Shown here: piece after piece, positions 1 through 64,000 of the stretch
Position numbering within the stretch: the first letter of the stretch is position 1
Layout: each line of letters begins with the position of its first letter
NCBI GenBank assembly: GCA_946965045.2
Contig: OX337235.1
Location: 930,001 to 994,000 of the forward strand
Reading direction: 5' to 3'
Length of the DNA stretch: 64,000 bases
DNA from: Epithemia pelagica
Lineage: Eukaryota; Protista; Bacillariophyta
The notes under the pieces: model-generated
Databases searched by the model: none
What the model was told of the DNA's origin: nothing
What the model saw: the letters and a program-made list of their open reading frames with translations, nothing else
Position numbers and translations under genes: made by a program

Positions 1-668
1 TAAATCATCAATAAGTTTCATATCAGGGGCACAAACGCCACAGTCGTCAACCCATAGAAAAATGATGATGTTGGACTTGTAAAGAAGACATTCGTCATGC
101 TTACTTGATCTTCCTTAAGCGCTTGTACTAGATGGATATACCACAATCTAGGTGCAGAAGACAGGCCATATAGACTTTTGATGAGTCTTAGGCAGGTCGT
201 TCCGGGCTTACTAGATCGAAATCCTCTAGGTAGATGAATCCATACAGGTTCATCTAAGGTAGCCTGTACAAATGCGTTGTTGAAATCGATACACGCAAGT
301 TCCGAACCCAAGATTAAACTAAGGGTGAGCACAATACGGATAGTACTCCAGTGAACCACTGGACTATAGTTCTCTTGTTCCATTTCTTGTAGGTCTCCTC
401 TAACACAATATCGAGCCTTATGCTTGATAATATCTCCGTCTGGAGATCGCTTGCGTTTGAATACCCATGTCCCAGGTAAAATTCGTGTATTAGCCTGGGA
501 TTGAGGGACTTCTTCCCAAGTTCCTTTCTCCTCTAGTTTGGTTATTTCCTTGCTAGCTGCCGCTTTCCATTTCTCTATGTCTTTATCTTGCATAGCCTCA
601 TCGTAAGAGAGGGTGTCGGGATCAGAGAGAGAAGCTTTGTGAACTGTTAAAAAGGTCACTAGGCTCAT
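1..668 (-). pseudogene. Copia reverse transcriptase (RVT_2), frameshifted
   Basis: Motifs WVFKRKR..G....KAR.CVRGD, DFNNAFVQ and KSLYGL...PRLW in ORF 18-668. After a frameshift near nt 105 another frame reads SSKHDECLLYKSNIIIFLWVDDCG, with the catalytic WVDD at 43-54. Confidence 0.92.
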
Positions 669-2290
669 GAGATGGTGGCATTAGAGAAGGGAGGTTTGCT
701 AGATTGCCTTCTTCAACTAGGCGGGTAGGTCGTTTAATAGTCCTAGCAGATCTCCTAGTTGGAAGGATCGTCGGTTGGACTGTACGTGGAGGCGGTCGCG
801 GTGGTAATCTAGCTGGAGAAGGAGAAGGGTTGTGAAGAGGGGACTCCCTCTGAGACGGCGACTCCCTCGGAGAAATGGTTACCTTGTGGGGTGACAGATG
901 GGGAGAAGGCGAACGAGGGGTACTCGGAGCTGTGGATTCAACTCCTGATGATACGGACACCTGTCTTTGAGGTGTCTGGTTAGTTATCTCCCTCTGAGGA
1001 GGTGATTCCAACGATGTGGTCAATGGAGTTGGAGTGGGATCCTCACTGGGAGTTGGTAAAGAAGCGGAGAGTGGCACTGGGAGTGGACGTGTGTTAGGTG
1101 TAGATGATGACGTCAACGGGAGATATGGTTGGCGGGTAGCAATTCGTTGTGCAACATCTGATTGACGTCGAAGATACGTATTTTGGGTAGCTTCATCAAT
1201 ACTGGTAAGGGAGTCTAGATCGTCCGTTTCGGATGAATCATCAGTGATATATTGATATGCAGAATCTCCAAACAGGCGATACCAAGGTTCGGATGCAAAG
1301 TCCGGAAGCTGGTCGACAGACATGGCAATAGTGCTGAACCAATCGTCGAACACTACATGGAACTGGGGCGTAATATAGCCAGTTTGAGGATTTAAGACTA
1401 ATGGAACAGTACTGGCATGTCGCGTACTTAACCCCATAAGTTGGCAGCGAATAGATTTTGGCTTCCAGCGGGGTAGCTTTTTCCCGTCTGCAATGGTTTT
1501 GTGCAGAACATAGACCGGACAGCCCCACACGTGGAGATCATGAAATTTTCGTTGTTCCCATCGGACACGTGTGAAAACATCATGGGGGCTTATACCAGTC
1601 TCAGTATTGGGTACATGGTTGTGTAGGAAAACGGCATGTGAAACGGCCATGGGCCAGAGCGCCGGATCGGCCAATTCTGGCCACTGTATGGCAGAGCGTA
1701 ACATCATGGTGCGTGCAATCGACATAATTGTTTGTATTGCCCTTTCAGCTATTCCGGCATGATGATGTGCCCCGACTCCTGCGAACCGCGAAATTTGAGC
1801 AAAGTTCTCAAGCGATTGGGAGTAGGATTTTGAGGTGAAAGCAGCTCCATTGTCCGTTAGGTATTTGAGAGGAACTACACCCACTTCTCTACAAAATAGC
1901 TCAAAAGATCCTTTAACACTAAGCGTTTCGTGAGTGTTAAGGTGTGATTGAAATCCTATCCATGTATACCCCGAGGCGTGATCGACAAAGATCGCGCCGC
2001 CCACATAAAGGTTGTCAACTTTTGACTTTCCCCGAGAGTCAAATCTTCGTCCTTTTGTGGAGCACACAAAATGATCTACAGAGATACATTGTCCAGGATG
2101 GAGGTTGCCATCTTTGGTGACTCCTCGTCAATCCTTGACAATGGTTGTTGTCGAACCGGGTTCGGTGCAACGACGTTGTTTCCCAAATTGGCATGCTGCG
2201 CATAATGGTAAGTCTTGCAAAAGAGATGCAGCTTGTGAGTGTAAGCGACGAGTCTTTTCTGTTGTTGAGGAGCGGTAAGATTTTCATTGT
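622..2290 (-). pseudogene. Copia integrase (rve) with disrupted zinc-finger/GAG-pre-integrase region
   Basis: ORF 622-2067 has FVDHASG, LTDNG, GIAERAIQT and HVWGCPVYVL. Upstream in the same frame: CAACQFGK...KD*RGVTKDGNLHPGQCISVDHF (TGA at 2128-2130). The WHxRLGH segment is missing, causing a frameshift near 2250. Confidence 0.9.
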
Positions 2291-5200
2291 GTTGTGATAC
2301 TTCGTTCACTGTTGTGTTGAGAGCTACCGAGCCAGTCATCATGTTCTGCTTGTCGTACCCAAACGACATGGGCAGATTGTTGCTGGGATTCACCATGACG
2401 GTGACTTCTCGGCGGGATTCATCTCCTGGAATACCGGTTAAGGTAAGTGTGTAACCGTCTTGAATTATTTTCTCGCCGAAGTATGTTTGAAGTAACGATT
2501 GCGTCGACAAAAGTCTAACCGATGTTTTTGGTACTAGGAACGCAGGGAGTTTGAGCGATCGGGGCATACCATTGGTGTCCAGGATCGTCCAAACAACTGT
2601 TCCACGGGCGGTAGCTTTCATCCGGTTGGCGATTCCCTTTACTTGAAGACTTGGCAAAGAGCGAATCGGTCCCACAAAATCTTTCTCGTCGTTGGTAATG
2701 CAGACACTGGCCCCAGAGTCCCAGATAATTGGATAAGAGGCGTGTGAAGGCATAGAAGAGTGAAGTTTCGATGGATCCTGGAGTGCTGCTCTCAAGGCTT
2801 GTTGGGTGATATGTTCCCAAGGATGATGGTTCAACTCGGTGGTTGAGTGGTGGCAACGTGGTGGTTCCTGCAAGAGCATGGCCATTCCCATGAATTTGTT
2901 CTGGTTGAGTGGCGATGCAGGGTAGAAGTTGGGTACTTGAGGAAACGGTACGTTGCTTAAATTGCAGCAAAAGTTGCTGCTGTTTCTAGTATTCGATCTC
3001 TGACGGGTGTTGCCTGTCAGGTTGATAGTTGGTTCGGCGGAGGTCGACGGCTGGAAGCAAGAGGTACTGCGCCGGTTTTTGCAGCGGTGACTCGTCGGCA
3101 TCCTGCGGCGGTTGGTCGGTGGTGTGGAGGTCATGGCGCTCCGCGGTCGGTTGGGTACACGGCGGCGCTTGCGGTTGTGCCGGCGTGATCCGGAGTTAAC
3201 ATGCCTGTTGTTCGTCGTGTTCCTGTTTCTCCCTCGCAGCGGAGTGGCATGGCCTCGGAAACCCAGATGGCCACCCGTCTCGGTGGATGCTGACAATCCC
3301 AACAATCTGCAAACCAACACAACAATCAACCTCAAAGCGGAGAAACAAAATCCAACAATCAAACTTGGAGGTGGAAGAGATCGTGGCTTTGAGCGGATTG
3401 GATTGTGGGTGTGGATGCGAGCGAGTCGGTACTTGAATCGGTTGACATGGTAGTTGGGGTGGTGTCCGAACCATGGTGAGTCAGGATAGCGAGAAGAGAC
3501 GCGCCGAATGACCACCAAAACAACAATCCAACATGAGAGCCAAGTGAGGATGGCGGGCATGAAGGATGGATGAGTCACGTATGAGAGCAGTAAGAACCAT
3601 AGACCTGTATATAAGTCGTAGATTCCTGTTAGAAAATGGCTCAGACCGATGTAAAATGTAGTCTTTCCTTCATTGTAGTAGGTGTCAGCTCTCGTAGAGG
3701 GTGAGGCGGTAGGGTAGAGCCACTGGATCACAGGTAGGACAAGGACAAGGTGGGCGAGTGCAACTAAGAAAAGGTGCAGCCACGCAGAAGTTTCTGCCGT
3801 AAGTGTCTCGTCCGACTCGCGCGCCAGCCGATCATCAAAATCGCGACGGACCGGCGAAGGGGTCACGTGTCCGAACCTGAATGGGGTGTAGTGGACTTCT
3901 ACGCATTTCCCTACCAGAGAATCCTCATCAGATGATACTGTTTCTTCCATAGTGTCAATTGGGACTTTTTGTCGGTCCTGGGGACCTCCCTCCGATTCAT
4001 TATTCTTGATCCAGAAATTTTGGGTCTCATTTTTAGAACAATCGTCGACCCATGCCATGTTGGCAAAGTATTTGGTGAGCGGCACAGTTTTTGCTGAGTC
4101 GCCACCACTGCTTGCTGTGTCTGCATCGGTAGGTACGTACTTCTCCCCAAGAGTGTTGTTGGGTGTAAACGAAGTAGAAGACAAACTGTCCGCACTACTC
4201 TCACGATGTGTTCGGAGTTGTGTTGATGCAGGTGTAAAGCGATGGCTAATGGACGACGTGTCCATCGGCTGAATATCGAAGCAAGGCATCATCGGTCCGG
4301 GAGGAATGGTGGACATGCCAGGAAAAGAGTGTTCCGGTCGAGGGTGATTTGGGATCAAAGTTCCATCGACATAGTATCCCATTGCCCATTCTTCTTCCTT
4401 GACACGCTGATATGCTTCAGCGACGGTAAGTTTTGGTTCACGCCATGCATTGGCAAAGACTGTTTTTGCTGCACGTTCGTATCTCATTCCATCACGTTTT
4501 GCCTGTTCTGCTTCGAGAACGAATTGTTCGGACGAGTAACGAGCGATTGGCTGCTGCATGGTGAGTTTTCGTCGCGGAGGCAGTTGCGGTGGAGGAGACG
4601 GAGCTTGGTGTGCCAGCGCAAAGGGTGCTGATGGCCGTGGCGGAAGCGGTGGCTGTGGAAGAATTGGTGAGATGGCAGGGAGTTTCTTTTCAAGGCTAGG
4701 TGGTCGTCCCTCCTGCAGCATTTTGAGAGGGGCATTCATATCATCGACGGACAAATCCATGCTGGCTTCTGGCGTACGGTAAGTGTCATTATTTCCCATG
4801 CTGGTGTCTTTTGTGTCTTGATCCATGCTTTCATAGCTCTCATTGACTGCTGCTGCTGCCTGGATTTCTTTGTCGTACAAACCTTCGAGGAAACGTTGGG
4901 TTTCCAAATCGGAGAATTTGACAGCTTCAGAATCGAGGGCAGACAGAGATGGTCCCAGTTCCTCCCACTTGTTGAAATACTTTGGCTCGTTTCCAAAGTC
5001 AGGTTCAATGGGAGTTGAGGTAGGTTCCGTGGTATTGATTGTGCTTGTTGTGTTGCAAGAAGAAGAGTCTTGCATGTCGCTCGTGGTTGTCTCACTGTCT
5101 TGTTCTTCTTGTTCCAATGCTGCTGAGGTAATGCGATCAGGCGTTACCAGGTTCAAGGTATTGGATGAGAAGAGGGACGAGGAAGTTGATGACCCATCGT

Positions 5201-6827
5201 CCATTTCTTCTTCGGTGTCAACGGTTTGGGTCAAATTGACCACAAGATTGTACGCACAAAGGTCGTACTCGTCGTCCGTCTCGGAGCAATCCACATCAGT
5301 TTTAGCGTCGTCCATGTTGGGAGGACACTCCACACAAACACACTTTGCTTCGAAATCGTCTTGGTCAAAGAGCCAAGAGTGCTCTTTGTTGACCATTTCG
5401 TAAGTATTTGCATCATCGAAGCCGTTTTTCTCGATGTATGCTGCCCATGCTGCCGGTTCCATTTCTAACTTGTTTGCTTGATGCTGTTTGGAACTCGACT
5501 TGTTGGATTTGAAACCAACAATATGCTCACTGGTTTTGTGAGTTGGATTCCAGTTGGTGCATTTTCCGCACCAATACATGGGCTTTCCGTCCACCATCCG
5601 CATTTCTGGTTCCCCTTCTTTGGGAGGGATGCGGCGCCAGTTGTTATCGCTGGAAGAGGTACGTTTCGTGAAGTTGTTGTTGTTTTTGTTTTTGTTGTTG
5701 TTCTTCCCCTTTTCACGAACGTATGTCTTCTTGTTCCCGGGTGTGTTCATTTGCTGAACAAGAGCGTTGGCTTGAATGGACTTGGTCTGTTTTCCTTTCT
5801 TGGAAACTGTGGCATTGTTAGCACCATACGATGTTGGTGGTGCTTTGGAATCCCGGTGAGTGCTCTTTGCGCTCCATTCCCCGCGCTTTACACTTACCCA
5901 ATATTTGCTGTTTGCCTCTTCGATCACGTGCGTATAGAGCAGCTTGTTTGTGGTCATGTATTGATCCGCTGCTGCACGGTCGAGAAACCGAATGTGATCG
6001 ACACTGTCCTGGACAGACTTGTTCAGGAGCAGGAGAGAAAACTTCGGAGTCGGCGGCCATTCTGCTTTCAAAATATTTGTGAGCAGGCTCGCCGTGAGGG
6101 TGTGGTCGTAAAGACCAGCGGCGGTAAGAGATCGGGCCTTTGCGGCGAAATCGGTGGTAAGTGCAGTGATGTCATGGCCGGCGTAGTTGTGCGGGTCCAA
6201 TGAACGCATCTCACTTTTTACGATTTCCCAATGTTCGATTGAGTCGTCCGTAATAATGCGGACGATGATCATGAACAGCTCCGGAAAGGATGCAACGTCG
6301 CGGGATTGGTCCTCCACTTCCCGTCGAAATGTCTTATCCAATGAGTCAAGTAAGTAGTCTTGCGCCGCGGCATCGTTGTTGGCGTCATACTTATCATACT
6401 TGCTCACCTGTTGTTTCATTGCTTTGTGAACCTTTGTGTGAGTGAACCGTGGGTGTTCGGTAACGATGTTGAGCATGGAGGACTTACTGAGTGGATCGAG
6501 TAAGTACATAATCGTATCCATGCCGTGTTTCGTGAAATGGCGGACTAATTCATCTTGGAGTCTTGAGAAATCGCCTTTCTTCTTATCGAACTTTTCAACA
6601 GGGCCAGTCACCCGATCAAGATACCGCTTGTCGGTAAAGGTACGTAGCTGGAGACTGCGGACTGGATGGTCCTTGGCTTTGTCGTCTAACCCTTTCCAAT
6701 CTGGTTTGGGTTTACCGCCAGTCCAGGGGACGTACGTGTCCTTGCTGGATTGAACGAGGCCGCCCATTCTGGGACAGTCGGGCATAAAGACATCAGTGTC
6801 TTGTTGGGGAGAGTCTTCACCTGACAT
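2076..6827 (-). CDS. Copia Gag-protease polyprotein with a long insertion containing hydrophobic segments
   Basis: 1583-aa ORF: gag-like N-terminus, MYWCGKCTNWNPTHKTSEH zinc knuckle, ~800-aa low-complexity/hydrophobic spacer, then aspartic protease IIWDSGASVCIT...LLSTQSL. The last ~60 aa are out-of-frame read-through. Confidence 0.85.
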   Translation of the reverse strand: MSGEDSPQQDTDVFMPDCPRMGGLVQSSKDTYVPWTGGKPKPDWKGLDDKAKDHPVRSLQLRTFTDKRYLDRVTGPVEKFDKKKGDFSRLQDELVRHFTKHGMDTIMYLLDPLSKSSMLNIVTEHPRFTHTKVHKAMKQQVSKYDKYDANNDAAAQDYLLDSLDKTFRREVEDQSRDVASFPELFMIIVRIITDDSIEHWEIVKSEMRSLDPHNYAGHDITALTTDFAAKARSLTAAGLYDHTLTASLLTNILKAEWPPTPKFSLLLLNKSVQDSVDHIRFLDRAAADQYMTTNKLLYTHVIEEANSKYWVSVKRGEWSAKSTHRDSKAPPTSYGANNATVSKKGKQTKSIQANALVQQMNTPGNKKTYVREKGKNNNKNKNNNNFTKRTSSSDNNWRRIPPKEGEPEMRMVDGKPMYWCGKCTNWNPTHKTSEHIVGFKSNKSSSKQHQANKLEMEPAAWAAYIEKNGFDDANTYEMVNKEHSWLFDQDDFEAKCVCVECPPNMDDAKTDVDCSETDDEYDLCAYNLVVNLTQTVDTEEEMDDGSSTSSSLFSSNTLNLVTPDRITSAALEQEEQDSETTTSDMQDSSSCNTTSTINTTEPTSTPIEPDFGNEPKYFNKWEELGPSLSALDSEAVKFSDLETQRFLEGLYDKEIQAAAAVNESYESMDQDTKDTSMGNNDTYRTPEASMDLSVDDMNAPLKMLQEGRPPSLEKKLPAISPILPQPPLPPRPSAPFALAHQAPSPPPQLPPRRKLTMQQPIARYSSEQFVLEAEQAKRDGMRYERAAKTVFANAWREPKLTVAEAYQRVKEEEWAMGYYVDGTLIPNHPRPEHSFPGMSTIPPGPMMPCFDIQPMDTSSISHRFTPASTQLRTHRESSADSLSSTSFTPNNTLGEKYVPTDADTASSGGDSAKTVPLTKYFANMAWVDDCSKNETQNFWIKNNESEGGPQDRQKVPIDTMEETVSSDEDSLVGKCVEVHYTPFRFGHVTPSPVRRDFDDRLARESDETLTAETSAWLHLFLVALAHLVLVLPVIQWLYPTASPSTRADTYYNEGKTTFYIGLSHFLTGIYDLYTGLWFLLLSYVTHPSFMPAILTWLSCWIVVLVVIRRVSSRYPDSPWFGHHPNYHVNRFKYRLARIHTHNPIRSKPRSLPPPSLIVGFCFSALRLIVVLVCRLLGLSASTETGGHLGFRGHATPLRGRNRNTTNNRHVNSGSRRHNRKRRRVPNRPRSAMTSTPPTNRRRMPTSHRCKNRRSTSCFQPSTSAEPTINLTGNTRQRSNTRNSSNFCCNLSNVPFPQVPNFYPASPLNQNKFMGMAMLLQEPPRCHHSTTELNHHPWEHITQQALRAALQDPSKLHSSMPSHASYPIIWDSGASVCITNDEKDFVGPIRSLPSLQVKGIANRMKATARGTVVWTILDTNGMPRSLKLPAFLVPKTSVRLLSTQSLLQTYFGEKIIQDGYTLTLTGIPGDESRREVTVMVNPSNNLPMSFGYDKQNMMTGSVALNTTVNEVSQHNENLTAPQQQKRLVAYTHKLHLFCKTYHYAQHANLGNNVVAPNPVRQQPLSRIDEESPKMATSILDNVSL

Positions 6828-7233
6828 GGTGTTGGAAGCAACAATCAGCCGCTTTTGGGAAGAACGAGACGCGTCGGTTTGCTGGGCAGAGCCAGGGAGA
6901 GGTGCGGTCTGTTGCTGGGGTTCTTGCTGGGTGTTTGCAAGATCAGGTGGTACACTGAGTGGAGGCTCAGTGGGGTCAGTCCGATTCGGGTCAGGAGTAG
7001 TGTCAGACTCGTCGACACTCTCTGCTGTTACGAGTTCGAAACTGCCAGCGCCACTAGAGGTAGGAGAGTCTTGGTCTTCCTCCGTTGTGGCTACGGGGTG
7101 GATGCCTTGCTAGGGATGTCCACTCCTTGCGCGCGTATAGATGCCGTAGTAAGAGGTGAACCTTATAGAGTTCTCCCTCTTGGTAATATAATAGTCGATC
7201 GATCAGGAAACGTCTGGTTTACCAGCCTTATTT

Positions 7234-7247
7234 GGGCTCAGCAACCA
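7234..7247 (-). promoter_or_regulatory. Putative primer-binding site (TGGTTGCTGAGCCC)
   Basis: Begins with TGG (complement of tRNA CCA) and lies between the gag leader and the candidate LTR. The cognate tRNA was not identified. Confidence 0.4.
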
Positions 7248-7252
7248 CTTAA

Positions 7253-7616
7253 TGTAAACAGATATCTAGGTGTTGGTAAAGACACGTGTTAGATATAGGT
7301 GAGGTAGTCAATATAGCTCGGGTAGCCAACCTACTGCAGTGAAACGACGATGGGGCCCTCACCTTCGAATCAGCAACTAGGTCGACTCTCTTTCACAAAC
7401 AGTTTGGTTACAAACTTTTGGTTTATTAAAAGAGTGAGCTTATTCTAAGATGAAAAGTGATTTTGGAGCAGGTTTGATCTCCTCGATCCTCTAGGTATGG
7501 AACTTGTTCTATTTGTTCCATAGAGCAGTTCTTTTTGTTCTATGCACTAGTGGGAGATCTCACCTCTCCTATTGTATCTTGTTTTGGATCTTTACTCGAT
7601 GGACTTACCTTTGACA
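7253..7616 (-). repeat. Candidate 5' LTR (~364 bp)
   Basis: Minus strand reads TGTCAAAG...TTTACA, contains AATAAA, and lies just upstream of the PBS candidate. The partner LTR is outside the window, so the boundaries are unverified. Confidence 0.35.
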
Positions 7617-7982
7617 CTCTTCAGGTGGCCGGATGGCCTGCCTGAGATCCATTTGTTTTCTCAATATTGAGAGGAAGATTCGGTATCCGGTGGCTCGCCC
7701 GACATGCAAATATATACGGCTGTATAGTGGGCTCGCGGTCTGGCAAGTTTTTATGTAAATAATATAGTAGGGCGTAAGTCACGTAAAGTTCCTTAGTTTT
7801 GGCGAGCAGCACGATCAGTACTCTAAAGCAGCTGCTCGATGCGTTGAGGTTCAATTGACGTGCGTTGAGGTGCAACGCCTGCTTCTGATCGGCATGTGGC
7901 ACGTCTGACCGCGTGTCACGCATATAGCTAGAGGAAATAGTCTAATGTCTAGAGAGTCGAGAGCGGTATTCTATTACTCTGG

Positions 7983-10190
7983 TTCATGAGTCACTGCCTT
8001 GTCGATGAAAGGGATACGTCGTCCTGTTAGGATTTTTAGGATGGAATTCTCGGCGAGCTACACTGGTCGCTAGGAGTACAAGCTACATAGAAACTACCTA
8101 GAAGAGCATCTTATGATAGAGTTGTCTTTCTCGTCCCATGGTGGGTGGTGGGAGGAGACAGGAGACGCATTCGTTGATACTTGATACCGCGTTTGGAATT
8201 CCTGTCGGCTTTTGGTTGCGACTTGCGACGGAAACTCGAAAACGACGCAAAACGCAAACGCAACGGGCTGAACAGCTTACACCATCAAAACAAAACAAAA
8301 GACATCTTGATAGTACAATTTCACGCAATGTCCCTCCCGAACTTGTGCAATACTCGTCCGTCCTATTGTCTTCAATGCCATCCAGCATCTCTTTTTGAAA
8401 GTTCGATATCAACCATCAACTGAGTCGATCCAATAAAACCTAAGAGGCCCGAGCAAATTGTTTACGACTGCTACTACTACTACGAGTACGAGTAGACGAG
8501 TATCCAGTATCCAACAAATATCCCCACCAAGGACATTCAAGGAGTCATCAATTCTGTTGTCCAGGTCATAAAGCTTGTGTCCACGTATGTTGGTTGGGAT
8601 TATCTCAACCAATAACATCAGAGGAAACTATGTACACCTCACCAAAATGCTTCTGACACTGCAGGTAGCTTGAGAATCTCGGGGCAGACGCTTTCCCTCG
8701 ATTCTCAAATCACGAATAGACTGTCGCTTCTCCTCTTTCGACTTCCGAGGTGAGGTGCTCACAATTTCAATTTCCACGGTTCCAAAGACTCATAAAATAC
8801 CCAAAGAAACAAAATGAAAGTTACCAGTGGTTTCTTCTCGTGGGGTCTTTCCCTTTTTGTTGGCTTGCCTCTTCTTGTGGATGGCAAAGACCATCTGCGA
8901 GGACTGAGCAGCGGAACTGGCGCCAACAGTAACGGCGTTTGCACTTCCTCCCCGCTGTTTTGGTCCCAAGATCCTTGGTTGCCCGTGGAGGACAAAGACG
9001 ACGGTGCCAATCGAACCTCCATTCCAGCCTTGACGCAGCCCTTTTACAATGAAGTAAACGATGTCCATGCTACTGTCTCTGCCGCGAATACCAAGTTGAT
9101 TCTGAGCGTCAACGGGAACTGGTACCCCGCCTTGGCACGCCTGATGAAGGAAGTGTATATCCCCAAGAATTCATCCTATGAGACCAGTTACTTGTATACC
9201 ACCAGTCCACCCATTGGTAATCCTCAAACGGACAACAATATCCTCAAGGTGGGAAATCTACTTTTCAAGGATGCAGCTCCCCATTTCTACACAGGAGCTC
9301 CACCTATTCTCAACTTACTTGGTGACAAGATTGACAATTCCACTCGTGAATTCTTTCTTTATTTCTACGTACGGCAGTGTCATTTTGAAGCGCATGGGTG
9401 ACACCACCATTAACACATTCTGGGATTTGAAGAATTTGACCGCTGACCGATTCGCCACGTCGGATCCGGCGGGAGAGCCGGGCTTATTCACCAATGCATA
9501 CAGGTGGAGTGTCTTCATCCCGAAGATGACACTTTAGATCCAACTGATCCGGTAGACAATGTGACCATTGGTGAAGAAGCAATAGCATTGAGAGACCAGT
9601 TGTTTAATGAGAACGTCGTCACCATTGGACAGCCCATGTGGCGTAGTATCCCTCATGTGATTGCCAATCACCAGGCCGATGCTGGTCTTCTCTTTCTTCA
9701 TTTGGCTGTGGAAGCTATGCGAGACAATCCAAACACCTTCACTGCCATTTACCTTGATAAGAATACGACTGGTGAAACGTCTGACCCAGACGAGCTGTTG
9801 GCAATGCAGCGAGACCCCTTGGAGGGGAACCGTGTTGGCACCTTTGCCATTGCGAAGACCACCCGCACTCTTACTGCTGAACAGGATAAAGCCGGAGAGG
9901 ACTTTCTCGACGCGTTGAGGTCAGCTGAATTTGATCAAATCCTCGAGGACGTAGGTTTGCGTCGTAACATTGTCGGTTAAATTGCCGATTCGACTGTGCT
10001 GACGCCGACGACAGTTACAGCGGCGGCGATTAAGGATGCAAAAGAGAAAGAAGAAATCATACATATTTATTTTTCCGTTGGAAGTCCACCACTGGCACTT
10101 CAATTCTACTATGCAGCAACGGCTTCATGCGCTGCTGCTTTAATCAAAGAGAGTTACTAATTAAAGAGAGTTACATGGTGTTTATTATTA
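7983..10190 (+). repeat. Inverted segmental duplication, copy A (partner 36464-38863)
   Basis: Blocks such as tcactgccttgtcgatgaaagggatacgtcgtcc (near 7991) and tcaaagagagttactaat (near 10143) have reverse complements near 38820-38855 and 36480-36500. The ModA-like gene and ~800 bp of upstream sequence are shared. Confidence 0.92.
8814..9980 (+). pseudogene. Secreted ModA-like (type-2 periplasmic-binding fold) protein, copy 1, frameshifted
   Basis: Signal peptide plus HLRGL, then LILSVNGNWYP..YLYTTSPP and PMWRSIPHVIA..ADAGLLF. Relative to the intact paralog at 14262 there is a 4-bp insertion near 9355 and a deletion near 9520, splitting it across three ORFs. Confidence 0.8.
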
Positions 10191-11585
10191 TACTCCAACA
10201 ATGATCATATCTGTGCAATGGGAAAATTTTCCTCGTTGTTGGTATGTTTTCCCTTCTTCCTCCTCTTGTTGAAGTGCCTCGTGCTTCTGTGCACAAGACC
10301 CCGCATGATACTCCACTTCAAATCTTGAAGCAGTTTCCGAGTAGGGGTGTAGGAATTTGCTCCCCGGATGTGATGTACATCCAATGTACACTGAACAGTA
10401 TGCAAACAGCCATTGGGTTTGTGAACGAGCATTAATCGTTGACATCGCAACGAACCATATTTCTAGTCGTGATTGTTGGTTGTATACTGCGAGAGACAAA
10501 TACAAATACCATTGCGGTTATCCGAATGACGCTCCATGCACCCGACTCAATGATCCAAGGAATGGACCGCATTTATGCGGGTGCCTCACGTAGCGTCTAC
10601 TCGGAGGGAAAGACGCAAAGTGAAACCTTTGCTTCTCAATGCAGGTGCAGATACTTAATCCATGCTGCTTCGGGAGCAACGCATTTCTTGTTCGAACTCA
10701 TTGGATTGGTGTCGTCGTGGATGACCAATCGAAGAGAGTGAGGCTCTGCGAGATTCGGATGAATGTGTCATGAAAACATTGCGCGACCGACTTTGGAATG
10801 TCATTGGCATTTGGCATGTGCAACGAAGACGATGTGGGACAAAGCCGAAATCAAATCGAATCAATCAAACCCTAAGGATTGTAGACAATTCGAGAAGTGT
10901 GAAACAGAAAGATCGACACAGCATTTCGTAAAGGAGGAGCAAACGGCCCTATCACTTTGGGGAATTGTGATTTTGTGAAACACCACATTCGACTATCGTA
11001 CGCCGCCAAACAGCTATTAAACAATCCAGAGTCGATCCTTTGAGGTTGTCGGTTGGATTTGATTGAATAACGACGCTTGACGTCCAAGGGACGTCGAGAC
11101 TTTTGTCTCCTCTTGTTTGGACCCAATGCTGATGTGGGCGACGGGAAAGGCTTTCGTCAAGTTGGACGGAAGTCGAGGCAAGACCACTACCATTCAAAAG
11201 AAACACATGTCCTAAATCAATATGAAAAATCTCATAAGATCTATGAAGGTCGATTTCCTATGAAGTTTTGGTAATACAACACTGACGTCTAAGGCCTATT
11301 TTGTTCAGATGGAACAGGTCTGGAAGATTTGATCTGTCATCATCGAACTCGGTTTTGAATCTATGCCTATCGGTCGTGCCTATGATTAAAAATGGCGTGC
11401 GTGTTACAAACCCGTTTGCAATACCAACAATTCACATGTATGGCAAATAAAGAAGTTCTTTTGTAAAACAAGACAAAGATTAACCTTTACTACGATGATT
11501 TCAATGGACATCCAACTATGAACGGAGCTTAAACAAGCACAATGTCTCAAGACAAGGAATGAACGGGCCGCGAAAGTGGTGCCGT

Positions 11586-12608
11586 TTAGTTTTCGGATAC
11601 CACAGCCGATTGGACGGGGTTGTACACAAAGTTGAAACTGCAGTCATGGACGTTGGCAAAGGTAGGGTTGCCACTGGTCCGGAGTTTGAAGCACAAAAAG
11701 TTTTCAAAGTCGGCATGAGAAATCTTGGCATTCTTAAAGGTCACCTTTTCGACAGGACCAGTGGCACCAACACGACCAACCACAATGGTCACAGCATCGG
11801 CATTGGCGTTGCAGCAGCATCGTGGATCATCGTCGTCGTAGGGGCAGCACAATCCACAACTGCGTTGCAACCAACCTTGGTGATCGCCGCCAACCGGAAT
11901 ATCGGCAATGGTTTCAAAGGACGTAATGGCAAGACCAGACTTGGAGAAGGCTTCACTGTGAGATTCTGTGACAATCTTGTTGAGGATCTCGCTATCGACA
12001 GGGGACATTTCGTGAGCAAGGCCAAGCAAGGAGAGTTGCGCTTCCGTAATGGCTTCGTTGGCATAGGCAGTTTCGACCGGGCCTTGACTGTTCAATCCAC
12101 TGTGCTCCACGAAAGAAAAGGAGCAATCCTTGGCACGGGCAAAGTTGGCATAGCCAGACTTGCGGAGACGTTCGCACAAATTGTTTTCAAACGCTTGGTG
12201 AAGGCTTGCAAAGTTGGCGGCCTCGGCGGCTCCAAATCCATCCTTGTAGTATTGGACTTCGACTTGAGCGTTGATAAAGGCCGCTTCTTCATTATCCTGT
12301 TTGTTGGCAGTTGTCCACCAGAAGGAGTCGGCTGGAATGGTGGAAAATCCACGAGCTTCCAAGTTGGCAATTTTCTGTCCAGCCTTGTCAAATCCCAAGG
12401 CGTGGTTGTAGGCGGTGACGGCTTGCTTGGACACGTACTTGACTTCTTCGGGGCTGACCACATCGTGAAGACCACCAATGACAATACGGGCATCGTAGGT
12501 TTCGGTGGCAGCACTGTCAAGGAAGCTGCCAAAGGCGGAACGCAAGCTGAACTCAGCGGCAGTAGCAGAGGAAACAAAAGAGGCAAAAGTGAGCAACGAA
12601 ATCTTCAT
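11586..12608 (-). CDS. Secreted protein with two tandem ~150-aa domains, function unknown
   Basis: Start at MKISLLTFASFVSSATA (signal peptide). Two copies of FEN.LC..LR.SG...FA...DCSF.FV. The second domain contains CGLCCPYDDDDPRCCC. Confidence 0.85.
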   Translation of the reverse strand: MKISLLTFASFVSSATAAEFSLRSAFGSFLDSAATETYDARIVIGGLHDVVSPEEVKYVSKQAVTAYNHALGFDKAGQKIANLEARGFSTIPADSFWWTTANKQDNEEAAFINAQVEVQYYKDGFGAAEAANFASLHQAFENNLCERLRKSGYANFARAKDCSFSFVEHSGLNSQGPVETAYANEAITEAQLSLLGLAHEMSPVDSEILNKIVTESHSEAFSKSGLAITSFETIADIPVGGDHQGWLQRSCGLCCPYDDDDPRCCCNANADAVTIVVGRVGATGPVEKVTFKNAKISHADFENFLCFKLRTSGNPTFANVHDCSFNFVYNPVQSAVVSEN

Positions 12609-13454
12609 TGTATCGATGATGCAAGGCTTGCTGGATGGGGTGGATGCTTGTAGTTTTCCAGTTTCAGAAATTGTGAGCATGAAGTGTTTGAAAATCCGAT
12701 ATTGAGTGTTTCACCGTTTGGGTTTTGGTCCTAGTACCAAGTCTACACGTATCTACGGATCGCAGTACCAATTCTAGAAGTTTATACTGAACTCCTTCTC
12801 TGATTGGACAGGACCATATTTTAAGACATGTGGGTGAGACCACGAGGTGAATGGGCCTTACAGAGGAGGTACATCGGTTCTCTCTGGTTATGGGAATAGA
12901 TTTGTACGCCACCATGCACCAATGCCTGCTATTTTCTCTCGTTTGGATTGGTGGAACATCCGAGGTCTGACTTTATCTGCGGCACTAATGTAGGGAACCT
13001 GCTCGAATTTCGATTGGTCGATTACCCGCGTGTGCGTTTTCCGATTGGGTGATTACTCAAATGATACATCATACATCTTCGAATGGGTTCTTGTTTCTTG
13101 TGGGTTTTGTTCCCGCGGTGGTGGTCGTGCCGATTGGTCGCTTGAGAGCCTGTCGGTCGCACGACGAATCATTGTGTCGTTCTGCTGACTCTGTTTTCTT
13201 GGTTGAAAATCTATGTCAAAGATTATCCATGCCAACATAATTTTCTCTTCATACTGGTAGCCTAATGTGTAGGGAGAATGTCCATGTTATGGTCCTGAGT
13301 TATTGAATCACAAGCATATTATGGGTAACTAGAAGTGTTGGACAAAACGACAGTTAGTTCTTGGTTCGAAAACCTTAGATTGGCATCACTGACGACTTGC
13401 CTTACTCAAAGCAATTAAAAAGGCTGCTTATCAGACCACCGAATCCATCTTAAC

Positions 13455-13617
13455 AAAACGACTTCATTGAGCACGCAATTTGCGACGGTCGTTTTGGTCG
13501 ACCTTGACATTGGGTCCAATAAAGCATTATGGTTTCAGCAAGGCTCATGGCGAAGTGACTTCGTTTTGTACGGTAGCCTTGGACTTTGTCGAATGGGACC
13601 AGGGTGATCCAGATCGG
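13455..13617 (+). pseudogene. Deleted fragment duplicated from the C2-domain gene at 16.6-17.0 kb
   Basis: aaaacgacttcattga (matching 16581-16596) is joined directly to gcacgc..ttgcgacggtcg (matching from 16883). It encodes RRSFWSTLTLGPIKHYGFSKAHGEVTSFCTVALDFVEWD. Confidence 0.85.
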
Positions 13618-14261
13618 AAACGAGCCTATGGATTGGCGTCCCAGAGGCCAGAGGGTCGGTTGATTGTTTTGTGGTTATGCTATCCATATCCATTGTGTCG
13701 GCGTGCATGGCTTCTGCTTCCGAGTTCCGAGTGGGGGATATTACAAGACCAGAACATAGGAGCATGACCAGATTGGCACACGCGCCACATATTTGAAAAT
13801 ATTCGAGATTTGGTCTTGTGAATGACTTTTTACGCGCGCAGAGAGATCTAATTAGGTGTGAATGTGTCCGTTGCGAGGAAAAAATGGTGAATGGAAAGAC
13901 CCCATCGTCTCTTGAATCTTGATGAATCTGAAGATGATTTCCCCAGCGGCGTTGATACGTCTCGGGTTTTTCGTCTTCTGTGATGGACGCGATAAATTAG
14001 TTGTGCGACAAAGATGACTGAAACATACGACCTTCAACGACCGCTCGGGACATGGGACACAGACATAAGCTCTGCGATAGCAATACTCGCAGAGCATACA
14101 ACAGAAAATTTGAGACGGCGTGTGACCAAAAGATCAACCTTTCCCACGACACGATGCTTTGCTCTTTCCCACAAAGTCGAGTTCTTCCAGCCACTCCTCT
14201 TGCTGTCACACCAAGATCATTCTTCCATGGATCACTGTCAAGGCAAAGGACGTTTACTACA

Positions 14262-15734
14262 ATGATCAAAACGACCAAGCAAACTGTTTTTTCTCTCGTC
14301 CTTCTCTTAGCTTTGTACTGCGGAGACGCCGCGGATCGTACCACCCCTGCTGCCTTTCAAGCCTCTTCCTCCAACCAAGGATGGGAGCATCAGGTGGTTC
14401 CCGAAGTGCGCCGTTTGCCCGAGAAGAAGGAGAACTCCTATGGCTATTATCAGAAAAAGGGTAAGAAAAACAAACTTGCCAAAGATGACGATTCTTCCGA
14501 CAAGGGCAAGGGCAAGAAGGGATACGACTACGACTACAGCAAGGGCAAAGGCAAGGGCGAGAAAGAATACGATGACTACAGCAAGGGCAAAGGCGGCGGT
14601 AAAAAGGACTATAAAGAAGAAAAAGAGTATACCAAGGGCAAAGGTGGTGGTAAAAAGAGTAGTGGTGGTGGTGGCGACAAAGAATGTGACGAAAATAGCT
14701 GTTGCATTTCCGACCCATTGTTTTGGTCGCAAGATCCTTGGTTGCCCGTGGAGGACAAAGAGGACGGTGCCAATCGAACCGCCATTCCAGCTTTGACGCA
14801 GCCCTTTTACAATGAAGTAAACGACGTCCATGCTACTGTCTCTGCGAAGGATACCAAGTTGATTCTGAGCATCAACGGGAACTGGTACCCGGCCTTGGCA
14901 CGCCTTTTGAACGAAGTGTATTTCCCCAAAGATCCATCGTATAAGGACAGTTACTTGTATACCACCAGTCCACCCATTGGTAATCCTCAAACGGACAATG
15001 GTATCCTCAAGGTGGGAAATGTCCTTTTTACGGATGCAGCACCACATTATTTCACAGGAGCTGGATTCATTCTCAACCAACTTGGAGACAAGGTGGACAA
15101 TGACACTCGTGAAAACTTTATTTCTACGTACGGCAGTGTCATTTTGAAACGCATGGGTGACACCACCATTAACACATTCTGGGATTTGAAGAAATTGACA
15201 GCTGAACGTTTCGCCACGTCGGATCCCAAGGGAGAGCCGGGCTCATTCACCAACGCATATAGGTTCAGTGTGTACAACATTGCCTTGAATATGCCACGTC
15301 GTCCATACTTATCCAATGAGACCATTTACGCCGAAGCCGAAGCATTGAGAGACCAGTTATTCAATGAGAACGTCGTCACCATTGGACAGCCCATGTGGCG
15401 TAGTATCCCTCATGTGATTGCCAATAATGAAGCCGATGCTGGTCTTCTCTTTCTTCATTTGGCTGTGGCAGCTATGCGAGACAATCCAGGTGTCTTTTCT
15501 GCCATTTACCTTGATAAGAATGTGACCGGTGAAACATCTGATCCAGAAGTGCTGGTGAAAAAACAGCGAAACCCCTTGGAGGGGAACCGTGTTGGCACCT
15601 TTGCCATTGTCAAAACGAGCAGCACTCTTACTGGGCCTCAAAATGACGCTGGAGAAGACTTTCTCGACGCGTTAAGGTCAGATGAGTTTACTAAAATCCT
15701 CGACGACGAAGGCTTGCGTCGCAATGTGTTTTAA
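14262..15734 (+). CDS. Secreted ModA-like solute-binding protein with N-terminal Lys/Tyr/Gly-rich repeat module, copy 2 (intact)
   Basis: ATG at 14262 (MIKTTKQTVFSLVLLLALYCGDA, signal peptide), RRL at 14408-14416, KGKG/YDDYS repeats, then an uninterrupted domain with SINGNWYP, YLYTTSPP, FATSDP and WRSIPHVIANNEADAGLLF, resembling bacterial ModA-like binding proteins. Confidence 0.85.
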   Translation: MIKTTKQTVFSLVLLLALYCGDAADRTTPAAFQASSSNQGWEHQVVPEVRRLPEKKENSYGYYQKKGKKNKLAKDDDSSDKGKGKKGYDYDYSKGKGKGEKEYDDYSKGKGGGKKDYKEEKEYTKGKGGGKKSSGGGGDKECDENSCCISDPLFWSQDPWLPVEDKEDGANRTAIPALTQPFYNEVNDVHATVSAKDTKLILSINGNWYPALARLLNEVYFPKDPSYKDSYLYTTSPPIGNPQTDNGILKVGNVLFTDAAPHYFTGAGFILNQLGDKVDNDTRENFISTYGSVILKRMGDTTINTFWDLKKLTAERFATSDPKGEPGSFTNAYRFSVYNIALNMPRRPYLSNETIYAEAEALRDQLFNENVVTIGQPMWRSIPHVIANNEADAGLLFLHLAVAAMRDNPGVFSAIYLDKNVTGETSDPEVLVKKQRNPLEGNRVGTFAIVKTSSTLTGPQNDAGEDFLDALRSDEFTKILDDEGLRRNVF

Positions 15735-16696
15735 GTTCCAATGTTCTTTTATTTCTATTTTGCAGCAACGTTTCCATAAGCTTGAATCTAAGCTAATCGA
15801 AATACATGTGTTTATATCAAAACCTCGACAGTGTATTGTCACCTGTTCACTCCTTTGAATAGGTTTGTGTTTGCTCCGTGGTCGTCGCTTGAGATTCTGA
15901 TGGACGCGCGACGAATTATGGAATGGATGTGTGTTGACTTTTGATGCGGAATGCGGAATGCGGAATGCGTCCATGCGGGTTTCCTCATGTTGTGGAGGGA
16001 AGATGTCCATTTGCCTGTCTCGACTCGTTGAAATAACAGCAATATCTGCCCATAGTAACCAAGTGCCAAATAAGTATCATCAAATAAAGCCGGTTCTGTG
16101 TTCTTTGCACGAAAACCTGCGATTGGTCTCGCTTTCGACTAAGATCACTTGAAGCAATGAAAGTCACTCTTTCAGACCATCGAATCCATGGTAGTAAGAC
16201 TACTTCACGGTGATTCATTCCTTTAGAGGAGGGTCGCCCGGCGCGGAGGGTAGAATGACGAGACGGGCATATGTCTTGTCGGGCATACGCCCTCCTCGAA
16301 CATACACCCGTCTCGTCATTCTACCGACAAGCCGGGCGCCCGACGAGGAAGGAATGAGAAATCACAGGGGAGTAATCTGTTTACTTTATATCTAGATATG
16401 TAGGTAGTGACTACCGCCCGGTTTTACTATGAGATGGGATGTCGCAGGGACATAATGTTCCTTCCATGATGTCGCGCGATTCGCACGATCACTACTTCCC
16501 GGCTCTACAATAAAATTCTACTGTAAAATAAAAATGTGAGACGAACTACCTGCATAGCTAGGTATATAGGAGTAATTAGCAAAACGACTTCATTGAATCG
16601 AACGCTACGTATGGTTTTACCCACTCATGCAAGATTTGTGCGACCGGCATACCCTTTCTTTTGTGCTGACCATGACGTGAAAGCAGTATTCGAAGC

Positions 16697-18277
16697 ATGA
16701 ATCATTATTCTCCTGAACAAGCCCATCACAACACGTATGAAGGAGCTCGTGCTCGTCAATCCGCCGAGTCCTTGGCAGATAAGGTTCACTGGGAAGAATC
16801 GCTTTCGTTTCGAGGACAACCCTATCGTTATTTGCACCATCAAAAGGGTGTAATCGGAAGGTTCACGGTTCGGTTGTTGGAAGCACGCGAGTTGCGACGG
16901 TCGTATTGGTCGGCCTTGGCATTGGGTCCCGTAAAGCATTTTGGTTTGAGCAAGGCTCATGGAGAAGTGACTTCGTTTTGTACGGTAGCCTTGGACTTTG
17001 TTGAATGGGACCATGACAATCCAGACCGGCAACAAGCCTCTCAATCGGCTTCTCAAACAAAAAGGAGTATCGATTCGAATCCTCTTGTTCTCCCAGGATC
17101 AGAGGATCGTAAACAACCAGCAAGTATTAACCAAAGACGACGCAATTCGACTTGGGTCAACGACGATGAAGATGCGCAACGGAGTCCAGTGGTATCTCGA
17201 AACAACAATCCGGTCTGGGACAATGTGACCATGACTTTTCCCTTGCGCAAAAACGCCATGTCAACCGATGGGATGCGGATTTTGGTCAAGTTACGTGTCA
17301 ATGAAGACTCGACTGCAGTGGAGAATCTCTTACCGATTGGAGGGGGTGGGGAAGACAGTCGTTTGTTGGGACAAGGAGAACTCGATGTCACCAATTTGTG
17401 TTTAGGACAAAACCATGAGGGACAAGCCCTACCAGGGATTATTGATGCATGGATTCCGCTATCACTTCCCAAAGGAGAAAAGGTCGATGAAGACGATTCC
17501 AAACCTCCGCCGTCTCATACAAAGGAAGCTTCATCTCATGCCGCCATGCATTCAAATTCAAAGCAAGACAGTGAAGTCACAGATTTTTCAGCTGCTGCAG
17601 CCAAGAAACACGACCAATCCATGAGTGAATGTACAGGCCGAGTGCGAGTTTTTGTGTCGTACGAGCCGTATGGCATGGAACCTCAAACCAATGACGTGGT
17701 TGCGTTAGAATGTTTTGCGCGTCGTCATTGGCCCTCCACTTCCTGTCGCCCCACGTTGTATCCTCCCTTACAACCCATGCGGGTCCTGGACCGGAGGGGA
17801 CCCTACTTGTTACTGGCGACGGCAACGACAAGAGCAACGACGTCACGGAATCTCCACAACTTACCTCATCGCATTCGTTTGCATCGCAATGCCGTATTTG
17901 TGGTGGAACGACAGAATCTGGTGGATACCGTTCAAAACTTGGTTTGGTTGCCCGCCGATGTCTTTTTGTCCACTCCCATGGGACAAGCAGCCGAAGAAAT
18001 GGCCGGACCTGTGGTTGTGGCGGGCCAACAAGTCTTGATGCCAGCCCTCCTGAGTTTTAAGTTGTTTTGGATGGCCTTTCGGACCACTGCTTTGGCTGGA
18101 TTCTCCAGTGTACAAGCTTTGGGAAGTACCTTTTTGGAAGAAGGGACCAATTCCTTGATGGAGCAAGGTGACCATACAAGGGGCGGAGCAGCGGCAGGAG
18201 GACGACGACGGAATACCAACAACAACAATGTCGAAAACAATACTCGGTCGTCTTCCATCAAACTGGTTCAGCTATGA
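16697..18277 (+). CDS. C2-domain-containing protein
   Basis: 526-aa ORF with C2-type strands GRFTVRLLEAREL, NNNPVWDN..TF, ILVKLRV.ED and LLGQGELDV. Confidence 0.8.
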   Translation: MNHYSPEQAHHNTYEGARARQSAESLADKVHWEESLSFRGQPYRYLHHQKGVIGRFTVRLLEARELRRSYWSALALGPVKHFGLSKAHGEVTSFCTVALDFVEWDHDNPDRQQASQSASQTKRSIDSNPLVLPGSEDRKQPASINQRRRNSTWVNDDEDAQRSPVVSRNNNPVWDNVTMTFPLRKNAMSTDGMRILVKLRVNEDSTAVENLLPIGGGGEDSRLLGQGELDVTNLCLGQNHEGQALPGIIDAWIPLSLPKGEKVDEDDSKPPPSHTKEASSHAAMHSNSKQDSEVTDFSAAAAKKHDQSMSECTGRVRVFVSYEPYGMEPQTNDVVALECFARRHWPSTSCRPTLYPPLQPMRVLDRRGPYLLLATATTRATTSRNLHNLPHRIRLHRNAVFVVERQNLVDTVQNLVWLPADVFLSTPMGQAAEEMAGPVVVAGQQVLMPALLSFKLFWMAFRTTALAGFSSVQALGSTFLEEGTNSLMEQGDHTRGGAAAGGRRRNTNNNNVENNTRSSSIKLVQL

Positions 18278-18468
18278 CACGTTTGCGATAGTTTCTGTAA
18301 TTCTATCGACAAGAAGAGTATAAATGAATGTACAACGATTTGGGTTGGAAGTTGCATCGAATTACATCATTGCTAGCACATAAAAACAGATAGGGTCCTT
18401 TGTGAAGTGCCTTGACAACTTTCGTTTCAGGAGAGGTTGTTAAGGATAAGCTTAGCATGCAGTGCATG

Positions 18469-20415
18469 TTAGGAGAAGAGAGCTTTGATGATGGTACTTG
18501 GCTCGAGCTTTTGTAAGTGATGGTACTTTTGGCCCGTTCCACAAAAGACAATGGGCGCCCCCGTTTCATGAGTCAAGGTGAGAGCGGCACCCACCTTGTC
18601 GGATACGGTGTCAAATTTCGTCAACAACAACCCATTTAATTTGCGTTTGTATCCCAAGGCTTGTTGAAACATTTGGAATTGATCCAATCCATCGTGCCCG
18701 ACCAAGGCCTCACAAACAAACAAGATAAAGTCCGGATTGTTTTCTTGAACCAGCTTGCCCAAGGCTTTCATGAGCGGGGCATTGTTTTGCATCCGGCCGG
18801 CCGTATCAATCAACACGACATCGTGATTGTCCTGTGTCGCTTGTTGAATGGCCAATTTGGCCACGGCACTGGGATCTTTGGCGTACCCCTGCGCAAAAAT
18901 GGGAACCTCCAAGCATTGGGCATGGACCGACAATTGTTCGACGGCTCCACTACGAAATGTATCGCCCGCCACCAAGAGTGGATTGCAACCATTTTGTTTC
19001 AGATAATACGTTAACTTTGCCAAGCTCGTTGATTTTCCTAATGCATAATGCCACAAGAACCAACACAGTCAGAATCCCATATGCCACAAAAGTAAGAATC
19101 ACGCTCTTCTTTGTTTGACCAAGCACCACCCACAGCCGTTACATGCACACAAGACATACTTACCGACTCCATTAATGCCTACAACGACAATGACATAGGG
19201 TGCTTGTTTGTTGGTACTGAAAATGGAGAAATCCGAACTCCCTCGGCGCTTGCTCACGACATTTTGCAACAAATCGACTTGATTCCGTCGCAACAATTGT
19301 TCCAGAGTCGCTTCCAATGCCTGTTTGACTGCTGTTTGCACCCGATACAACTGCGTCAACCGTTTGTTTCGCAACTGTTTCCGGACGGCCGCACACAAGT
19401 CGGAGGCAATTTCGGCCGCAACATTTTTACTCGTCAAGAGTTGTTGCATTTGTTCCAAAGGACCGTCCAAATCGGCATCGGTCAATACTTTATTCCCAGT
19501 TAAATGAGCAAAAAAATTGGACAAGGCCGAAGGAGTTTGCTGTTCTTGTTGCTCTTGTTCCGTTTCATCGGTTTGACCCTCTTGCAAATCTTCTTCGGTA
19601 GGCAAATAGGCAGCTCGAGCTTCTTGTAAAGCACGTTCTTGTGCCTTGGCCTTGTCTTGTTCTGTCTCCTTTTTGCTCATATCTAACCCCTCCATTGCTT
19701 CCTTTGTTACCTTGGCTTTTCCATCGTGCCATTTTCGCTTCTCTTTGCCTTTTTTACCCTTGGCGGCATGCGATGCGGCCTTGTTATTATTGTTGTTCGA
19801 AGTGTCATTTTCCGAGGGTGTAGCTATTGTTGTCGATTGTTGCTGCTCGGGTCTTTGCGTTTTGGATTGGTCCAATAATATCCGAAAGACCTTGTCGAAG
19901 GGTTCTGGATCGGGCGCTCGAAACTGTCCATACAACAAGGACAAGTCATCCTCTGGCTCCAGAGAGGGTTCTTCTTCCTCTTGTTGTTGTTGTGAATTGT
20001 CTCCTCCTGTGTTGCTTACAGCCGCAGCTTCAAAGTATTGTTGATATTCTTGTGCCGTCTTTTGAACCAAGGCCTGTGCCCATTGTTGCAAATATTGTCG
20101 TGGTCCTTCAAACAGAATATCCGGATAAATGGCAACGACAATGGCATCGGTCGTCGTTGTGGTTGTACTCTCACTATTTTGGTGACGTAGTTTTTGATGT
20201 GTCCAACAAAAAGTAATACCATTGGAAATCAAATAGGTCTTATCCTTGGGTGTGGCTGGATCCAACACGAGGGGGAACCAGGATTGTTGCAAAATTTGTT
20301 GGGTGAAGAGAGCACCTCCACCGCCCGTGGTATCCTTGTCAATGACGGACGGATTGGAGGTGTACTGATAGAGGACAACGCCACCCTTGTTGAAAATCGT
20401 CAGAGATTCCAACAT
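18469..20415 (-). CDS. SRPRA: Signal recognition particle receptor alpha subunit (SRP GTPase); intron 19038-19163
   Basis: N-terminal longin-like MLESLTIFNKGGVVLY. Splicing the GT..AG intron restores GINGVGKSTS. Motifs DTFRSGAVEQL, DTAGRMQ, TKFDT and GTGQ.Y present. Confidence 0.96.
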
Positions 20416-20874
20416 GATGAGGATATAAGGATGAGAGGAGAGCAACAAACAGAGACTTATCAAGTGTTGTTGACAAACGAAGTTTGCAACAAGATTGCGA
20501 TGACGATATTGGTTGGACTTTCTCTGGATGACTCAACCGCGACCACCAAAATGTCCTGCGCGACTTTGTACTTTTTTCACGACTGTCGATTGTGATCGTG
20601 CGAAGAGGTGCGAAGCGAGGGGAATTTTGGTGGCCCATTCCCGCCAATGCTGTTCAGTCATGTTTCCTGCGCTGCTTCCTCGCATCGCCATTTTCTTCTC
20701 GTTTTGAGTTTGTTTTTGTCTCTGTCGTCGATTTTTCTTCCCTCCCTTTCGGACATTCAGATTGACGACGAACGACGAGACGTTGACAGTCAGTCTATTG
20801 TATCGTGCATTGATCTTCTCGTTCTCCACCAAGTCTCTTTGTCTTTTTCTCATTACGTCTCCTTCAATACTACT

Positions 20875-21651
20875 ATGAAAGTCGTGGGTCTTTCCATTTG
20901 TCGAACGGGTGCTGACTTGACGGAACCTCTTCCGTTGTCGATTACCAATGATCTTTCCAGCTTTGGGTATTTTCAAAGACCGGTAGGTTGCCGACCACGA
21001 ATGAAGGAACATTGTTTGAGTCATTTTGTTTTTCTCACGTTTTTTGACATGAATTGGTTATCTGGAACACAATGATGCTGTGAAAATGGACGCAACCTTT
21101 TCCTTCTACTACTACGTGACTACGACCTTACCAACATTATACTTACACAACAGAGCGTCAAAGAAATGTTGCTATTTTTGACCAAGACCTTTTTGAAGCG
21201 CACAGAGCCGGGACAACGTCAATCGGTGGAGCATGAGGGATATGTGGTGCATTGTTATGTTCGTTCGGATGGTTTGGCGGGTGCCGTGACGACCGATACG
21301 GAATACCCGGCGCGTGTGGCCTTTGTCATGTTGGGACAAGTCTTGGACGAATATACACAACAATATGGAAGTGACATGTGGTCCGTGGCCACCACACCCG
21401 AGTCCTTGCCCTTTGCCAAGGGAGAAGAATTTGTGGCAAAATACCAAGATCCTGCCGAAGCCGATAAGGTGACCAAAATACAAAGGGATTTGGATGAAAC
21501 CACCTCTATTTTGCACAAGACGATTGATTCCGTCTTGGAGCGTGGGGCCAAATTAGATGATTTGGTTGACAAGTCCAATGATTTGTCGGCACAATCCAAA
21601 ATGTTTTACAAACAGGCCAAGAAAACCAACTCATGCTGCGTCATTTCCTAG
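20875..21651 (+). CDS. YKT6: R-SNARE Ykt6; intron 20983-21153
   Basis: Exon 1 MKVVGLSI...LSSFGYFQRP splices to SVKEMLLF. Longin domain, SNARE core (LERGAKLDDLVDKS.DLS.QSKMFYKQAKK) and C-terminal CCVIS prenylation motif. Confidence 0.96.
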
Positions 21652-22161
21652 ATCCACAACCGCATTCAACAACAACCAATCGAGTCCAATCCTCCTGCCA
21701 TTTCATTCAATCCAATATCCCTGCTGTACCTTGAGGTACTCTAGAATCATAACAAGCCTTCCTCTCTCTCTCTCTCTCTCGTTTACACTTTCACGATTCT
21801 AGTTTGTCACTGGAATTGAGAGGCATGTTTCTAGACTTCTGCTCAAGCGTCAGAGCAAATGCTCCAAAAGGGAACCTGTATCAGATCGAAAGTAGGTGAA
21901 CAGACTGTCTTTCTCGAGCTCTTGTGCACAAGCGGTTTCTGAGTTTTACCTTTTCGTAGAGGCCGTGTCTTTCGGAAATTTTGCGCCCGCTTTATCCATC
22001 CTCATCTTTGTGATGGGAGGCATCGTAGTACGTTCTTCCTGTTTGTCCATAAGAAACCACTATGACGCGAGGACGAATCAAAGCTCTCTCATCGTCAAGA
22101 GGGACCAGGAGTCGTCCAGTTAGAGTAGGACAGTAGATCGACAACCAAAAACGCTTATCTA

Positions 22162-23338
22162 GAGGCAACCTGACTAATTTGGCAGCCTGACTAAATTTGG
22201 TGGGCGGAATTCTGGGGTCACCGCGATGCCACCGTAGAAAACTTTGACAATTTTTAACTTAACTTCTACTTAACCAATTTTGGAATTTGAGGTGTCATTC
22301 AAAAGCCCAGAACGAGATCTGTTACTCAACATTTGGAGCAAAAAACATATGGAGCATAAAAAAAAACATTTAGCGCTTTTATTTCCAAAAACCCAGCGGT
22401 TTTCCTAGCGCTTCAAAAATCGAGCGGGAACATAAAACCTAGCGTTATCACCAAGTACTGTCAATACACAGTCCCCATTTCCCCCAAAATCTCATAACAG
22501 CGACCATTCATTCCCGTGAAACCATGCTTGTATTTGCCGGAATTTTGTTTCTAAATGTGGAAAAATTGCACGACAAATAGAAACAAAAAATCGACATTTG
22601 GTTTTTTGTCTCCATTTGTCCCCAACAAATGCATAATCGACTTCAAAATGTGTTTTTGTCGCCAAATGGATGAAGGAAAGTTTAAATTGGTAGTCTAACT
22701 CAGCTACCTGCCCACACACAGTCTCGGTGCAGTCTACTCCTAGCAAGAAACGTGACAATGACAAAGTCAGCATCCATCAAGGTAACATGAATGCATAGTG
22801 TATACCCAACAACTTCATTGTTGTCAACATGCAATGTCTACCTTCAGCTCCAACAGTATCATTATCAGCACACATCGTGTACATCATGCTAAACCCTATT
22901 CTCGCTGTGTCTTGTCCAGAAGGACTGGCATCTATCTCGACTCCAAGGGAACCAGCAGTATGAACAAGAAGAACTTGATCCTGTCTATTGAGAAAGCCAT
23001 GAAGGACATGAAAGACAATGAATAGGGAAGAAATCCGATTAAATAGTGTTATAGTGAGAAGTTACGTGTCAATTCACGTGATAGCTCGTGTAAAAACAAT
23101 TTGGTCCAAATTAGTACGGGCTATCGCGGTGCCAAATTGTCAGGTAGACCAGATATTTGCCTGAATCCAGAAATCCAGAATAACTCGACCGGGTGTTGAT
23201 CTTTTTCAAAACAAATATTATCAGCAGATAGAGCTCATCGAGCTCTGTCTATTCCGCTGCTTAAAATTGAAAAAGGGCAACATGGTCGTGACTCAGGAAT
23301 TATGGCGTGACTCATGCGCCAAACCGTCAGGTTGCCTC
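22162..23338. mobile_element. Non-autonomous TIR element (MITE-like, TA target duplication; Tc1/mariner-type inferred)
   Basis: TA|GAGGCAACCTGAC ... GTCAGGTTGCCTC|TA. Internal repeats of a CCAAATT.GTCAG motif. No transposase ORF. Confidence 0.75.
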
Positions 23339-23429
23339 TACTCCTCTCTAGAGACTCTAGTAGAGGAGTAGTATGGAGGGTAGCACCTCATCACTGACCA
23401 CACATAGAATGTATAGACAACAGACATAG

Positions 23430-24060
23430 TGCCGCGCCGGGTGAGGCGGCCAAAACCTCGAAAATAGCGGCCAAATGACCATGATGGACATCTAGCGTAA
23501 CTCACTCAATATAGGACGCCCATGCCCCAATATCGAGCGACGTCTTCTTCAAACAATGCTCTCGGCCCCTGCGGGCCACTTTTGCTATAGCGGCCATTGT
23601 TATCGAGTTCTTACTCACCATTGTAGGGTCATTTTTTTTTCGTCCACGTAATGGCCGCTAGATTGCCCTTTGGCCGCTACATTGATGGTACTATAAGTCG
23701 ACCACTACGTGCCCTACCATCAAATGGTGCCTACGATGTGTCTATCGTAGTGTAAGGAAGAGCACTTTCAGGTCATATGGGCTATCGGTGGGCGTGATAG
23801 CGCAAACAAACCCCTGCTCGATTTGGCTCGTTTTTGTTGGAACGAGATTTTCATCCGTAACTCGATGTACTGCCGAAGCTCCAATATGGTAGTTCTACAG
23901 TTCATACTTGAAGGGCTTTTACTTTAGGGTCTACCTTCGTGAAACCAACTATCATAACTATCGTAGGTGCCATGGTTATCGCAAAATAGTCGTCCATCGA
24001 TGAGGATTTTCATCTCTCGCGACACGAACCACAATCGATCCTCATCGTCAGTTTCCGCTA
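23430..24060 (+). repeat. Left terminal inverted repeat (unique portion)
   Basis: Reverse complement of 34980-35587 apart from a few substitutions and a 20-bp extra segment at 23758-23777. Confidence 0.93.
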
Positions 24061-24605
24061 CTCGTCTCGTTCAATCTTGATTCTCTGCCCCTCCTTTTTT
24101 GTAGCATTTTAGTTTAGGACCTACTTGAGCGTACCCAAGTCTCAGATTGACCGTAGGCGCCATGGTCATTGAGAATGGGCCATCCATTGATGGAGGCATT
24201 TTTCTCGATGTAGCACGTAGCACACAACATTTCGAGACCGAAGGACGTTGCTACTCGTCTCGTTCAATATTGACTCGCTGCCCCTCCTACTTTGTAGCAT
24301 TTTAGTTTAGGATTTACCTGAGCGTACCCAAGTCTCAGATTGACCGTAGGCGCCATGGTTATTGAGAAGGTGCCATCCATTGATGGAGGCATTTTTCCCG
24401 ATGTAGCACGTAGCACACAACATTTCGAGACCGAAGGACGTTGCTAATCGTCTCGTTCAATATTGACTCTCTTGCCTTCCTACTTTGTAGCATTTTAGTT
24501 TAAAACCTACTTGAGTGTACCCAAGTCTCAGATTGACCGTAGGCGCCATGGTTATTGAGAAGGTGCCATCCATTGATGGAGGCATTTTTCCCGATGTAGC
24601 ACAAA
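24060..24605 (-). repeat. Left subterminal 193-bp tandem array (~3 units)
   Basis: catttcgaga at 24228 and 24421 (period 193). Reverse complement of the right-end array unit. Confidence 0.92.
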
Positions 24606-24758
24606 GCACACGAGATTGGGCAAGCTTCAAATCAATTTTTAAGTGTCGTCTGAAGATGTCGGAGACAGGGGACGATTGAGACGAGAAATGGAAGTGGGGA
24701 GGTCATGGATTACAACAACAGACGAAAGTCTATCACGCAAGCATAAACTTATAGTTTT

Positions 24759-26339
24759 TTATTTTAGAAGAAGTGCGCCACGAACTTTCTTTGGAGATTT
24801 ATAGTGGACATGCTGACTGTGCCGGTAATATGTTGCGAGACGATCTTCTGAGTTGTAGTAGGGTGGTAACTGGTACTCGTTTTTGGGAAGATATGGATGA
24901 ATGGTTTGATCACGCCCTTGATACATGTAGAAATGGGCACGTGGATTGCCTTGGGCACTGGTCAAGAAGCCTCCGGCGTGAACAGTATCGCCTCGCATCA
25001 TGAGGAACGTTCCATAGGGAACGTTGACCACCTCACCCAACTGATGCCTATTCTTCTTGTGGTCCTTGCGGTGCCGCCACAATTCTAAAGTCATTCCGTC
25101 CTCCGTCAGGGGCACAAAAACAGCAAATGGGACACGTTCTCGGAACGGCGCTTTCTTTCGTCCCTTTCCACGAGTCTTGACGTTGCCTTGGGGTGTCCCT
25201 TTCTGTTCAGTCGAACCCTGTTCCTCGTCTGGACTTGGCGTGACCACATCCCATTTGAAATCCAGATGTGGCTCTTGCACCTTTTCAAATGTGGTCTTGA
25301 GGAGCGACAGGTGGATCTGGATACCTTCAGCAAAGGAGTCATCCTCTGCGTACTCCATGTCCACAAGGGCTTGAGCAAGAGTCTTCTTGAACGTTGCCAC
25401 AATTTCAGCTACCCGCTTCTTCCCCCAGGGTGTGAATTCGTCATGTGCCAATAATCCTTCACCGTCAAACATGCGCATTTGGATTTGTGGGGTGTATTGT
25501 TGCACACCCCGCATTCTCTTCGAAATCTTGTCGTCCCCATGCTTCTCCGTTCCGAGAGACCAGACATCACGCAACAATCCAAGAAGCTCTGTCGGAGCGA
25601 CCAAAAAACGTCCTCGTGGATCACCCTCATAATTGATCAACAAGTGGCCATAGTTTTTATTCAGTTCTTTTGCTTTCTCTGCCGGATTTGGTTCCTCCTC
25701 AACCGCTTCCACCTGGTGAGAGTCCTCCGGACTGGGGTTTTGATTGAGTATCGGGGCGTCATATGGAATGCTTGGTTGTGGCTGAACCTGCCCGTATCCT
25801 TCATAAGGGAGCTGCCCCTGAGCCACCAAGACATGGGGCCGATGATGCTCATCATAGAAATGCCCGGGCGTGTAGTGGGAATGTGGAGGATGATGGTATG
25901 GTGGACTGTGGTACTGAGGATGATGGTGTGGTTGAAGGTGGTGTATTTGCGGAGAATTGTAGTGGTGCTGTTGAGTGGCAACATCATGAGGAACAGCAGC
26001 GGCGGGAACAGGATGGTGCAGTTGAAGGTCGTGCGGTTGGTAGTGCTGTTGAATGGCAACATCAGGAGCAGCAGCGGCGGGAACAGGATGGTGCAGTTGA
26101 AGGTCGTGCGGTTGGTAGTGCTGTTGAGTGGCAACATCATGAGGAACAGCAGCAGCGGGAACAGGATGGTGCAGTTGAAGGTCGTGCGGTTGGTAGTGCT
26201 GTTGAATGGCAACATCAGGAGCAGCAGCGGCGGGAACAGGATGGTGCAGTTGAAGGTCGTGCGGTTGGTAGTGCTGTTGAATGGCAACATCAGGAGCAGG
26301 AGCATTACCACCAGAACCACCCATCTTCATCTTCTTCAC
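24759..26339 (-). CDS. Cargo 2OG-Fe(II) dioxygenase (PhyH-like DSBH) with N-terminal His/Gln/Pro repeats; probable 3' half of a fusion gene
   Basis: QEPHLDF (HxD), FVPLT, VNVPYGTFLMMRGDTVHAGG (distal His) and GNPRAHFY (2OG-binding Arg). Alternating 25/26-aa repeats (DVA.QQHYQPHDLQLHHPVPAAA). Confidence 0.82.
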   Translation of the reverse strand: MKKMKMGGSGGNAPAPDVAIQQHYQPHDLQLHHPVPAAAAPDVAIQQHYQPHDLQLHHPVPAAAVPHDVATQQHYQPHDLQLHHPVPAAAAPDVAIQQHYQPHDLQLHHPVPAAAVPHDVATQQHHYNSPQIHHLQPHHHPQYHSPPYHHPPHSHYTPGHFYDEHHRPHVLVAQGQLPYEGYGQVQPQPSIPYDAPILNQNPSPEDSHQVEAVEEEPNPAEKAKELNKNYGHLLINYEGDPRGRFLVAPTELLGLLRDVWSLGTEKHGDDKISKRMRGVQQYTPQIQMRMFDGEGLLAHDEFTPWGKKRVAEIVATFKKTLAQALVDMEYAEDDSFAEGIQIHLSLLKTTFEKVQEPHLDFKWDVVTPSPDEEQGSTEQKGTPQGNVKTRGKGRKKAPFRERVPFAVFVPLTEDGMTLELWRHRKDHKKNRHQLGEVVNVPYGTFLMMRGDTVHAGGFLTSAQGNPRAHFYMYQGRDQTIHPYLPKNEYQLPPYYNSEDRLATYYRHSQHVHYKSPKKVRGALLLK

Positions 26340-26366
26340 CTTCTTCGGAGAATCATCCTGGCTGGA

Positions 26367-27539
26367 TCAACCTCGCTTCTTCTGCACATCCTCATCAGGC
26401 TCCTCACCGCCTTCCTTTGAGGCTGCGATCGTCTTGGTGTCCGAGCTAAGGTTGTAGAATAAAAACAGCTCGTCCCCCTCCGCGATCTCCTTGATCACAC
26501 GAACTAGCAGATTCTTGTCGATACGCACGTTGTAGTCCTTGTGTGCTTCGTCAGGTCCTTCTTCTGTATCGTAGAGGTGATACTGGGGATCATTCATCAA
26601 ATGAAACCCCATGAAAAAGAAATCCTCGTTGTCGGCTTGAACGATGCGTTCTCCGTGCTCTCCAAACTGAATTGCGTACTCGGTCCGACCGACGGTCCGA
26701 GAGGTGATATCCAACCCTGCATACACACCAATCACCTCACCTACTTTGTGCTCTTGTACAGAAAAAAGACCAAACCCGGGGCCTTCTTTTCCCTCTTCAG
26801 CCTTGAGGCCCGACTTCTTGACTGTGAAGATGTGTTTTGTCCCCAGCATAATCTTGAAGATCGGATCATTCTTGAGGGAGAAGCTGAACTGTCGAAACTT
26901 GAGGCACGAGTTGTTTCGAGTTTGCTTGGTTGGGATCCCAATCCCAACGGACTTGGGCACAACTTCCCCAACTTCCAGTCCGTAGTCATTTTTCTTGGGG
27001 GCCGTATTAGAGTTCTTGATGCCTGTGCCTGATTTGCGAATGGGCGCATCTGTCACCGAAAATGTGACGCCAATCTTCTTTGCCACAAACACTCCGTATG
27101 CGTTGATCAGCACAGTGCCATCCTTGATCAAAGTGGACAGAAACTTCAGTCCTCGGATGAAATTGTCCCATGGATCCCGTCCATAGGCCTTGACTTTCTT
27201 TACTGCAGCGACAGCCTCCGCATAATCCTTTTTCCGTTGCTCGCTGAGGCGCTGTTTCAAAGCCGACGCCGAGTCCGTGTATGCATTGTCGTCCTTTAGC
27301 TTGCCGCAACAACTGTCTGCATGCTTTTTCTCGTTGACTTTATGGAGGTCTTCGTCTGTAAGAAACCGATGGCTTGCTCTCGCTTCTTCTGTTGCTGCCA
27401 TTGTTGCTTCGTCTGCTGCTGCCATAGGTGATGGTGAATGTGGCTCCGACTCCGCCTCCGAGGCAGCAACTGCAACATGAGCAAGCGCCTTAAGACGCGA
27501 TTCAGATTGACTTCGTGTTTTCATTGTTCTCCTCTCCAT
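26367..27539 (-). CDS. Cargo SET-domain protein (putative lysine methyltransferase); probable 5' half of a fusion gene
   Basis: GFGLFS..HKVGEVIGVYAG, FHLMND (RxxNH-equivalent), YNVRI and IKEIAEGDELFLFYN. No post-SET cysteines. Confidence 0.85.
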   Translation of the reverse strand: MERRTMKTRSQSESRLKALAHVAVAASEAESEPHSPSPMAAADEATMAATEEARASHRFLTDEDLHKVNEKKHADSCCGKLKDDNAYTDSASALKQRLSEQRKKDYAEAVAAVKKVKAYGRDPWDNFIRGLKFLSTLIKDGTVLINAYGVFVAKKIGVTFSVTDAPIRKSGTGIKNSNTAPKKNDYGLEVGEVVPKSVGIGIPTKQTRNNSCLKFRQFSFSLKNDPIFKIMLGTKHIFTVKKSGLKAEEGKEGPGFGLFSVQEHKVGEVIGVYAGLDITSRTVGRTEYAIQFGEHGERIVQADNEDFFFMGFHLMNDPQYHLYDTEEGPDEAHKDYNVRIDKNLLVRVIKEIAEGDELFLFYNLSSDTKTIAASKEGGEEPDEDVQKKRG

Positions 27540-27966
27540 CTTTCTGTAGAGTAGGGGTTTCTCAGAGAGTCTTGGGTTTTCGAGCGTTTCTCAGACAGAG
27601 AGCGTTCGTCATTGCCTGGTCTGCAGACCACTTGACAAGAAAACAAATCAGACCACACTTGGAAAAAATCTTTCGATTCAACGGGAATACGGTTAAAACG
27701 TTAAATTTTGTTACATATTTCATTATGTTTAGAGTTTAATTAAGGCGGGCGGGCATGCGGAACACGCGCTTTTGTAGCGACTGCTCCACAAAAACTACAT
27801 CTTCCCTCCAACATCGTTCCACAGTTCATTCAACAATCAACCATGTGCTTGCTTGCAAGTTGAAAAGATGCTTTTGACCGCTAATGGAGATTGGACACAC
27901 AAACAGCAATTCTCAATAACCTCTTAGAAACTTGAGAAGACCAAAACGCACGAGAACGATACAGCA

Positions 27967-30900
27967 ATGGAACCACCGCCGCCGAGGCCTAAATCATGTG
28001 GTTTGGGGATTGGATCGAGATGTTTCATGAGGCGTGGAGACATCCCATGCATTATTGTTGAAGCAGTCGAATTTCATAAGTGGATGGTCGCTGGAGTGGA
28101 CGAAAGAGGAAATCTAACAGAGCTAAGAAATGAACGCTCTTCCCCACAGCTTCGATTCCCCAAGAAAGATGAAGGTTTTCCTGGACAACCAGATCCAGTT
28201 GCAGCAACCGGACCTCGACCTACGATCTCAACAACAACCACAGTATCAAATACTCCAGTTCCAGCCGAAACCGCAGCAAGGACAATGACAACGGCATCGA
28301 GGACAGCAACATCCACGTCAATGCCAACGGCAACCACGACAACGACAACGAGCGCGACAACGAGCGCGACAACGAGCGCGACAACGAGCGCGACAACGAC
28401 AACGAACACCCCAGTCGAGACGACAGCAAGGCCGACGGCAGCGGCATCGACAGCAGGAACAACCACACCAATGCAATCGGTAATGACAACGACTGCTGCA
28501 CCAACGACCACGGCAACGACCACTGCAACGACCACTGCAACGACCGCAGCAACGACAACGACTTCAGAGGCTCCTCGCACTGTTGGTGGAGTGATATTAA
28601 CAGATGTAAGCGACGATGAAGAAATTGAAGTTTTGGCACAAGCGGCGATCCTGGACAACGCTCAAGGTCAAGATGCACCTCCGAACAATCAGAACAACCC
28701 ACCAACGACCAGGCAAAATGATGATGAAGATAGTGACAACGAACATGAAGATCAGGATGAAGATGCAGCTGCCGATGAAGAACTCGAAGAAGATGTACCC
28801 GTGGAACTTGTCTATGATGACGAGGATGACGGAGCTGAACAAGAACAAGCACAAGCACGCCAATTGGCTTTCGGGGCTTTGGTTGAAAGAGACGAAGATC
28901 GTCACAGGCATAAAATGGAGCAATACAAGCTTACCAAAGACCATCTTATTGAAAGCAACTGGACCGTAGTCGTCAAGCCTCCCAAGAAAAAAGGAATCGA
29001 CATTGGAGATCGAGTTCACAAGAATGGTAACAATGCTCAATGGGGAACAGTTGTCGACGGGAAGAAGAATCCAGTGGCAAAAGGAAACCTATGGACTGTG
29101 CTTTTTGACGGAGAGAGTGAGCCAACGACCAATTTAACGGGTCAACAGCTACGAAGGAAAGAGGACAAAAGAAGATTTGAGTGGAAGATAGTCGAGGATT
29201 CATCGCCGGATCATCCAGTGTCGGACTATGAGAAGAATGCAATCGTTGGCTACAACTTCGGCAAAAGGATGAGTAAAAGTGAAATAAGCCACGAGAATGA
29301 AAAATACTCCTTTCCATTTCTTGACTTGTTGATGCACTTCTGGCCAGGTAAGTCAGCACTACTCTTTGTTTCTACATCGCAGAAGTTCAACAGTCTCACT
29401 TTCTTGCAATCGGCCTCTGTACAGGGAACTGGCAAAATCAGTTGAGAGTCCTTAATCTTAGTTTAGATCGATTGAATCAAAAGCGTGATAAAAAGAAGAA
29501 AATTCGAATGGTTACGGAAGGCGAGTGGTGGAAAGTTTGGGGGATTATCGTCGCGGCAAGTCCCCTTGGTGTAGGAGGAAAGGCTCTTTTTCAGGATCCT
29601 AGCACTCGTCGGTTATCACCACATGTAAATCTTGGAACGAAAGGCGAAAACATCATGGCAGAGAGTAGGTTCAACGACATTAAGACGCATCTCTATCATG
29701 CCTTCAGGGGGACGGATCCGAATGACAAATGGAATGAAATCCGTCCCCTGATTGATGGGTTCAATGAGAACCGCCGACAAATGATTGCGTCGTCCGTGGT
29801 TCAAGTGCTTGACGAGTCGATGAGTGCGTTTCGACCACGAACGACCAAGCAATCTTTGTTGCCGCATATCTCATTTATTGCCCGCAAGCCCAAACCTCTT
29901 GGGACGGAGTTCAAGGTAAGCTAACACCAGACAGACAATGTTTTGAAGACTTAATGTGTCTGACCTTACTACCTTATTTCATTCACAGGTGGTCGCCAAC
30001 ACCACGACAGGGTGTCTGACCCATCTTGAAATCCAAGAAGGAAGAGTCCCAATGCGGCGTAAGAAGTTTGTCGCGAAGTCTGGTCCATCGGGCGGCTGCA
30101 CACTGCGGCTTGTCGAAGGTTCACAATACAGTGGACAGCTGTCAAGCGCACGCCACGAAGCTGGAAAGGCCTCCAAGCGCTACCTGTATTTAGGCGACTC
30201 CTGGTTTGGAAGTGTCCAGGTCGCTGAATGCCTCAAGTGTTCGTGGAGGGAACAGGACGATCGACGCAATCGCACTTCCTTTCCGTTCTACGTGGACAAA
30301 GAGAAAGGGCTGAACACGGATGGACATGAGTTCATTGGTGCTGTGAAGACAGCGCACTCATGGTTTCCCAAGAAACAGATCGAGAAGCAGATGAAGTCTT
30401 TTCCATCCGGAGCCTACCTTGTCATGGAGTGTACTGCCCCTGTCACTGGAGTGAAGCTCGTAGCGGTTGGGTACAAGTACAATACAAGGAAGGTTCTTCT
30501 CTTTGTCATGACCAAAGATGCCGGGCATACTCAACCGGGCGCACCATACATTGCTCGCTTCACAGATGTGTTTGGAAATATCAAGCAGCGGAGAGTCGAG
30601 CGTCCCCACTGTATTTCAAAATACTTTCGGCACGCCAATGCAATTGACCGGCACAATCACATCCGTCAGGGTCTTCTACGCCTCGAAGAACTATGGTTAA
30701 CTAAAAATCCGTGGTTTCGGATTGTGACGACAGTCTTCGGTATGACGGTGGTTGATTGTTATCTTGCACTGCGTTTTCACATGCAAGTGGAACCTTTCCT
30801 GAATACCTCAATCCACGACTTTGCGGATATGCTGGCTTATGACTTAATCAACAATCCATATTCCGAACGCAGTTCAGTTGAACGAAGAGCGGGTGTGCTT

Positions 30901-31302
30901 GAAAGCTTGCCAGTGACAAACAACCTTTCGGTGTGTACAGATGCCTCCGTAACTGTGCCATCCAGTGTTGGCCATACCTGTTCAAGCAGTATATCACCCG
31001 CGTCCGTATTTTCTGAGCTTACAATTGATTCGGTCGTTTGTCACAGCGTTGTTGAACAGGACAACGTTTCTTCATCAGACCAAAGAGGCATGAAGCGTAA
31101 ATGTGTTATTTGTAAGAATGACACGCGAGCCATGTGTGGCCATCCACAATGCCGCATGTTCACCAAGACTTGGCGCTCGATAACCTACGTGGGAACACCA
31201 GTGTGCAAGCCATCTGTGGGCATTCGATATGGGAAACAACGAACTTGTATCGAGCAGCACGCCATGAACTTTGCTGCGGCAAAAGGAGGAAATGCGACTT
31301 AA
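27967..31302 (+). CDS. piggyBac-family (DDE_Tnp_1_7-like) transposase, ~1061 aa; introns 29348-29424 and 29916-29988
   Basis: Splicing two GTAAG..CAG introns joins three ORFs in frame (1381+491+1314 nt = 1062 codons). Catalytic triad in VLDES, LGDSWF and AIDRHN; RKPKPLG.EFK motif; C-terminal Cys/His-rich domain (CVIC..CGHPQC..C..C..H). Confidence 0.92.
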
Positions 31303-31417
31303 TGAAACTTCTGTGTGCACAAGAACTACACTCATTCTACATGTTTGCGCCTCTCTACATATTATGAAATTAGGAAACCACCATGAATAAGAATACTAAC
31401 TATCATTTGTTACCCGC

Positions 31418-31990
31418 TTACGTGATTTTAACACTTTCCTGGTTGGGCCACGTCTCCGTTGCTTTGTCATAGAGCGACATGAATGCATTCATCCCAGTAA
31501 GACTCATTCGCACAGTAATGATCATGGGTCCCATTGTCACCTTGGTATCCAAGGAGTGAGAGGTCTCAATGGTGAGTTCTCCTTTGACAAGGGACCCATT
31601 TTTGGAACGGAACTTCTTGGAGCGAATTTTGTTGTGAACCGATCCGACTGGGATGACGATGTCAGGCATCGAATCGTCCTTCTTGTCACGGCCAAACGCG
31701 CAAATTGATAGCATTCCACCGTTGGTACCATACCTGGAGCGCTGTAAAAGAATCACGCCTCGATCCACAACAAGTGTCCCCTTTTCTCCTTTCTCCCCGA
31801 GAGTGGCGTCTTGAAGGTGTACGTTCACACCCGCTTCACCGTAGATGGTTAAGCGGCTTCCTTGGAGCTCGATGTTGCTCCCCGTATCTTGTACGAGGTG
31901 AAAGCCGTTAGGAAGGAGAATCCGATTGCGCGATTCATTCTCGTGTTCGGACATTGTACTTCGATCCGTCCTAAGCATAGAGAGAATCAA
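31418..31990 (-). CDS. Cargo ORF of unknown function (beta-strand-rich, ~180-190 aa)
   Basis: Non-repetitive ORF inside the TIRs, convergent with the transposase. No family recognised. Confidence 0.5.
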   Translation of the reverse strand: MILSMLRTDRSTMSEHENESRNRILLPNGFHLVQDTGSNIELQGSRLTIYGEAGVNVHLQDATLGEKGEKGTLVVDRGVILLQRSRYGTNGGMLSICAFGRDKKDDSMPDIVIPVGSVHNKIRSKKFRSKNGSLVKGELTIETSHSLDTKVTMGPMIITVRMSLTGMNAFMSLYDKATETWPNQESVKIT

Positions 31991-32393
31991 TGAGTCGAGG
32001 TTATTGCCACCATTGTAAGCAATGATTTAGATGCCGCGGAACCACTTACTTCTACGCTCGTTTTGATTTGCAAACAAAAGCTCTTTCCTCAGGTGAGCAC
32101 TTCATTCAGGTGGCCTATCGATTCTCTCCTCTCCTTCGGAAAAGCTCTTACGTCGTAAAATCGATTTCTCAGACGACATGTAGTAAACCTCATTTGATTT
32201 GGGGGAACGGTTGGGGACTTCCTACTATTGCCACTCGGGAGCAATTACGAAAGTGTGACAAGTTACTTAAGAAAATTTTCTTCCGTTGAGCGTTGAGCCG
32301 CAAGCCGGCTTCCCATACGAGATCCGATTTTATGGTGAGACGTCACATCAATCAAACATCAACGAGAGACAGAGCCGACAGCGACCTTCATAA

Positions 32394-32978
32394 AACGGCG
32401 TCAACGAGAAACACATCAAGAACAACTGCAACTACAACAACAAAAGCAACAACACAATATCACTCTATATCGACAAGCGCCGTGTTAGTGCGCGCCTTCA
32501 AAACCGCACACACACAAGTGTTGTTCGAACCAGTGTGTCAAAATCTGCCGTGCGCCCAACTGAACAAGGTGCCCTCAAGAAAACCAAAATCAAGGCAGAG
32601 ACAGCAACCATTGGAAAGGCAGAATTGCTCTCGGAAGGATTGGATCAAGAATGTGGGGACAAAACCGTAGTTGTTCTTGGAACCGTTGAAGAATCAATCA
32701 CCAAGATTTGCGACAATTTAGAGGAAGAAGGATTGAATGGTGGAGACAAGACTCCAGTACGCCACCTGAAAATCAAGTTTGCCGACGACCTTAGCCCAGT
32801 CAACGAGGAGATCGAAAAGCCTGCATCACGTTTCTCAATCATGAGCAGCATCTCGATGCGTAGTGCTCAGACTGTATCCTCCCGTGGAACTGCTGTTGAT
32901 AGCGATCTTTCTTTCGACTTTGCCGAGACCCAACAAGATGACTGCGAGAATCTTTACGACAACTACATGCAGTCCTAA
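32394..32978 (+). CDS. Possible cargo ORF (acidic/Ser-rich C-terminus), start uncertain
   Basis: The frame of ORF 32535-32978 is open from 32394 but has no ATG there. No family recognised. Confidence 0.25.
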   Translation, partial: NGVNEKHIKNNCNYNNKSNNTISLYIDKRRVSARLQNRTHTSVVRTSVSKSAVRPTEQGALKKTKIKAETATIGKAELLSEGLDQECGDKTVVVLGTVEESITKICDNLEEEGLNGGDKTPVRHLKIKFADDLSPVNEEIEKPASRFSIMSSISMRSAQTVSSRGTAVDSDLSFDFAETQQDDCENLYDNYMQS

Positions 32979-33129
32979 ACAAGGTTGAACTAGATATAAA
33001 TCAAAATAGCATTGACTATTCTTCAACTTCCTTGAATCATCACTCAGAAGTCATAGAAACTTACGGATTCAAAGGGCAAACTACCAAATGGAAACACCAC
33101 TTCCGTTGATGGTCGCTACTAGGATAATA

Positions 33130-34980
33130 AACACCATGGCACCTACGGTCAATCTGAGACCTGGGTACGCTCGAGTAGGTCCTAAACTAAAATGCTACAA
33201 AGTAGGAGGGGCAGCGAGTCCAAATTGAAGGAGCAAATCGCAACGTCCTTCGGTCTCGAAATGTTGTGTGCTACGTGCTACATCGAGAAAAAAATGCCTC
33301 CATCAATGGATGGCACCTTCTCAATGACCATGGCGCCTACGGTCAATCTGAGACTTGGGTACGCTCAGGTAGATCCTAAACTAAAATGCTACAAAGTAGG
33401 AAGGCAAGCGAGTCAATATTGAACGAGACGAGTAGCAACGTCCTTCGGTCTCGAAATGTTGTGTGCTACGTGCTACATCGGGAAAAATGCCTCCATCAAT
33501 GGATGGCACCTTCTCAATGACCATGGCGCCTACGGTCAATCTGATACCTCGTTACGCTCAAGTAGGTTCTAAACTAAAATGCTACAAAGTAGGATGGGCA
33601 GAGAGTCAATATGGAACGAGACGAGTAGCAACGTCCTTCGGTCTCGAAATGTTGTGTGCTACGTGCTACATCGGGAAAAATGCCTCCATCAATGGATGGC
33701 ACCTTCTCAATGACAGTGGCGCCTACGGTCAATCGGAAACCTCGTTACGCTCAAGTAGGTTCTAAACTAAAATGCTACAAAGTAGGAAGGCAAGCGAGTC
33801 AATATTGAACGAGACAAGTAGCAACGTCCTTCGGTCTCGAAATGTTGTGTGCTACGTGCTACATCGGGAAAAATGCCTCCAACAATGGATGGCACCTTCT
33901 CAATGACCATGGCGCCTACGGTCAATCTGATACCTCGTTACGCTCAAGTAGATCCTAAACTAAAATGCTACAAAGCAGGAAGGCAAGCGAAACAATATGG
34001 AACGAGACGAGTAGCAACGTCCTTCGGTCTCGAAATGTTGTGTGCTACGTGCTACATCGGGAAAAATGCCTCCATCAATGGATGGCTCCTTCTCAATGAC
34101 CATGGCGCCTACGGTCAATCGGAAACCTCGTTACGCTCAAGTAGATCCTAAACTAAAATACTACAAAGTAGGAGGGGCAGAGAGTCAATATTGAACGAGA
34201 CGAGTAGCAACGTCCTTCGGTCTCGAAATGTTGTGTGCTACGTGCTACATCGGGAAAAATGCCTCCATCAATGGATGGCACCTTCTCAATGACCATGGCG
34301 CCTACGGTCAATCTGATACCTCGTTACGCTCAAGTAGGTTCTAAACTAAAATGCTACAAAGTAGGAAGGCAAGCGAGTCAATATTGAACGAGACGAGTAG
34401 CAACGTCCTTCGGTCTCGAAATGTTGTGTGCTACGTGCTACATCGAAAAAATGCCTCCATCAATGGATGGCACCTTCTCAATGACCATGGTGCCTACGGT
34501 CAATCTGATACCTCGTTACGCTCAAGTAGATCCTAAACTAAAATGCTACAAAGTAGGAAGGCAAGCGAGTCAATATTGAACGAGACGAGTAGCAACGTCC
34601 TTCGGTCTCGAAATGTTGTGTGCTACGTGCTACATCGAGAAAAATGCCTCCATCAATGGATGGCCCATTCTCAATGACCATGGCGCCTACGGTCAATCTG
34701 ATACCTCGTTACGCTCAAGTAGATCCTAAACTAAAATACTACAAAGCAGGAAGGCAAGCGAAACAATATGGAACGAGACGAGTAGCAACGTCCTTCGGTC
34801 TCGAAATGTTGTGTGCTACGTGCTACATCGGGAAAAATGCCTCCATCAATGGATGGCTCCTTCTCAATGACAGTGGCGCCTACGGTCAATCTGATACCTC
34901 GTTACGCTCAAGTAGATCCTAAACTAAAATACTACAAAGTAGGAGGGGCAGAGAGTCAATATTGAACGAGACGATTAGCG
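33130..34980 (+). repeat. Right subterminal 193-bp tandem array (~9.5 units)
   Basis: tccttcggtctcgaaatg at 33246, 33441, 33634, 33827, 34020, 34213, 34406, 34598 and 34791. Confidence 0.96.
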
Positions 34981-35587
34981 GAAACTGACGATGAGGATCG
35001 ATTGTGGTTCGTGTCGCGAGAGATGAAAATCCTCATCGATGGACGACTATTTTGCGATAACCATGGCACCTACGATAGTTATGATAGTTGGTTTCACGAA
35101 GGTAGACCCTAAAGTAAAAGCCCTTCAAGTATGAACTGTAGAACTACCATATTGGAGCTTCGGCAGTACATCGAGTTACGGATGAAAATCTCGTTCCAAC
35201 AAAAACGAGCCAAATCGAGCAGGGGTTTGTTTGCGCTATCACGCCCACCGATAGCCCACCTTACACTACGATAGACACATCGTAGGCACCATTTGATGGT
35301 AGGGCACGTAGTGGTCGACTTATAGTACCGTCAATGTAGCGGCCAAAGGGCAATCTAGCGGCCATTACGTGGACGAAAAAAAAAATGACCCTACAATGGT
35401 GAGTTAGAACTCGATAACCATGGCCGCTATAGCAAAAGTGGCCCGCAGGGGCCGAGAGCATTGTTTGAAGAAGACGTCGCTCGATATTGGGGCATGGGCG
35501 TCCTATATTGAGTGAGTTACGCTAGATGTCCATCATGGTCATTTGGCCGCTATTTTCGAGGTTTTGGCCGCCTCACCCGGCGCGGCA
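34980..35587 (-). repeat. Right terminal inverted repeat (unique portion)
   Basis: Reverse complement of 23430-24060. Confidence 0.93.
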
Positions 35588-36656
35588 ATAGACCTACGGT
35601 GGACAAACGCCTATGCGTCTTAACCCTATCTCTACCTAACCTCTCCCCAAACTCCAAACTCCAAAAGCACTGACCACAGACCGTGCATCGACTTCCATTG
35701 GACCACAGGTCTTCACAACGTTGACAGGCTTTGCTCATGACTCATGACCAAGAGATCAATTGGAAGATCGAAGGAAGTGACGAGGTCATTCGGGTTTGCA
35801 AAATTTGGCACCTACAATGGCATTCTGTAAAGAAGTTGAGAATGCGTTGAAAAAATTTTTGTTCTCAAAGACCAAAGACAGCCAATGGTACATACAATCC
35901 CTTGTATCGGCAAAGATCACGCTCGAACTGGACTCGTATGGATTGCAATGGCGCAGATACAGAACAAAGAATGACTGTTCTTGTAGGGAATCTATTTCTC
36001 TGATATCAACATGCTGAGACTCACAGGTGTGATGTGTACTCGTGGGGAAGACCGTCTGTGGCAACGGAGCTTGGGTTCCAAAGGGGAGATCTCTTGATGC
36101 AGTCGTCTTGGCCGTTGTTCTTTTTCGAATGGGGTGTCCATCTTATTGTCTCATACATCCTGACTTGTCTTCGATCCAATGTCGGAGGGCACAAAAGGCT
36201 TCCTTGGTTTTGATCGAGTGATCCGGTCCGACTTGGTGTAAACCCGTAGTGGCGTACAACAAGATCCCGTTGGCCATAATCTTTCCGATGGATTTTGTCG
36301 CAACGGGATTCTTCACCAATTTTGGACGCGGGTTTGCCACAATCCACGATGCTGACGACGGAAAACTTGCTTGTTTCTGATACATGGTCCTCAGGTAACA
36401 GACTACGAAAATGTTGCGCAGGAGAGCATAGTTAATGACACAAGTGTCGCAATGTAATAACAAGCACATGTAACTCTGTTTGATTAGTAACTCTCTTTGA
36501 TGAAAGCAGCAGCGTATGAAAACCTTTGCTGCATATCAGAATTGAAGTGTCAGAGGTAGACTTCATTTGAAATAAATGTAAGCTTTCTTCTCTTCTGGAT
36601 CCTTAGTTGTTGCCGTTGCGATTGCCATTGCCTAAGCTTTCTTCTCTTCTGGATCC

Positions 36657-38029
36657 TTAGTTGTTGCCGTTGCCGTTGCCGTTGCCATTGCCATTGCCAT
36701 TGCCGTTGCCATTGCCATTGCCGTTGCCATTGCCGTTGCCGTTGCCATTGCCATTGCCGTTGCCATTGCCATTGCCATTGCCATTGCCGTTGCCATTGCC
36801 GTTGTTGCCGTTGGCGTTGTTGCTGCCATTGCCGTTGCCGTTGTTGCCGACAACGTTGCGACGCAAACCTACGTCATCGAGGATTTTAGTAAACGCATTT
36901 GACCTCAACGCCTTGAAAAAGTCGTCTGCGGCGTCATTTTGCTCTTGAGTAAGAGTGCGGGTGGTCTTGGCAATGGCAAAGGTGCCAACACGGTTACCGT
37001 CCAAGGGGTTTCGCTGTTTCTGCACCAACACGTCTGGGTCAGACGTTTCACCCACTTCATCCTTATCAAGGTAAATGGCAGTAAAGGTGTTTGGATTGTC
37101 TCGCATAGCTTCCACAGCCAAATGAAGGAAAAGAAGACCGGCATCGCCCTGCTTGTTGGCAATCACGTGAGGGATACTACGCCACATGGGCTGTCCAATG
37201 GTGACGACGTTCTCATTAAACAACTGGTCTCTCAATGCGATCGCTTCTTCAAAAATGGTCACATTGTCTAGCGGATCAGTTGGATCTAAAGTGTCATCTT
37301 CGGGATAATTCACGGCAATGTTAAACAAACTGAACTTGTATGCGTTGTTGAAAGAGCCCGGCTCTCCCGCCGGATCCGACGTGGCGAATCGGTCAGCTGA
37401 CAAATTCTTCAAATCCCAGAATGTGTTAATGGTGGTGTCACCCTTGCGTTTCAAAATGACACTGCCCTACGTGGAAAGAAAGAATTCACGAGTGGAATTG
37501 TCAATCTTGTCACCAAGTAGGTCGAGAATAGGTGGAGCTCCTGTGTAATAATGTGGTTCGGCATCTGTAAAAAGGACATTTCCCACCTTGAGGATACCAT
37601 TGTCCGTTTGAGGATTACCAATGGTGGACTGGTGGTATACAAGTAACTGTCCTGATACGATGAATTCTTGGGGAAATACTCTTCCTTCAAAAGACGTGCC
37701 AAGGCAGGGTACCAGTTCCCGTTGACGCTCAGAATTAACAGGGTGTCCTTGGCAGACACAGTCAAGTGGACGTCGTTTACTTCATTGTAAAAGGGCTGCG
37801 TCAAGGCCGGAATGGAGGTTCGATTGGCACCGTCGTTTTTGTCCTCCACGGGCAACCAAGGATCTTGCGACCAAGCCAACGGGGTGTCAATGCAAAACTC
37901 TTCAATCGGTGAAGCAAACAGATTAGGATCAATTGACAATCCACGTAGATGATCTTTGCCATCCACAAGAAGAGGCAAGCCAACAAAAAGGGAAAGACCC
38001 CAGGAGAAGAATCCACTGTTGACTTTCAT
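36657..38029 (-). pseudogene. Secreted ModA-like protein, copy 3, disrupted
   Basis: Same signal peptide as copy 1. A 1-bp deletion after YTTSPP (near 37622) and TAC>TAG (near 37467) relative to intact copy 2. Confidence 0.82.
36661..36850 (-). repeat. (GGCAAY)n hexamer microsatellite encoding a C-terminal (Gly-Asn)n tail
   Basis: About 30 ttgcca/ttgccg units in frame with the ModA-like copy 3. Adjacent ~41-bp direct duplication (36579/36633) includes the stop codon. Confidence 0.95.
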
Positions 38030-39480
38030 TGTATTTCATTGTATTTCATTGGATTTTATGATAGAGTTGAGTCTATGAAACCGTGGAAATTTGAAATTGT
38101 GAGCTCCTCACCTCGGAAGTCGAAAGAGGTGAAGGGTGAAGCGTGAGAGACAGTATTCGTAGTCTATTCGTAATTTGAGAATCGTCTGCCCCGAGATTCT
38201 CAAGCTTCCTGCGGTGTTAGAAGCCTCTGTGTGAGGTGTACATAGTTTCCTGTGATGTTATTGGTTGAGATACTCCCAACCAACATACGTGGACACTATC
38301 TCAATGACCTGGAAAGAGTCGATGACTGTACGAGTAATTGTAATTGGTCATGGGGAGATCCTGGGGGATATTATTATTCGGAGAGCTCTATTCGTAGTGT
38401 ACTCGTACTCGTCAACAAATTGATTGGGCCTCATTTTTTGATTGTGGATCGACCCTCCGACCTCCGAAGTTGATGGTTGATAGTTGATACTCAAGTTTCA
38501 AAACGAGATGCTGGATGGCATGAAGACAAGAGGACTTATTACACAAGTTCGGGAGGGACATTGCTTCAAAGAACTATAGTCAGGATGTCTTGTCAACTGT
38601 CACTGTCAGTCCGCTGCGTTTGCGTCGTTCCACGTCGCACCCAAACGCCGACAGGAAATTCCAAATGTGCGGTACCAAGTAGTGTATCAACGAATGCGTC
38701 TCCTCCTCAATCCTAAAGATTAAAGATACTCTAGAGGTTCGATGTGTAGCTAGTACTCCTCAAGTGATAAATCAAACACCAGTCGGTAGCTCGCCGAGAA
38801 TTTCCATCCTACATCCTAACTGGACGACGTATCCCTTTCATCGACAAGGCAGTGAACCATGAAATCATCACCAATTGCTCTTGTGGCTGGATTTTAGCTT
38901 CTACCAGTTTGACCTAACGACCAGCATGGGTTGCTGGTTGCTGGCCATGAAGGATCCCGCGGAGGTGAAGAAACGGTGAACTCTGTCTCGTACTTGCTTC
39001 TAGTAGTCGTAGGTCGTAGTGTCGAATGTCCCTAACCCAAGACCTAAGAGCCAAGTGTCTTGACGACCCTATCCCCCAAAACAATTGGTACTAGGTACGA
39101 GTAGAGTCATTCATTTCCTCCATCTCCAATCTTCATCCTCCAGCCCCAGAGGTATTGACAATTATCATCCCGGATATCGCCCGTGACCGTGACCTCTAGC
39201 TAGGTCATGGGAAGTGGGACTAGCACAACAACACTGGATCCTATTGTACTCGTATAGAATATTAAGATTAATATGAAATACGAGTATGAGTGCGAATATG
39301 GCATATCGTATCGGGTATCGGGGACTCCCGCTTCACGACTGATTTTGTGGCTTGTCCATCACCCGGAGGTCGCACAGAAGGTAGAAGGGTTAAACAAGGA
39401 CGATGATCAAGATCCGAGGATGACGATGATGGTTGCGGCGTGTCTGGTTTCTTTGGACCAATATCATTATCATTAGTATC

Positions 39481-41301
39481 ATGCCTATTTCGTTGAAGCA
39501 ATTGCGGCAGGATCCCCACCGCCAGCAAGCTTTGCGATCCTCCCTCGAGTTGCGTCAACGACGACGACGACATGGAGCAGAAGAAGAACGGCCACCAGAC
39601 GACAACCACACGGTTGTGGACGTGAACCAACTCTTGAACAATCACGCCACCTACACTCGTCTTTTGCACCAAGTCGAAGTGGGTCGTAGCCAACGAAAAC
39701 AAGAACAACAACGACAGAGGCGAAAACTTTCAACTTCACCCAGCAAACAACCACAACAAGAAGAACAAGATCCATCACTTTGTACCATCTCGGCCCCCAA
39801 ACTCCAACAATTGGAACAATCCTTGGAAGAATTGCATTCCACCATTCAAGACCAATTGCATCGGTTGACCAACTATGTGGATACGGAATTGGAACACCAT
39901 CTCCTCCTTCGTCAAACAACAGACAATGAAAAAGAGACGCACCAAAACAGTCGAGCGACGACGACAACAACAAAACTGAATGTCCACCAATCACTCCTCC
40001 AAGAGAATCCGCAGGAGGATGTGCTGTTTGCCATTGGGGGGTATGAGCGTCTTTGTCTTGGTCGCAACGACATCGTCAGCAACAACCAAACAAAGAACAA
40101 CAACAACAAACCAACCCTGTGGGTGTGGACCGATACCGGCGTCGAACTCCAAACGGCCCTGCAACATGCCTGGAAGGAATGGCTCCATGCACAACGACAA
40201 AAAGATGTTGCCTCTTCCGAGAATCACCTGCACGAATCGTTCCTGAGATCCGTTCATTCCTGGAACTTCCCCGTGTCGTCAGTTGCCGCGAGACAAGGCA
40301 GTGACAGTTCTTTGTGTAGGAGTCATTGGGAGACCGTCTTGCAGAGTCTGGAGGGAACCACGCTGTACGATCGAGTGTTGCCACAATGTCACTTTTTGTA
40401 CTCGGCCTCCTGTCGCATGTCCCAGTGTTTTCCGTGTTCCACCTCCCCGGCAATGCCACCGAAGCACACTGCCAAACAGAAGAAACAGCAGCAGCAGCAA
40501 CCACATGAGTGGTTGGAATGTTTGGAAAGCCCACATGTCGAAGGATTATTCTTGACGGGACCGTCCTTGTCGGCCGATTCCAGACCGCTTCAAGTGCAGT
40601 GGATGGAATGGTTGCAGTCCTTTTACACCAATCTCATTGTAACATCCACCACCCAGGACATGGATCCTTCGAGTCAGTGCATGCAAGTCATCGCCGTGCC
40701 CCCGAGTCAACTCGAGGCCTTTGAAGCCAGTCGTTTGGTGCTCGTGGGAACGCTCCCCCACTCCAAGCAAACCATTGAATTGGCCTTCCTATCGAATCTC
40801 TTGGACTATTGTAGTTTGGACATTCGTCATGGCAATAGTACACAGGCGAGTGTACAACAAACCACTGCCAAGAACCACAATGGTGACGACAAGGTACCAA
40901 TCCACAGAAACCACAAAGTGGTGACGAAAACAGCAGCCAGTGTTCATGTCGTTCGAGGAGTTTTGTGTCGATCCGCCAATGCCATGGCATGGATGTTGGC
41001 TTGGAATTATCACCATGATCCAAACCAGAACACGGCGCATGTGGTGCTCCCCCAGTCGATTCAACAACATTTATTCCAAACGCCTCCGAAAATTCCCATT
41101 GTCCGACGAAAACGAGTCAATGCCAAGGGCAAAACAATTGTAGAACAGGTGGCTGGGACCAAATCACCAAACTCTACGACAAAGCTGGCACAACCACCAC
41201 TTGACTCGTTGGTTATTCCAAATCAACGACTAACAAAGGACCAAATTCGAGCCGAAGCCCTTTCTTGCCCATTCTTTTTTCTTCCCTTTTACAACAGTTA
41301 A
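39481..41301 (+). CDS. Degenerate seryl-tRNA synthetase-like protein (probable pseudo-enzyme)
   Basis: Collinear by eye with SerRS: LKQLRQDP N-terminus, coiled-coil arm ending LTNYVD, WTDTGVELQTAL (motif-1 region), LPHSKQTIELAFLSNLLDY (vs ELVSCSNCTDY) and VHVVRGVLC..VVLPQSIQQHL (motif 3/C-terminus). The FRxE and motif-3 Arg are not apparent. Confidence 0.68.
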   Translation: MPISLKQLRQDPHRQQALRSSLELRQRRRRHGAEEERPPDDNHTVVDVNQLLNNHATYTRLLHQVEVGRSQRKQEQQRQRRKLSTSPSKQPQQEEQDPSLCTISAPKLQQLEQSLEELHSTIQDQLHRLTNYVDTELEHHLLLRQTTDNEKETHQNSRATTTTTKLNVHQSLLQENPQEDVLFAIGGYERLCLGRNDIVSNNQTKNNNNKPTLWVWTDTGVELQTALQHAWKEWLHAQRQKDVASSENHLHESFLRSVHSWNFPVSSVAARQGSDSSLCRSHWETVLQSLEGTTLYDRVLPQCHFLYSASCRMSQCFPCSTSPAMPPKHTAKQKKQQQQQPHEWLECLESPHVEGLFLTGPSLSADSRPLQVQWMEWLQSFYTNLIVTSTTQDMDPSSQCMQVIAVPPSQLEAFEASRLVLVGTLPHSKQTIELAFLSNLLDYCSLDIRHGNSTQASVQQTTAKNHNGDDKVPIHRNHKVVTKTAASVHVVRGVLCRSANAMAWMLAWNYHHDPNQNTAHVVLPQSIQQHLFQTPPKIPIVRRKRVNAKGKTIVEQVAGTKSPNSTTKLAQPPLDSLVIPNQRLTKDQIRAEALSCPFFFLPFYNS

Positions 41302-42234
41302 TCTACGAAAAGGCTGGGAATGGGTTGTTCTATGGACGCGAAGGACTACCAAGACTACGAATCATTGCAAAGGCTCCTGCCTCTTGCCTGTGGCATTTGC
41401 TTGGTAAGCACGCAAGTGAACGTATTGTGCACAAAGGAGAGAGGGTGCTGAGTACCTACTCTCTTAGCTATGTCAAGGAGGCAGATTGGTGATCTGGGCT
41501 GTTCAAGTTTTCTTCGAATTGAAAATGGTGGGGGGCACGATTCTAAGAACAGCATTGTGTCCGTCCATGTACACAACCATGGGAACAACTCATCAGCCAT
41601 TATCTTCCGCAGCCTCTGGTCATCCCCATTCTACCATGACTACGGCAATTCATGGATCATTTTACCGACATTTAGAGACTTCATTTGTGGATGACAAGGG
41701 TTCCGTACAGTGTGAGGTTGCTCATCACAAACTTGAGCCTCCCCGAAGACCATTGCAGTGTCGGGGTATGGCCAAAAGGGACTGGGCCTTGAGACATAAA
41801 AAAGCACATTTCTCATACGAGGAACCATTGTTCGAGAACAGGACCTTTCGATTTTTCAATCGTTCGTTTCTTGTCTCGTGCCATGTCATGATTCTACGAA
41901 CAACCAGCGACTCTAGTTTCATGATGATTCTTGTGCGGATGTAGACGGTGAGGCAACCGTCATTGAGGAAGCGTTGCGGTTACTTCGCCCGTCTAGCGGC
42001 TTCGATTTTACAGCAATCACGGCTTCAGCCAGCATCTCACGACCAGGGCTTTTGTGATCCACCTCATGTGCGCAGGTCTTGGAATCTTTCTTGCTGTTTC
42101 TGCAACCCCCTTCGAACTGATGGGTTAAAGTTTGTGGGGGATAGTAAGGCTGTATCTGAGAAGGACAGGTTGTCGAGGTTGATGAGACCTGTGTGTTCGA
42201 CGAGGGACCAGATGTCAATTTGTGGAATCCCGTG

Positions 42235-42315
42235 AACATTCTGCTCTCTGTAGATTAACGATAACATCGATGGTTGTTGTTAACATTCTGCTCTCTGTAG
42301 ATTAACGATAACATC
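42235..42315. repeat. Perfect 34-bp direct repeat with 13-bp spacer
   Basis: aacattctgctctctgtagattaacgataacatc at 42235-42268 and 42282-42315. Confidence 0.9.
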
Positions 42316-42350
42316 TGTTCATGTCATTGCTTGCTCAACCATTTATTCTG

Positions 42351-44489
42351 TCAAACTCTCCCAGTGTCGGGCGCATCTTCTTCGGTCCATCCAACGGCCT
42401 CCAAGACTGAGCCAGCCAAGTACAAAGAGCCTGTCGCCATGACGTGCCACTTGGTCGATTCGTTCCATGGCACATTGTCAAGTATTGGTTGTTGGGTCTG
42501 ATGCTGCTGTTCCTGTTGCTGCACAAAAGCCAATGCCTCGGTGACGGAATCCAAGCATGCCGTCGTGGTGGGAACAACCCCCGTCGATTTCAAGGCGTGC
42601 TGCTCCAAGTGTTCCCATACAATCTGTAATGTCTCTTGCCATGTTGTAGCCTCCTCCTCTGTGGTGTTGTTGTTGTCCGTTCCAGTATCACTATCAGTGG
42701 GAGGGTCCCGACCATTTATGGTTTGCAAGAGTTGTCGAGCCGAGGGTGGTGTCATGGTACTGGGTCGTTGTGCCGTGGGTGGACAAAAACAAACCACATC
42801 AAACAACAAATGGACACCATGTCTCGTCGTCCTCAAAAGCTCTTGCATCAACTCGATGGGATTCTTTTCATGACTGCAATAAAAGAGCAGGGCCCGGCGA
42901 TCCTTCTGCTTGTCTGCAGACGACGACGACGATACGGCCTTGTCCTGAAACCAGTCGACTGCCACGTGAATGGATTGAACCGTGTGCGCACCATCAATGT
43001 AGAGCGTTAACGTAGGGGACACTTCCACCGTTTGACATCGTCCGGGCCAGGAAACCAGGGACAAGGCCTTGTGCCAGGGTGCCAATGAATCGTCTTTGGA
43101 GGATGGTATTGGTCCTCCGAATGAGGACGTCGTATGCGTACTACCCAACAAGTCTTGTACGAGGGCCACCGCCAAGAGAGCATTGTCGCGTTGATGACTC
43201 CCCGCCAAACCGAGTTGGTCGGGCAGATAGGGAAGCAGGTGTGGCGTGTCGGTGGGACCCACGAGCTGCAAGGCTCCACCCCGTCCTTCCGTGGTGGCAC
43301 ACTGCGCCAAGACCTCACGGACACTGCTGACATTGGATTCCAGAGCAAAAAACGTGTGACGAGGAGTCATTGGTGTTGTATCCGTGCCGTCACTGGTGTG
43401 TGGCTGCTGAGGTTGGTATCGAGCTTCGGAGGAACCTGGTTTGGGTGTCATGTGGACCCAATCTTGTTTGTCGACTTGAAAAATGCCCGCCTTTTCCCAG
43501 GCAATTTCGGGCAAGGTGTGACCCAACACACGCACATGATCGTAATCAATCAAGGTAACGCCACACACCATGCGTCGGTGGCAATTCCCAACATCCTTTT
43601 GATCGTCGTCGACGTCGTTGTCCACAGATGGAGGAGGAGCGTTCAGTGGGTTCCCAAAACACGGAGGAGGATGGTTGTCAAAGAGATTGGTGGCGTCGTA
43701 CCGTCCTCCCATGCCCACTTCCAAGACAATGACATCGAGTGGAGGACGTTGATAGGTGGCAAAAATGTGACATGCCATGAGTGTCAACATGCGAAAATAT
43801 CCAGGCAAAATGGGCAATTCGTCCATTCTACTAGTAGGATTCGTACCAGTGTCGTTGGTCGATGATGATGCGGTCTCACTGGTTGCCTTTGTCTTGTCGT
43901 CGTTGTCGTCGTCTTTGGATACCTTGTTGGCCGCTGCTTGCTCTTCGAGAGCGGTCCGAACCGTCCAATAGGCCTTCCCAAAGACGGCTTTGGAGGTGGG
44001 TCGACCCTGGATCCGAATCCGTTCTCGAATGTCACACAAATGAGGACTGGTAAACAGACCCGTCTGTTTGCCGTACACCAGTCGACACAAGGCTTCGCAC
44101 ATGACGGCTGTGGATCCCTTGCCTTTGGTACCGGCAATATGGATAATTTGCGGTCCATGACGACGACTTGCAGCACCTGTTTCCTCCTCTTGTGTGGCAA
44201 AAAGAACGGGCACTTGGGCCTGTCTCAACCGGTGCAAATACGTGCGCATTTCCACCACGGTCCAATGCCGTTGAGCATTGGCCCGTTCTTGCGCCGCACG
44301 TGATTTCGTTCCTTGATTGTGCAAGGGGCCATAGAGCGCCGATACAGCGGACTCAAACAAGTCGGAGGATGACGACGACGGTTCCTGGCCCATGTTCTTG
44401 CGATTGTGAGGAATGGTCATGCCCATTGCGAAAGATCCTTTTGGTGTGGTTGTGTCATGAAAGATTTCACGTTTGGGCGGTTTTGTCAT
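42351..44489 (-). CDS. FPGS: Folylpolyglutamate synthase
   Basis: IHIAGTKGKGST, TGLFTSPHL..RERIRI, LEVGMGGRYDATN, IAWEKAGIF, WPGRCQ, IDGAHT and GSLYLAGSVL. Confidence 0.95.
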   Translation of the reverse strand: MTKPPKREIFHDTTTPKGSFAMGMTIPHNRKNMGQEPSSSSSDLFESAVSALYGPLHNQGTKSRAAQERANAQRHWTVVEMRTYLHRLRQAQVPVLFATQEEETGAASRRHGPQIIHIAGTKGKGSTAVMCEALCRLVYGKQTGLFTSPHLCDIRERIRIQGRPTSKAVFGKAYWTVRTALEEQAAANKVSKDDDNDDKTKATSETASSSTNDTGTNPTSRMDELPILPGYFRMLTLMACHIFATYQRPPLDVIVLEVGMGGRYDATNLFDNHPPPCFGNPLNAPPPSVDNDVDDDQKDVGNCHRRMVCGVTLIDYDHVRVLGHTLPEIAWEKAGIFQVDKQDWVHMTPKPGSSEARYQPQQPHTSDGTDTTPMTPRHTFFALESNVSSVREVLAQCATTEGRGGALQLVGPTDTPHLLPYLPDQLGLAGSHQRDNALLAVALVQDLLGSTHTTSSFGGPIPSSKDDSLAPWHKALSLVSWPGRCQTVEVSPTLTLYIDGAHTVQSIHVAVDWFQDKAVSSSSSADKQKDRRALLFYCSHEKNPIELMQELLRTTRHGVHLLFDVVCFCPPTAQRPSTMTPPSARQLLQTINGRDPPTDSDTGTDNNNTTEEEATTWQETLQIVWEHLEQHALKSTGVVPTTTACLDSVTEALAFVQQQEQQHQTQQPILDNVPWNESTKWHVMATGSLYLAGSVLEAVGWTEEDAPDTGRV

Positions 44490-45491
44490 GTCATTTTATA
44501 TGACAATTCAGATAATTTATGAGCTCTACACGCTCGGAATACATCTCTCTGGTCGGATGACAGACAGACTGTATCAGGTCGGAACCACATGCTCGTCCCC
44601 TTTGTGTTCTTCTTCCTGTTCTACAACAACCGTATTACCTTACACAGCAGCAGCAACGACGACGACTTCCATAGTTTAAAAGAGAGAAAGATCTGTCTTC
44701 AGAGCACTAGATCATGCCATGGACCAAGCACAACACGAAAAAATTGGGAAGGAATCTTCTTCGTCCGTAGTATCGTAGTACTATCAAGATGCATGGAATG
44801 GACAAGGGACACGACGAGGGATGTTCTGTAGGACCTGGAAGCATACTAACTGTGAAACAAAAGTGCACCTGTTGTGATCTTGGTAGGTAGATGCTAGTTG
44901 TCGTGCGTGCTAGGTAGTCGACGCAATCCTCTGAATTTCTTCCTCGCACACCAGGATGGGACATAGCAATGGACTATTATTTTACGCGCCGTACCATGGC
45001 ACCGTTCGTCGGGTCCAATTCAAAATTGCCGTTTGCCGAAGGGATGTACACATCATTCTCATTGTCGTGTTTGGAAGGTGCAAGAACTCCAGAAACACGT
45101 ATTTTCTATTCTCGTATAGTTCGTCGATTTGAAAAAGTGAGAGCGTGCGATGCGAACCTGCGAGACCAAGATCTGCCGGGTGGCTCGCAGTCGCAGAATG
45201 CAGAATGCCGAGCCCAGAGTGTAGAGAGAGTACGATACGGTACTGCTATATACAGGAAAGAATAGGGAATTGCGCGCAGGACGCAGAACGGTACCTGTCA
45301 CCCTGTACTCTCTTTTCTATAGTCAAGAGTGACAACTTTAGAGTGAGAGGAGCGAACAATGGGAACTCCGTCGGATTTGCAGCGATCGCGATTCGCAATT
45401 TCGCAATGGGGCGATCTTGCATTTCGCACCTCTTTCCCACACCGATCAAACTAGGAACGAGTGGCATCTCGGTAGCACAACGACAATCACC

Positions 45492-47246
45492 ATGCCACTG
45501 ACTACAACAACTACTACTTCGACAACTACAACATCGACGACGACAATCGCGTCGTCGTCCTCCTCTTCGCAAAGCGCCCTCGTGTCGAGTGCCCGCACCC
45601 TTCAAGGGACGACAACGGCATGGAACACCAACCACACGACACTGGTCTTGGACGGCGAGAAACAGGGCACCTATATTGCCCGCTTGGTGTTTTGTTTGGA
45701 AGCCTGCCTCGGCAAACTCCAAGTCACCACCACGACGCATCCACAATTGTTGGTGAGTTTGGAACGCATGGCGTGTCTCATTCATGAATCCATGAGTGTG
45801 TCGTCTCGAAACTACCATTCCGTCCAACATGTCTTTGATGTTGCCCAACCCCTGGATGGAGACGACGAAGATCCCATTGCGATTATTGCCGCTCTCTTTC
45901 ACGATTGTGTCTACTACCACGTGGATGGAGGACTGAGCGATTTGCAATACGACAAGTTGCGTGGAGCCATCGTGGAACCGAATCAGCAGCCGCAAGATGC
46001 ATCGTCTTCTATGGGAGATGGTAGCTGTGTCCGCAGGGAAACTTCGCTCCATATTCCAATGTACGAAGCACACCAGACGACACCCTGTGCCGAAGATGAG
46101 CTCTTGTGTTTGGTGGAAAAGGTATTTGGATACCAAAGTGGACAAAAAGTGACGCATCAAAATGGTTTAAATGAGTTTTTATCGGCTGTTATTTGCGTGC
46201 GAGAATTGGATGCTTTTTTGCCCCGATCCATCTTGGCGCAAATTGCGTGTTGCATTGAAGCGACCATACCCTTTCGAGATGTCGACAAGGAAACCGGAAA
46301 AACCTGCATGGAAAAACTGTTTGAGAACTTGTCGCAAGCCAATGAATACGTTCAACTCGGTCTTTCCACCGACGAACGAGTTTATGCCGTCCAACGAGCC
46401 GCCAAATTGGCCAATTCCGATGTGGCGAATTTCGGTACCACCGATGTCATGTGGTTTTTGGACAATACCTGGTCGCTCTTGCCAGAATCCAACGAAGGCT
46501 TGCGCCGCAAGTACTTGTATACAGTGGAACAATTTCAGTTTGCCATTTTCAAAATGTATGGCTTTTTCAACTTTTTGCAAGCTCGTGTGGTCTTTCCCCA
46601 TTTTCAAGGTGTCCCCTCCCCCCAAGTCTTGGCCGAACGGGTGGCCAATGCGGAACGCAATTTACAAGTCGGTCGTAAGTACTTGGGAGCCAAACTCTTG
46701 AGTTTGTCCGTCTTGGCAGCCTTTGCCGAATTGACTGGTGGGGATGCCCCCATTTCCCTCTTTATGGGCGATTTGCCCAGTCGCCATCGGATTGTCACCA
46801 AACCACCCCGGTTGGATACCAATGAACAAAATTCCGAAAACTTGGCATTTGTGGGAGGTAGTCATCCCTATCCTCCGATGGAAGATGGTGGCAGTGCCAT
46901 TCCCAATAGTGACACTTTGAATCACGAAGAAAAGAAAAACACTAACGAAACGGCTCATCCCAAGTTTGACTCGGACGCCTACGAGGTATTGTTCAAGGGC
47001 CGCCGGTCGGCCTCCTTCTTTGATGTGAAGCAATCTCCCATGGCGGCCTATTTGTATCGCATAGTGGGCGATGAGGAACTCGAAGCCGTCCTCAAAGATG
47101 TCAAGGTGTATCCCATGACAACGGATGTGGCTCGAGCCTTGTTGCGACGACTCCCCCGAGCAGCTGTTACCGAAGTTTCCAAACACATGGCCGAAGTCGC
47201 CATTACTCGAACCGACAAGATCTTTGCCGTCATGGAGACGCTGTAA
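45492..47246 (+). CDS. HD-like domain protein, bacterial-type, tandem copy 1
   Basis: RNYHSVQHVF, ALFHDCVYYHVDG, NEFLSA, CIEATIPF, ANSDVANF and FLDNTWSLLPE. Intronless. The ATG at 45492 is preferred over the upstream alternative start. Confidence 0.8.
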   Translation: MPLTTTTTTSTTTTSTTTIASSSSSSQSALVSSARTLQGTTTAWNTNHTTLVLDGEKQGTYIARLVFCLEACLGKLQVTTTTHPQLLVSLERMACLIHESMSVSSRNYHSVQHVFDVAQPLDGDDEDPIAIIAALFHDCVYYHVDGGLSDLQYDKLRGAIVEPNQQPQDASSSMGDGSCVRRETSLHIPMYEAHQTTPCAEDELLCLVEKVFGYQSGQKVTHQNGLNEFLSAVICVRELDAFLPRSILAQIACCIEATIPFRDVDKETGKTCMEKLFENLSQANEYVQLGLSTDERVYAVQRAAKLANSDVANFGTTDVMWFLDNTWSLLPESNEGLRRKYLYTVEQFQFAIFKMYGFFNFLQARVVFPHFQGVPSPQVLAERVANAERNLQVGRKYLGAKLLSLSVLAAFAELTGGDAPISLFMGDLPSRHRIVTKPPRLDTNEQNSENLAFVGGSHPYPPMEDGGSAIPNSDTLNHEEKKNTNETAHPKFDSDAYEVLFKGRRSASFFDVKQSPMAAYLYRIVGDEELEAVLKDVKVYPMTTDVARALLRRLPRAAVTEVSKHMAEVAITRTDKIFAVMETL

Positions 47247-48116
47247 TCGGAAAAGTTGGACGGAAATCGCCTTTGCCTATACCACTTTCTGATTGACGTA
47301 CTTCCGTATCGGATTTTCTTCTCGGTACTCCCGACAAGTCGATTGAGATTGCCTTCGACCAGAGCGGCTTGCCTACCTTCACGGACTTGCTCCTTCAAGA
47401 AAACAAGATAAAGAACCTTGGCGCCAACACGACGTAGATAGCCGTAGTGTATCAATAGGAGTAGAATCATCTATCCTCTCTATGCTTTGGACAATCCCCA
47501 AACTATATGGGGTCGTGGATAGGTCGCGCTATTGAGTTTGGGGGATATTGCACGCAAGAATGGGCCACAAAAAGAAAGAGAATACACTCACTGTAGTAAG
47601 ATTTTAATTACTCGTATATGTAGTACTTCGAAGAATGGTGGGGGCTGTGGGCTGTTGCGTAGACTCCGAAAGGTTTATTCTTCTACTATACTTTCCATTC
47701 TATTGTGAGCACGTGTTCCTAATATTAATTCGAGATTATTCATTATTTTTTGTATTGTCGCCCGCACGTTCGACGCCCAAATCCCGAAGATGTTCTGCGA
47801 TCACGCTAGAGAGTTTGACATGGGCTCAAATGCGCATTCGCTTTATACGGAATACCAAGCGGTCGATTTAATTCTACATACGGGATCAATTCACCACACA
47901 CGCTCCGTGATGTTATCCGTGATGCGTGATGGTGATGGGATGATCCGAAATCAGAACGGCTCCAACAGGCGGCTTTCTCACGACAGCAGCAGTAGACCAC
48001 AGACAAAAGAAGAGAAGAAGAGAACTCGTAGCGAGTGCCGTCAAAAGTCAAACGCAAGGAGAGAAAATCCTCGGTTGACAACGGCACGCGATAGGGAGAC
48101 AAAGAGATCATCAACC

Positions 48117-49748
48117 ATGGTGCTGCCAGCTTCTTGTTCGTCGTTATCGGAAGAAAGCACGGAACCAGTGCTCCGAAGGCTTTCGACGGCACATCAAACA
48201 TCGGACCGTGCCTTATCCATGCCCAAAGCCAAACGGTCTACCTACATTGCTCGATTGATTTTGTGTTTGGAAGAGTGTCTCCGGCCCTTGGGAGTGTCCA
48301 CCTTGACGCACCCAGATTTGTTGGTCAGTCTGGAGCGCATCTCTTGTTTTATTCACGAATCCATGAGTATATCCTCTCGGAACTACCACTCGGTCCAACA
48401 TGTCTTTGATGTCGCCGAGGGAATGGACGAAGAAGATCCCATTGGAGTCATTGCGGCACTCTTTCACGATTGTGTCTACTACCACGTGGATGGAGGACTG
48501 AGCGATTTGCAATATGACAAGTTACGCGGCGTCATTAGCTCGCAAAGTGGACCGGTCTGCACGAACCCAGGAGAAAATGGAGGAGCTCATATCCCATTGT
48601 ATCAAGCACAAACATCCAATGTGGTGGATATCTCCAAAGATAATTTGGTTCTTTCCATGGTGGAAAAAGTCTTTGGATATACACAAGGACAAACAGTCAA
48701 TCATCAAAATGGATTGAACGAATTTTTGTCGGCAGTCATTTGTGTACGAGAACTGGAACCCTTTTTGTCCAAGGCTATTTTGGCACAATTGGCCTGTTGC
48801 ATTGAAGCTACGATTCCCTTTCGACCGGACGATAAGGAAACAGGAAAAACCTGCATGGAAAAATTGTATGATCGAATGGTAAGTGTCAATGAGTCCTTCC
48901 AATTGGGCATGTCGCAACAAGAATTGGTTCAATCCATACAACGCGCGGCGGATTTGAGCAATTCCGATGTGGCAAACTTTGGAACGAACGATGTCATGTG
49001 GTTTTTGGACAATACCTGGAGTTTGTTACCAGAGTCCAACGAAGGCTTGCGTCGCCAATACTTGTCGTCGGTGCAACAATTTCAATTCGCCGTCTTTAAA
49101 ATGTACGGGTTTTTCAACTTTCTCAAGGCACCCGTAATTTTTTGCGGCTTTTGCGGCAAACCGGCACCGCACGTCTTGGAACAACGGGTCCACAATGCCG
49201 AACGCAATTTGGAATTGGGACGCAAATATGTGGGCGCCAAACTTTTGAGTTTGTCCGTCTTGGCGGCCTTTGCGGAGTTGACGGGAGGTGATGCCCCCAT
49301 TTCCCTCTTTATGGGCGATTTGCCCAGTCGAACCAATGGCAGTACCACCATGATCACTGGTCAAGCCGGCAACGACGGCAAACGGAATAGCAAAATCATG
49401 TCCTTTTCGGAACGGATTGTGGAAGAAAGTCAATTGTATCCTGACAATGACACTGCTACCAACATTGATGCCGATGTGTATGAAGTTTTGTCCAAGGGAC
49501 GACGAACGGAAACCACCTTTGATGTCAAGCAATCGCCCATGGCGGCCTATCTTTACAGTATTCTGGGAGATGACGAGTTTCTAGCCATTCTTCAAGATAC
49601 GCAACTATATCCCATGACCACGGAAGTGGCCTGGGCCTTGTTGCGACGATTGCCGCGATCGGCTATCATTGAAATTTCTAAACACATTCAATATGTCGCC
49701 ATTTCTCGAACCGAAAAGATTGCCGCAATCATGGCGGAATTTCAATAA
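48117..49748 (+). CDS. HD-like domain protein, tandem copy 2
   Basis: Collinear paralog of 45492-47246 with the same motifs. The start may be upstream (frame open from 47790). Confidence 0.8.
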   Translation: MVLPASCSSLSEESTEPVLRRLSTAHQTSDRALSMPKAKRSTYIARLILCLEECLRPLGVSTLTHPDLLVSLERISCFIHESMSISSRNYHSVQHVFDVAEGMDEEDPIGVIAALFHDCVYYHVDGGLSDLQYDKLRGVISSQSGPVCTNPGENGGAHIPLYQAQTSNVVDISKDNLVLSMVEKVFGYTQGQTVNHQNGLNEFLSAVICVRELEPFLSKAILAQLACCIEATIPFRPDDKETGKTCMEKLYDRMVSVNESFQLGMSQQELVQSIQRAADLSNSDVANFGTNDVMWFLDNTWSLLPESNEGLRRQYLSSVQQFQFAVFKMYGFFNFLKAPVIFCGFCGKPAPHVLEQRVHNAERNLELGRKYVGAKLLSLSVLAAFAELTGGDAPISLFMGDLPSRTNGSTTMITGQAGNDGKRNSKIMSFSERIVEESQLYPDNDTATNIDADVYEVLSKGRRTETTFDVKQSPMAAYLYSILGDDEFLAILQDTQLYPMTTEVAWALLRRLPRSAIIEISKHIQYVAISRTEKIAAIMAEFQ

Positions 49749-50508
49749 TGTAAATGTGTACGGACTACGCTGTTCAGGAACAATGCAACCAAACGATGAC
49801 TTGTTGTGGAACATGTTTTCCTGTATGGGGAATAGGAGAAACAGATGGAAAATAGAATCCAGGAGTCTTTGCTGTGTCATTGTTTCCGCTGTGGTGTGTA
49901 TATCAGACACTGTGGGACCGGTTCCCGCCTTGCCGTGTCAATTTGAAATTAACTTGTTCTCGCTCTTGTCGACATTGGACGAACGACTCTTTTCTCTATT
50001 ATTTCGGTCGCATGCATGAAAGATGAATGAATCAATGGACGAATTAATCCTCCAGAAGGTAAATAACCTCTTGTGTGGGTTGAACTATTATTGGATTGCG
50101 CGTATTGTCTTTTCTCTATCTACCGGTAGGTAGGAGTAGTGTTCCCTTTTCCCTAGGTAGATTCTGCCATGATCGTGATCCCGCCGCGGCGGGGATACAT
50201 TTCCATTGGGGTTCGGGTTAAGATCGTGGAGTCGTGCATCTATCGCGTTGGCTTGCAATTTTCCATCCACTCTCACTCTCTCATCTGCACTCAACAAAGA
50301 TAGGAACAAGAGCGAAGCAACACACAAGCACAAGTGTAGCTGTACTTAGAGAGACTCCAAGAATCTTTTTCTTTGTCGACAACATCACATTGTCGTGCAC
50401 CGTTTTGTAACCCTTTGAGTTGGGTCGATTCCTTGGTTCCTCGTACTGCCAAACGAGACTGGAAGAACGCCCCTCCCTACACGAAATAGACGTTGACCTT
50501 GTTACCTT

Positions 50509-52791
50509 ATGAAGCAATCAAAGAGCCAAAACGTCTCAAACAATAGCAGTTTTGGTACCATGCGACTGTTAAATACTGTCATGACCCTTTGTGGCTGTGC
50601 CATTGTCTTGTCTGGTCTTTTGAGCTTTCAGAGTCGAATGAAGCGACCGTCTCGCGATTTTCAACAACAACCACTTGCCGAAGGAGGAATGTTTATGGGA
50701 CGGTTCCTCGAAGAGCAACAAGATGCGGATCCTACATCCGACGATGACGAAATTGCGCATGATGATACCTGTCGCAACTACTTGAAACAATTCTTGAATG
50801 GGAGCACGGACTTTAGTGACGAATGTGCGGGCATTTACAATGCCTACACGGCCGCCGACTGCAAGGATGAGCAAATCAACAATTTCATCGCAAGTGATCC
50901 AACCTCCGCCTTGAACAATAACAACTCGGCCGCTCTGATTGATGACTTTTTTGAATCCTGGGTCTGTTGCGACCACATTTCCACTTATTATGGCAAGCAT
51001 TGCAAACAAGAAAGTTTGGATGCCACTCGTTTATTTGGGATTGTGGCTGTCCTCATTACCTGTTGGTTGGCCAAGAGTTTGTTGCGTGTGGGTGGATGTC
51101 AGTGGATTCCCGACGCCGGTGCCTGCATTCTGGTGGGAGCCTTGGTCGGCGCCATTTTACGCTTCATGACCAGCGCCGAAGAAATTAACAAGCGCATGAT
51201 CTTCAACAACAACTTGTTTTTGCAGATTCTCCTTCCACCGATCATCTTTGAAGCAGCCTTGTCCATCAACAAGAGAGCCTTTCGACGAGATTTGTTCCCC
51301 ATTCTCACCTTTGCCGTCATTGGAACGGGCATGAGTGCACTTGCCATAGGATACATTACCTTTGAGGTCTCCAAACTTGGATCGGGAACCCATTTGCCAT
51401 TTTTGGAATCTTTATTGTTTGGAGCTCTCATGTCCTCCATTGATCCTGTCGCGACGCTCAGTATTCTGCTGGGCGTGGGAGTGGGACAAGGCGATACATT
51501 GTATACCTTGGTCTTTGGTGAATCTCTCCTCAACGATGGTGTATCCATTGTCTTGTTTGACAGTTTGGTTCGCCATGTGGGAGACGAAGATGTCGTAGGT
51601 CAAGCAGCCTTGTCGGAAGTCATGTTTCATTTTGCACTCGTCACGGTGGGATCCGTTGCGGTCGGTCTCTTTTGTGGAGCCCTCTGCACCTTTTATTTTT
51701 GGGCCATGCAAGGGCAACATACCGCCATTGCCGAAGGAGCTCTTTTTTTCACCTGGGCACTCATCCCCTACTACATTGCGGATGCCTTTGAATTGAGTGG
51801 TATTATCAGTATCATGGTACGTTTGTGTGACAGCAACAAGAACACCGGGTACAGGGGAGCATTTACTCACTGATATGGATGTGATTGCCAGGTGATGGGA
51901 TTCATGTTGGACTATTATGTCATTGGAGGATTTGAAGATGAGCGAGCCGAATGGAACACCTTGACGCAAATGGACAGTCAACAGGCCGAAGAGAGCATTC
52001 ACCCGGTAGAACCACTCTTTGAACGATTCAAGCACTGGTGTGAGTTGGCCTTTTCCGGCAAGGGACACATGCAAGATCATTCTCGCAGTTCGGTGGGCTA
52101 TGTGGCGGAAGTGATTTCGTCGATTGTCGAAACGGCCATCTTTGCTTATTTGGGACTGTTTCTCTTTAATGACAACAAGGGCGTCTTTAAACTAACGGCA
52201 GCCGGTGTCTTTGCCTGTGTCTCGAGTCGAGCTGTCATGGTGGTGGTTCTTTGTGCCTTGATTAATATTTGCGTGTGGTGTGATTTGGAATACAACTTGA
52301 CCAATCTCTGGAGGACGGTCCGTGGCCGAGGCGACATGGTCATGGCGCGACAAACCTACGAATCGGCCGAGCACAAAATGTATTTGGGTGCCCGAACTCA
52401 ATTCATTTTGTTTACCGCCGGCATTCGAGGAGCCGTCTCCTATGCCTTGGTTCAAAACATTCCCGTCTATGACGCGGTGAGTCGGCATGGATCGATTTTC
52501 AAGGGAGAATTGCGGGCCATGACGTCGGCAACGATTGTGGGTGTCTTGTTTGTCTTTGGGGCTTTGACGTACTTTGGCATTAACAAACGAACTTGTTTTA
52601 GTTCACGAGCCAACCATCCGGCCATTCCGGTAGGGGAAGATTCTGAAACGACCCTTTCACAATTATTGATGCAAGATGCCGAACGGTTGGCCGCGTCAGA
52701 AGAGGAACGAGAACGAGCCTCATCGTTTGAAGTGGATGCTCGTCACTTACAGAGTCAACGACATGTCCACAACGAACATCGACTGGCATGA
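50509..52791 (+). CDS. Na+/H+ exchanger (CPA1/NHE-NHX family); intron 51817-51891
   Basis: LLPPIIFEAA, LFGALMSSIDPVATL, VFGESLLNDGVSIVLF, LSGIISIM and GIRGAVSYAL. Multiple hydrophobic segments. The GT..AG intron keeps the frame. Confidence 0.93.
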
Positions 52792-53235
52792 GGACTGCCT
52801 TTGATTCTTCCTGCTTGTATAATAATCCTTTTTAACCTCCCTTTTCATTCGAATTGTCAAGTACTGGATTTCAAAGGTAGTCTGCTTGTTGTCCTAGCAT
52901 TGACCAAAACACAGACTATAACAGAATTACGTTGGTTGAGTGGCCAGGAAAATTCTGGACAAACAGGAAAGAAACTCTACTAGGGGAGAAGACATCATTT
53001 TTAGGCATTCATACAATCGTTGTTTAGTATGATTCATTGGTTTATGTATAATTCAGTATAGTAATAGCAAGCAACATGTACAAGATGGCGCGCTCACACA
53101 ACAAAGGAACCGCGCACGACAGCAAACAGCGCACAACAACACAATTGCAAAAAATGACTGCTGGTCCGACCGCATGTGGTGCCCCGTGAGTGTCTCATGG
53201 CAACAAACGAGATACCAAACGATCCTTCTCTCTAA

Positions 53236-54354
53236 CTAGCCCCAAAAACTCCAGGCATCTCGTCTCCAGGCCGCATTCTTTTTCTTGGCCTGTTTGGCAA
53301 TCATTTGTTCCACAATCTTGTCCAAGGATTGTTTCAAGGCAAAGCGTTCTTCGAGCACGGGCCGCACATCTTCACAGGCATTCAATTCCTCCAACAATTG
53401 CGGAATGCTTTGCAAACTAGTATCCTCGGGGTCATTGAAAAAGCTGGGAACCAAAATTCCATTCGATGGATTGGACAAAAAACTCAGTGGATGATTGTCA
53501 ATCAAGACTGTGCGGGCCAAATTGGGAATGGGCAAGGTGGACAAATTCTTGACGTAGGCACCCGTGGCACTGTCGTACGTACAGGACGAACGATACCATC
53601 GAGCGGCAAATTTGGTACCATCCGGATCCAATTTGTCCAACAAGGGATTGGCATAACTGGGCAAGGAGGCGGTAAAAATGTGCGTTTCGTACTTGGAGGT
53701 AATCTCTTCCAAAAAGGCTGGCAATCCGGGGCGGACATTGACCAAGACCAATGGAGCACCATCCGGAAGTTGGACCCGAAAATGATCTACCGGTGTCCCT
53801 TTATCGTTTCGTCGTCGAATTTGGAGTTGATGGGCCAGGACTTGCGCCATGGAAGGATTGGTCAAGAATTGAGAATGCAACAAACATTCGTCCATATCCA
53901 ACACCACAATCAAATCCGAATCGTACTGTCGCTTGCGCACAAATTCCTGGGCATTCGTGGACGACGTGGTCACTTGAGGTGGTGGTGGTGGAGGGGAGGA
54001 GGAGGGAGGTGCCACCAAATCGTGGACATGAAAGGCCACCGGTTTGCCATTCACCAACGGACGGCGTTGGCGCAATCGAGGATCCACCACCGCACCGCGT
54101 TGTCGCTTGTTGTTATTGTGATGGTGGTGAAGAAAACTCGAGGAATGCTCCGTGGCAGCCGCAGAGGCGGCGGTGGTAGACGACCCGGTCGTCGTACACA
54201 AGGACGATTGACAGCGAGCCGCCGCCGACGACGACAAGTGCATCCACAAGTGGCCGTTTCCTGCCATACTGCCGCGGGCTTCGCGTTTCAACAAACAAGT
54301 CATTAAGCTCTTACGAAAGCTCATGGTGGTCATTGGAGCCTGTGCTTGAAACAT
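53236..54354 (-). CDS. FCP1/SCP1-like (NIF) HAD phosphatase
   Basis: VVLDMDECLLHS, VNVRPGL, IFTAS..SYA, YRSSC, YVKNLS and VLIDNHP. Likely start at MFQAQAP (54354). Confidence 0.9.
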   Translation of the reverse strand: MFQAQAPMTTMSFRKSLMTCLLKREARGSMAGNGHLWMHLSSSAAARCQSSLCTTTGSSTTAASAAATEHSSSFLHHHHNNNKRQRGAVVDPRLRQRRPLVNGKPVAFHVHDLVAPPSSSPPPPPPQVTTSSTNAQEFVRKRQYDSDLIVVLDMDECLLHSQFLTNPSMAQVLAHQLQIRRRNDKGTPVDHFRVQLPDGAPLVLVNVRPGLPAFLEEITSKYETHIFTASLPSYANPLLDKLDPDGTKFAARWYRSSCTYDSATGAYVKNLSTLPIPNLARTVLIDNHPLSFLSNPSNGILVPSFFNDPEDTSLQSIPQLLEELNACEDVRPVLEERFALKQSLDKIVEQMIAKQAKKKNAAWRRDAWSFWG

Positions 54355-54751
54355 GATGGTGCTTGTTGTTGATGGCTGTAGTGACAGAACGAATGAAAGA
54401 TACGAAATAAAAAAGTGCAAAATCCGGCTCAATAGCGAAAGCAATGGAGTCAAAACTTGAATGACTGAATCGATTGGATTGGTTCAGCGGCTCAAACAAA
54501 ACGTCGTGAACTCTTGTCACTCTCTGCTTCGTTGAGGACGTTGATAGGTTATATTATAAGACTGTTGAGAGATGGCTGAATGTGTCTGTCACAAACAAGG
54601 ACAATAAGACACAACAACAAACGCGAATTGACTCTAAAGTGGTGTGGTTACTACGATCAATGGGGGAAGTTTTTTGGTTATGGCTTTGGTGAATTTGTGT
54701 GGGTTTTTGGGCCACCAAGGATGCACGTGTGCGCTATACTCCACTCCAAAT

Positions 54752-55334
54752 CAAGGTTGCTACTACGTCACGTCACGGGCCACAACCGTGACGTGACGCC
54801 GTCAAATAGTGACGGGAATATGTTCCCGTCAGGTTTTTCCCGTCACTTTCGTCAATTTTGGGATATTGATAAGACAATAGGGATGTATGATAGAAATAGG
54901 ATGTTTTGACTGTATGTATCATGATTAATGGTCTCTGATGTCTGTAAATGGTGCCTGAAGTGGACGGAAGCTCCACTTCGTCTCCTTTTCCAAGGATGAA
55001 TCCCCAAAGTTTGTCCTTGTCCCGTCTCAGTAGTGGTTCTGACATCCAACCACGGTAAGTCAACATCGATCATGCACACATAATAGTTATGACCATGCTT
55101 GATCATCAATGGTTGATTGTTGTTCATTCCTTGGATCACTTTGGATGCCATTTTTGTGCGTTTCTCGACGTATCTGTTTGACTACAAAAGATCCACAAAA
55201 GATTTTTTTGTTTCCCGTCACTTTTTTTCATTCCCGTCATTCGTCACAGCCTTATGGCCTGACGTGACGTCGTCAATTTTACGTCACGTCACGTGACGTG
55301 CGTCAAATGTGACGTCGTCACAGTAGCATCCTTG
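54752..55334. mobile_element. 583-bp MITE with 7-bp TSD (P-superfamily-like termini inferred)
   Basis: TCCAAAT|CAAGGTTGCTACT ... AGTAGCATCCTTG|TCCAAAT. Dense subterminal GTCAC/GTGAC repeats. Confidence 0.8.
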
Positions 55335-56997
55335 TCCAAATCGAAGCCGCAGCTTTGCAATTTCATTTTTTATGACGCAAGCAGAATTTCCAACCATGTC
55401 TGTGCTGTGAGACCAGGTGTACTTTCATTGCTCTCCGGAATATTCTAGAATAATCTTGGTGAATCCGTCGGATCCATGTAAGGGCTGGGGATACCGATCC
55501 ATGTACATCTAAGTAGGCTCAGTACAAAAGCTACGTAGAGTACATAAAATCAAATATTACACGCCACCCCGAAAATGATCGGAAGTCCAAAAAAATGCAA
55601 AAACACTCCACGATGACGGCGAGATCCGGTGATGCCGCATGCATTCACCCATGCATTGCATAAAGATCCGACCACTGTAAGTTGCTTTAGTTGGTTTGTA
55701 TTACGGCGTTCTGGAGTTACAGAAGATTTGTCCAGTTGGATCAAAAGTTATGCTCATTTTTCCGCAGTCATGAAATCTAACAACCTTCCTAACTCATCCA
55801 TTTCTCAACGGTGCCTCGACCCAATTGAAAGCAGAGTCAATCTAGTAGTGAAGACTCTTATTCTAAAAGCGGTTTAGGTGAGCTCTTTTATTGAGGAAGT
55901 TATGGCCATGGGGGTGATGACTTTCACCATTGTCGAGTGATGGCTTTTGTTTCTCGTGGCAGCAAGTTTTCGATTTGAAGCTAGGTGTGACGATCCGCCC
56001 CACTTGTTACACTCACAAAAATAGTAGCACGTAGGTAAATGTACTGAGCCTACTTAGATGTACATGGATCGGTATCCCCAGCCCTTACTCTTTTCCTGAC
56101 ACTCCATACTTCAAATTTCAAATAATCGTTCCGAAACTCTCTTGAGTTTGCAATTTCATCGGCTTCTCGGTTTTGCGCCTCGCGAAAAAGGGAAGGCCAA
56201 AGGCGACTGCTGCTGGAAAACCCGAACGAGATCCGTGACGTTTGCGAATCGGATCGAACCATCGCCCCACAGACCACAGCAGTCTGAGTGAAAGTGCATC
56301 ATCTTCTCATCGCTCGCTCCACGATGATCTCGTGGGTGTGTGTCCTTTCGGGAATCCGCGAGATCGAGAATTCAACCGAAGTCGAATTGTCTGTGGGTCT
56401 GGATCCAGATGGTGGCTAGGTGCGACATGGCTTCTCGTTACAAGAGCACCCACCTGCTCCCCAGGACAGGGACATGCAAGTAAGAGAATGCTTCCTGGTT
56501 GACGTTGTGTCTCTTTGAGAAGCGAAGTGGACCGAACTCTCTCCCATGGCGTGTTTGTGTGCTCTTGCCGGGAGGCCAACGGCCAATTGCCGCCAATGGC
56601 AAATCATGGCAACGAACTCTCAACCCTTCCACAAAGATCCTATCGATGCCTTTGACCATGATTGGTCTAGAATAGATTCATTGTGTATGTTGAAACAAAG
56701 TTAGGTTGTACTTAGTAACTAGGAAAAGATAACTACCAAGTTCATGGGACAAAACAGATCCAAAGTAGTCATACACAAATAAATAAATAACTCAAGGATT
56801 AGTTTACGAGGAAACTGCCGAAGGCTTTACCGTCGCTTGCGACCAAAGGGAGACGAATCCCGCCCGGACAAGTCGACCATAGAGAAAATATATAAGATAG
56901 AAAATAGATGAAAAAAAATAACGCGAACACGGCACAGAAAATCACACAAACGAATAAAGGAAACCCCGACTGCTTCCAGCCCTGGCCAATGTCCTTC

Positions 56998-59900
56998 TCA
57001 TCGAGCCGTCGGGACTGAGCGAAAGAAAAAAGACCGAAGACACCGTTGTTGGCGCCGTAGGGACCGGGACGCAGCTGACGCGACCGGGGTAGAAATGCGT
57101 CGAAGAAAAGCAATTTGGAGGTGAGGAGGGTCCTGTAACCGAGTGTCCAAAGGACAACGAAACAAAAGCCTCCAAGCTGGGGAATTCCGCAAAGGAGAGA
57201 GATAGGCATCCCGAATAGCCGCACATCGCTCAGCCCGCTTGCGTTCGACCTCAGCTGCATGAAGGATGGCGTTCCGATGTTCCCACTGGTCCCATGCTGT
57301 ATTCCATACTTGTTGGATCAGCAAGGAGAGCCAGCGACGGCCCGATTGCCGTTTACCCAAAAATTGATAATATGCTTGCTGAACGTCGGCCCAACGCCAT
57401 GACCAATGACCCCAAATTGCATTAGTCCAGCCTAGTTGAAGTTGATCCTCCAAGGCTTCCCTCAATCCGGGAGTCGATGTGAACTCCTGTGGAGGAGGGG
57501 AGCCATCAACCCACGACCTTAAATGGGAAAGAATCATTCGGGCCATGGACGGATGAGTGTGGCGCAATGCTAACCACCTGTCCAACTTGGAAAGAAAATG
57601 CATCCATCGTGCTTTTACGTCCGGATGAGCACACGTGACGACATGATCGGCTGTCTCCATTTCGTGACCACACCGTGGGCACGTGGGATTCTGCCACTGA
57701 CGTCGACGGACCATCTCAACACCAACGGCCGACCGATGAGCGGTGGCCTTGATCACCCAATGGCGGTGTCCTTGCGGAAGCAGCGCTAAGGCCCCAGACC
57801 GGGCCTCCCACTGTACCATGGTGCACGTCCCAGATCCAAAGCGGTTGAGTCGCTGCCAATGGTCCATAGCCGGGGGGGACAGGACGTGGGTCCGGATCGT
57901 GGAAGCCAATTCCGAAACGACCATCGAATCCCCACATGAGATGGGAGGGAGAGGAAAACTGAAAAACTGAGGAGTACACTCGGGGCGAAGACGCTCATAA
58001 ACCGCCGTAGCACACGAATCCACGAACACATTGCGTCGAGCCCAGATGTCCAAGGGGCCGTCCCCAGCATCCTGGTGCCCTTTGACATGACGCCACTGCC
58101 ACTTAATCCCCACCAACCCATTCAAGAGGGACTGACACAAGGAGAGGAGATCCCAGCTATGGTCCGCTACCGTTGCCGGATGGCCCTTTCGAAAGACTCG
58201 GCCAAGAACCGAATCACTGTCGGTCGCAAACGTTAGAGTCCCAGAAGTTTCGGGAAACGTAAACAAAATTCGACGTAGAAAGGTCACAATCCCCAAAAGG
58301 CCCGCTAATTCACTTCGATAGGAGCACTGACTGTTCGGGGGGCCCGGAATCCGGAACCCCGCGGCCAGAATTGCTATCTCTTCCGCGTGAGTGGCGATGC
58401 CCCAGGCGCAGGTACCGGCGACCCCAGCATGTGCCGAGCCATCCGAAAACACCGCTAACGAGCCATCCCTAAGCGCAGAAAGCAGACGGGAGATCGTGGA
58501 TTCCGATGGGGGAATAAACCATACTGGCGCCACTTCAGCCAACTGTGGGTCATGCCAATCAAAAGTGGAACTACGCGCCGAAAAACGAGGAAACCGAGGC
58601 GACCAATCCACCGGAGTAGGGTCCCATGTCAATAATGACACCGATTGCCGAGAGCCATATACATCAGCAGCATGCAGTGGGGGGGGCGAGTACCAAAGAG
58701 GCAAGGGATACTTGAGTCGTCGTAATGGCGTAGACAGCCCGTCCTCGCTGCTGTGGCCGACGGATCGCGACCGTCCACTCCTCCACGGAAGAGGGGACGT
58801 ACACACGATCCCACACCGGACAATACATCGTCATTTGCGGCAACGCCGCGTCCAAGTGCCAAGATCCAAGGGTGGTCGTGATCCGCCGAAAACGAGGCTC
58901 CACCCCAAACGTGGTAGCCAGAGCCTCCTGCCATTCAGTCCACTGAAGGGCGGAGTGCGGGGGCGACTGTGGCCATAGGTCAAGAAAAGGCCGTCGATCA
59001 CAGGGTCCAGCACCTGTCCAAGCCTGCAGCAGGATGTGCGTCCCGTCCGTCGTCACGATGTCCGCTAACGTAAGAGCGCGAAGAAAAAGCCTGCAACGAT
59101 TAAGCCGAGCCAGGACCGCGGAGGACCGAATACCCCTTTGCCAAAAGGCAACCATTAAAAACACGTCACCCGTTCGCAAAGGCTGAAGAGGGGGGACAGG
59201 GGACGAGAGGCGGATGGAATAACGACTGCAGAAAGCCCATAACGACGTGAGCCATGTTGATACAGCGCAAGAACCCCAGACCTGGAAATCCAAATCCCAC
59301 GGAAAAGCCGAGTGACCCAATTCCACCTGTAAGTATTCCAACGAGTTACGAAGCAAGAAACCAGTAATGGCCGTATGGGACGAACCGAACATAACAAATG
59401 CCTTGATGTGGGCGAGCCCCTGTTCAACGAATAAATTGGGGACCGAGAACCCGCCAGCAGAGTACGGAGCGTGTACCACTGAGCGGGGCATGGAACGCAC
59501 AATATGGGATCTGCTCAGGCCAACCTTGAGAAGGGGAGCCATCAATGACTGACATTCCAGCTCAGTAAAGGTGGTAGCCGCTAATGGGTAGTCCAAGGTT
59601 TTGAGAATCCCCGTATGTAGGGACAGCCACACCAAACGGTGGGGCAACCGGCGGACTCGGATTCGTTCAGTCCAAGCTTTGATCTTAGCCTGTAGGTAAT
59701 CGTATTCCGCCACCATAGAGCCGCTCGGAGCTGTCCACACGCCGAGAGTTTTTCGGGCCTCCGTTGGTTCCACTCGTTCGATCGTTACCATCCTGCCGGA
59801 CGGCGACCGAACTTGAAGGGAAGCCGGAGCATCCGCGGTGGTCACCATCTTCCAACCAACACCACACCACCTATAATCGACCAAATACCAGTGACATTTT

Positions 59901-62692
59901 GCAGGGGAAAGGGCCCCCCCTGAAGCGCGTAAGGCCGCTTCCCAAAAATGCACACTCTGCTGTAGTCTTTCCGCGACCTGGGATGATGTAGCGCGAGACA
60001 CAACACCATCCACAACCAAGTCGGTATCGTCGACAAAGGCATACCCCACAAACATAAAACTAGAGCCGGTTACCGGAGACCGCAGGAGAATACCGTACCC
60101 CCGTTGACGCATCACGTTGAAAATGGGGGTACTAACAACCGCCCAAATAGCAGGACCCGCACCATTTCCTTGACCGATGCCTTGCACCGGGACGTCATGG
60201 CCCAGAGCGGAAAACGACACCGTAGAATCCCCATAGGTAGTGCGAATGAAATGGCGCAACCGCTGAATCGGGCCCAGGGAGGAGTCAACAAGCTTGGGCG
60301 GCACCCCACATCGTTGCATCACCAAACCAGCGGAACTGTGGCCAATCCTGTCATAACAGGACTTGGCATCGTTGGAACAGAGCCCACCAGGACGTTTAGT
60401 TTGGCGGAGAAGGTCATACGTTAGCACCTTGTTTAAACACTGATAGATGGCACTATGGCCCCGGCGACTGCCATACTGCTCGGGGGCCAGGAGTTGGTTT
60501 GCCTCCGCATAGCCCATCATGGCACGACCCATAAGTTTATTGTTGTGATTGTAGTCCGCCTCATAGAGGAGAATCGTGCGGAGTTTCGATACCTTAGTCA
60601 CCCCGGGCTTCTTCTCCAACATAACATTGAGCCCTTGCTGCCATCGGAGTGGAAGATAACCCGTTTCGGTAGGGATACGGGCCAGGGCCGCGTCGACTGC
60701 ACCGAGAAGAGGTGAGTAGCTATTGGCAATGAAATGGCCAAAGTGTAGCCCCGAGGGCCCGGAAGAAGTGAATTCGTCCATACGGTGCCACGAGTGGGCG
60801 TAAGCGGTAGTGCGGAAATCCAACCGAAAAGGATGCGGAGCCACTAAAACAGACGGCCGCCGATGAGCCGACAGGTAGATTGCCGCTTCGGGGGATACAA
60901 ATTTGTCCACCGCCGAAGAGTCACCGGAACCCAAAAGAGACTGGGACGTAGGCGAGGTACCGGTAGGGCCAAGGATAGCCACGACCTGAGGTTGTAATAG
61001 GTCAGTGTCGGACGCTTGGCGAAAGCGGCGATCGTTTTCGATCAGACAACCTTGTTCCAAACCGACGCGATCAGTGCGAGTCGCCCACGCACCATTCCAC
61101 TCGCCGTCCTCCCATTCGCCAGGACCAACTGGCACTTCGACCGAAGAGAGACCGGCCCGGGACGTCGGGGAGAGGACACTCCGAAGTAACGCGGCGTCCT
61201 TCCTTTGTTGCTCTCGACGGATCATATTCGACAGTCCAGACTTGGCCGAATCCCACCCGGCCTCCGCACGCGCTGCCACCAATTGTTGAAGAAACGCCGT
61301 ACGGGCAGATGGGGCATCCCGCTTCAACCTCTTGTATTCGTCCCAGGCGTCCTGACGGTGTACAAGGATTTCCTCCGAAGGCATATCCATGGGACACTCC
61401 AGGCCCGCGTTGTGCGCAAGGCGATCAAGATATTTCCGACTAACATGGCGACCAATCGATGCCGCATAGAGCCGATCCCAAAACCGATGGACCGCCAGGG
61501 CGTGGGCCAAAACCGGAGACCAGGGTACTGACCCAGTTCGGAGTTTGCGACACTTTCGATCAGCTAAAAAAATGCCATGAACCCTTAACGCATCTAAGGC
61601 CTCCCATTCCTGGGCCTGCCACTCTGTGAGAGGACCCGAAATCGACTGCTCCAACCGAAAAGTCCGGTCAGCCACCCGATGGTGGGTATAAAAGTCCTGC
61701 AAGGTTCGTAGGTAACGACGAACCACCCGGGGATCGTGGCACTGGAGGCGACGAGCGATGCGCGGGGAGAGCGGTCGGGACGAAACACCAAAGATGGCTG
61801 AAAGGGGGACATCCAGCCACACGGCGCGATGGTCCCCGGGAGCCACACCAAATGGAAAATAACCACACGGACCACCAGTGACCGTGGCCGAGGCAAACAT
61901 CCCGTCAATAGGCCGAGATCCTCGATTATGAGTCGGGGGAGCAGACGACCGGTCGTGACGCAAAAAGTGTACGTTATCCAACTGATGCGCGGTACAAATC
62001 GATTCCACCACATTATCAGGCTGCCAAAGTGTAGGTTCGTTGGCGTCCAAAGCCAACAAGACTTGGTCGCCATCGGCGTGGGCTTTCGCCAGCATCTCCG
62101 CCAAATCGTCCAGGAAAACCTGTCTGGGATCCACCACTCGGGAGGGAACTTGGGATTCAAAGAAAGCTTGCTGTTGCGACCAAACGGAACCAGGATCACG
62201 AGGGTTATACACAGGCCGATAGGCACTCACGATCCGTAATCGCGAGCCATGGTGGCCCCGAAGTTGGACCCACACCCACCGACCGAGGCCGGAAGGATCA
62301 CGCCCTGACCCGCAAATGCGCCCGGTGTGACTGTCGCGTACGATAATAGCTGTGCCGCCCGGCTGGTAATTAGTAGTATGCTCTTTGTCGCGGTACCAGG
62401 CGACATGAGTCGCGGCCGAGTGAAACCAGGGACGTACAACCTGTGCCAAGTGGTCCGTTTCAGGGACATTGTGCCAGGCTAGGTTCACCTCAGAAAGGCA
62501 CATAATATCCACAGAGTAGTCCAATAAAAACGACTGAAGATCAGCATACTTCACGTGGCGAGGAAACGCCGGGAGGCCGGATACATTTTGAGAAACGACA
62601 CGCAAAACCGCTTCCGAGGGTGTAGGATCCAGACTATCGCCCCAGGAATCCATCTCTGGCCTTGAGGCGCCGTGGTTGCCCCTTGATGGCAT
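56998..62692 (-). CDS. LINE ORF2 (APE endonuclease, RT, RNase H, CCHC) with one frameshift at a G8 run (58679-58686)
   Basis: APE: SQNV, LSEVN, LDANE, PIDG, GDHR. RT: EQYGSR, NDAKSCYDRI, QGNGAGP, FVDDTD. RNase H: FSDGS, YRSELAG, TDS, HVKGHQD. CPRC..ETADHVVTC. Confidence 0.9.
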
Positions 62693-62747
62693 CCTCTCGG
62701 TGTTCCAGGGTGCAAGGGACGGCAGCGCCCGGAACGAGGAGGTGGGA

Positions 62748-64000
62748 CTAAGGGCCCTGCCCCGTCGCCGTGGAAGGGGCCGACGGGGGAGAGGAATTAG
62801 TCGAAGGGGCTGCGGTGAGCTGGGCCAATTGGGCACGTAGTTGTTGGGTTTGAGAATTGTCTGGAAGAGAAGCTAACATTGTTTGAAAGGAGGAGACAAG
62901 CGAATTGAGATGAGACACAAGTTGCGTAGGATCAGATGGAGAAGAGAGCGAAGAGGCTGGAGTTATAGTAGTCGCGGAGGGTCCTGGGTCCGGCGGTTCG
63001 TTGGTAAGCGTGGAGCGCGAACCAGCACTAGCAGTCGAAGCAATAGATGTACCTTGCGGAAAGGTAGAGACACTGTCCGCGTCGGCTGCCGCATCGTAGG
63101 GACGGACCAAAGCCTGGGTCAAAGAGGTACCAAGGGTCGAGGCAGGAGTGGCGTCGTCACCAAACCCGGAGCAATCCAGCTCGCTATCACCCGTATCATA
63201 CACCCACCCGTTATAATCGTCGTCGGGGGATTCCACGGACATAGCGGTGGGGTTCCAAACCGCTCCCACTGCCCGATCAAGAGCATCTTTGCTAAAATGG
63301 CAATACAGCGTTTTAGCGAAAAGACGTTCCCGCTCCACGTCGGACAAGTCGGGGCATTCTTGAGCCATGGCCCACCGAAGATATGGAACCAAGGCAATGA
63401 TCATCGCTCTAGCCTCCTCCTCCCGCGACGGATGAAAGGCGAATTGCATCGCGCCTTCGCCCACGTGACTCGGGTCCACCGTATGGAAGAGTTGATGGCC
63501 ATCCGTGCTACTGCGAATTGACATGAGACGCGATCGGAGCGTGTGAGGGGACGATTCTTCTGGCTGATCGATCGAATGCAGCTCCCACGTGCGCATGCCG
63601 CGCATATGGGTACAGAACTGTAACTGCTGCAACCGAAGGGCGGCCACCTTGGTCCTGGTCCGCATGTTCATAACGTCAGAGAGAGGCCAAACGAGGCGCA
63701 TCTTAATTCCTAAAGGAAAATCCGTGGCCGTGCGGGCATATAAATCTGCCAGTCGTCGCTTGGCTTCGCGCTTGTTGGCGCGGCTCACCTCAAAATGCAA
63801 CGCTTTGGCCATCTGGTCGGGAGGGATGGCACCAGCCTGGCCCGTTTGAATGGTGCGCCAGCGCAAGCCCAGCGGAAAGCCCAACGCTTCTTCCAGAACC
63901 CTTTTTAACTCCGGGACGTGGATTGACTGTAGGGAGTACAAACCCCATCCGACAATAGAAGTCGACTCACATTGAAGTTGTCTCTCCCATAAACCGTGGC
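62748..64000 (-). CDS. LINE ORF1, 5'-truncated by the window
   Basis: The frame of ORF 62748-63941 stays open to the window edge (HGLWERQLQCESTSIVGWGLYSL...) and lies directly upstream of ORF2. Confidence 0.8.
   Translation of the reverse strand, partial: HGLWERQLQCESTSIVGWGLYSLQSIHVPELKRVLEEALGFPLGLRWRTIQTGQAGAIPPDQMAKALHFEVSRANKREAKRRLADLYARTATDFPLGIKMRLVWPLSDVMNMRTRTKVAALRLQQLQFCTHMRGMRTWELHSIDQPEESSPHTLRSRLMSIRSSTDGHQLFHTVDPSHVGEGAMQFAFHPSREEEARAMIIALVPYLRWAMAQECPDLSDVERERLFAKTLYCHFSKDALDRAVGAVWNPTAMSVESPDDDYNGWVYDTGDSELDCSGFGDDATPASTLGTSLTQALVRPYDAAADADSVSTFPQGTSIASTASAGSRSTLTNEPPDPGPSATTITPASSLSSPSDPTQLVSHLNSLVSSFQTMLASLPDNSQTQQLRAQLAQLTAAPSTNSSPPSAPSTATGQGP

What the first reader, a model, noticed from the sequence alone, without database searches (positions are those of the whole stretch)
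23430..35587. 12-kb piggyBac-like transposon carrying putative chromatin-modifying cargo
Seen: an exact ATAG duplication flanks ~630-bp inverted repeats. They enclose an apparently intact spliced DDD transposase, a SET domain, a 2OG-Fe(II) dioxygenase and one or two unknown ORFs. Established: typical piggyBacs are ~2.5 kb and encode only a transposase. Mobile elements carrying chromatin enzymes are known elsewhere, e.g. TET/JBP with fungal KDZ transposons. Inference: this is a recently mobile cargo element whose payload may counter or redirect host silencing. I do not recognise this architecture as a described family but cannot exclude that it is catalogued.
Basis: partly seen in the sequence, partly recalled or inferred. 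Interest (0 to 1): 0.9.

Follow-up and report, generated by a model that had tools for sequence, protein, structure and literature searches.

The report
Four-gene piggyBac transposon, partly decayed copy
This is a real, recently inserted 12-kb jumping gene of the piggyBac type in a probable diatom; it lands at CTAG-like sites instead of TTAA and carries three extra conserved genes, one fusing a SET methyltransferase-like domain to an iron/2-oxoglutarate dioxygenase, but in this copy that fusion gene is cut by a stop codon and what it does remains unproven.

Summary
Window 23430-35587 is a 12,158-bp DNA transposon flanked by an exact ATAG duplication. Each end has about 0.6 kb of unique inverted repeat plus arrays of a 193-bp unit.

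It encodes an intact three-exon, 1061-aa piggyBac-superfamily transposase. The 492-aa "unknown ORF" is transposase exon 1. Two more small genes follow; one has lost its ATG here.

Four other copies in the same assembly sit at different loci with CTAG or ATAG duplications. Two diverged subfamilies keep the same four genes, the TGCC...GGCA tips and CTAG. Between subfamilies the cargo is under purifying selection (dN/dS 0.15-0.30), and intact fusions exist in both.

The dioxygenase domain is a generic PhyH/prolyl-hydroxylase-like fold, not JmjC or TET. A chromatin or anti-silencing role is therefore inference only, and no RNA data were available.

The scan found and followed up this family before on other DNA (s1-248251, s1-235293). 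SET and 2OG accessory genes are already known on other transposon superfamilies. I rate it a new variant of a known kind.

The parts
23426..23429 (.). Left target-site duplication, ATAG
   Evidence: It is identical to the right-hand 4-mer. Other copies have CTAG/CTAG (L002, L003) and ATAG/ATAG (L005).
23430..24056 (+). Left terminal inverted repeat, unique part (627 nt); tip 5'-TGCCGCGCCGGG
   Evidence: It is 99% complementary to the right end. The tip is conserved as TGCC...GGCA in the diverged subfamily.
24057..24611 (+). Left subterminal array, 2.9 copies of a 193-bp unit
   Evidence: Copy number ranges from 2.9 to 13.8 among copies and accounts for most of the length differences (11.0-14.3 kb).
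24759..27539 (-). SET-2OG fusion gene (926 codons in intact copies), cut here by one in-frame TGA
   Evidence: It is intact in L003 (921 aa as called) and in L021 (894 aa, diverged subfamily).
26367..26369 (-). Copy-specific nonsense codon TGA; all four other copies read CGA (Arg)
   Evidence: Contigs from DNA runs X1 and X2 read G at 26369 on the plus strand. The change is a CpG>TpG transition.
26451..26777 (-). SET-like domain (fusion residues 255-363): GFG, VYAG, MNDP (the canonical NH reads ND) and ELFLFY motifs
   Evidence: Pfam PF00856 scores 18.1 bits here and 20.3 in L003. Five of 9 family members hit it, best E 4.4e-7. A family profile finds MLL1 SET domains first in the PDB (E 0.04). 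Atlas feature score to SET clusters is 0.97.
26340..26381 (-). Basic stretch KKRG(*)SSQDDSPKKVKK, resembling a bipartite nuclear localisation signal and spanning the stop
   Evidence: Read from the sequence. A similar basic pair is kept in L007/L021. The localisation signal is inference, not tested.
25886..26342 (-). His/Pro/Gln-rich linker encoded by 75-nt tandem repeats
   Evidence: It is the fastest-evolving part of the fusion (dN/dS 0.63).
24762..25742 (-). Fe(II)/2-oxoglutarate dioxygenase domain: H (25266-68), D (25260-62), H (24978-80), R (24939-41)
   Evidence: HxD...H are invariant and R nearly invariant (at least 90%) in a 50-sequence alignment. The AlphaFold model has pLDDT 87.9. 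The best structural matches are PhyH-type dioxygenases at Z 11.5-11.7 and prolyl hydroxylases at Z 10.3-10.8.
27540..27966 (.). 427-bp divergent intergenic region between the fusion gene and the transposase (presumed bidirectional promoter)
   Evidence: Gene geometry. Promoter function is inferred.
27967..29347 (+). Transposase exon 1: 460-aa N-terminal extension with Thr-rich and acidic low-complexity tracts
   Evidence: Parts are conserved in L006, L007 and L021. Junction 1 is bridged by homologs P0075 and P0086.
29425..29915 (+). Transposase exon 2, with the first catalytic Asp (D590, 29811-29813)
   Evidence: PF13843 DDE_Tnp_1_7 scores 35 bits against a cut-off of 22.4. The stretch around D590 aligns to piggyBat's LDE motif.
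29989..31302 (+). Transposase exon 3: D694 (30196-98), D844 (30646-48) and a C-terminal Cys-rich domain (from 31093)
   Evidence: D694 and D844 are invariant in the 22-sequence alignment A2. Twenty-eight uninterrupted homologs bridge junction 2. The Cys-rich tail aligns to the piggyBat tail.
31418..31954 (-). Accessory gene ORF178 (190 aa from an upstream TTG). It is intact here and is the most conserved of the four genes; function unknown
   Evidence: Intact in 5 of 5 copies. It is 74-77% identical in L006, L007 and L021, with dN/dS 0.19. No family, Atlas or outside-genome relatives were found.
32457..32978 (+). Accessory gene ORF173. Its start codon is lost in this copy (ATG>ATA at 32457-32459)
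   Evidence: It is intact with ATG in L002, L003 and L005, and 51-64% identical in L006, L007 and L021, with dN/dS 0.30. No known family was found.
33133..34979 (-). Right subterminal array, 9.6 copies of the 193-bp unit
34980..35587 (-). Right terminal inverted repeat, unique part; tip ...CCCGGCGCGGCA-3'
35588..35591 (.). Right target-site duplication, ATAG

Best explanation
Window 23430-35587 is one copy of a young, multi-copy, autonomous DNA transposon family of the piggyBac superfamily in a probable diatom.

Shown:
- A three-exon, 1061-aa DDD transposase lies between long ends. Each end has a unique ~0.6-kb inverted repeat plus a variable 193-bp array.
- Insertion duplicates a 4-bp target that is CTAG or a one-base variant (ATAG here). 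The central TA is constant.
- The family carries three further genes in a fixed order. They are a SET-like/Fe(II)-2OG dioxygenase fusion transcribed divergently from the transposase, an orphan 178-aa gene tail-to-tail with it, and an orphan 173-aa gene.
- All four genes are kept in subfamilies whose transposases are only ~63% identical. There the cargo evolves under purifying selection as strong as on the transposase core.

Inferred:
- Movement is cut-and-paste by the transposase acting on the TGCC...GGCA tips.
- The accessory proteins serve the element rather than the host.
- The fusion protein probably enters the nucleus, since a bipartite NLS-like basic stretch lies in its linker. There it would modify proteins by lysine methylation and by hydroxylation or oxidative demethylation. 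Chromatin at or near the element is the most likely target, favouring its expression or integration or slowing its silencing. I put that role at about 35%.

This copy is partly decayed. Its transposase and ORF178 are intact. Its fusion gene ends after the SET half (CGA>TGA), and ORF173 has lost its ATG. If it moves again, it would depend on intact copies (such as L003) for those functions.
For: Ends and duplication:
- Termini and TSDs.
- Window, L002, L003 and L005 have complete ends and matching TSDs at unrelated flanks; L004 has lost its left end.
- The internal 8.5 kb differs by only 0.6-1.8% between copies. This copy has 21 private substitutions.

Transposase:
- PF13843 scores 35 bits, above the cut-off.
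- A family profile hits piggyBat 9c0f at E 2e-6, covering the first Asp motif and the Cys-rich tail.
- The second and third Asp are invariant in a 22-sequence alignment.
- Both splice junctions are bridged by uninterrupted homologs.
- It is intact in 3 of 5 copies.

Cargo linkage:
- L006, L007 and L021 keep the same gene order.
- dN/dS for L003 against L007: SET 0.15, 2OG 0.30, ORF178 0.19, ORF173 0.30, transposase core 0.17.
- Intact fusions exist in L003 and L021.
- The diverged subfamily ends ...GGCA|CTAG at two independent insertions.

Domains:
- 2OG: motifs, model and fold matches.
- SET.
Against: - No RNA evidence. The only runs holding the sequence are DNA-like, because their contigs run straight through both introns.
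- No empty site was found.
- Within the young family dN/dS is about neutral (0.3-1.8). Four of five copies have a broken fusion gene. Selection is therefore visible only between subfamilies, where dS is near saturation (0.75-2.0).
- The SET structure model failed (pLDDT 34), and the NH motif reads ND.
- The dioxygenase resembles small-molecule and prolyl hydroxylases rather than histone or DNA demethylases.
- Its relatives elsewhere are ordinary stand-alone genes among host genes.
- CpG>TpG decay of copies suggests the host methylates them regardless.
Confidence: 0.8

Rival explanations
1. The cargo is functional for the element but does not act on chromatin. The SET-like domain would methylate a non-histone protein, such as the transposase itself or a host repair or translation factor. 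The PhyH/prolyl-hydroxylase-like domain would hydroxylate a protein or small molecule. The benefit would come through transposase regulation or host physiology rather than anti-silencing.
For: - The top structural matches are small-molecule PhyH-type dioxygenases and prolyl hydroxylases. These include ones acting on translation factors or ribosomal proteins (P4H with EF-Tu, OGFOD1, Tpa1). No JmjC or TET appears in the top 50 of an unbiased scan of 48,161 chains.
- Homologs of the domain are stand-alone genes among host genes in Epithemia and in metagenomic eukaryote contigs.
- No post-SET or reader domains were detected.
Against: - The NLS-like basic linker and the SET fusion point to a nuclear role (sequence).
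- Repeated capture of SET and 2OG genes by unrelated transposons is read in the literature as epigenetic counter-defence (PMC12730594; bioRxiv 10.1101/2025.02.11.637652).
Confidence: 0.3
2. The cargo genes are passengers. They would be host genes captured once and carried along without benefit to the element, now decaying.
For: - Four of five copies in this subfamily have a disrupted fusion gene, including this one.
- Within-family dN/dS is about 1, and 1.76 for the SET part.
Against: - All three accessory genes persist in order, with open frames, across subfamilies at ~50-75% protein identity and dN/dS 0.15-0.30.
- Intact fusions exist in both subfamilies.
- ORF178 is intact in 5 of 5 copies and is more conserved than the transposase core.
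- Neutral drift within a young family is expected for any transposon gene after insertion.
Confidence: 0.07
3. The structure is a chance juxtaposition or an assembly artefact. Host genes and a piggyBac would happen to lie between two inverted satellite arrays, without moving as a unit.
For: The long repeat-array arms are the kind of sequence that assemblers can misjoin.
Against: - The same 8.5-kb interior and the same termini occur at five loci with different flanks, with matching 4-bp duplications in all four complete copies.
- Independent Logan contigs from three DNA runs cover the interior.
- A second subfamily has the same layout.
Confidence: 0.02

Closest known systems
Canonical piggyBac / piggyBat transposons (piggyBac superfamily, Pfam PF13843)
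   Same: - Homologous DDD transposase with a C-terminal Cys-rich domain.
- 4-bp target-site duplication with a central TA.
- Cut-and-paste mechanism, inferred from the family.
   Different: - The target is CTAG, ATAG or CTAC, not TTAA.
- The tips are TGCC...GGCA, not CCC...GGG.
- The ends are ~0.6 kb plus 193-bp arrays rather than 13-19-bp repeats.
- The transposase is 1061 aa with a 460-aa N-terminal extension and two introns.
- The element is 11-14 kb with four genes instead of ~2.5 kb with one.
Two-gene piggyBac families with a KolX / P2X7-ballast-like partner (Kojima 2022, PMC9587614; also noted in this genome by the scan, s1-256924)
   Same: A piggyBac-superfamily element that carries a conserved accessory gene besides the transposase.
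   Different: - The accessory content differs: here a SET-2OG fusion plus two orphan genes.
- No ballast-like gene was detected here (the Pfam scan found none).
Teratorn (piggyBac-herpesvirus fusion in teleosts; reviewed in PMC6431247)
   Same: A piggyBac transposase mobilising a much larger, multi-gene unit, with long inverted repeats near the ends.
   Different: - Teratorn's cargo is a whole alloherpesvirus genome (41-182 kb) in fish.
- Here the cargo is three cellular-type genes in an alga, with no viral genes.
SET-carrying DNA transposons of oomycetes (HarbingerS and MuDR families of Phytophthora; cited in PMC12730594)
   Same: A DNA transposon in a stramenopile that encodes a SET-domain protein as an accessory gene. 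It is read in the literature as a way to alter epigenetic marks.
   Different: - The transposase superfamily is different.
- Those elements are not reported to fuse SET to a dioxygenase.
- Sequence homology of the SET modules could not be tested here.
Red-algal Plavaka accessory-gene (PAG) cassette (bioRxiv 10.1101/2025.02.11.637652)
   Same: - Three accessory genes travel with a DDE transposase and hop between transposon superfamilies.
- One accessory gene has a SET domain.
- Another has a 2OG oxygenase domain whose best HHpred hit is a PhyH-family protein.
- One is of unknown function.
- Tandem repeat arrays lie next to the oxygenase gene.
   Different: - There SET is fused to an N6-adenine methylase and the oxygenase to a ParB-like domain, on separate genes. 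Here SET and 2OG are fused in one gene.
- The carriers there are Plavaka, Mutator, Zisupton and Fanzor elements, not piggyBac.
- Homology to PAG2 and PAG3 was not testable with these tools.
Fungal KDZ and other transposons encoding TET/JBP dioxygenases (PMC12730594)
   Same: A DNA transposon carrying a 2OG-dependent dioxygenase as conserved cargo.
   Different: - The dioxygenase here is not TET/JBP-like by fold ranking.
- The transposase superfamily and the host lineage are different.

Membership tests
piggyBac superfamily | Transposase homologous to DDE_Tnp_1_7 (PF13843) with the D-D-D triad | tested here: met
   - Exon 2 scores 35 bits against a cut-off of 22.4.
- A family profile hits piggyBat 9c0f at E 2.2e-6, including the LDE motif.
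- D694 and D844 are invariant in alignment A2; positions are.
- Exon 3 alone gave no Pfam hit, so the core is divergent.
piggyBac superfamily | C-terminal cysteine-rich domain | tested here: met
   C372, C375, C383, C406 and C420 are nearly invariant and H424 is invariant in A2. The tail aligns to the piggyBat tail (domain 2).
piggyBac superfamily | [quoted passage not shown] | tested here: not met
   - The length (4 bp) is met, but the sequence is not TTAA.
- Observed: ATAG twice, CTAG twice and CTAC at one single end in this subfamily, and CTAG at two insertions of a diverged subfamily.
- Membership therefore rests on the transposase. This is a lineage with a changed target.
piggyBac superfamily | Short terminal inverted repeats with 5'-CCC...GGG-3' tips | tested here: not met
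   The tips are 5'-TGCC...GGCA-3', and the arms are ~0.6 kb unique plus 193-bp arrays. The canonical tips are taken from established knowledge and were not re-derived here.
SET-domain lysine methyltransferases (PF00856) | Significant match to the SET profile or fold | tested here: inconclusive
   - This copy scores 18.1 bits and L003 20.3 bits, against a cut-off of 22.4.
- Five of 9 family members match, best E 4.4e-7.
- The PDB profile search finds MLL1 SET first, at E 0.04.
- Atlas feature score to SET clusters is 0.97 with 188 shared features.
- The AlphaFold model failed (pLDDT 34).
SET-domain lysine methyltransferases (PF00856) | Cofactor and catalytic motifs GxG, NH(S/C) and ELxF/Y..Y | tested here: inconclusive
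   GFG, VYAG and ELFLFY are present, but the NH motif reads ND (MNDP) in all members. Activity cannot be judged from sequence.
Fe(II)/2-oxoglutarate dioxygenases | HxD...H iron triad, a 2OG-binding Arg, and the double-stranded beta-helix fold | tested here: met
   - H159, D161 and H255 are invariant and R268 is present in at least 90% of 50 sequences.
- The model has pLDDT 87.9 and pTM 0.86.
- All top-50 structural matches are Fe/2OG oxygenases, at Z up to 11.7.
- No Pfam model matches directly.
JmjC histone demethylases / TET-JBP DNA dioxygenases | Closest structural relatives are JmjC or TET/JBP enzymes | tested here: not met
   - None appears in the top 50 of either VIA-align ranking or of the Foldseek PDB list, nor among the 30 listed Swiss-Prot matches.
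- The top matches are PhyH-type enzymes (AsqJ, OkaE, KanJ, FtmOx1), prolyl hydroxylases and, lower down, the AlkB family.
- A weak match cannot be excluded.
Red-algal PAG cassette | Sequence or profile homology of the SET and 2OG modules to PAG2 and PAG3 | not testable with these tools
The resemblance is architectural only (bioRxiv 10.1101/2025.02.11.637652).
Active (autonomous) transposon | Intact transposase, intact ends, polymorphic or empty sites, transcription | tested here: inconclusive
   - Transposase and both ends are intact, and the TSD is perfect.
- No empty site was found.
- No RNA run holds the sequence.

The most novel reading that the evidence does not exclude
A piggyBac lineage has changed two hallmarks of its superfamily.

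First, its transposase would be natively CTAG-directed rather than TTAA-directed.

Second, it would have recruited a portable epigenetic module, a fused SET writer and 2OG oxygenase, plus two orphan partners. This would be the same enzyme pair that red-algal Plavaka, Helitrons and oomycete Harbinger/MuDR elements acquired independently or by exchanging modules.

On this reading the fusion protein acts in cis-like fashion on the element's own chromatin. The 193-bp arrays could serve as a landing platform. The effect would be to delay silencing or to mark integration sites. That would make SET plus 2OG a general transposon counter-defence kit across eukaryotic algae.
Probability: 0.3. Interest if true: 0.85.

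Novelty: new variant of a known kind. Interest (0 to 1): 0.6.

Why it matters
TTAA targeting is treated as the signature of piggyBac and limits its use as a genome-engineering tool. A natural lineage that inserts at CTAG-like sites gives a comparative handle on how the transposase reads its target.

The conserved SET-2OG fusion adds a fourth transposon superfamily, and a new algal lineage, to the short list of elements that carry histone- or DNA-modifying-type enzymes. Repeated capture of the same two enzyme classes argues that they pay their way for the transposon.

The family also offers natural controls. Near-identical copies exist with an intact fusion gene (L003) and with a broken one (this one). 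These could be compared for chromatin state, methylation and mobility. The comparison would make the anti-silencing idea directly testable in a diatom.

Tried and rejected
- **RNA evidence.** The only runs holding the element (X1-X3) behave as DNA. Their contigs cross both introns without joints and include contigs of hundreds of kb. Expression and splicing therefore remain untested.
- **Empty site.**
  - The flanking 93-aa ORF is on record on one contig only, so no alternative haplotig was available.
  - Reconstructed empty sites of four copies match nothing else in the DNA held.
  - The reconstructed ATAG empty site has no exact match in JGI metagenome contigs.
- **Environmental copies.** A 22-nt tip pattern matched 7 metagenome contigs. 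All are GC-rich bacterial sequence with no similarity beyond the pattern, so they are chance matches.
- **SET structure.** The AlphaFold model from a 9-sequence alignment failed (pLDDT 34) and was not used.
- **Direct sequence searches.** The 2OG and SET parts found nothing significant in the PDB. No Pfam model matches the 2OG domain or its 50 relatives.
- **SET-2OG fusions elsewhere.** None of the listed 2OG-domain relatives carries a SET-like N-terminus. The SET half has relatives only in this assembly.
- **ORF178 and ORF173.** Pfam, Atlas and homolog searches gave nothing outside this genome.
- **Tudor-like module.** By eye, the transposase N-terminal extension (residues ~330-400) resembles a Tudor-like module. 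Pfam and PDB sequence searches do not support this, so I dropped it.
- **L007 duplication.** L007 has lost its left tip, so no matching TSD pair exists there. Its true right tip was recovered by comparison with L021. L006 has no detectable inverted ends.
- **Within-family dN/dS.** There are too few substitutions for it to be informative.
- **RNA families.** No Rfam family lies in the element.
- **Literature.** I found no paper describing a piggyBac with a CTAG target or with SET/2OG cargo. Repbase and Dfam could not be queried.

Full report
**1. What is in the window**

The termini are exact. The 31-mer TGCCGCGCCGGGTGAGGCGGCCAAAACCTCG occurs once on each strand, at 23430 and 35587, against none expected by chance. 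ATAG lies immediately outside both ends.

The arms are 99% complementary over the outer ~330 nt and 94% over the next 812 nt. Each arm has a unique part (627 nt on the left) followed by tandem copies of a 193-bp unit. There are 2.9 copies on the left (24057-24611) and 9.6 on the right (33133-34979). No Rfam family lies in the element.

**2. Genes**

*Transposase.* It is one gene of three exons: 27967-29347, 29425-29915 and 29989-31302.
- Both introns start GT, end AG and keep the frame, giving 1061 aa without a stop.
- Junction 2 is bridged by 28 uninterrupted homologs and junction 1 by two.
- Exon 2 passes the Pfam threshold for DDE_Tnp_1_7.
- A profile of the family finds the solved piggyBat transposase at E 2.2e-6, covering the first Asp motif and the Cys-rich tail.
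- The three Asp residues are D590, D694 and D844.

*SET-2OG fusion.* On the other strand, the SET ORF (26367-27539) and the HxD...H ORF (24759-26339) share one frame and are separated by a single TGA. All four other copies read CGA at that codon, so the stop is a private CpG>TpG change. DNA contigs from public runs also read the CGA form.

*Two small genes.* ORF178 (31418-31954, minus strand) is intact. ORF173 (32457-32978, plus strand) has ATA where the other copies have ATG.

**3. Other copies**

The transposase's 90% cluster led to five loci in one ENA assembly. L001 is the window itself. L002-L005 are other copies with the same 8.5-kb interior, which differs by 0.6-1.8% between copies.

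| Copy | Flanking 4-mers | Length |
|---|---|---|
| Window | ATAG / ATAG | 12,158 bp |
| L002 | CTAG / CTAG | 11,990 bp |
| L003 | CTAG / CTAG | 14,319 bp |
| L005 | ATAG / ATAG | 11,021 bp |
| L004 | left end lost; CTAC on the right | incomplete |

- The flanks are unrelated, so these are independent insertions.
- Length differences come mainly from the number of 193-bp units, which ranges from 2.9 to 13.8.
I take the two to be the same copy.

Gene integrity across the five copies:

| Gene | Intact in |
|---|---|
| Transposase | Window, L002, L003 (3 of 5) |
| SET-2OG fusion | L003 only (1 of 5) |
| ORF178 | all 5 |
| ORF173 reading frame | 4 of 5 (the window's frame is open but lacks its ATG) |

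Private substitutions are biased to CpG>TpG (10 of 21 in this copy), although CpG positions are about 11% of sites. This fits methylation-driven decay after insertion. Methylation itself is inferred.

**4. Is the cargo part of the element?**

Two diverged subfamilies, L006 and L007/L021, have transposases ~63% identical to this one. They keep the same four genes in the same order.

| Comparison, L003 vs L007 | dN/dS |
|---|---|
| SET domain | 0.15 |
| 2OG domain | 0.30 |
| ORF178 | 0.19 |
| ORF173 | 0.30 |
| Transposase core | 0.17 |
| Repeat linker of the fusion | 0.63 |

- dS is high (0.75-2.0), so the ratios are approximate but clearly below 1.
- L021 carries an intact 894-aa fusion.
- Both L007 (right end) and L021 (left end) stop at ...CACCCGTGAAGGCA followed by CTAG, and then diverge into different flanks. 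The TGCC...GGCA tips and the CTAG target are therefore properties of the whole clade.
- Within the young family dN/dS is near neutral and uninformative.

**5. What the cargo domains are**

*2OG domain.*
- It has 231 relatives in the 1.84-billion-protein representative library.
- In a 50-sequence alignment Q156, H159, D161 and H255 are invariant and R268 is nearly so.
- The AlphaFold model is confident (pLDDT 87.9, pTM 0.86).
- Foldseek, VIA-align on Foldseek's list, and an independent VIA-align scan of 48,161 chains all return only Fe(II)/2OG oxygenases.
- The ranking is nearly flat: PhyH-type enzymes (AsqJ, OkaE, KanJ, FtmOx1) at Z 10.8-11.7, prolyl hydroxylases at 10.3-10.8 and AlkB-family enzymes at 8.5-9.9. 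No JmjC or TET appears in the top 50.
- The fold is certain; the substrate is open.
- Named or placed relatives are stand-alone genes. One is Epithemia clementina KAL7564762.1, lying among PP2C and DnaJ genes. Others are MMETSP transcripts and metagenomic eukaryote contigs among housekeeping genes. None sits next to a transposase. This suggests capture of a host gene.
- None of the listed relatives has a SET-like N-terminus.

*SET half.*
- Five of nine family members hit Pfam SET, best E 4.4e-7. This copy scores 18.1 bits and L003 20.3 bits, against a cut-off of 22.4.
- The family profile ranks MLL1 SET domains first in the PDB (E 0.04).
- Protein-language-model features match SET clusters at 0.97.
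- GFG, VYAG and ELFLFY motifs are present, but the NH motif reads ND.
- The structure model failed.
- I call it SET-like, with activity unknown.

*Linker.* A basic KKRG-x9-KKVKK stretch in the linker looks like a bipartite nuclear localisation signal and is mirrored in L007/L021. This is read from the sequence and is inference.

*ORF178 and ORF173.* They have no detectable relatives outside this assembly and match no known family.

**6. How it most likely works**

Shown:
- a piggyBac-type transposase;
- conserved tips;
- 4-bp duplications at CTAG-like sites with a constant central TA;
- co-inherited, selected accessory genes.

Inferred from the family:
- The element moves by cut-and-paste excision and integration.
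- The 4-nt flanks left on the donor after excision are complementary to each other for any duplicated target. Non-palindromic ATAG sites therefore remain compatible with seamless repair.

Inferred, at about 35%: the fusion protein is nuclear and modifies chromatin proteins at or near the element, to the element's benefit. The main alternative, at about 30%, is a non-chromatin protein or small-molecule substrate.

This copy could still supply transposase. It lacks a full-length fusion protein and probably ORF173.

**7. Comparison with what is known**

- A few piggyBac families carry a KolX-like second gene (PMC9587614).
- Teratorn is a piggyBac that carries a herpesvirus (PMC6431247).
- SET genes are carried by HarbingerS and MuDR elements of Phytophthora, and TET/JBP genes by several fungal transposon lineages (PMC12730594).
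- Red-algal Plavaka and other elements share a three-gene cassette. It comprises a SET-containing protein, a 2OG oxygenase whose best hit is a PhyH-family structure, and an unknown protein (bioRxiv 10.1101/2025.02.11.637652).

The present family is the same idea on a piggyBac chassis. SET and 2OG are fused into one protein, and the insertion target has changed. I found no paper describing it. Repbase and Dfam could not be checked.

**8. Earlier notes of this scan**

- Notes s1-252212 and s1-252642 describe this same stretch (the single TGA; the ATAG and TGCC ends). I confirmed both.
- Follow-ups s1-248251 and s1-235293 reached the same family-level reading on other copies.
- New here:
  - the copy-specific lesions and their CpG origin;
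  - ATAG and CTAC variants of the target;
  - the same tips and CTAG in a diverged subfamily;
  - between-subfamily dN/dS values;
  - the unbiased fold ranking that argues against JmjC or TET;
  - the host-gene context of the 2OG relatives;
  - the literature parallels.

**9. Limits**

- There is no RNA evidence, no empty site and no biochemical evidence.
- The organism is coded in the tools. "Diatom" rests on the Epithemia and Attheya relatives and on earlier notes.

Noticed in passing
L020:10001-11215 (ENA ERZ21939226 ctg1353l): A stand-alone homolog of the fusion's N-terminal plus SET half (P0253, 404 aa, 49% identical, Pfam SET). It has no 2OG part, transposase, ORF178 or ORF173 within 10 kb and no inverted repeats, and it sits near an ABC-transporter gene. 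It could be the host progenitor of the cargo or a domesticated remnant.
   Followed up: partly
L006:3286-5128: In the degraded subfamily copy L006, pieces matching the 3' end of the 2OG domain are duplicated in tandem upstream of the gene, about 1.25 kb apart. Part of the cargo gene has been drawn into the arm repeats.
   Followed up: no
window 25563-26264: Contigs from DNA runs X1 and X2 show a variant that skips 700 bp of the fusion gene's linker and repeat region, at about one seventh of the local depth. At least one further copy therefore carries an internal deletion.
   Followed up: no
window 24618-33130 and the matching interiors of L002-L005: Private substitutions of each copy are dominated by C>T/G>A changes at CpG (window 10 of 21, L002 12 of 29, L004 11 of 32). 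This is expected if the inserted copies are cytosine-methylated.
   Followed up: partly
window 27967-29347: The transposase has a 460-aa N-terminal extension with long Thr-rich and acidic tracts. Its first ~80 residues and residues ~210-460 are conserved in diverged subfamilies. A Tudor-like pattern seen by eye around residues 330-400 got no support from Pfam or PDB sequence searches.
   Followed up: partly
L007:1493 and L007:14214: The diverged copy L007 has lost about 300 bp of its left tip. Its inverted homology starts inside the arm, and no matching duplication is seen there. Its right tip is complete and flanked by CTAG.
   Followed up: yes
window 36579-36873: About 1 kb to the right of the element lies a long imperfect hexamer/12-mer array (GTTGCC/ATTGCC units). 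It lies inside a called 265-aa ORF on the minus strand, probably a low-complexity coding repeat.
   Followed up: no
window 57001-64000: GC content rises to 0.55-0.58 from 0.44-0.54 in the rest of the window, with positive AT skew. This region has a different composition.
   Followed up: no
L003:19185-21251 and L004:1-2297: Ty3/gypsy-type retrotransposon genes (RVT_1, RNase H, integrase) lie within a few kb of two other copies of the element. This suggests insertion into repeat-rich neighbourhoods.
   Followed up: no

Follow-up and report, generated by a model that had tools for sequence, protein, structure and literature searches.

The reading frame and its internal stop

We analyzed a 64,000-nt stretch of the Epithemia pelagica genome (hereafter, the window) in which two minus-strand open reading frames (ORFs) follow one another. 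The first (27539..26370) comprises 390 codons from an ATG start, and the second (26339..24762) comprises 526 codons counted from a GTG, or 523 from the ATG chosen by gene callers, and ends at a TAA (24761..24759). Translation of 27539..24759 yielded 927 codons with a sole internal stop at codon 391, in agreement with an earlier reading made from the sequence alone (hereafter, the sequence-only reading), which had placed both ORFs in one frame separated by a single TGA (26369..26367); nine sense codons follow this TGA before the second ORF begins, and the junction that had been described, KKRG*SSQDDSPKKVKKM, was read identically on re-translation. Gene callers applied to the contig of the window reported two separate products of 385 and 523 aa. 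Among RNA runs, none contained this stretch. An intron across the TGA was rejected as a candidate because the in-frame GT..AG intervals span only 14–30 nt, which is too short, and sister copies are open at this site anyway.

Codons 1–390 (26370..27539, minus strand) encode a conserved region of unknown fold followed by a SET-like domain, and this part is 44–55% identical to the paralogues P0164, P0004, and P0005. Beyond the premature stop, codons 392–617 (25689..26366, minus strand) form a linker rich in His, Gln, and Pro that opens with a basic KKVKKMK stretch; part of it is encoded by a 75-nt tandem repeat of 4.4 copies (25965..26303, minus strand), where one sister copy, L007, is shorter by 153 nt. 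Codons 618–926 (24762..25688, minus strand) encode a predicted 2OG/Fe(II) dioxygenase.

Sister copies of the gene were compared in an alignment of six sequences from the same assembly, comprising the window copy and L002, L003, L006, L007, and L008. At the first base of codon 391 the window copy has T and the other five have C (alignment column TCCCCC), so that all five sisters carry CGA (Arg) at 26367..26369, as the sequence-only reading had anticipated. The majority sequence of the six copies is open over 926 codons, with a terminal stop only and with catalytic residues intact, and the frame of the linker is continuous between the two domains in the copies. Reversion of TGA to CGA had been predicted to restore a KKRGRS motif and a 926-codon protein, and this is matched by the majority sequence, by the uninterrupted 921-aa sister protein P0012 (KKRGRSS), and by P0009 (KKRGRS); P0010 (KKQGRS) likewise reads through with Arg, and the 50%-identical paralogue P0004 reads through with KKHGRPS. 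Because five sisters have CGA and the majority sequence is open over its whole length, the shared frame is not due to chance, and we read the two ORFs as a single intronless gene of 926 codons in which a SET-like domain would be fused to a 2OG/Fe(II) dioxygenase.

The window copy has seven private substitutions within the gene, six of them CpG-type, and among these six is the Arg-to-stop change at codon 391, a CpG-to-TpG transition of the kind that had been proposed to inactivate it. Pooled over the six copies we counted 70 changes (49 nonsynonymous, 17 synonymous, and 4 stop; dN/dS ~0.9), 25 of which are CpG-type. With dN/dS near 1, the copies show no evidence of selection on the cargo, and their sequences point to near-neutral decay, mostly by CpG transitions, as expected of methylated, decaying transposon copies. 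The only uninterrupted copy found, L006, has two substitutions, R849Q and D851N, within the conserved motif RGD-x2-H, and for this reason wild-type status is demonstrable for none of the copies seen. The window copy is best regarded as an ordinary copy of the transposon with a nonsense mutation.

We weighed three other accounts of the TGA. An error of sequencing or assembly consensus, with the window copy in truth open, would agree with read contigs of runs X1 and X2, which have G on the plus strand at 26369 (CGA). However, read contigs from three runs hold the consensus state at all seven gene-internal window-private sites and at the site of an 11-nt deletion private to the window; because of these differences, the contigs mirror other copies, and a C at codon 391 there says nothing of the window copy. 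The T would belong to a single copy out of roughly seven or eight, a minority that contig building drops, and the change is one of six private CpG transitions, a signature of real deamination, whereas long-read errors are mostly homopolymer indels; we consider an error improbable. Still less credible is an arrangement of two adjacent genes in which the TGA properly terminates the first: the separate products of the gene callers, a cluster of Met codons (MKM) downstream of the stop, and the many stand-alone relatives of the dioxygenase speak for it, but the sense codon in every sister copy, the read-through in P0004 despite only 50% identity, and the unbroken frame of the linker speak against it. 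Recoding of the TGA as selenocysteine or by programmed read-through has a negligible likelihood, since it would draw on nothing more than the open frame on both sides, while all the other aligned copies have CGA there, by which we rule it out, and the codon sits in a low-complexity basic linker rather than in an active site.

Predicted domains of the fused protein

The SET-like domain spans residues 255–363 (26451..26777, minus strand). Pfam SET (PF00856) scored 18.1 bits on the window copy, under the threshold of 22.4, whereas four paralogues that are 44–55% identical to it pass with 25.0–30.7 bits over profile positions 1–105. A family profile matched the SET domains of EZH2 and MLL1 (E 6e-4 to 8e-4), and the ESM-Atlas feature neighbours of the N-terminal domain are SET clusters. 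The GFG motif is present and invariant in the family, and GDELFLFY aligns with GEELTYDY of MLL1, with the last Tyr kept. At the likely place of the NH(S/C)xxPN site stands an invariant H-L-(M/I)-N-D, and the segment that follows is variable and is deleted in P0004. Similarity over the whole SET domain therefore argues for membership of a SET-like family. Methyltransferase activity is uncertain, because the AlphaFold2 model, built from a five-sequence alignment, was unusable (pLDDT 37.7) and because NH(S/C)xxPN is replaced. The SET assignment of the sequence-only reading stands at the level of the family, through paralogues that pass Pfam, with the qualifications that the window copy scores below threshold and that one catalytic motif is non-canonical.

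The dioxygenase domain gave a confident AlphaFold2 model (pLDDT 87.7, pTM 0.86), and the best 50 Foldseek matches listed were all 2OG oxygenases, with E values down to 8.5e-7 and of ~1e-6 for FtmOx1, AndA, and DAOCS. VIA-align superposed the model on the PhyH-clan structures AsqJ, OkaE, AndA, FtmOx1, KanJ, and SnoN with Z of 11–12 (top 12.0) over 193–196 residues at 3.5 Å; they have the same double-stranded beta-helix and HxD...H triad, although they are only 10–16% identical to the transposon dioxygenase and act on small molecules in fungal and bacterial secondary metabolism. A predicted iron triad is formed by the HxD of codons 758–760 (His-Leu-Asp; 25260..25268, minus strand; H141 and D143 of the alignment) and by the distal His of codon 854 (24978..24980, minus strand; H237), which lies in the motif RGDTVHAGG. 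The profile match to FtmOx1 spans this distal-His motif, in which VVHAGG..PR is common to both proteins. In 35 family members H758, D760, and H854 never vary, and the window copy has all three intact; a Q, the HxD, and D-x2-H-x-G are likewise invariant in these relatives. Arg-867 in NPRAHFY (24939..24941, minus strand; R250) is nearly so, the NPRxH Arg being conserved in at least 90% of the 35, and from its position 13 residues past the distal His we infer that it binds the C5-carboxylate of 2OG.

The Atlas cluster nearest to the dioxygenase carries PF05721 (PhyH). A Pfam search of the 526-aa ORF and of P0012 returned no family at E<=1 except SET, with neither PhyH (PF05721) nor any other 2OG-oxygenase model, and JmjC and TET/JBP were absent from the best 50 Foldseek and VIA-align matches and from profile hits to solved structures. 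The domain is accordingly modelled as a 2OG/Fe(II) double-stranded beta-helix that is PhyH-like by fold only, because Pfam PhyH does not match, and not as a sequence-defined PhyH member; the earlier view of the oxygenase as PhyH-like rather than JmjC or TET agrees with its Z of ~12 to PhyH-clan enzymes. The fold does not fix the class of substrate, because prolyl hydroxylases (Z 11.1–11.5) effectively tie with small-molecule oxygenases (~12).

By sequence the dioxygenase falls into a hitherto undescribed family of 274 representatives in marine eukaryotes. Its members are mainly stand-alone proteins, and relatives are found as complete transcripts in MMETSP as well as in the diatom Epithemia. 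Two relatives, P0020 and P0028, have housekeeping genes as neighbours in other marine eukaryotes, and P0028 carries a Med26/TFIIS N-terminal domain, a hint that the family may be nuclear.

The host transposon and related genes

The gene lies within a piggyBac-like DNA transposon of 12.2 kb (23430..35587) that was delimited by its inverted repeats, by its identity to L002 (98.3% over 10.2 kb), and by comparison of five copies at their ends and in the flanking DNA. The terminal sequences are TGCCGCGCC.../...GGCGCGGCA, and ~193-nt repeats make up part of the long inverted ends. A target-site duplication, ATAG, is present on the left (23426..23429) and on the right (35588..35591). Among the five compared copies the termini are identical and the flanks differ, and the four complete copies have inverted ends and 4-bp duplications of ATAG in the window, CTAG in L002 and L006, and CTAT in L007, the canonical piggyBac site being TTAA. 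The assembly contains at least seven copies of this young, multi-copy element.

A piggyBac-type transposase ORF (29442..29924, plus strand) matched Pfam DDE_Tnp_1_7 (35 bits, E 1.3e-8; threshold 22.4), and the same family was found in copies L002, L006, L007, and L008. The match covers part of the DDE domain and is confined to profile positions 75–149; no other part of the catalytic domain was found, and a 448-aa ORF matched none of the solved structures. An intergenic region (27540..27966) separates the SET-dioxygenase gene from a divergent ORF of 492 codons, and in it the window copy has its private deletion at 27733/27734: the 11 nt missing here are present in all five other copies and in the read contigs.

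The sequence-only reading had treated the locus as a host gene and possibly as a fusion found across stramenopiles. The comparisons indicate instead that the SET-dioxygenase gene is accessory cargo of the transposon, and length-limited searches for SET-dioxygenase fusions returned only the copies of the Epithemia pelagica genome. The SET module was absent from all of the 150 best dioxygenase relatives, and ten long relatives had no Pfam SET. Within this genome, the paralogue L001 (44–45% identical) has the same order of SET, linker, and dioxygenase with the same type of linker, and the 21 kb surrounding it contained no inverted ends and no transposase. A second, diverged element family, L005, has a related SET module beside a piggyBac transposase, with ends 83–85% identical.

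Proposed function and comparison with known systems

The explanation that we favor, and regard as very probable, is that the locus holds a fused SET-dioxygenase accessory gene of a piggyBac-like transposon, broken in the window copy by a C-to-T change at a CpG. The intact protein would comprise, in order, the conserved N-terminal region, the SET-like domain, the His/Gln/Pro linker, and the PhyH-like 2OG/Fe(II) dioxygenase. The transition would have turned Arg-391 (CGA) into TGA in the basic stretch just past the SET domain, and because the stop lies directly after that domain, an mRNA of the window copy would yield only the 390-residue SET part. What the fused enzyme of an intact copy does is a more tentative matter. 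It may, with a likelihood that we put somewhat below even, be a nuclear enzyme that works on chromatin or nucleic acid in the element or close to it. In this scheme lysine methylation would come from the SET domain and oxidation or removal of a mark from the dioxygenase, and the net effect would be to counter silencing or favor transposition, as has been proposed for SET and 2OG-oxygenase genes of other transposons. A bolder version, which we find rather unlikely, is that the enzyme can both "write" and "oxidise" by itself and that the transposon uses it to reprogram chromatin or base methylation at its own copies; such an enzyme would have an origin or a logic in common with red-algal SET and PhyH-like genes.

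The principal rival, to which we assign a minor share of the probability, is a passively captured host gene that rides in the transposon without helping it and that, if its product is made, has an ordinary host-type role. The mostly stand-alone habit of the dioxygenase family, its members P0020 and P0028 among housekeeping genes, and its MMETSP and Epithemia relatives all fit such an origin, as do the paralogue L001, around which 21 kb of sequence showed neither inverted ends nor a transposase, and the dN/dS of ~0.9 among copies. Inserted copies, however, are expected to diverge neutrally even for genes that an active element needs, and the consensus ORF is open over 926 codons with its catalytic residues intact. 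The related SET module beside the piggyBac transposase of L005 also counts against passive capture, and unrelated transposons repeatedly retain SET and 2OG-oxygenase genes (PMC12730594; bioRxiv 10.1101/2025.02.11.637652).

The accessory gene that we favor has counterparts in other lineages, since SET and 2OG-oxygenase accessory genes are known from red-algal, oomycete, and fungal transposons (PMC12730594; bioRxiv 10.1101/2025.02.11.637652). One comparison, made by description, is with the Plavaka accessory genes PAG2 and PAG3 of red algae. These are separate genes in which an N6-adenine methylase is fused to SET and a ParB-like domain is fused to an oxygenase, and their carriers are Plavaka, Zisupton, or Mutator elements, whereas here one polypeptide is borne by a piggyBac-like diatom element. 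The protein structure 2OPW_A is that of a PhyH-family member. It is the best HHpred match of PAG3, and PAG2 and PAG3 resemble the present case also in that tandem repeat arrays adjoin the cargo; their genes move between transposon superfamilies (bioRxiv 10.1101/2025.02.11.637652). HarbingerS and MuDR transposons of Phytophthora encode a SET histone methyltransferase (Kojima and Jurka 2014, cited in PMC12730594), and thus they too are stramenopile DNA transposons with a SET accessory gene; as described in the citing account, they differ from the window gene in their transposase superfamily and have no dioxygenase domain. Fungal KDZ, Plavaka, and other DNA transposons carry TET/JBP dioxygenases, for which an anti-silencing role has been proposed (PMC12730594). 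These are also 2OG/Fe(II) dioxygenases on DNA transposons, but they belong to a different branch of the fold, none of which appeared among the best 50 fold matches here, and they have no SET fusion. In SETMAR (Metnase), a host SET gene of primates is fused to a domesticated mariner transposase, whereas the SET domain of the window gene is joined to a dioxygenase, lies inside mobile piggyBac-like copies, and is separate from the transposase. The two cases have in common a SET domain physically linked to a DNA-transposon gene (PMC9062482).

Transposon-borne modifiers of chromatin or DNA are rare, and they offer some of the few leads on the ways in which mobile elements resist silencing. Diatom transposons are CpG-methylated, and tools for chromatin work exist in model diatoms. 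The present gene combines, in one protein on a piggyBac-like diatom element, a SET-like domain with a PhyH-like 2OG oxygenase. If the write-and-oxidise reading were true, it would point to a widespread anti-silencing toolkit of algal transposons built on a dioxygenase family without a described function. Assaying the transposon protein could also give host genes a function, as the relative P0028 is fused to a TFIIS/Med26 domain.

A transposon-carried gene broken by a nonsense change

The sequence-only reading had taken two minus-strand ORFs for one frame split by a single TGA. The upstream ORF (27539..26370) runs for 390 codons from an ATG to a TGA at codon 391 (26369..26367), and the downstream ORF (26339..24762; 526 codons from a GTG), separated from that TGA by nine sense codons, ends at a TAA (24761..24759). 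Translation of 27539..24759 bore out the single frame: its 927 codons contain one internal stop, at codon 391, and the junction peptide is KKRG*SSQDDSPKKVKKM. A 75-nt tandem repeat (25965-26303) codes for the repetitive His/Gln/Pro linker, and no second copy of the gene was found within the window.

Protein searches returned near-identical fragments and longer products of the same 90% cluster. The 921-aa product of locus L006 (P0012) is uninterrupted and reads ...DVQKKRGRSSQDDSPKK..., and the junctions of two other sister-copy proteins are KKRGRSS (P0009), which contains the KKRGRS motif expected from reverting the stop to CGA, and KKQGRSS (P0010). A 50%-identical paralogue (P0004) is also open at the junction (KKHGRPS). 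The sister-copy loci (L002, L003, L006, L007 and L008) are all located on other contigs of a single ENA assembly, ERZ21939226; because the proteins encoded in the window are found in that assembly as well, it is evidently the genome of the window. When the DNA of the six copies is aligned, codon 391 begins with T in the window and with C in each of the five sister copies, and the majority sequence (2781 nt) has only the terminal stop. Given the uninterrupted P0012, the C in five copies and the open paralogue, the sister copies do carry the predicted CGA, and the two ORFs are one transposon-carried gene, broken in the window copy by a nonsense change.

Among public read runs, we found no RNA runs with this stretch. 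Read contigs from three runs of one study have G at 26369 on the + strand, giving CGA; within the gene, their remaining differences from the window fall precisely on its other six private sites, and upstream of the gene they differ at a window-private 11-nt deletion and three private substitutions. Because they differ at every window-private site, these contigs reflect the majority state of the other copies and not the window copy itself. The T at codon 391 is a CpG transition, as are five further private changes, which speaks for a genuine mutation. A contig variant in two runs (X1 and X2), at ~13% of local depth, skips 700 nt (window 25563-26264) with GCA inserted, so that part of the linker is missing along with the beginning of the dioxygenase region. 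This variant probably comes from a further copy that carries a deletion, and its depth suggests a total copy number of roughly seven or eight, in agreement with the seven contigs that carry copies.

Decay of the inserted copies

Within the gene, seven substitutions and no indels are private to the window copy, and six of the seven are CpG-to-TpG/CpA transitions, R391* included, consistent with the CpG origin earlier proposed for the stop. The six pooled copies have 49 nonsynonymous, 17 synonymous and 4 stop changes (2157 and 621 sites), with a dN/dS of about 0.9, and CpG-type changes make up 25 of 70 whereas CpG accounts for ~10% of sites. The inserted copies thus decay neutrally, with a deamination signature. 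CpG methylation of transposons is established for diatoms, and the decay pattern would fit such methylation.

The L002 copy has lost its start codon and contains two 1-nt deletions, a 7-nt insertion and one stop; the L003 copy is incomplete; L007 lacks stretches of 41 and 153 nt, and L008 has one stop and a 19-nt deletion. Only L006 (10001-12766) is uninterrupted, and even this open copy may be catalytically impaired, because R849Q and D851N fall in the family-conserved RGD-x2-H motif. For one decaying copy to acquire a single CpG nonsense mutation is an ordinary event.

The dioxygenase and SET domains

A Pfam search of the 526-aa ORF found no family, and an exhaustive profile search identified 274 representative relatives of the dioxygenase. 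Across 35 aligned relatives, with residues numbered along the 926-codon frame, there is no variation at Q755, H758, D760, P, W, D851, H854 and G and almost none at R849, R867 and H869. The AlphaFold2 model of the domain is confident (pLDDT 87.7, pTM 0.86), and the Foldseek matches listed, which include FtmOx1, AndA, DAOCS, SnoN, KanJ and OkaE, are all 2OG/Fe(II) oxygenases (E down to 8.5e-7). VIA-align gave Z scores of 11-12 against AsqJ, OkaE, AndA and FtmOx1 (~195 residues, 3.5 A) and 11.1-11.5 against prolyl hydroxylases, and a sequence profile aligned RGDxVHAGG..NPR to VVHAGG..KPR of FtmOx1 (E 0.02). The closest ESM-Atlas cluster bears Pfam PhyH. On the model, fold matches, conserved residues and this cluster, we predict that the domain has a PhyH-like fold and a complete triad, but it belongs to no Pfam family; as had been read from the sequence, the domain is neither JmjC nor TET. 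The ESM-Atlas structure clusters nearest to the model of 24762-25688 comprise giant-virus (Nucleocytoviricota) PhyH-type proteins and phage 2OG oxygenases.

Relatives of the dioxygenase occur in the diatom Epithemia, complete MMETSP transcripts and marine metagenomes. Two are surrounded by housekeeping genes, one has a Med26/TFIIS N-terminal domain, and the SET module of this family is absent from all 150 best relatives.

The window copy scores below the Pfam SET threshold (18.1 against 22.4 bits); four paralogues score 25-30.7 bits, and the family profile matches the SET domains of EZH2 and MLL1. In place of the NH(S/C)xxPN motif there is a non-canonical, invariant H-L-(M/I)-N-D, after which the sequence varies. 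GFG and the Tyr of the C-terminal ...ELFLFY are retained. Structure modelling of the SET region gave no usable fold; homology to SET is well supported.

The carrier element, its paralogues and known systems

The gene is cargo of a piggyBac-like element (23430-35587; termini TGCCGCGCC.../...GGCGCGGCA) with ATAG at both flanks; the flanking 4-mers are CTAG in L002 and L006 and CTAT in L007, and the flanking DNA is different in each. The long inverted ends (23430-24617 and 33133-35587), each on the kilobase scale, contain ~193-nt tandem repeats, with more units in the right end than in the left. Divergent from the SET-dioxygenase gene, the + strand at 27967-31302 holds three consecutive ORFs of 492 (27967-29445), 160 and 448 codons in three frames, and only the middle one (29442-29921) is recognised by the piggyBac transposase model, at 35 bits. 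Other copies likewise have the piggyBac transposase family on record, and because they are called with the same three-ORF split, introns or a multi-gene arrangement are likelier than decay.

An older paralogue at L001 (7991-10954) has the same order of SET, His/Pro/Gln linker and dioxygenase at 44-45% identity, with no inverted ends or transposase within 21 kb, and the fusion therefore predates the present transposon family. Its SET and dioxygenase domains share one frame and its linker has 330 open codons in a different frame (+1 near 9149, -1 near 10005 at a T7 run), shifts that may be mutations or homopolymer errors. A second, diverged element family (L005), with ends 83-85% identical, contains a piggyBac transposase and a SET paralogue (7827-8735), and no dioxygenase was detectable in this element. 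The P0165 cluster (19 members) comprises further multi-copy SET-module paralogues in the same genome.

Phytophthora HarbingerS and MuDR transposons carry SET genes, and fungal transposons carry TET/JBP genes (PMC12730594). Red-algal Plavaka elements encode PAG2, an adenine methylase plus SET, and PAG3, a ParB-like domain plus a 2OG oxygenase with 2OPW_A as best match (bioRxiv 10.1101/2025.02.11.637652). In contrast to these precedents, SET and dioxygenase are here fused as one polypeptide, the carrier is piggyBac-like and the host is a diatom. With its basic stretches, chromatin-type domains and Med26 relative, the product would be nuclear, and it may benefit the element by acting on chromatin or nucleic acid.
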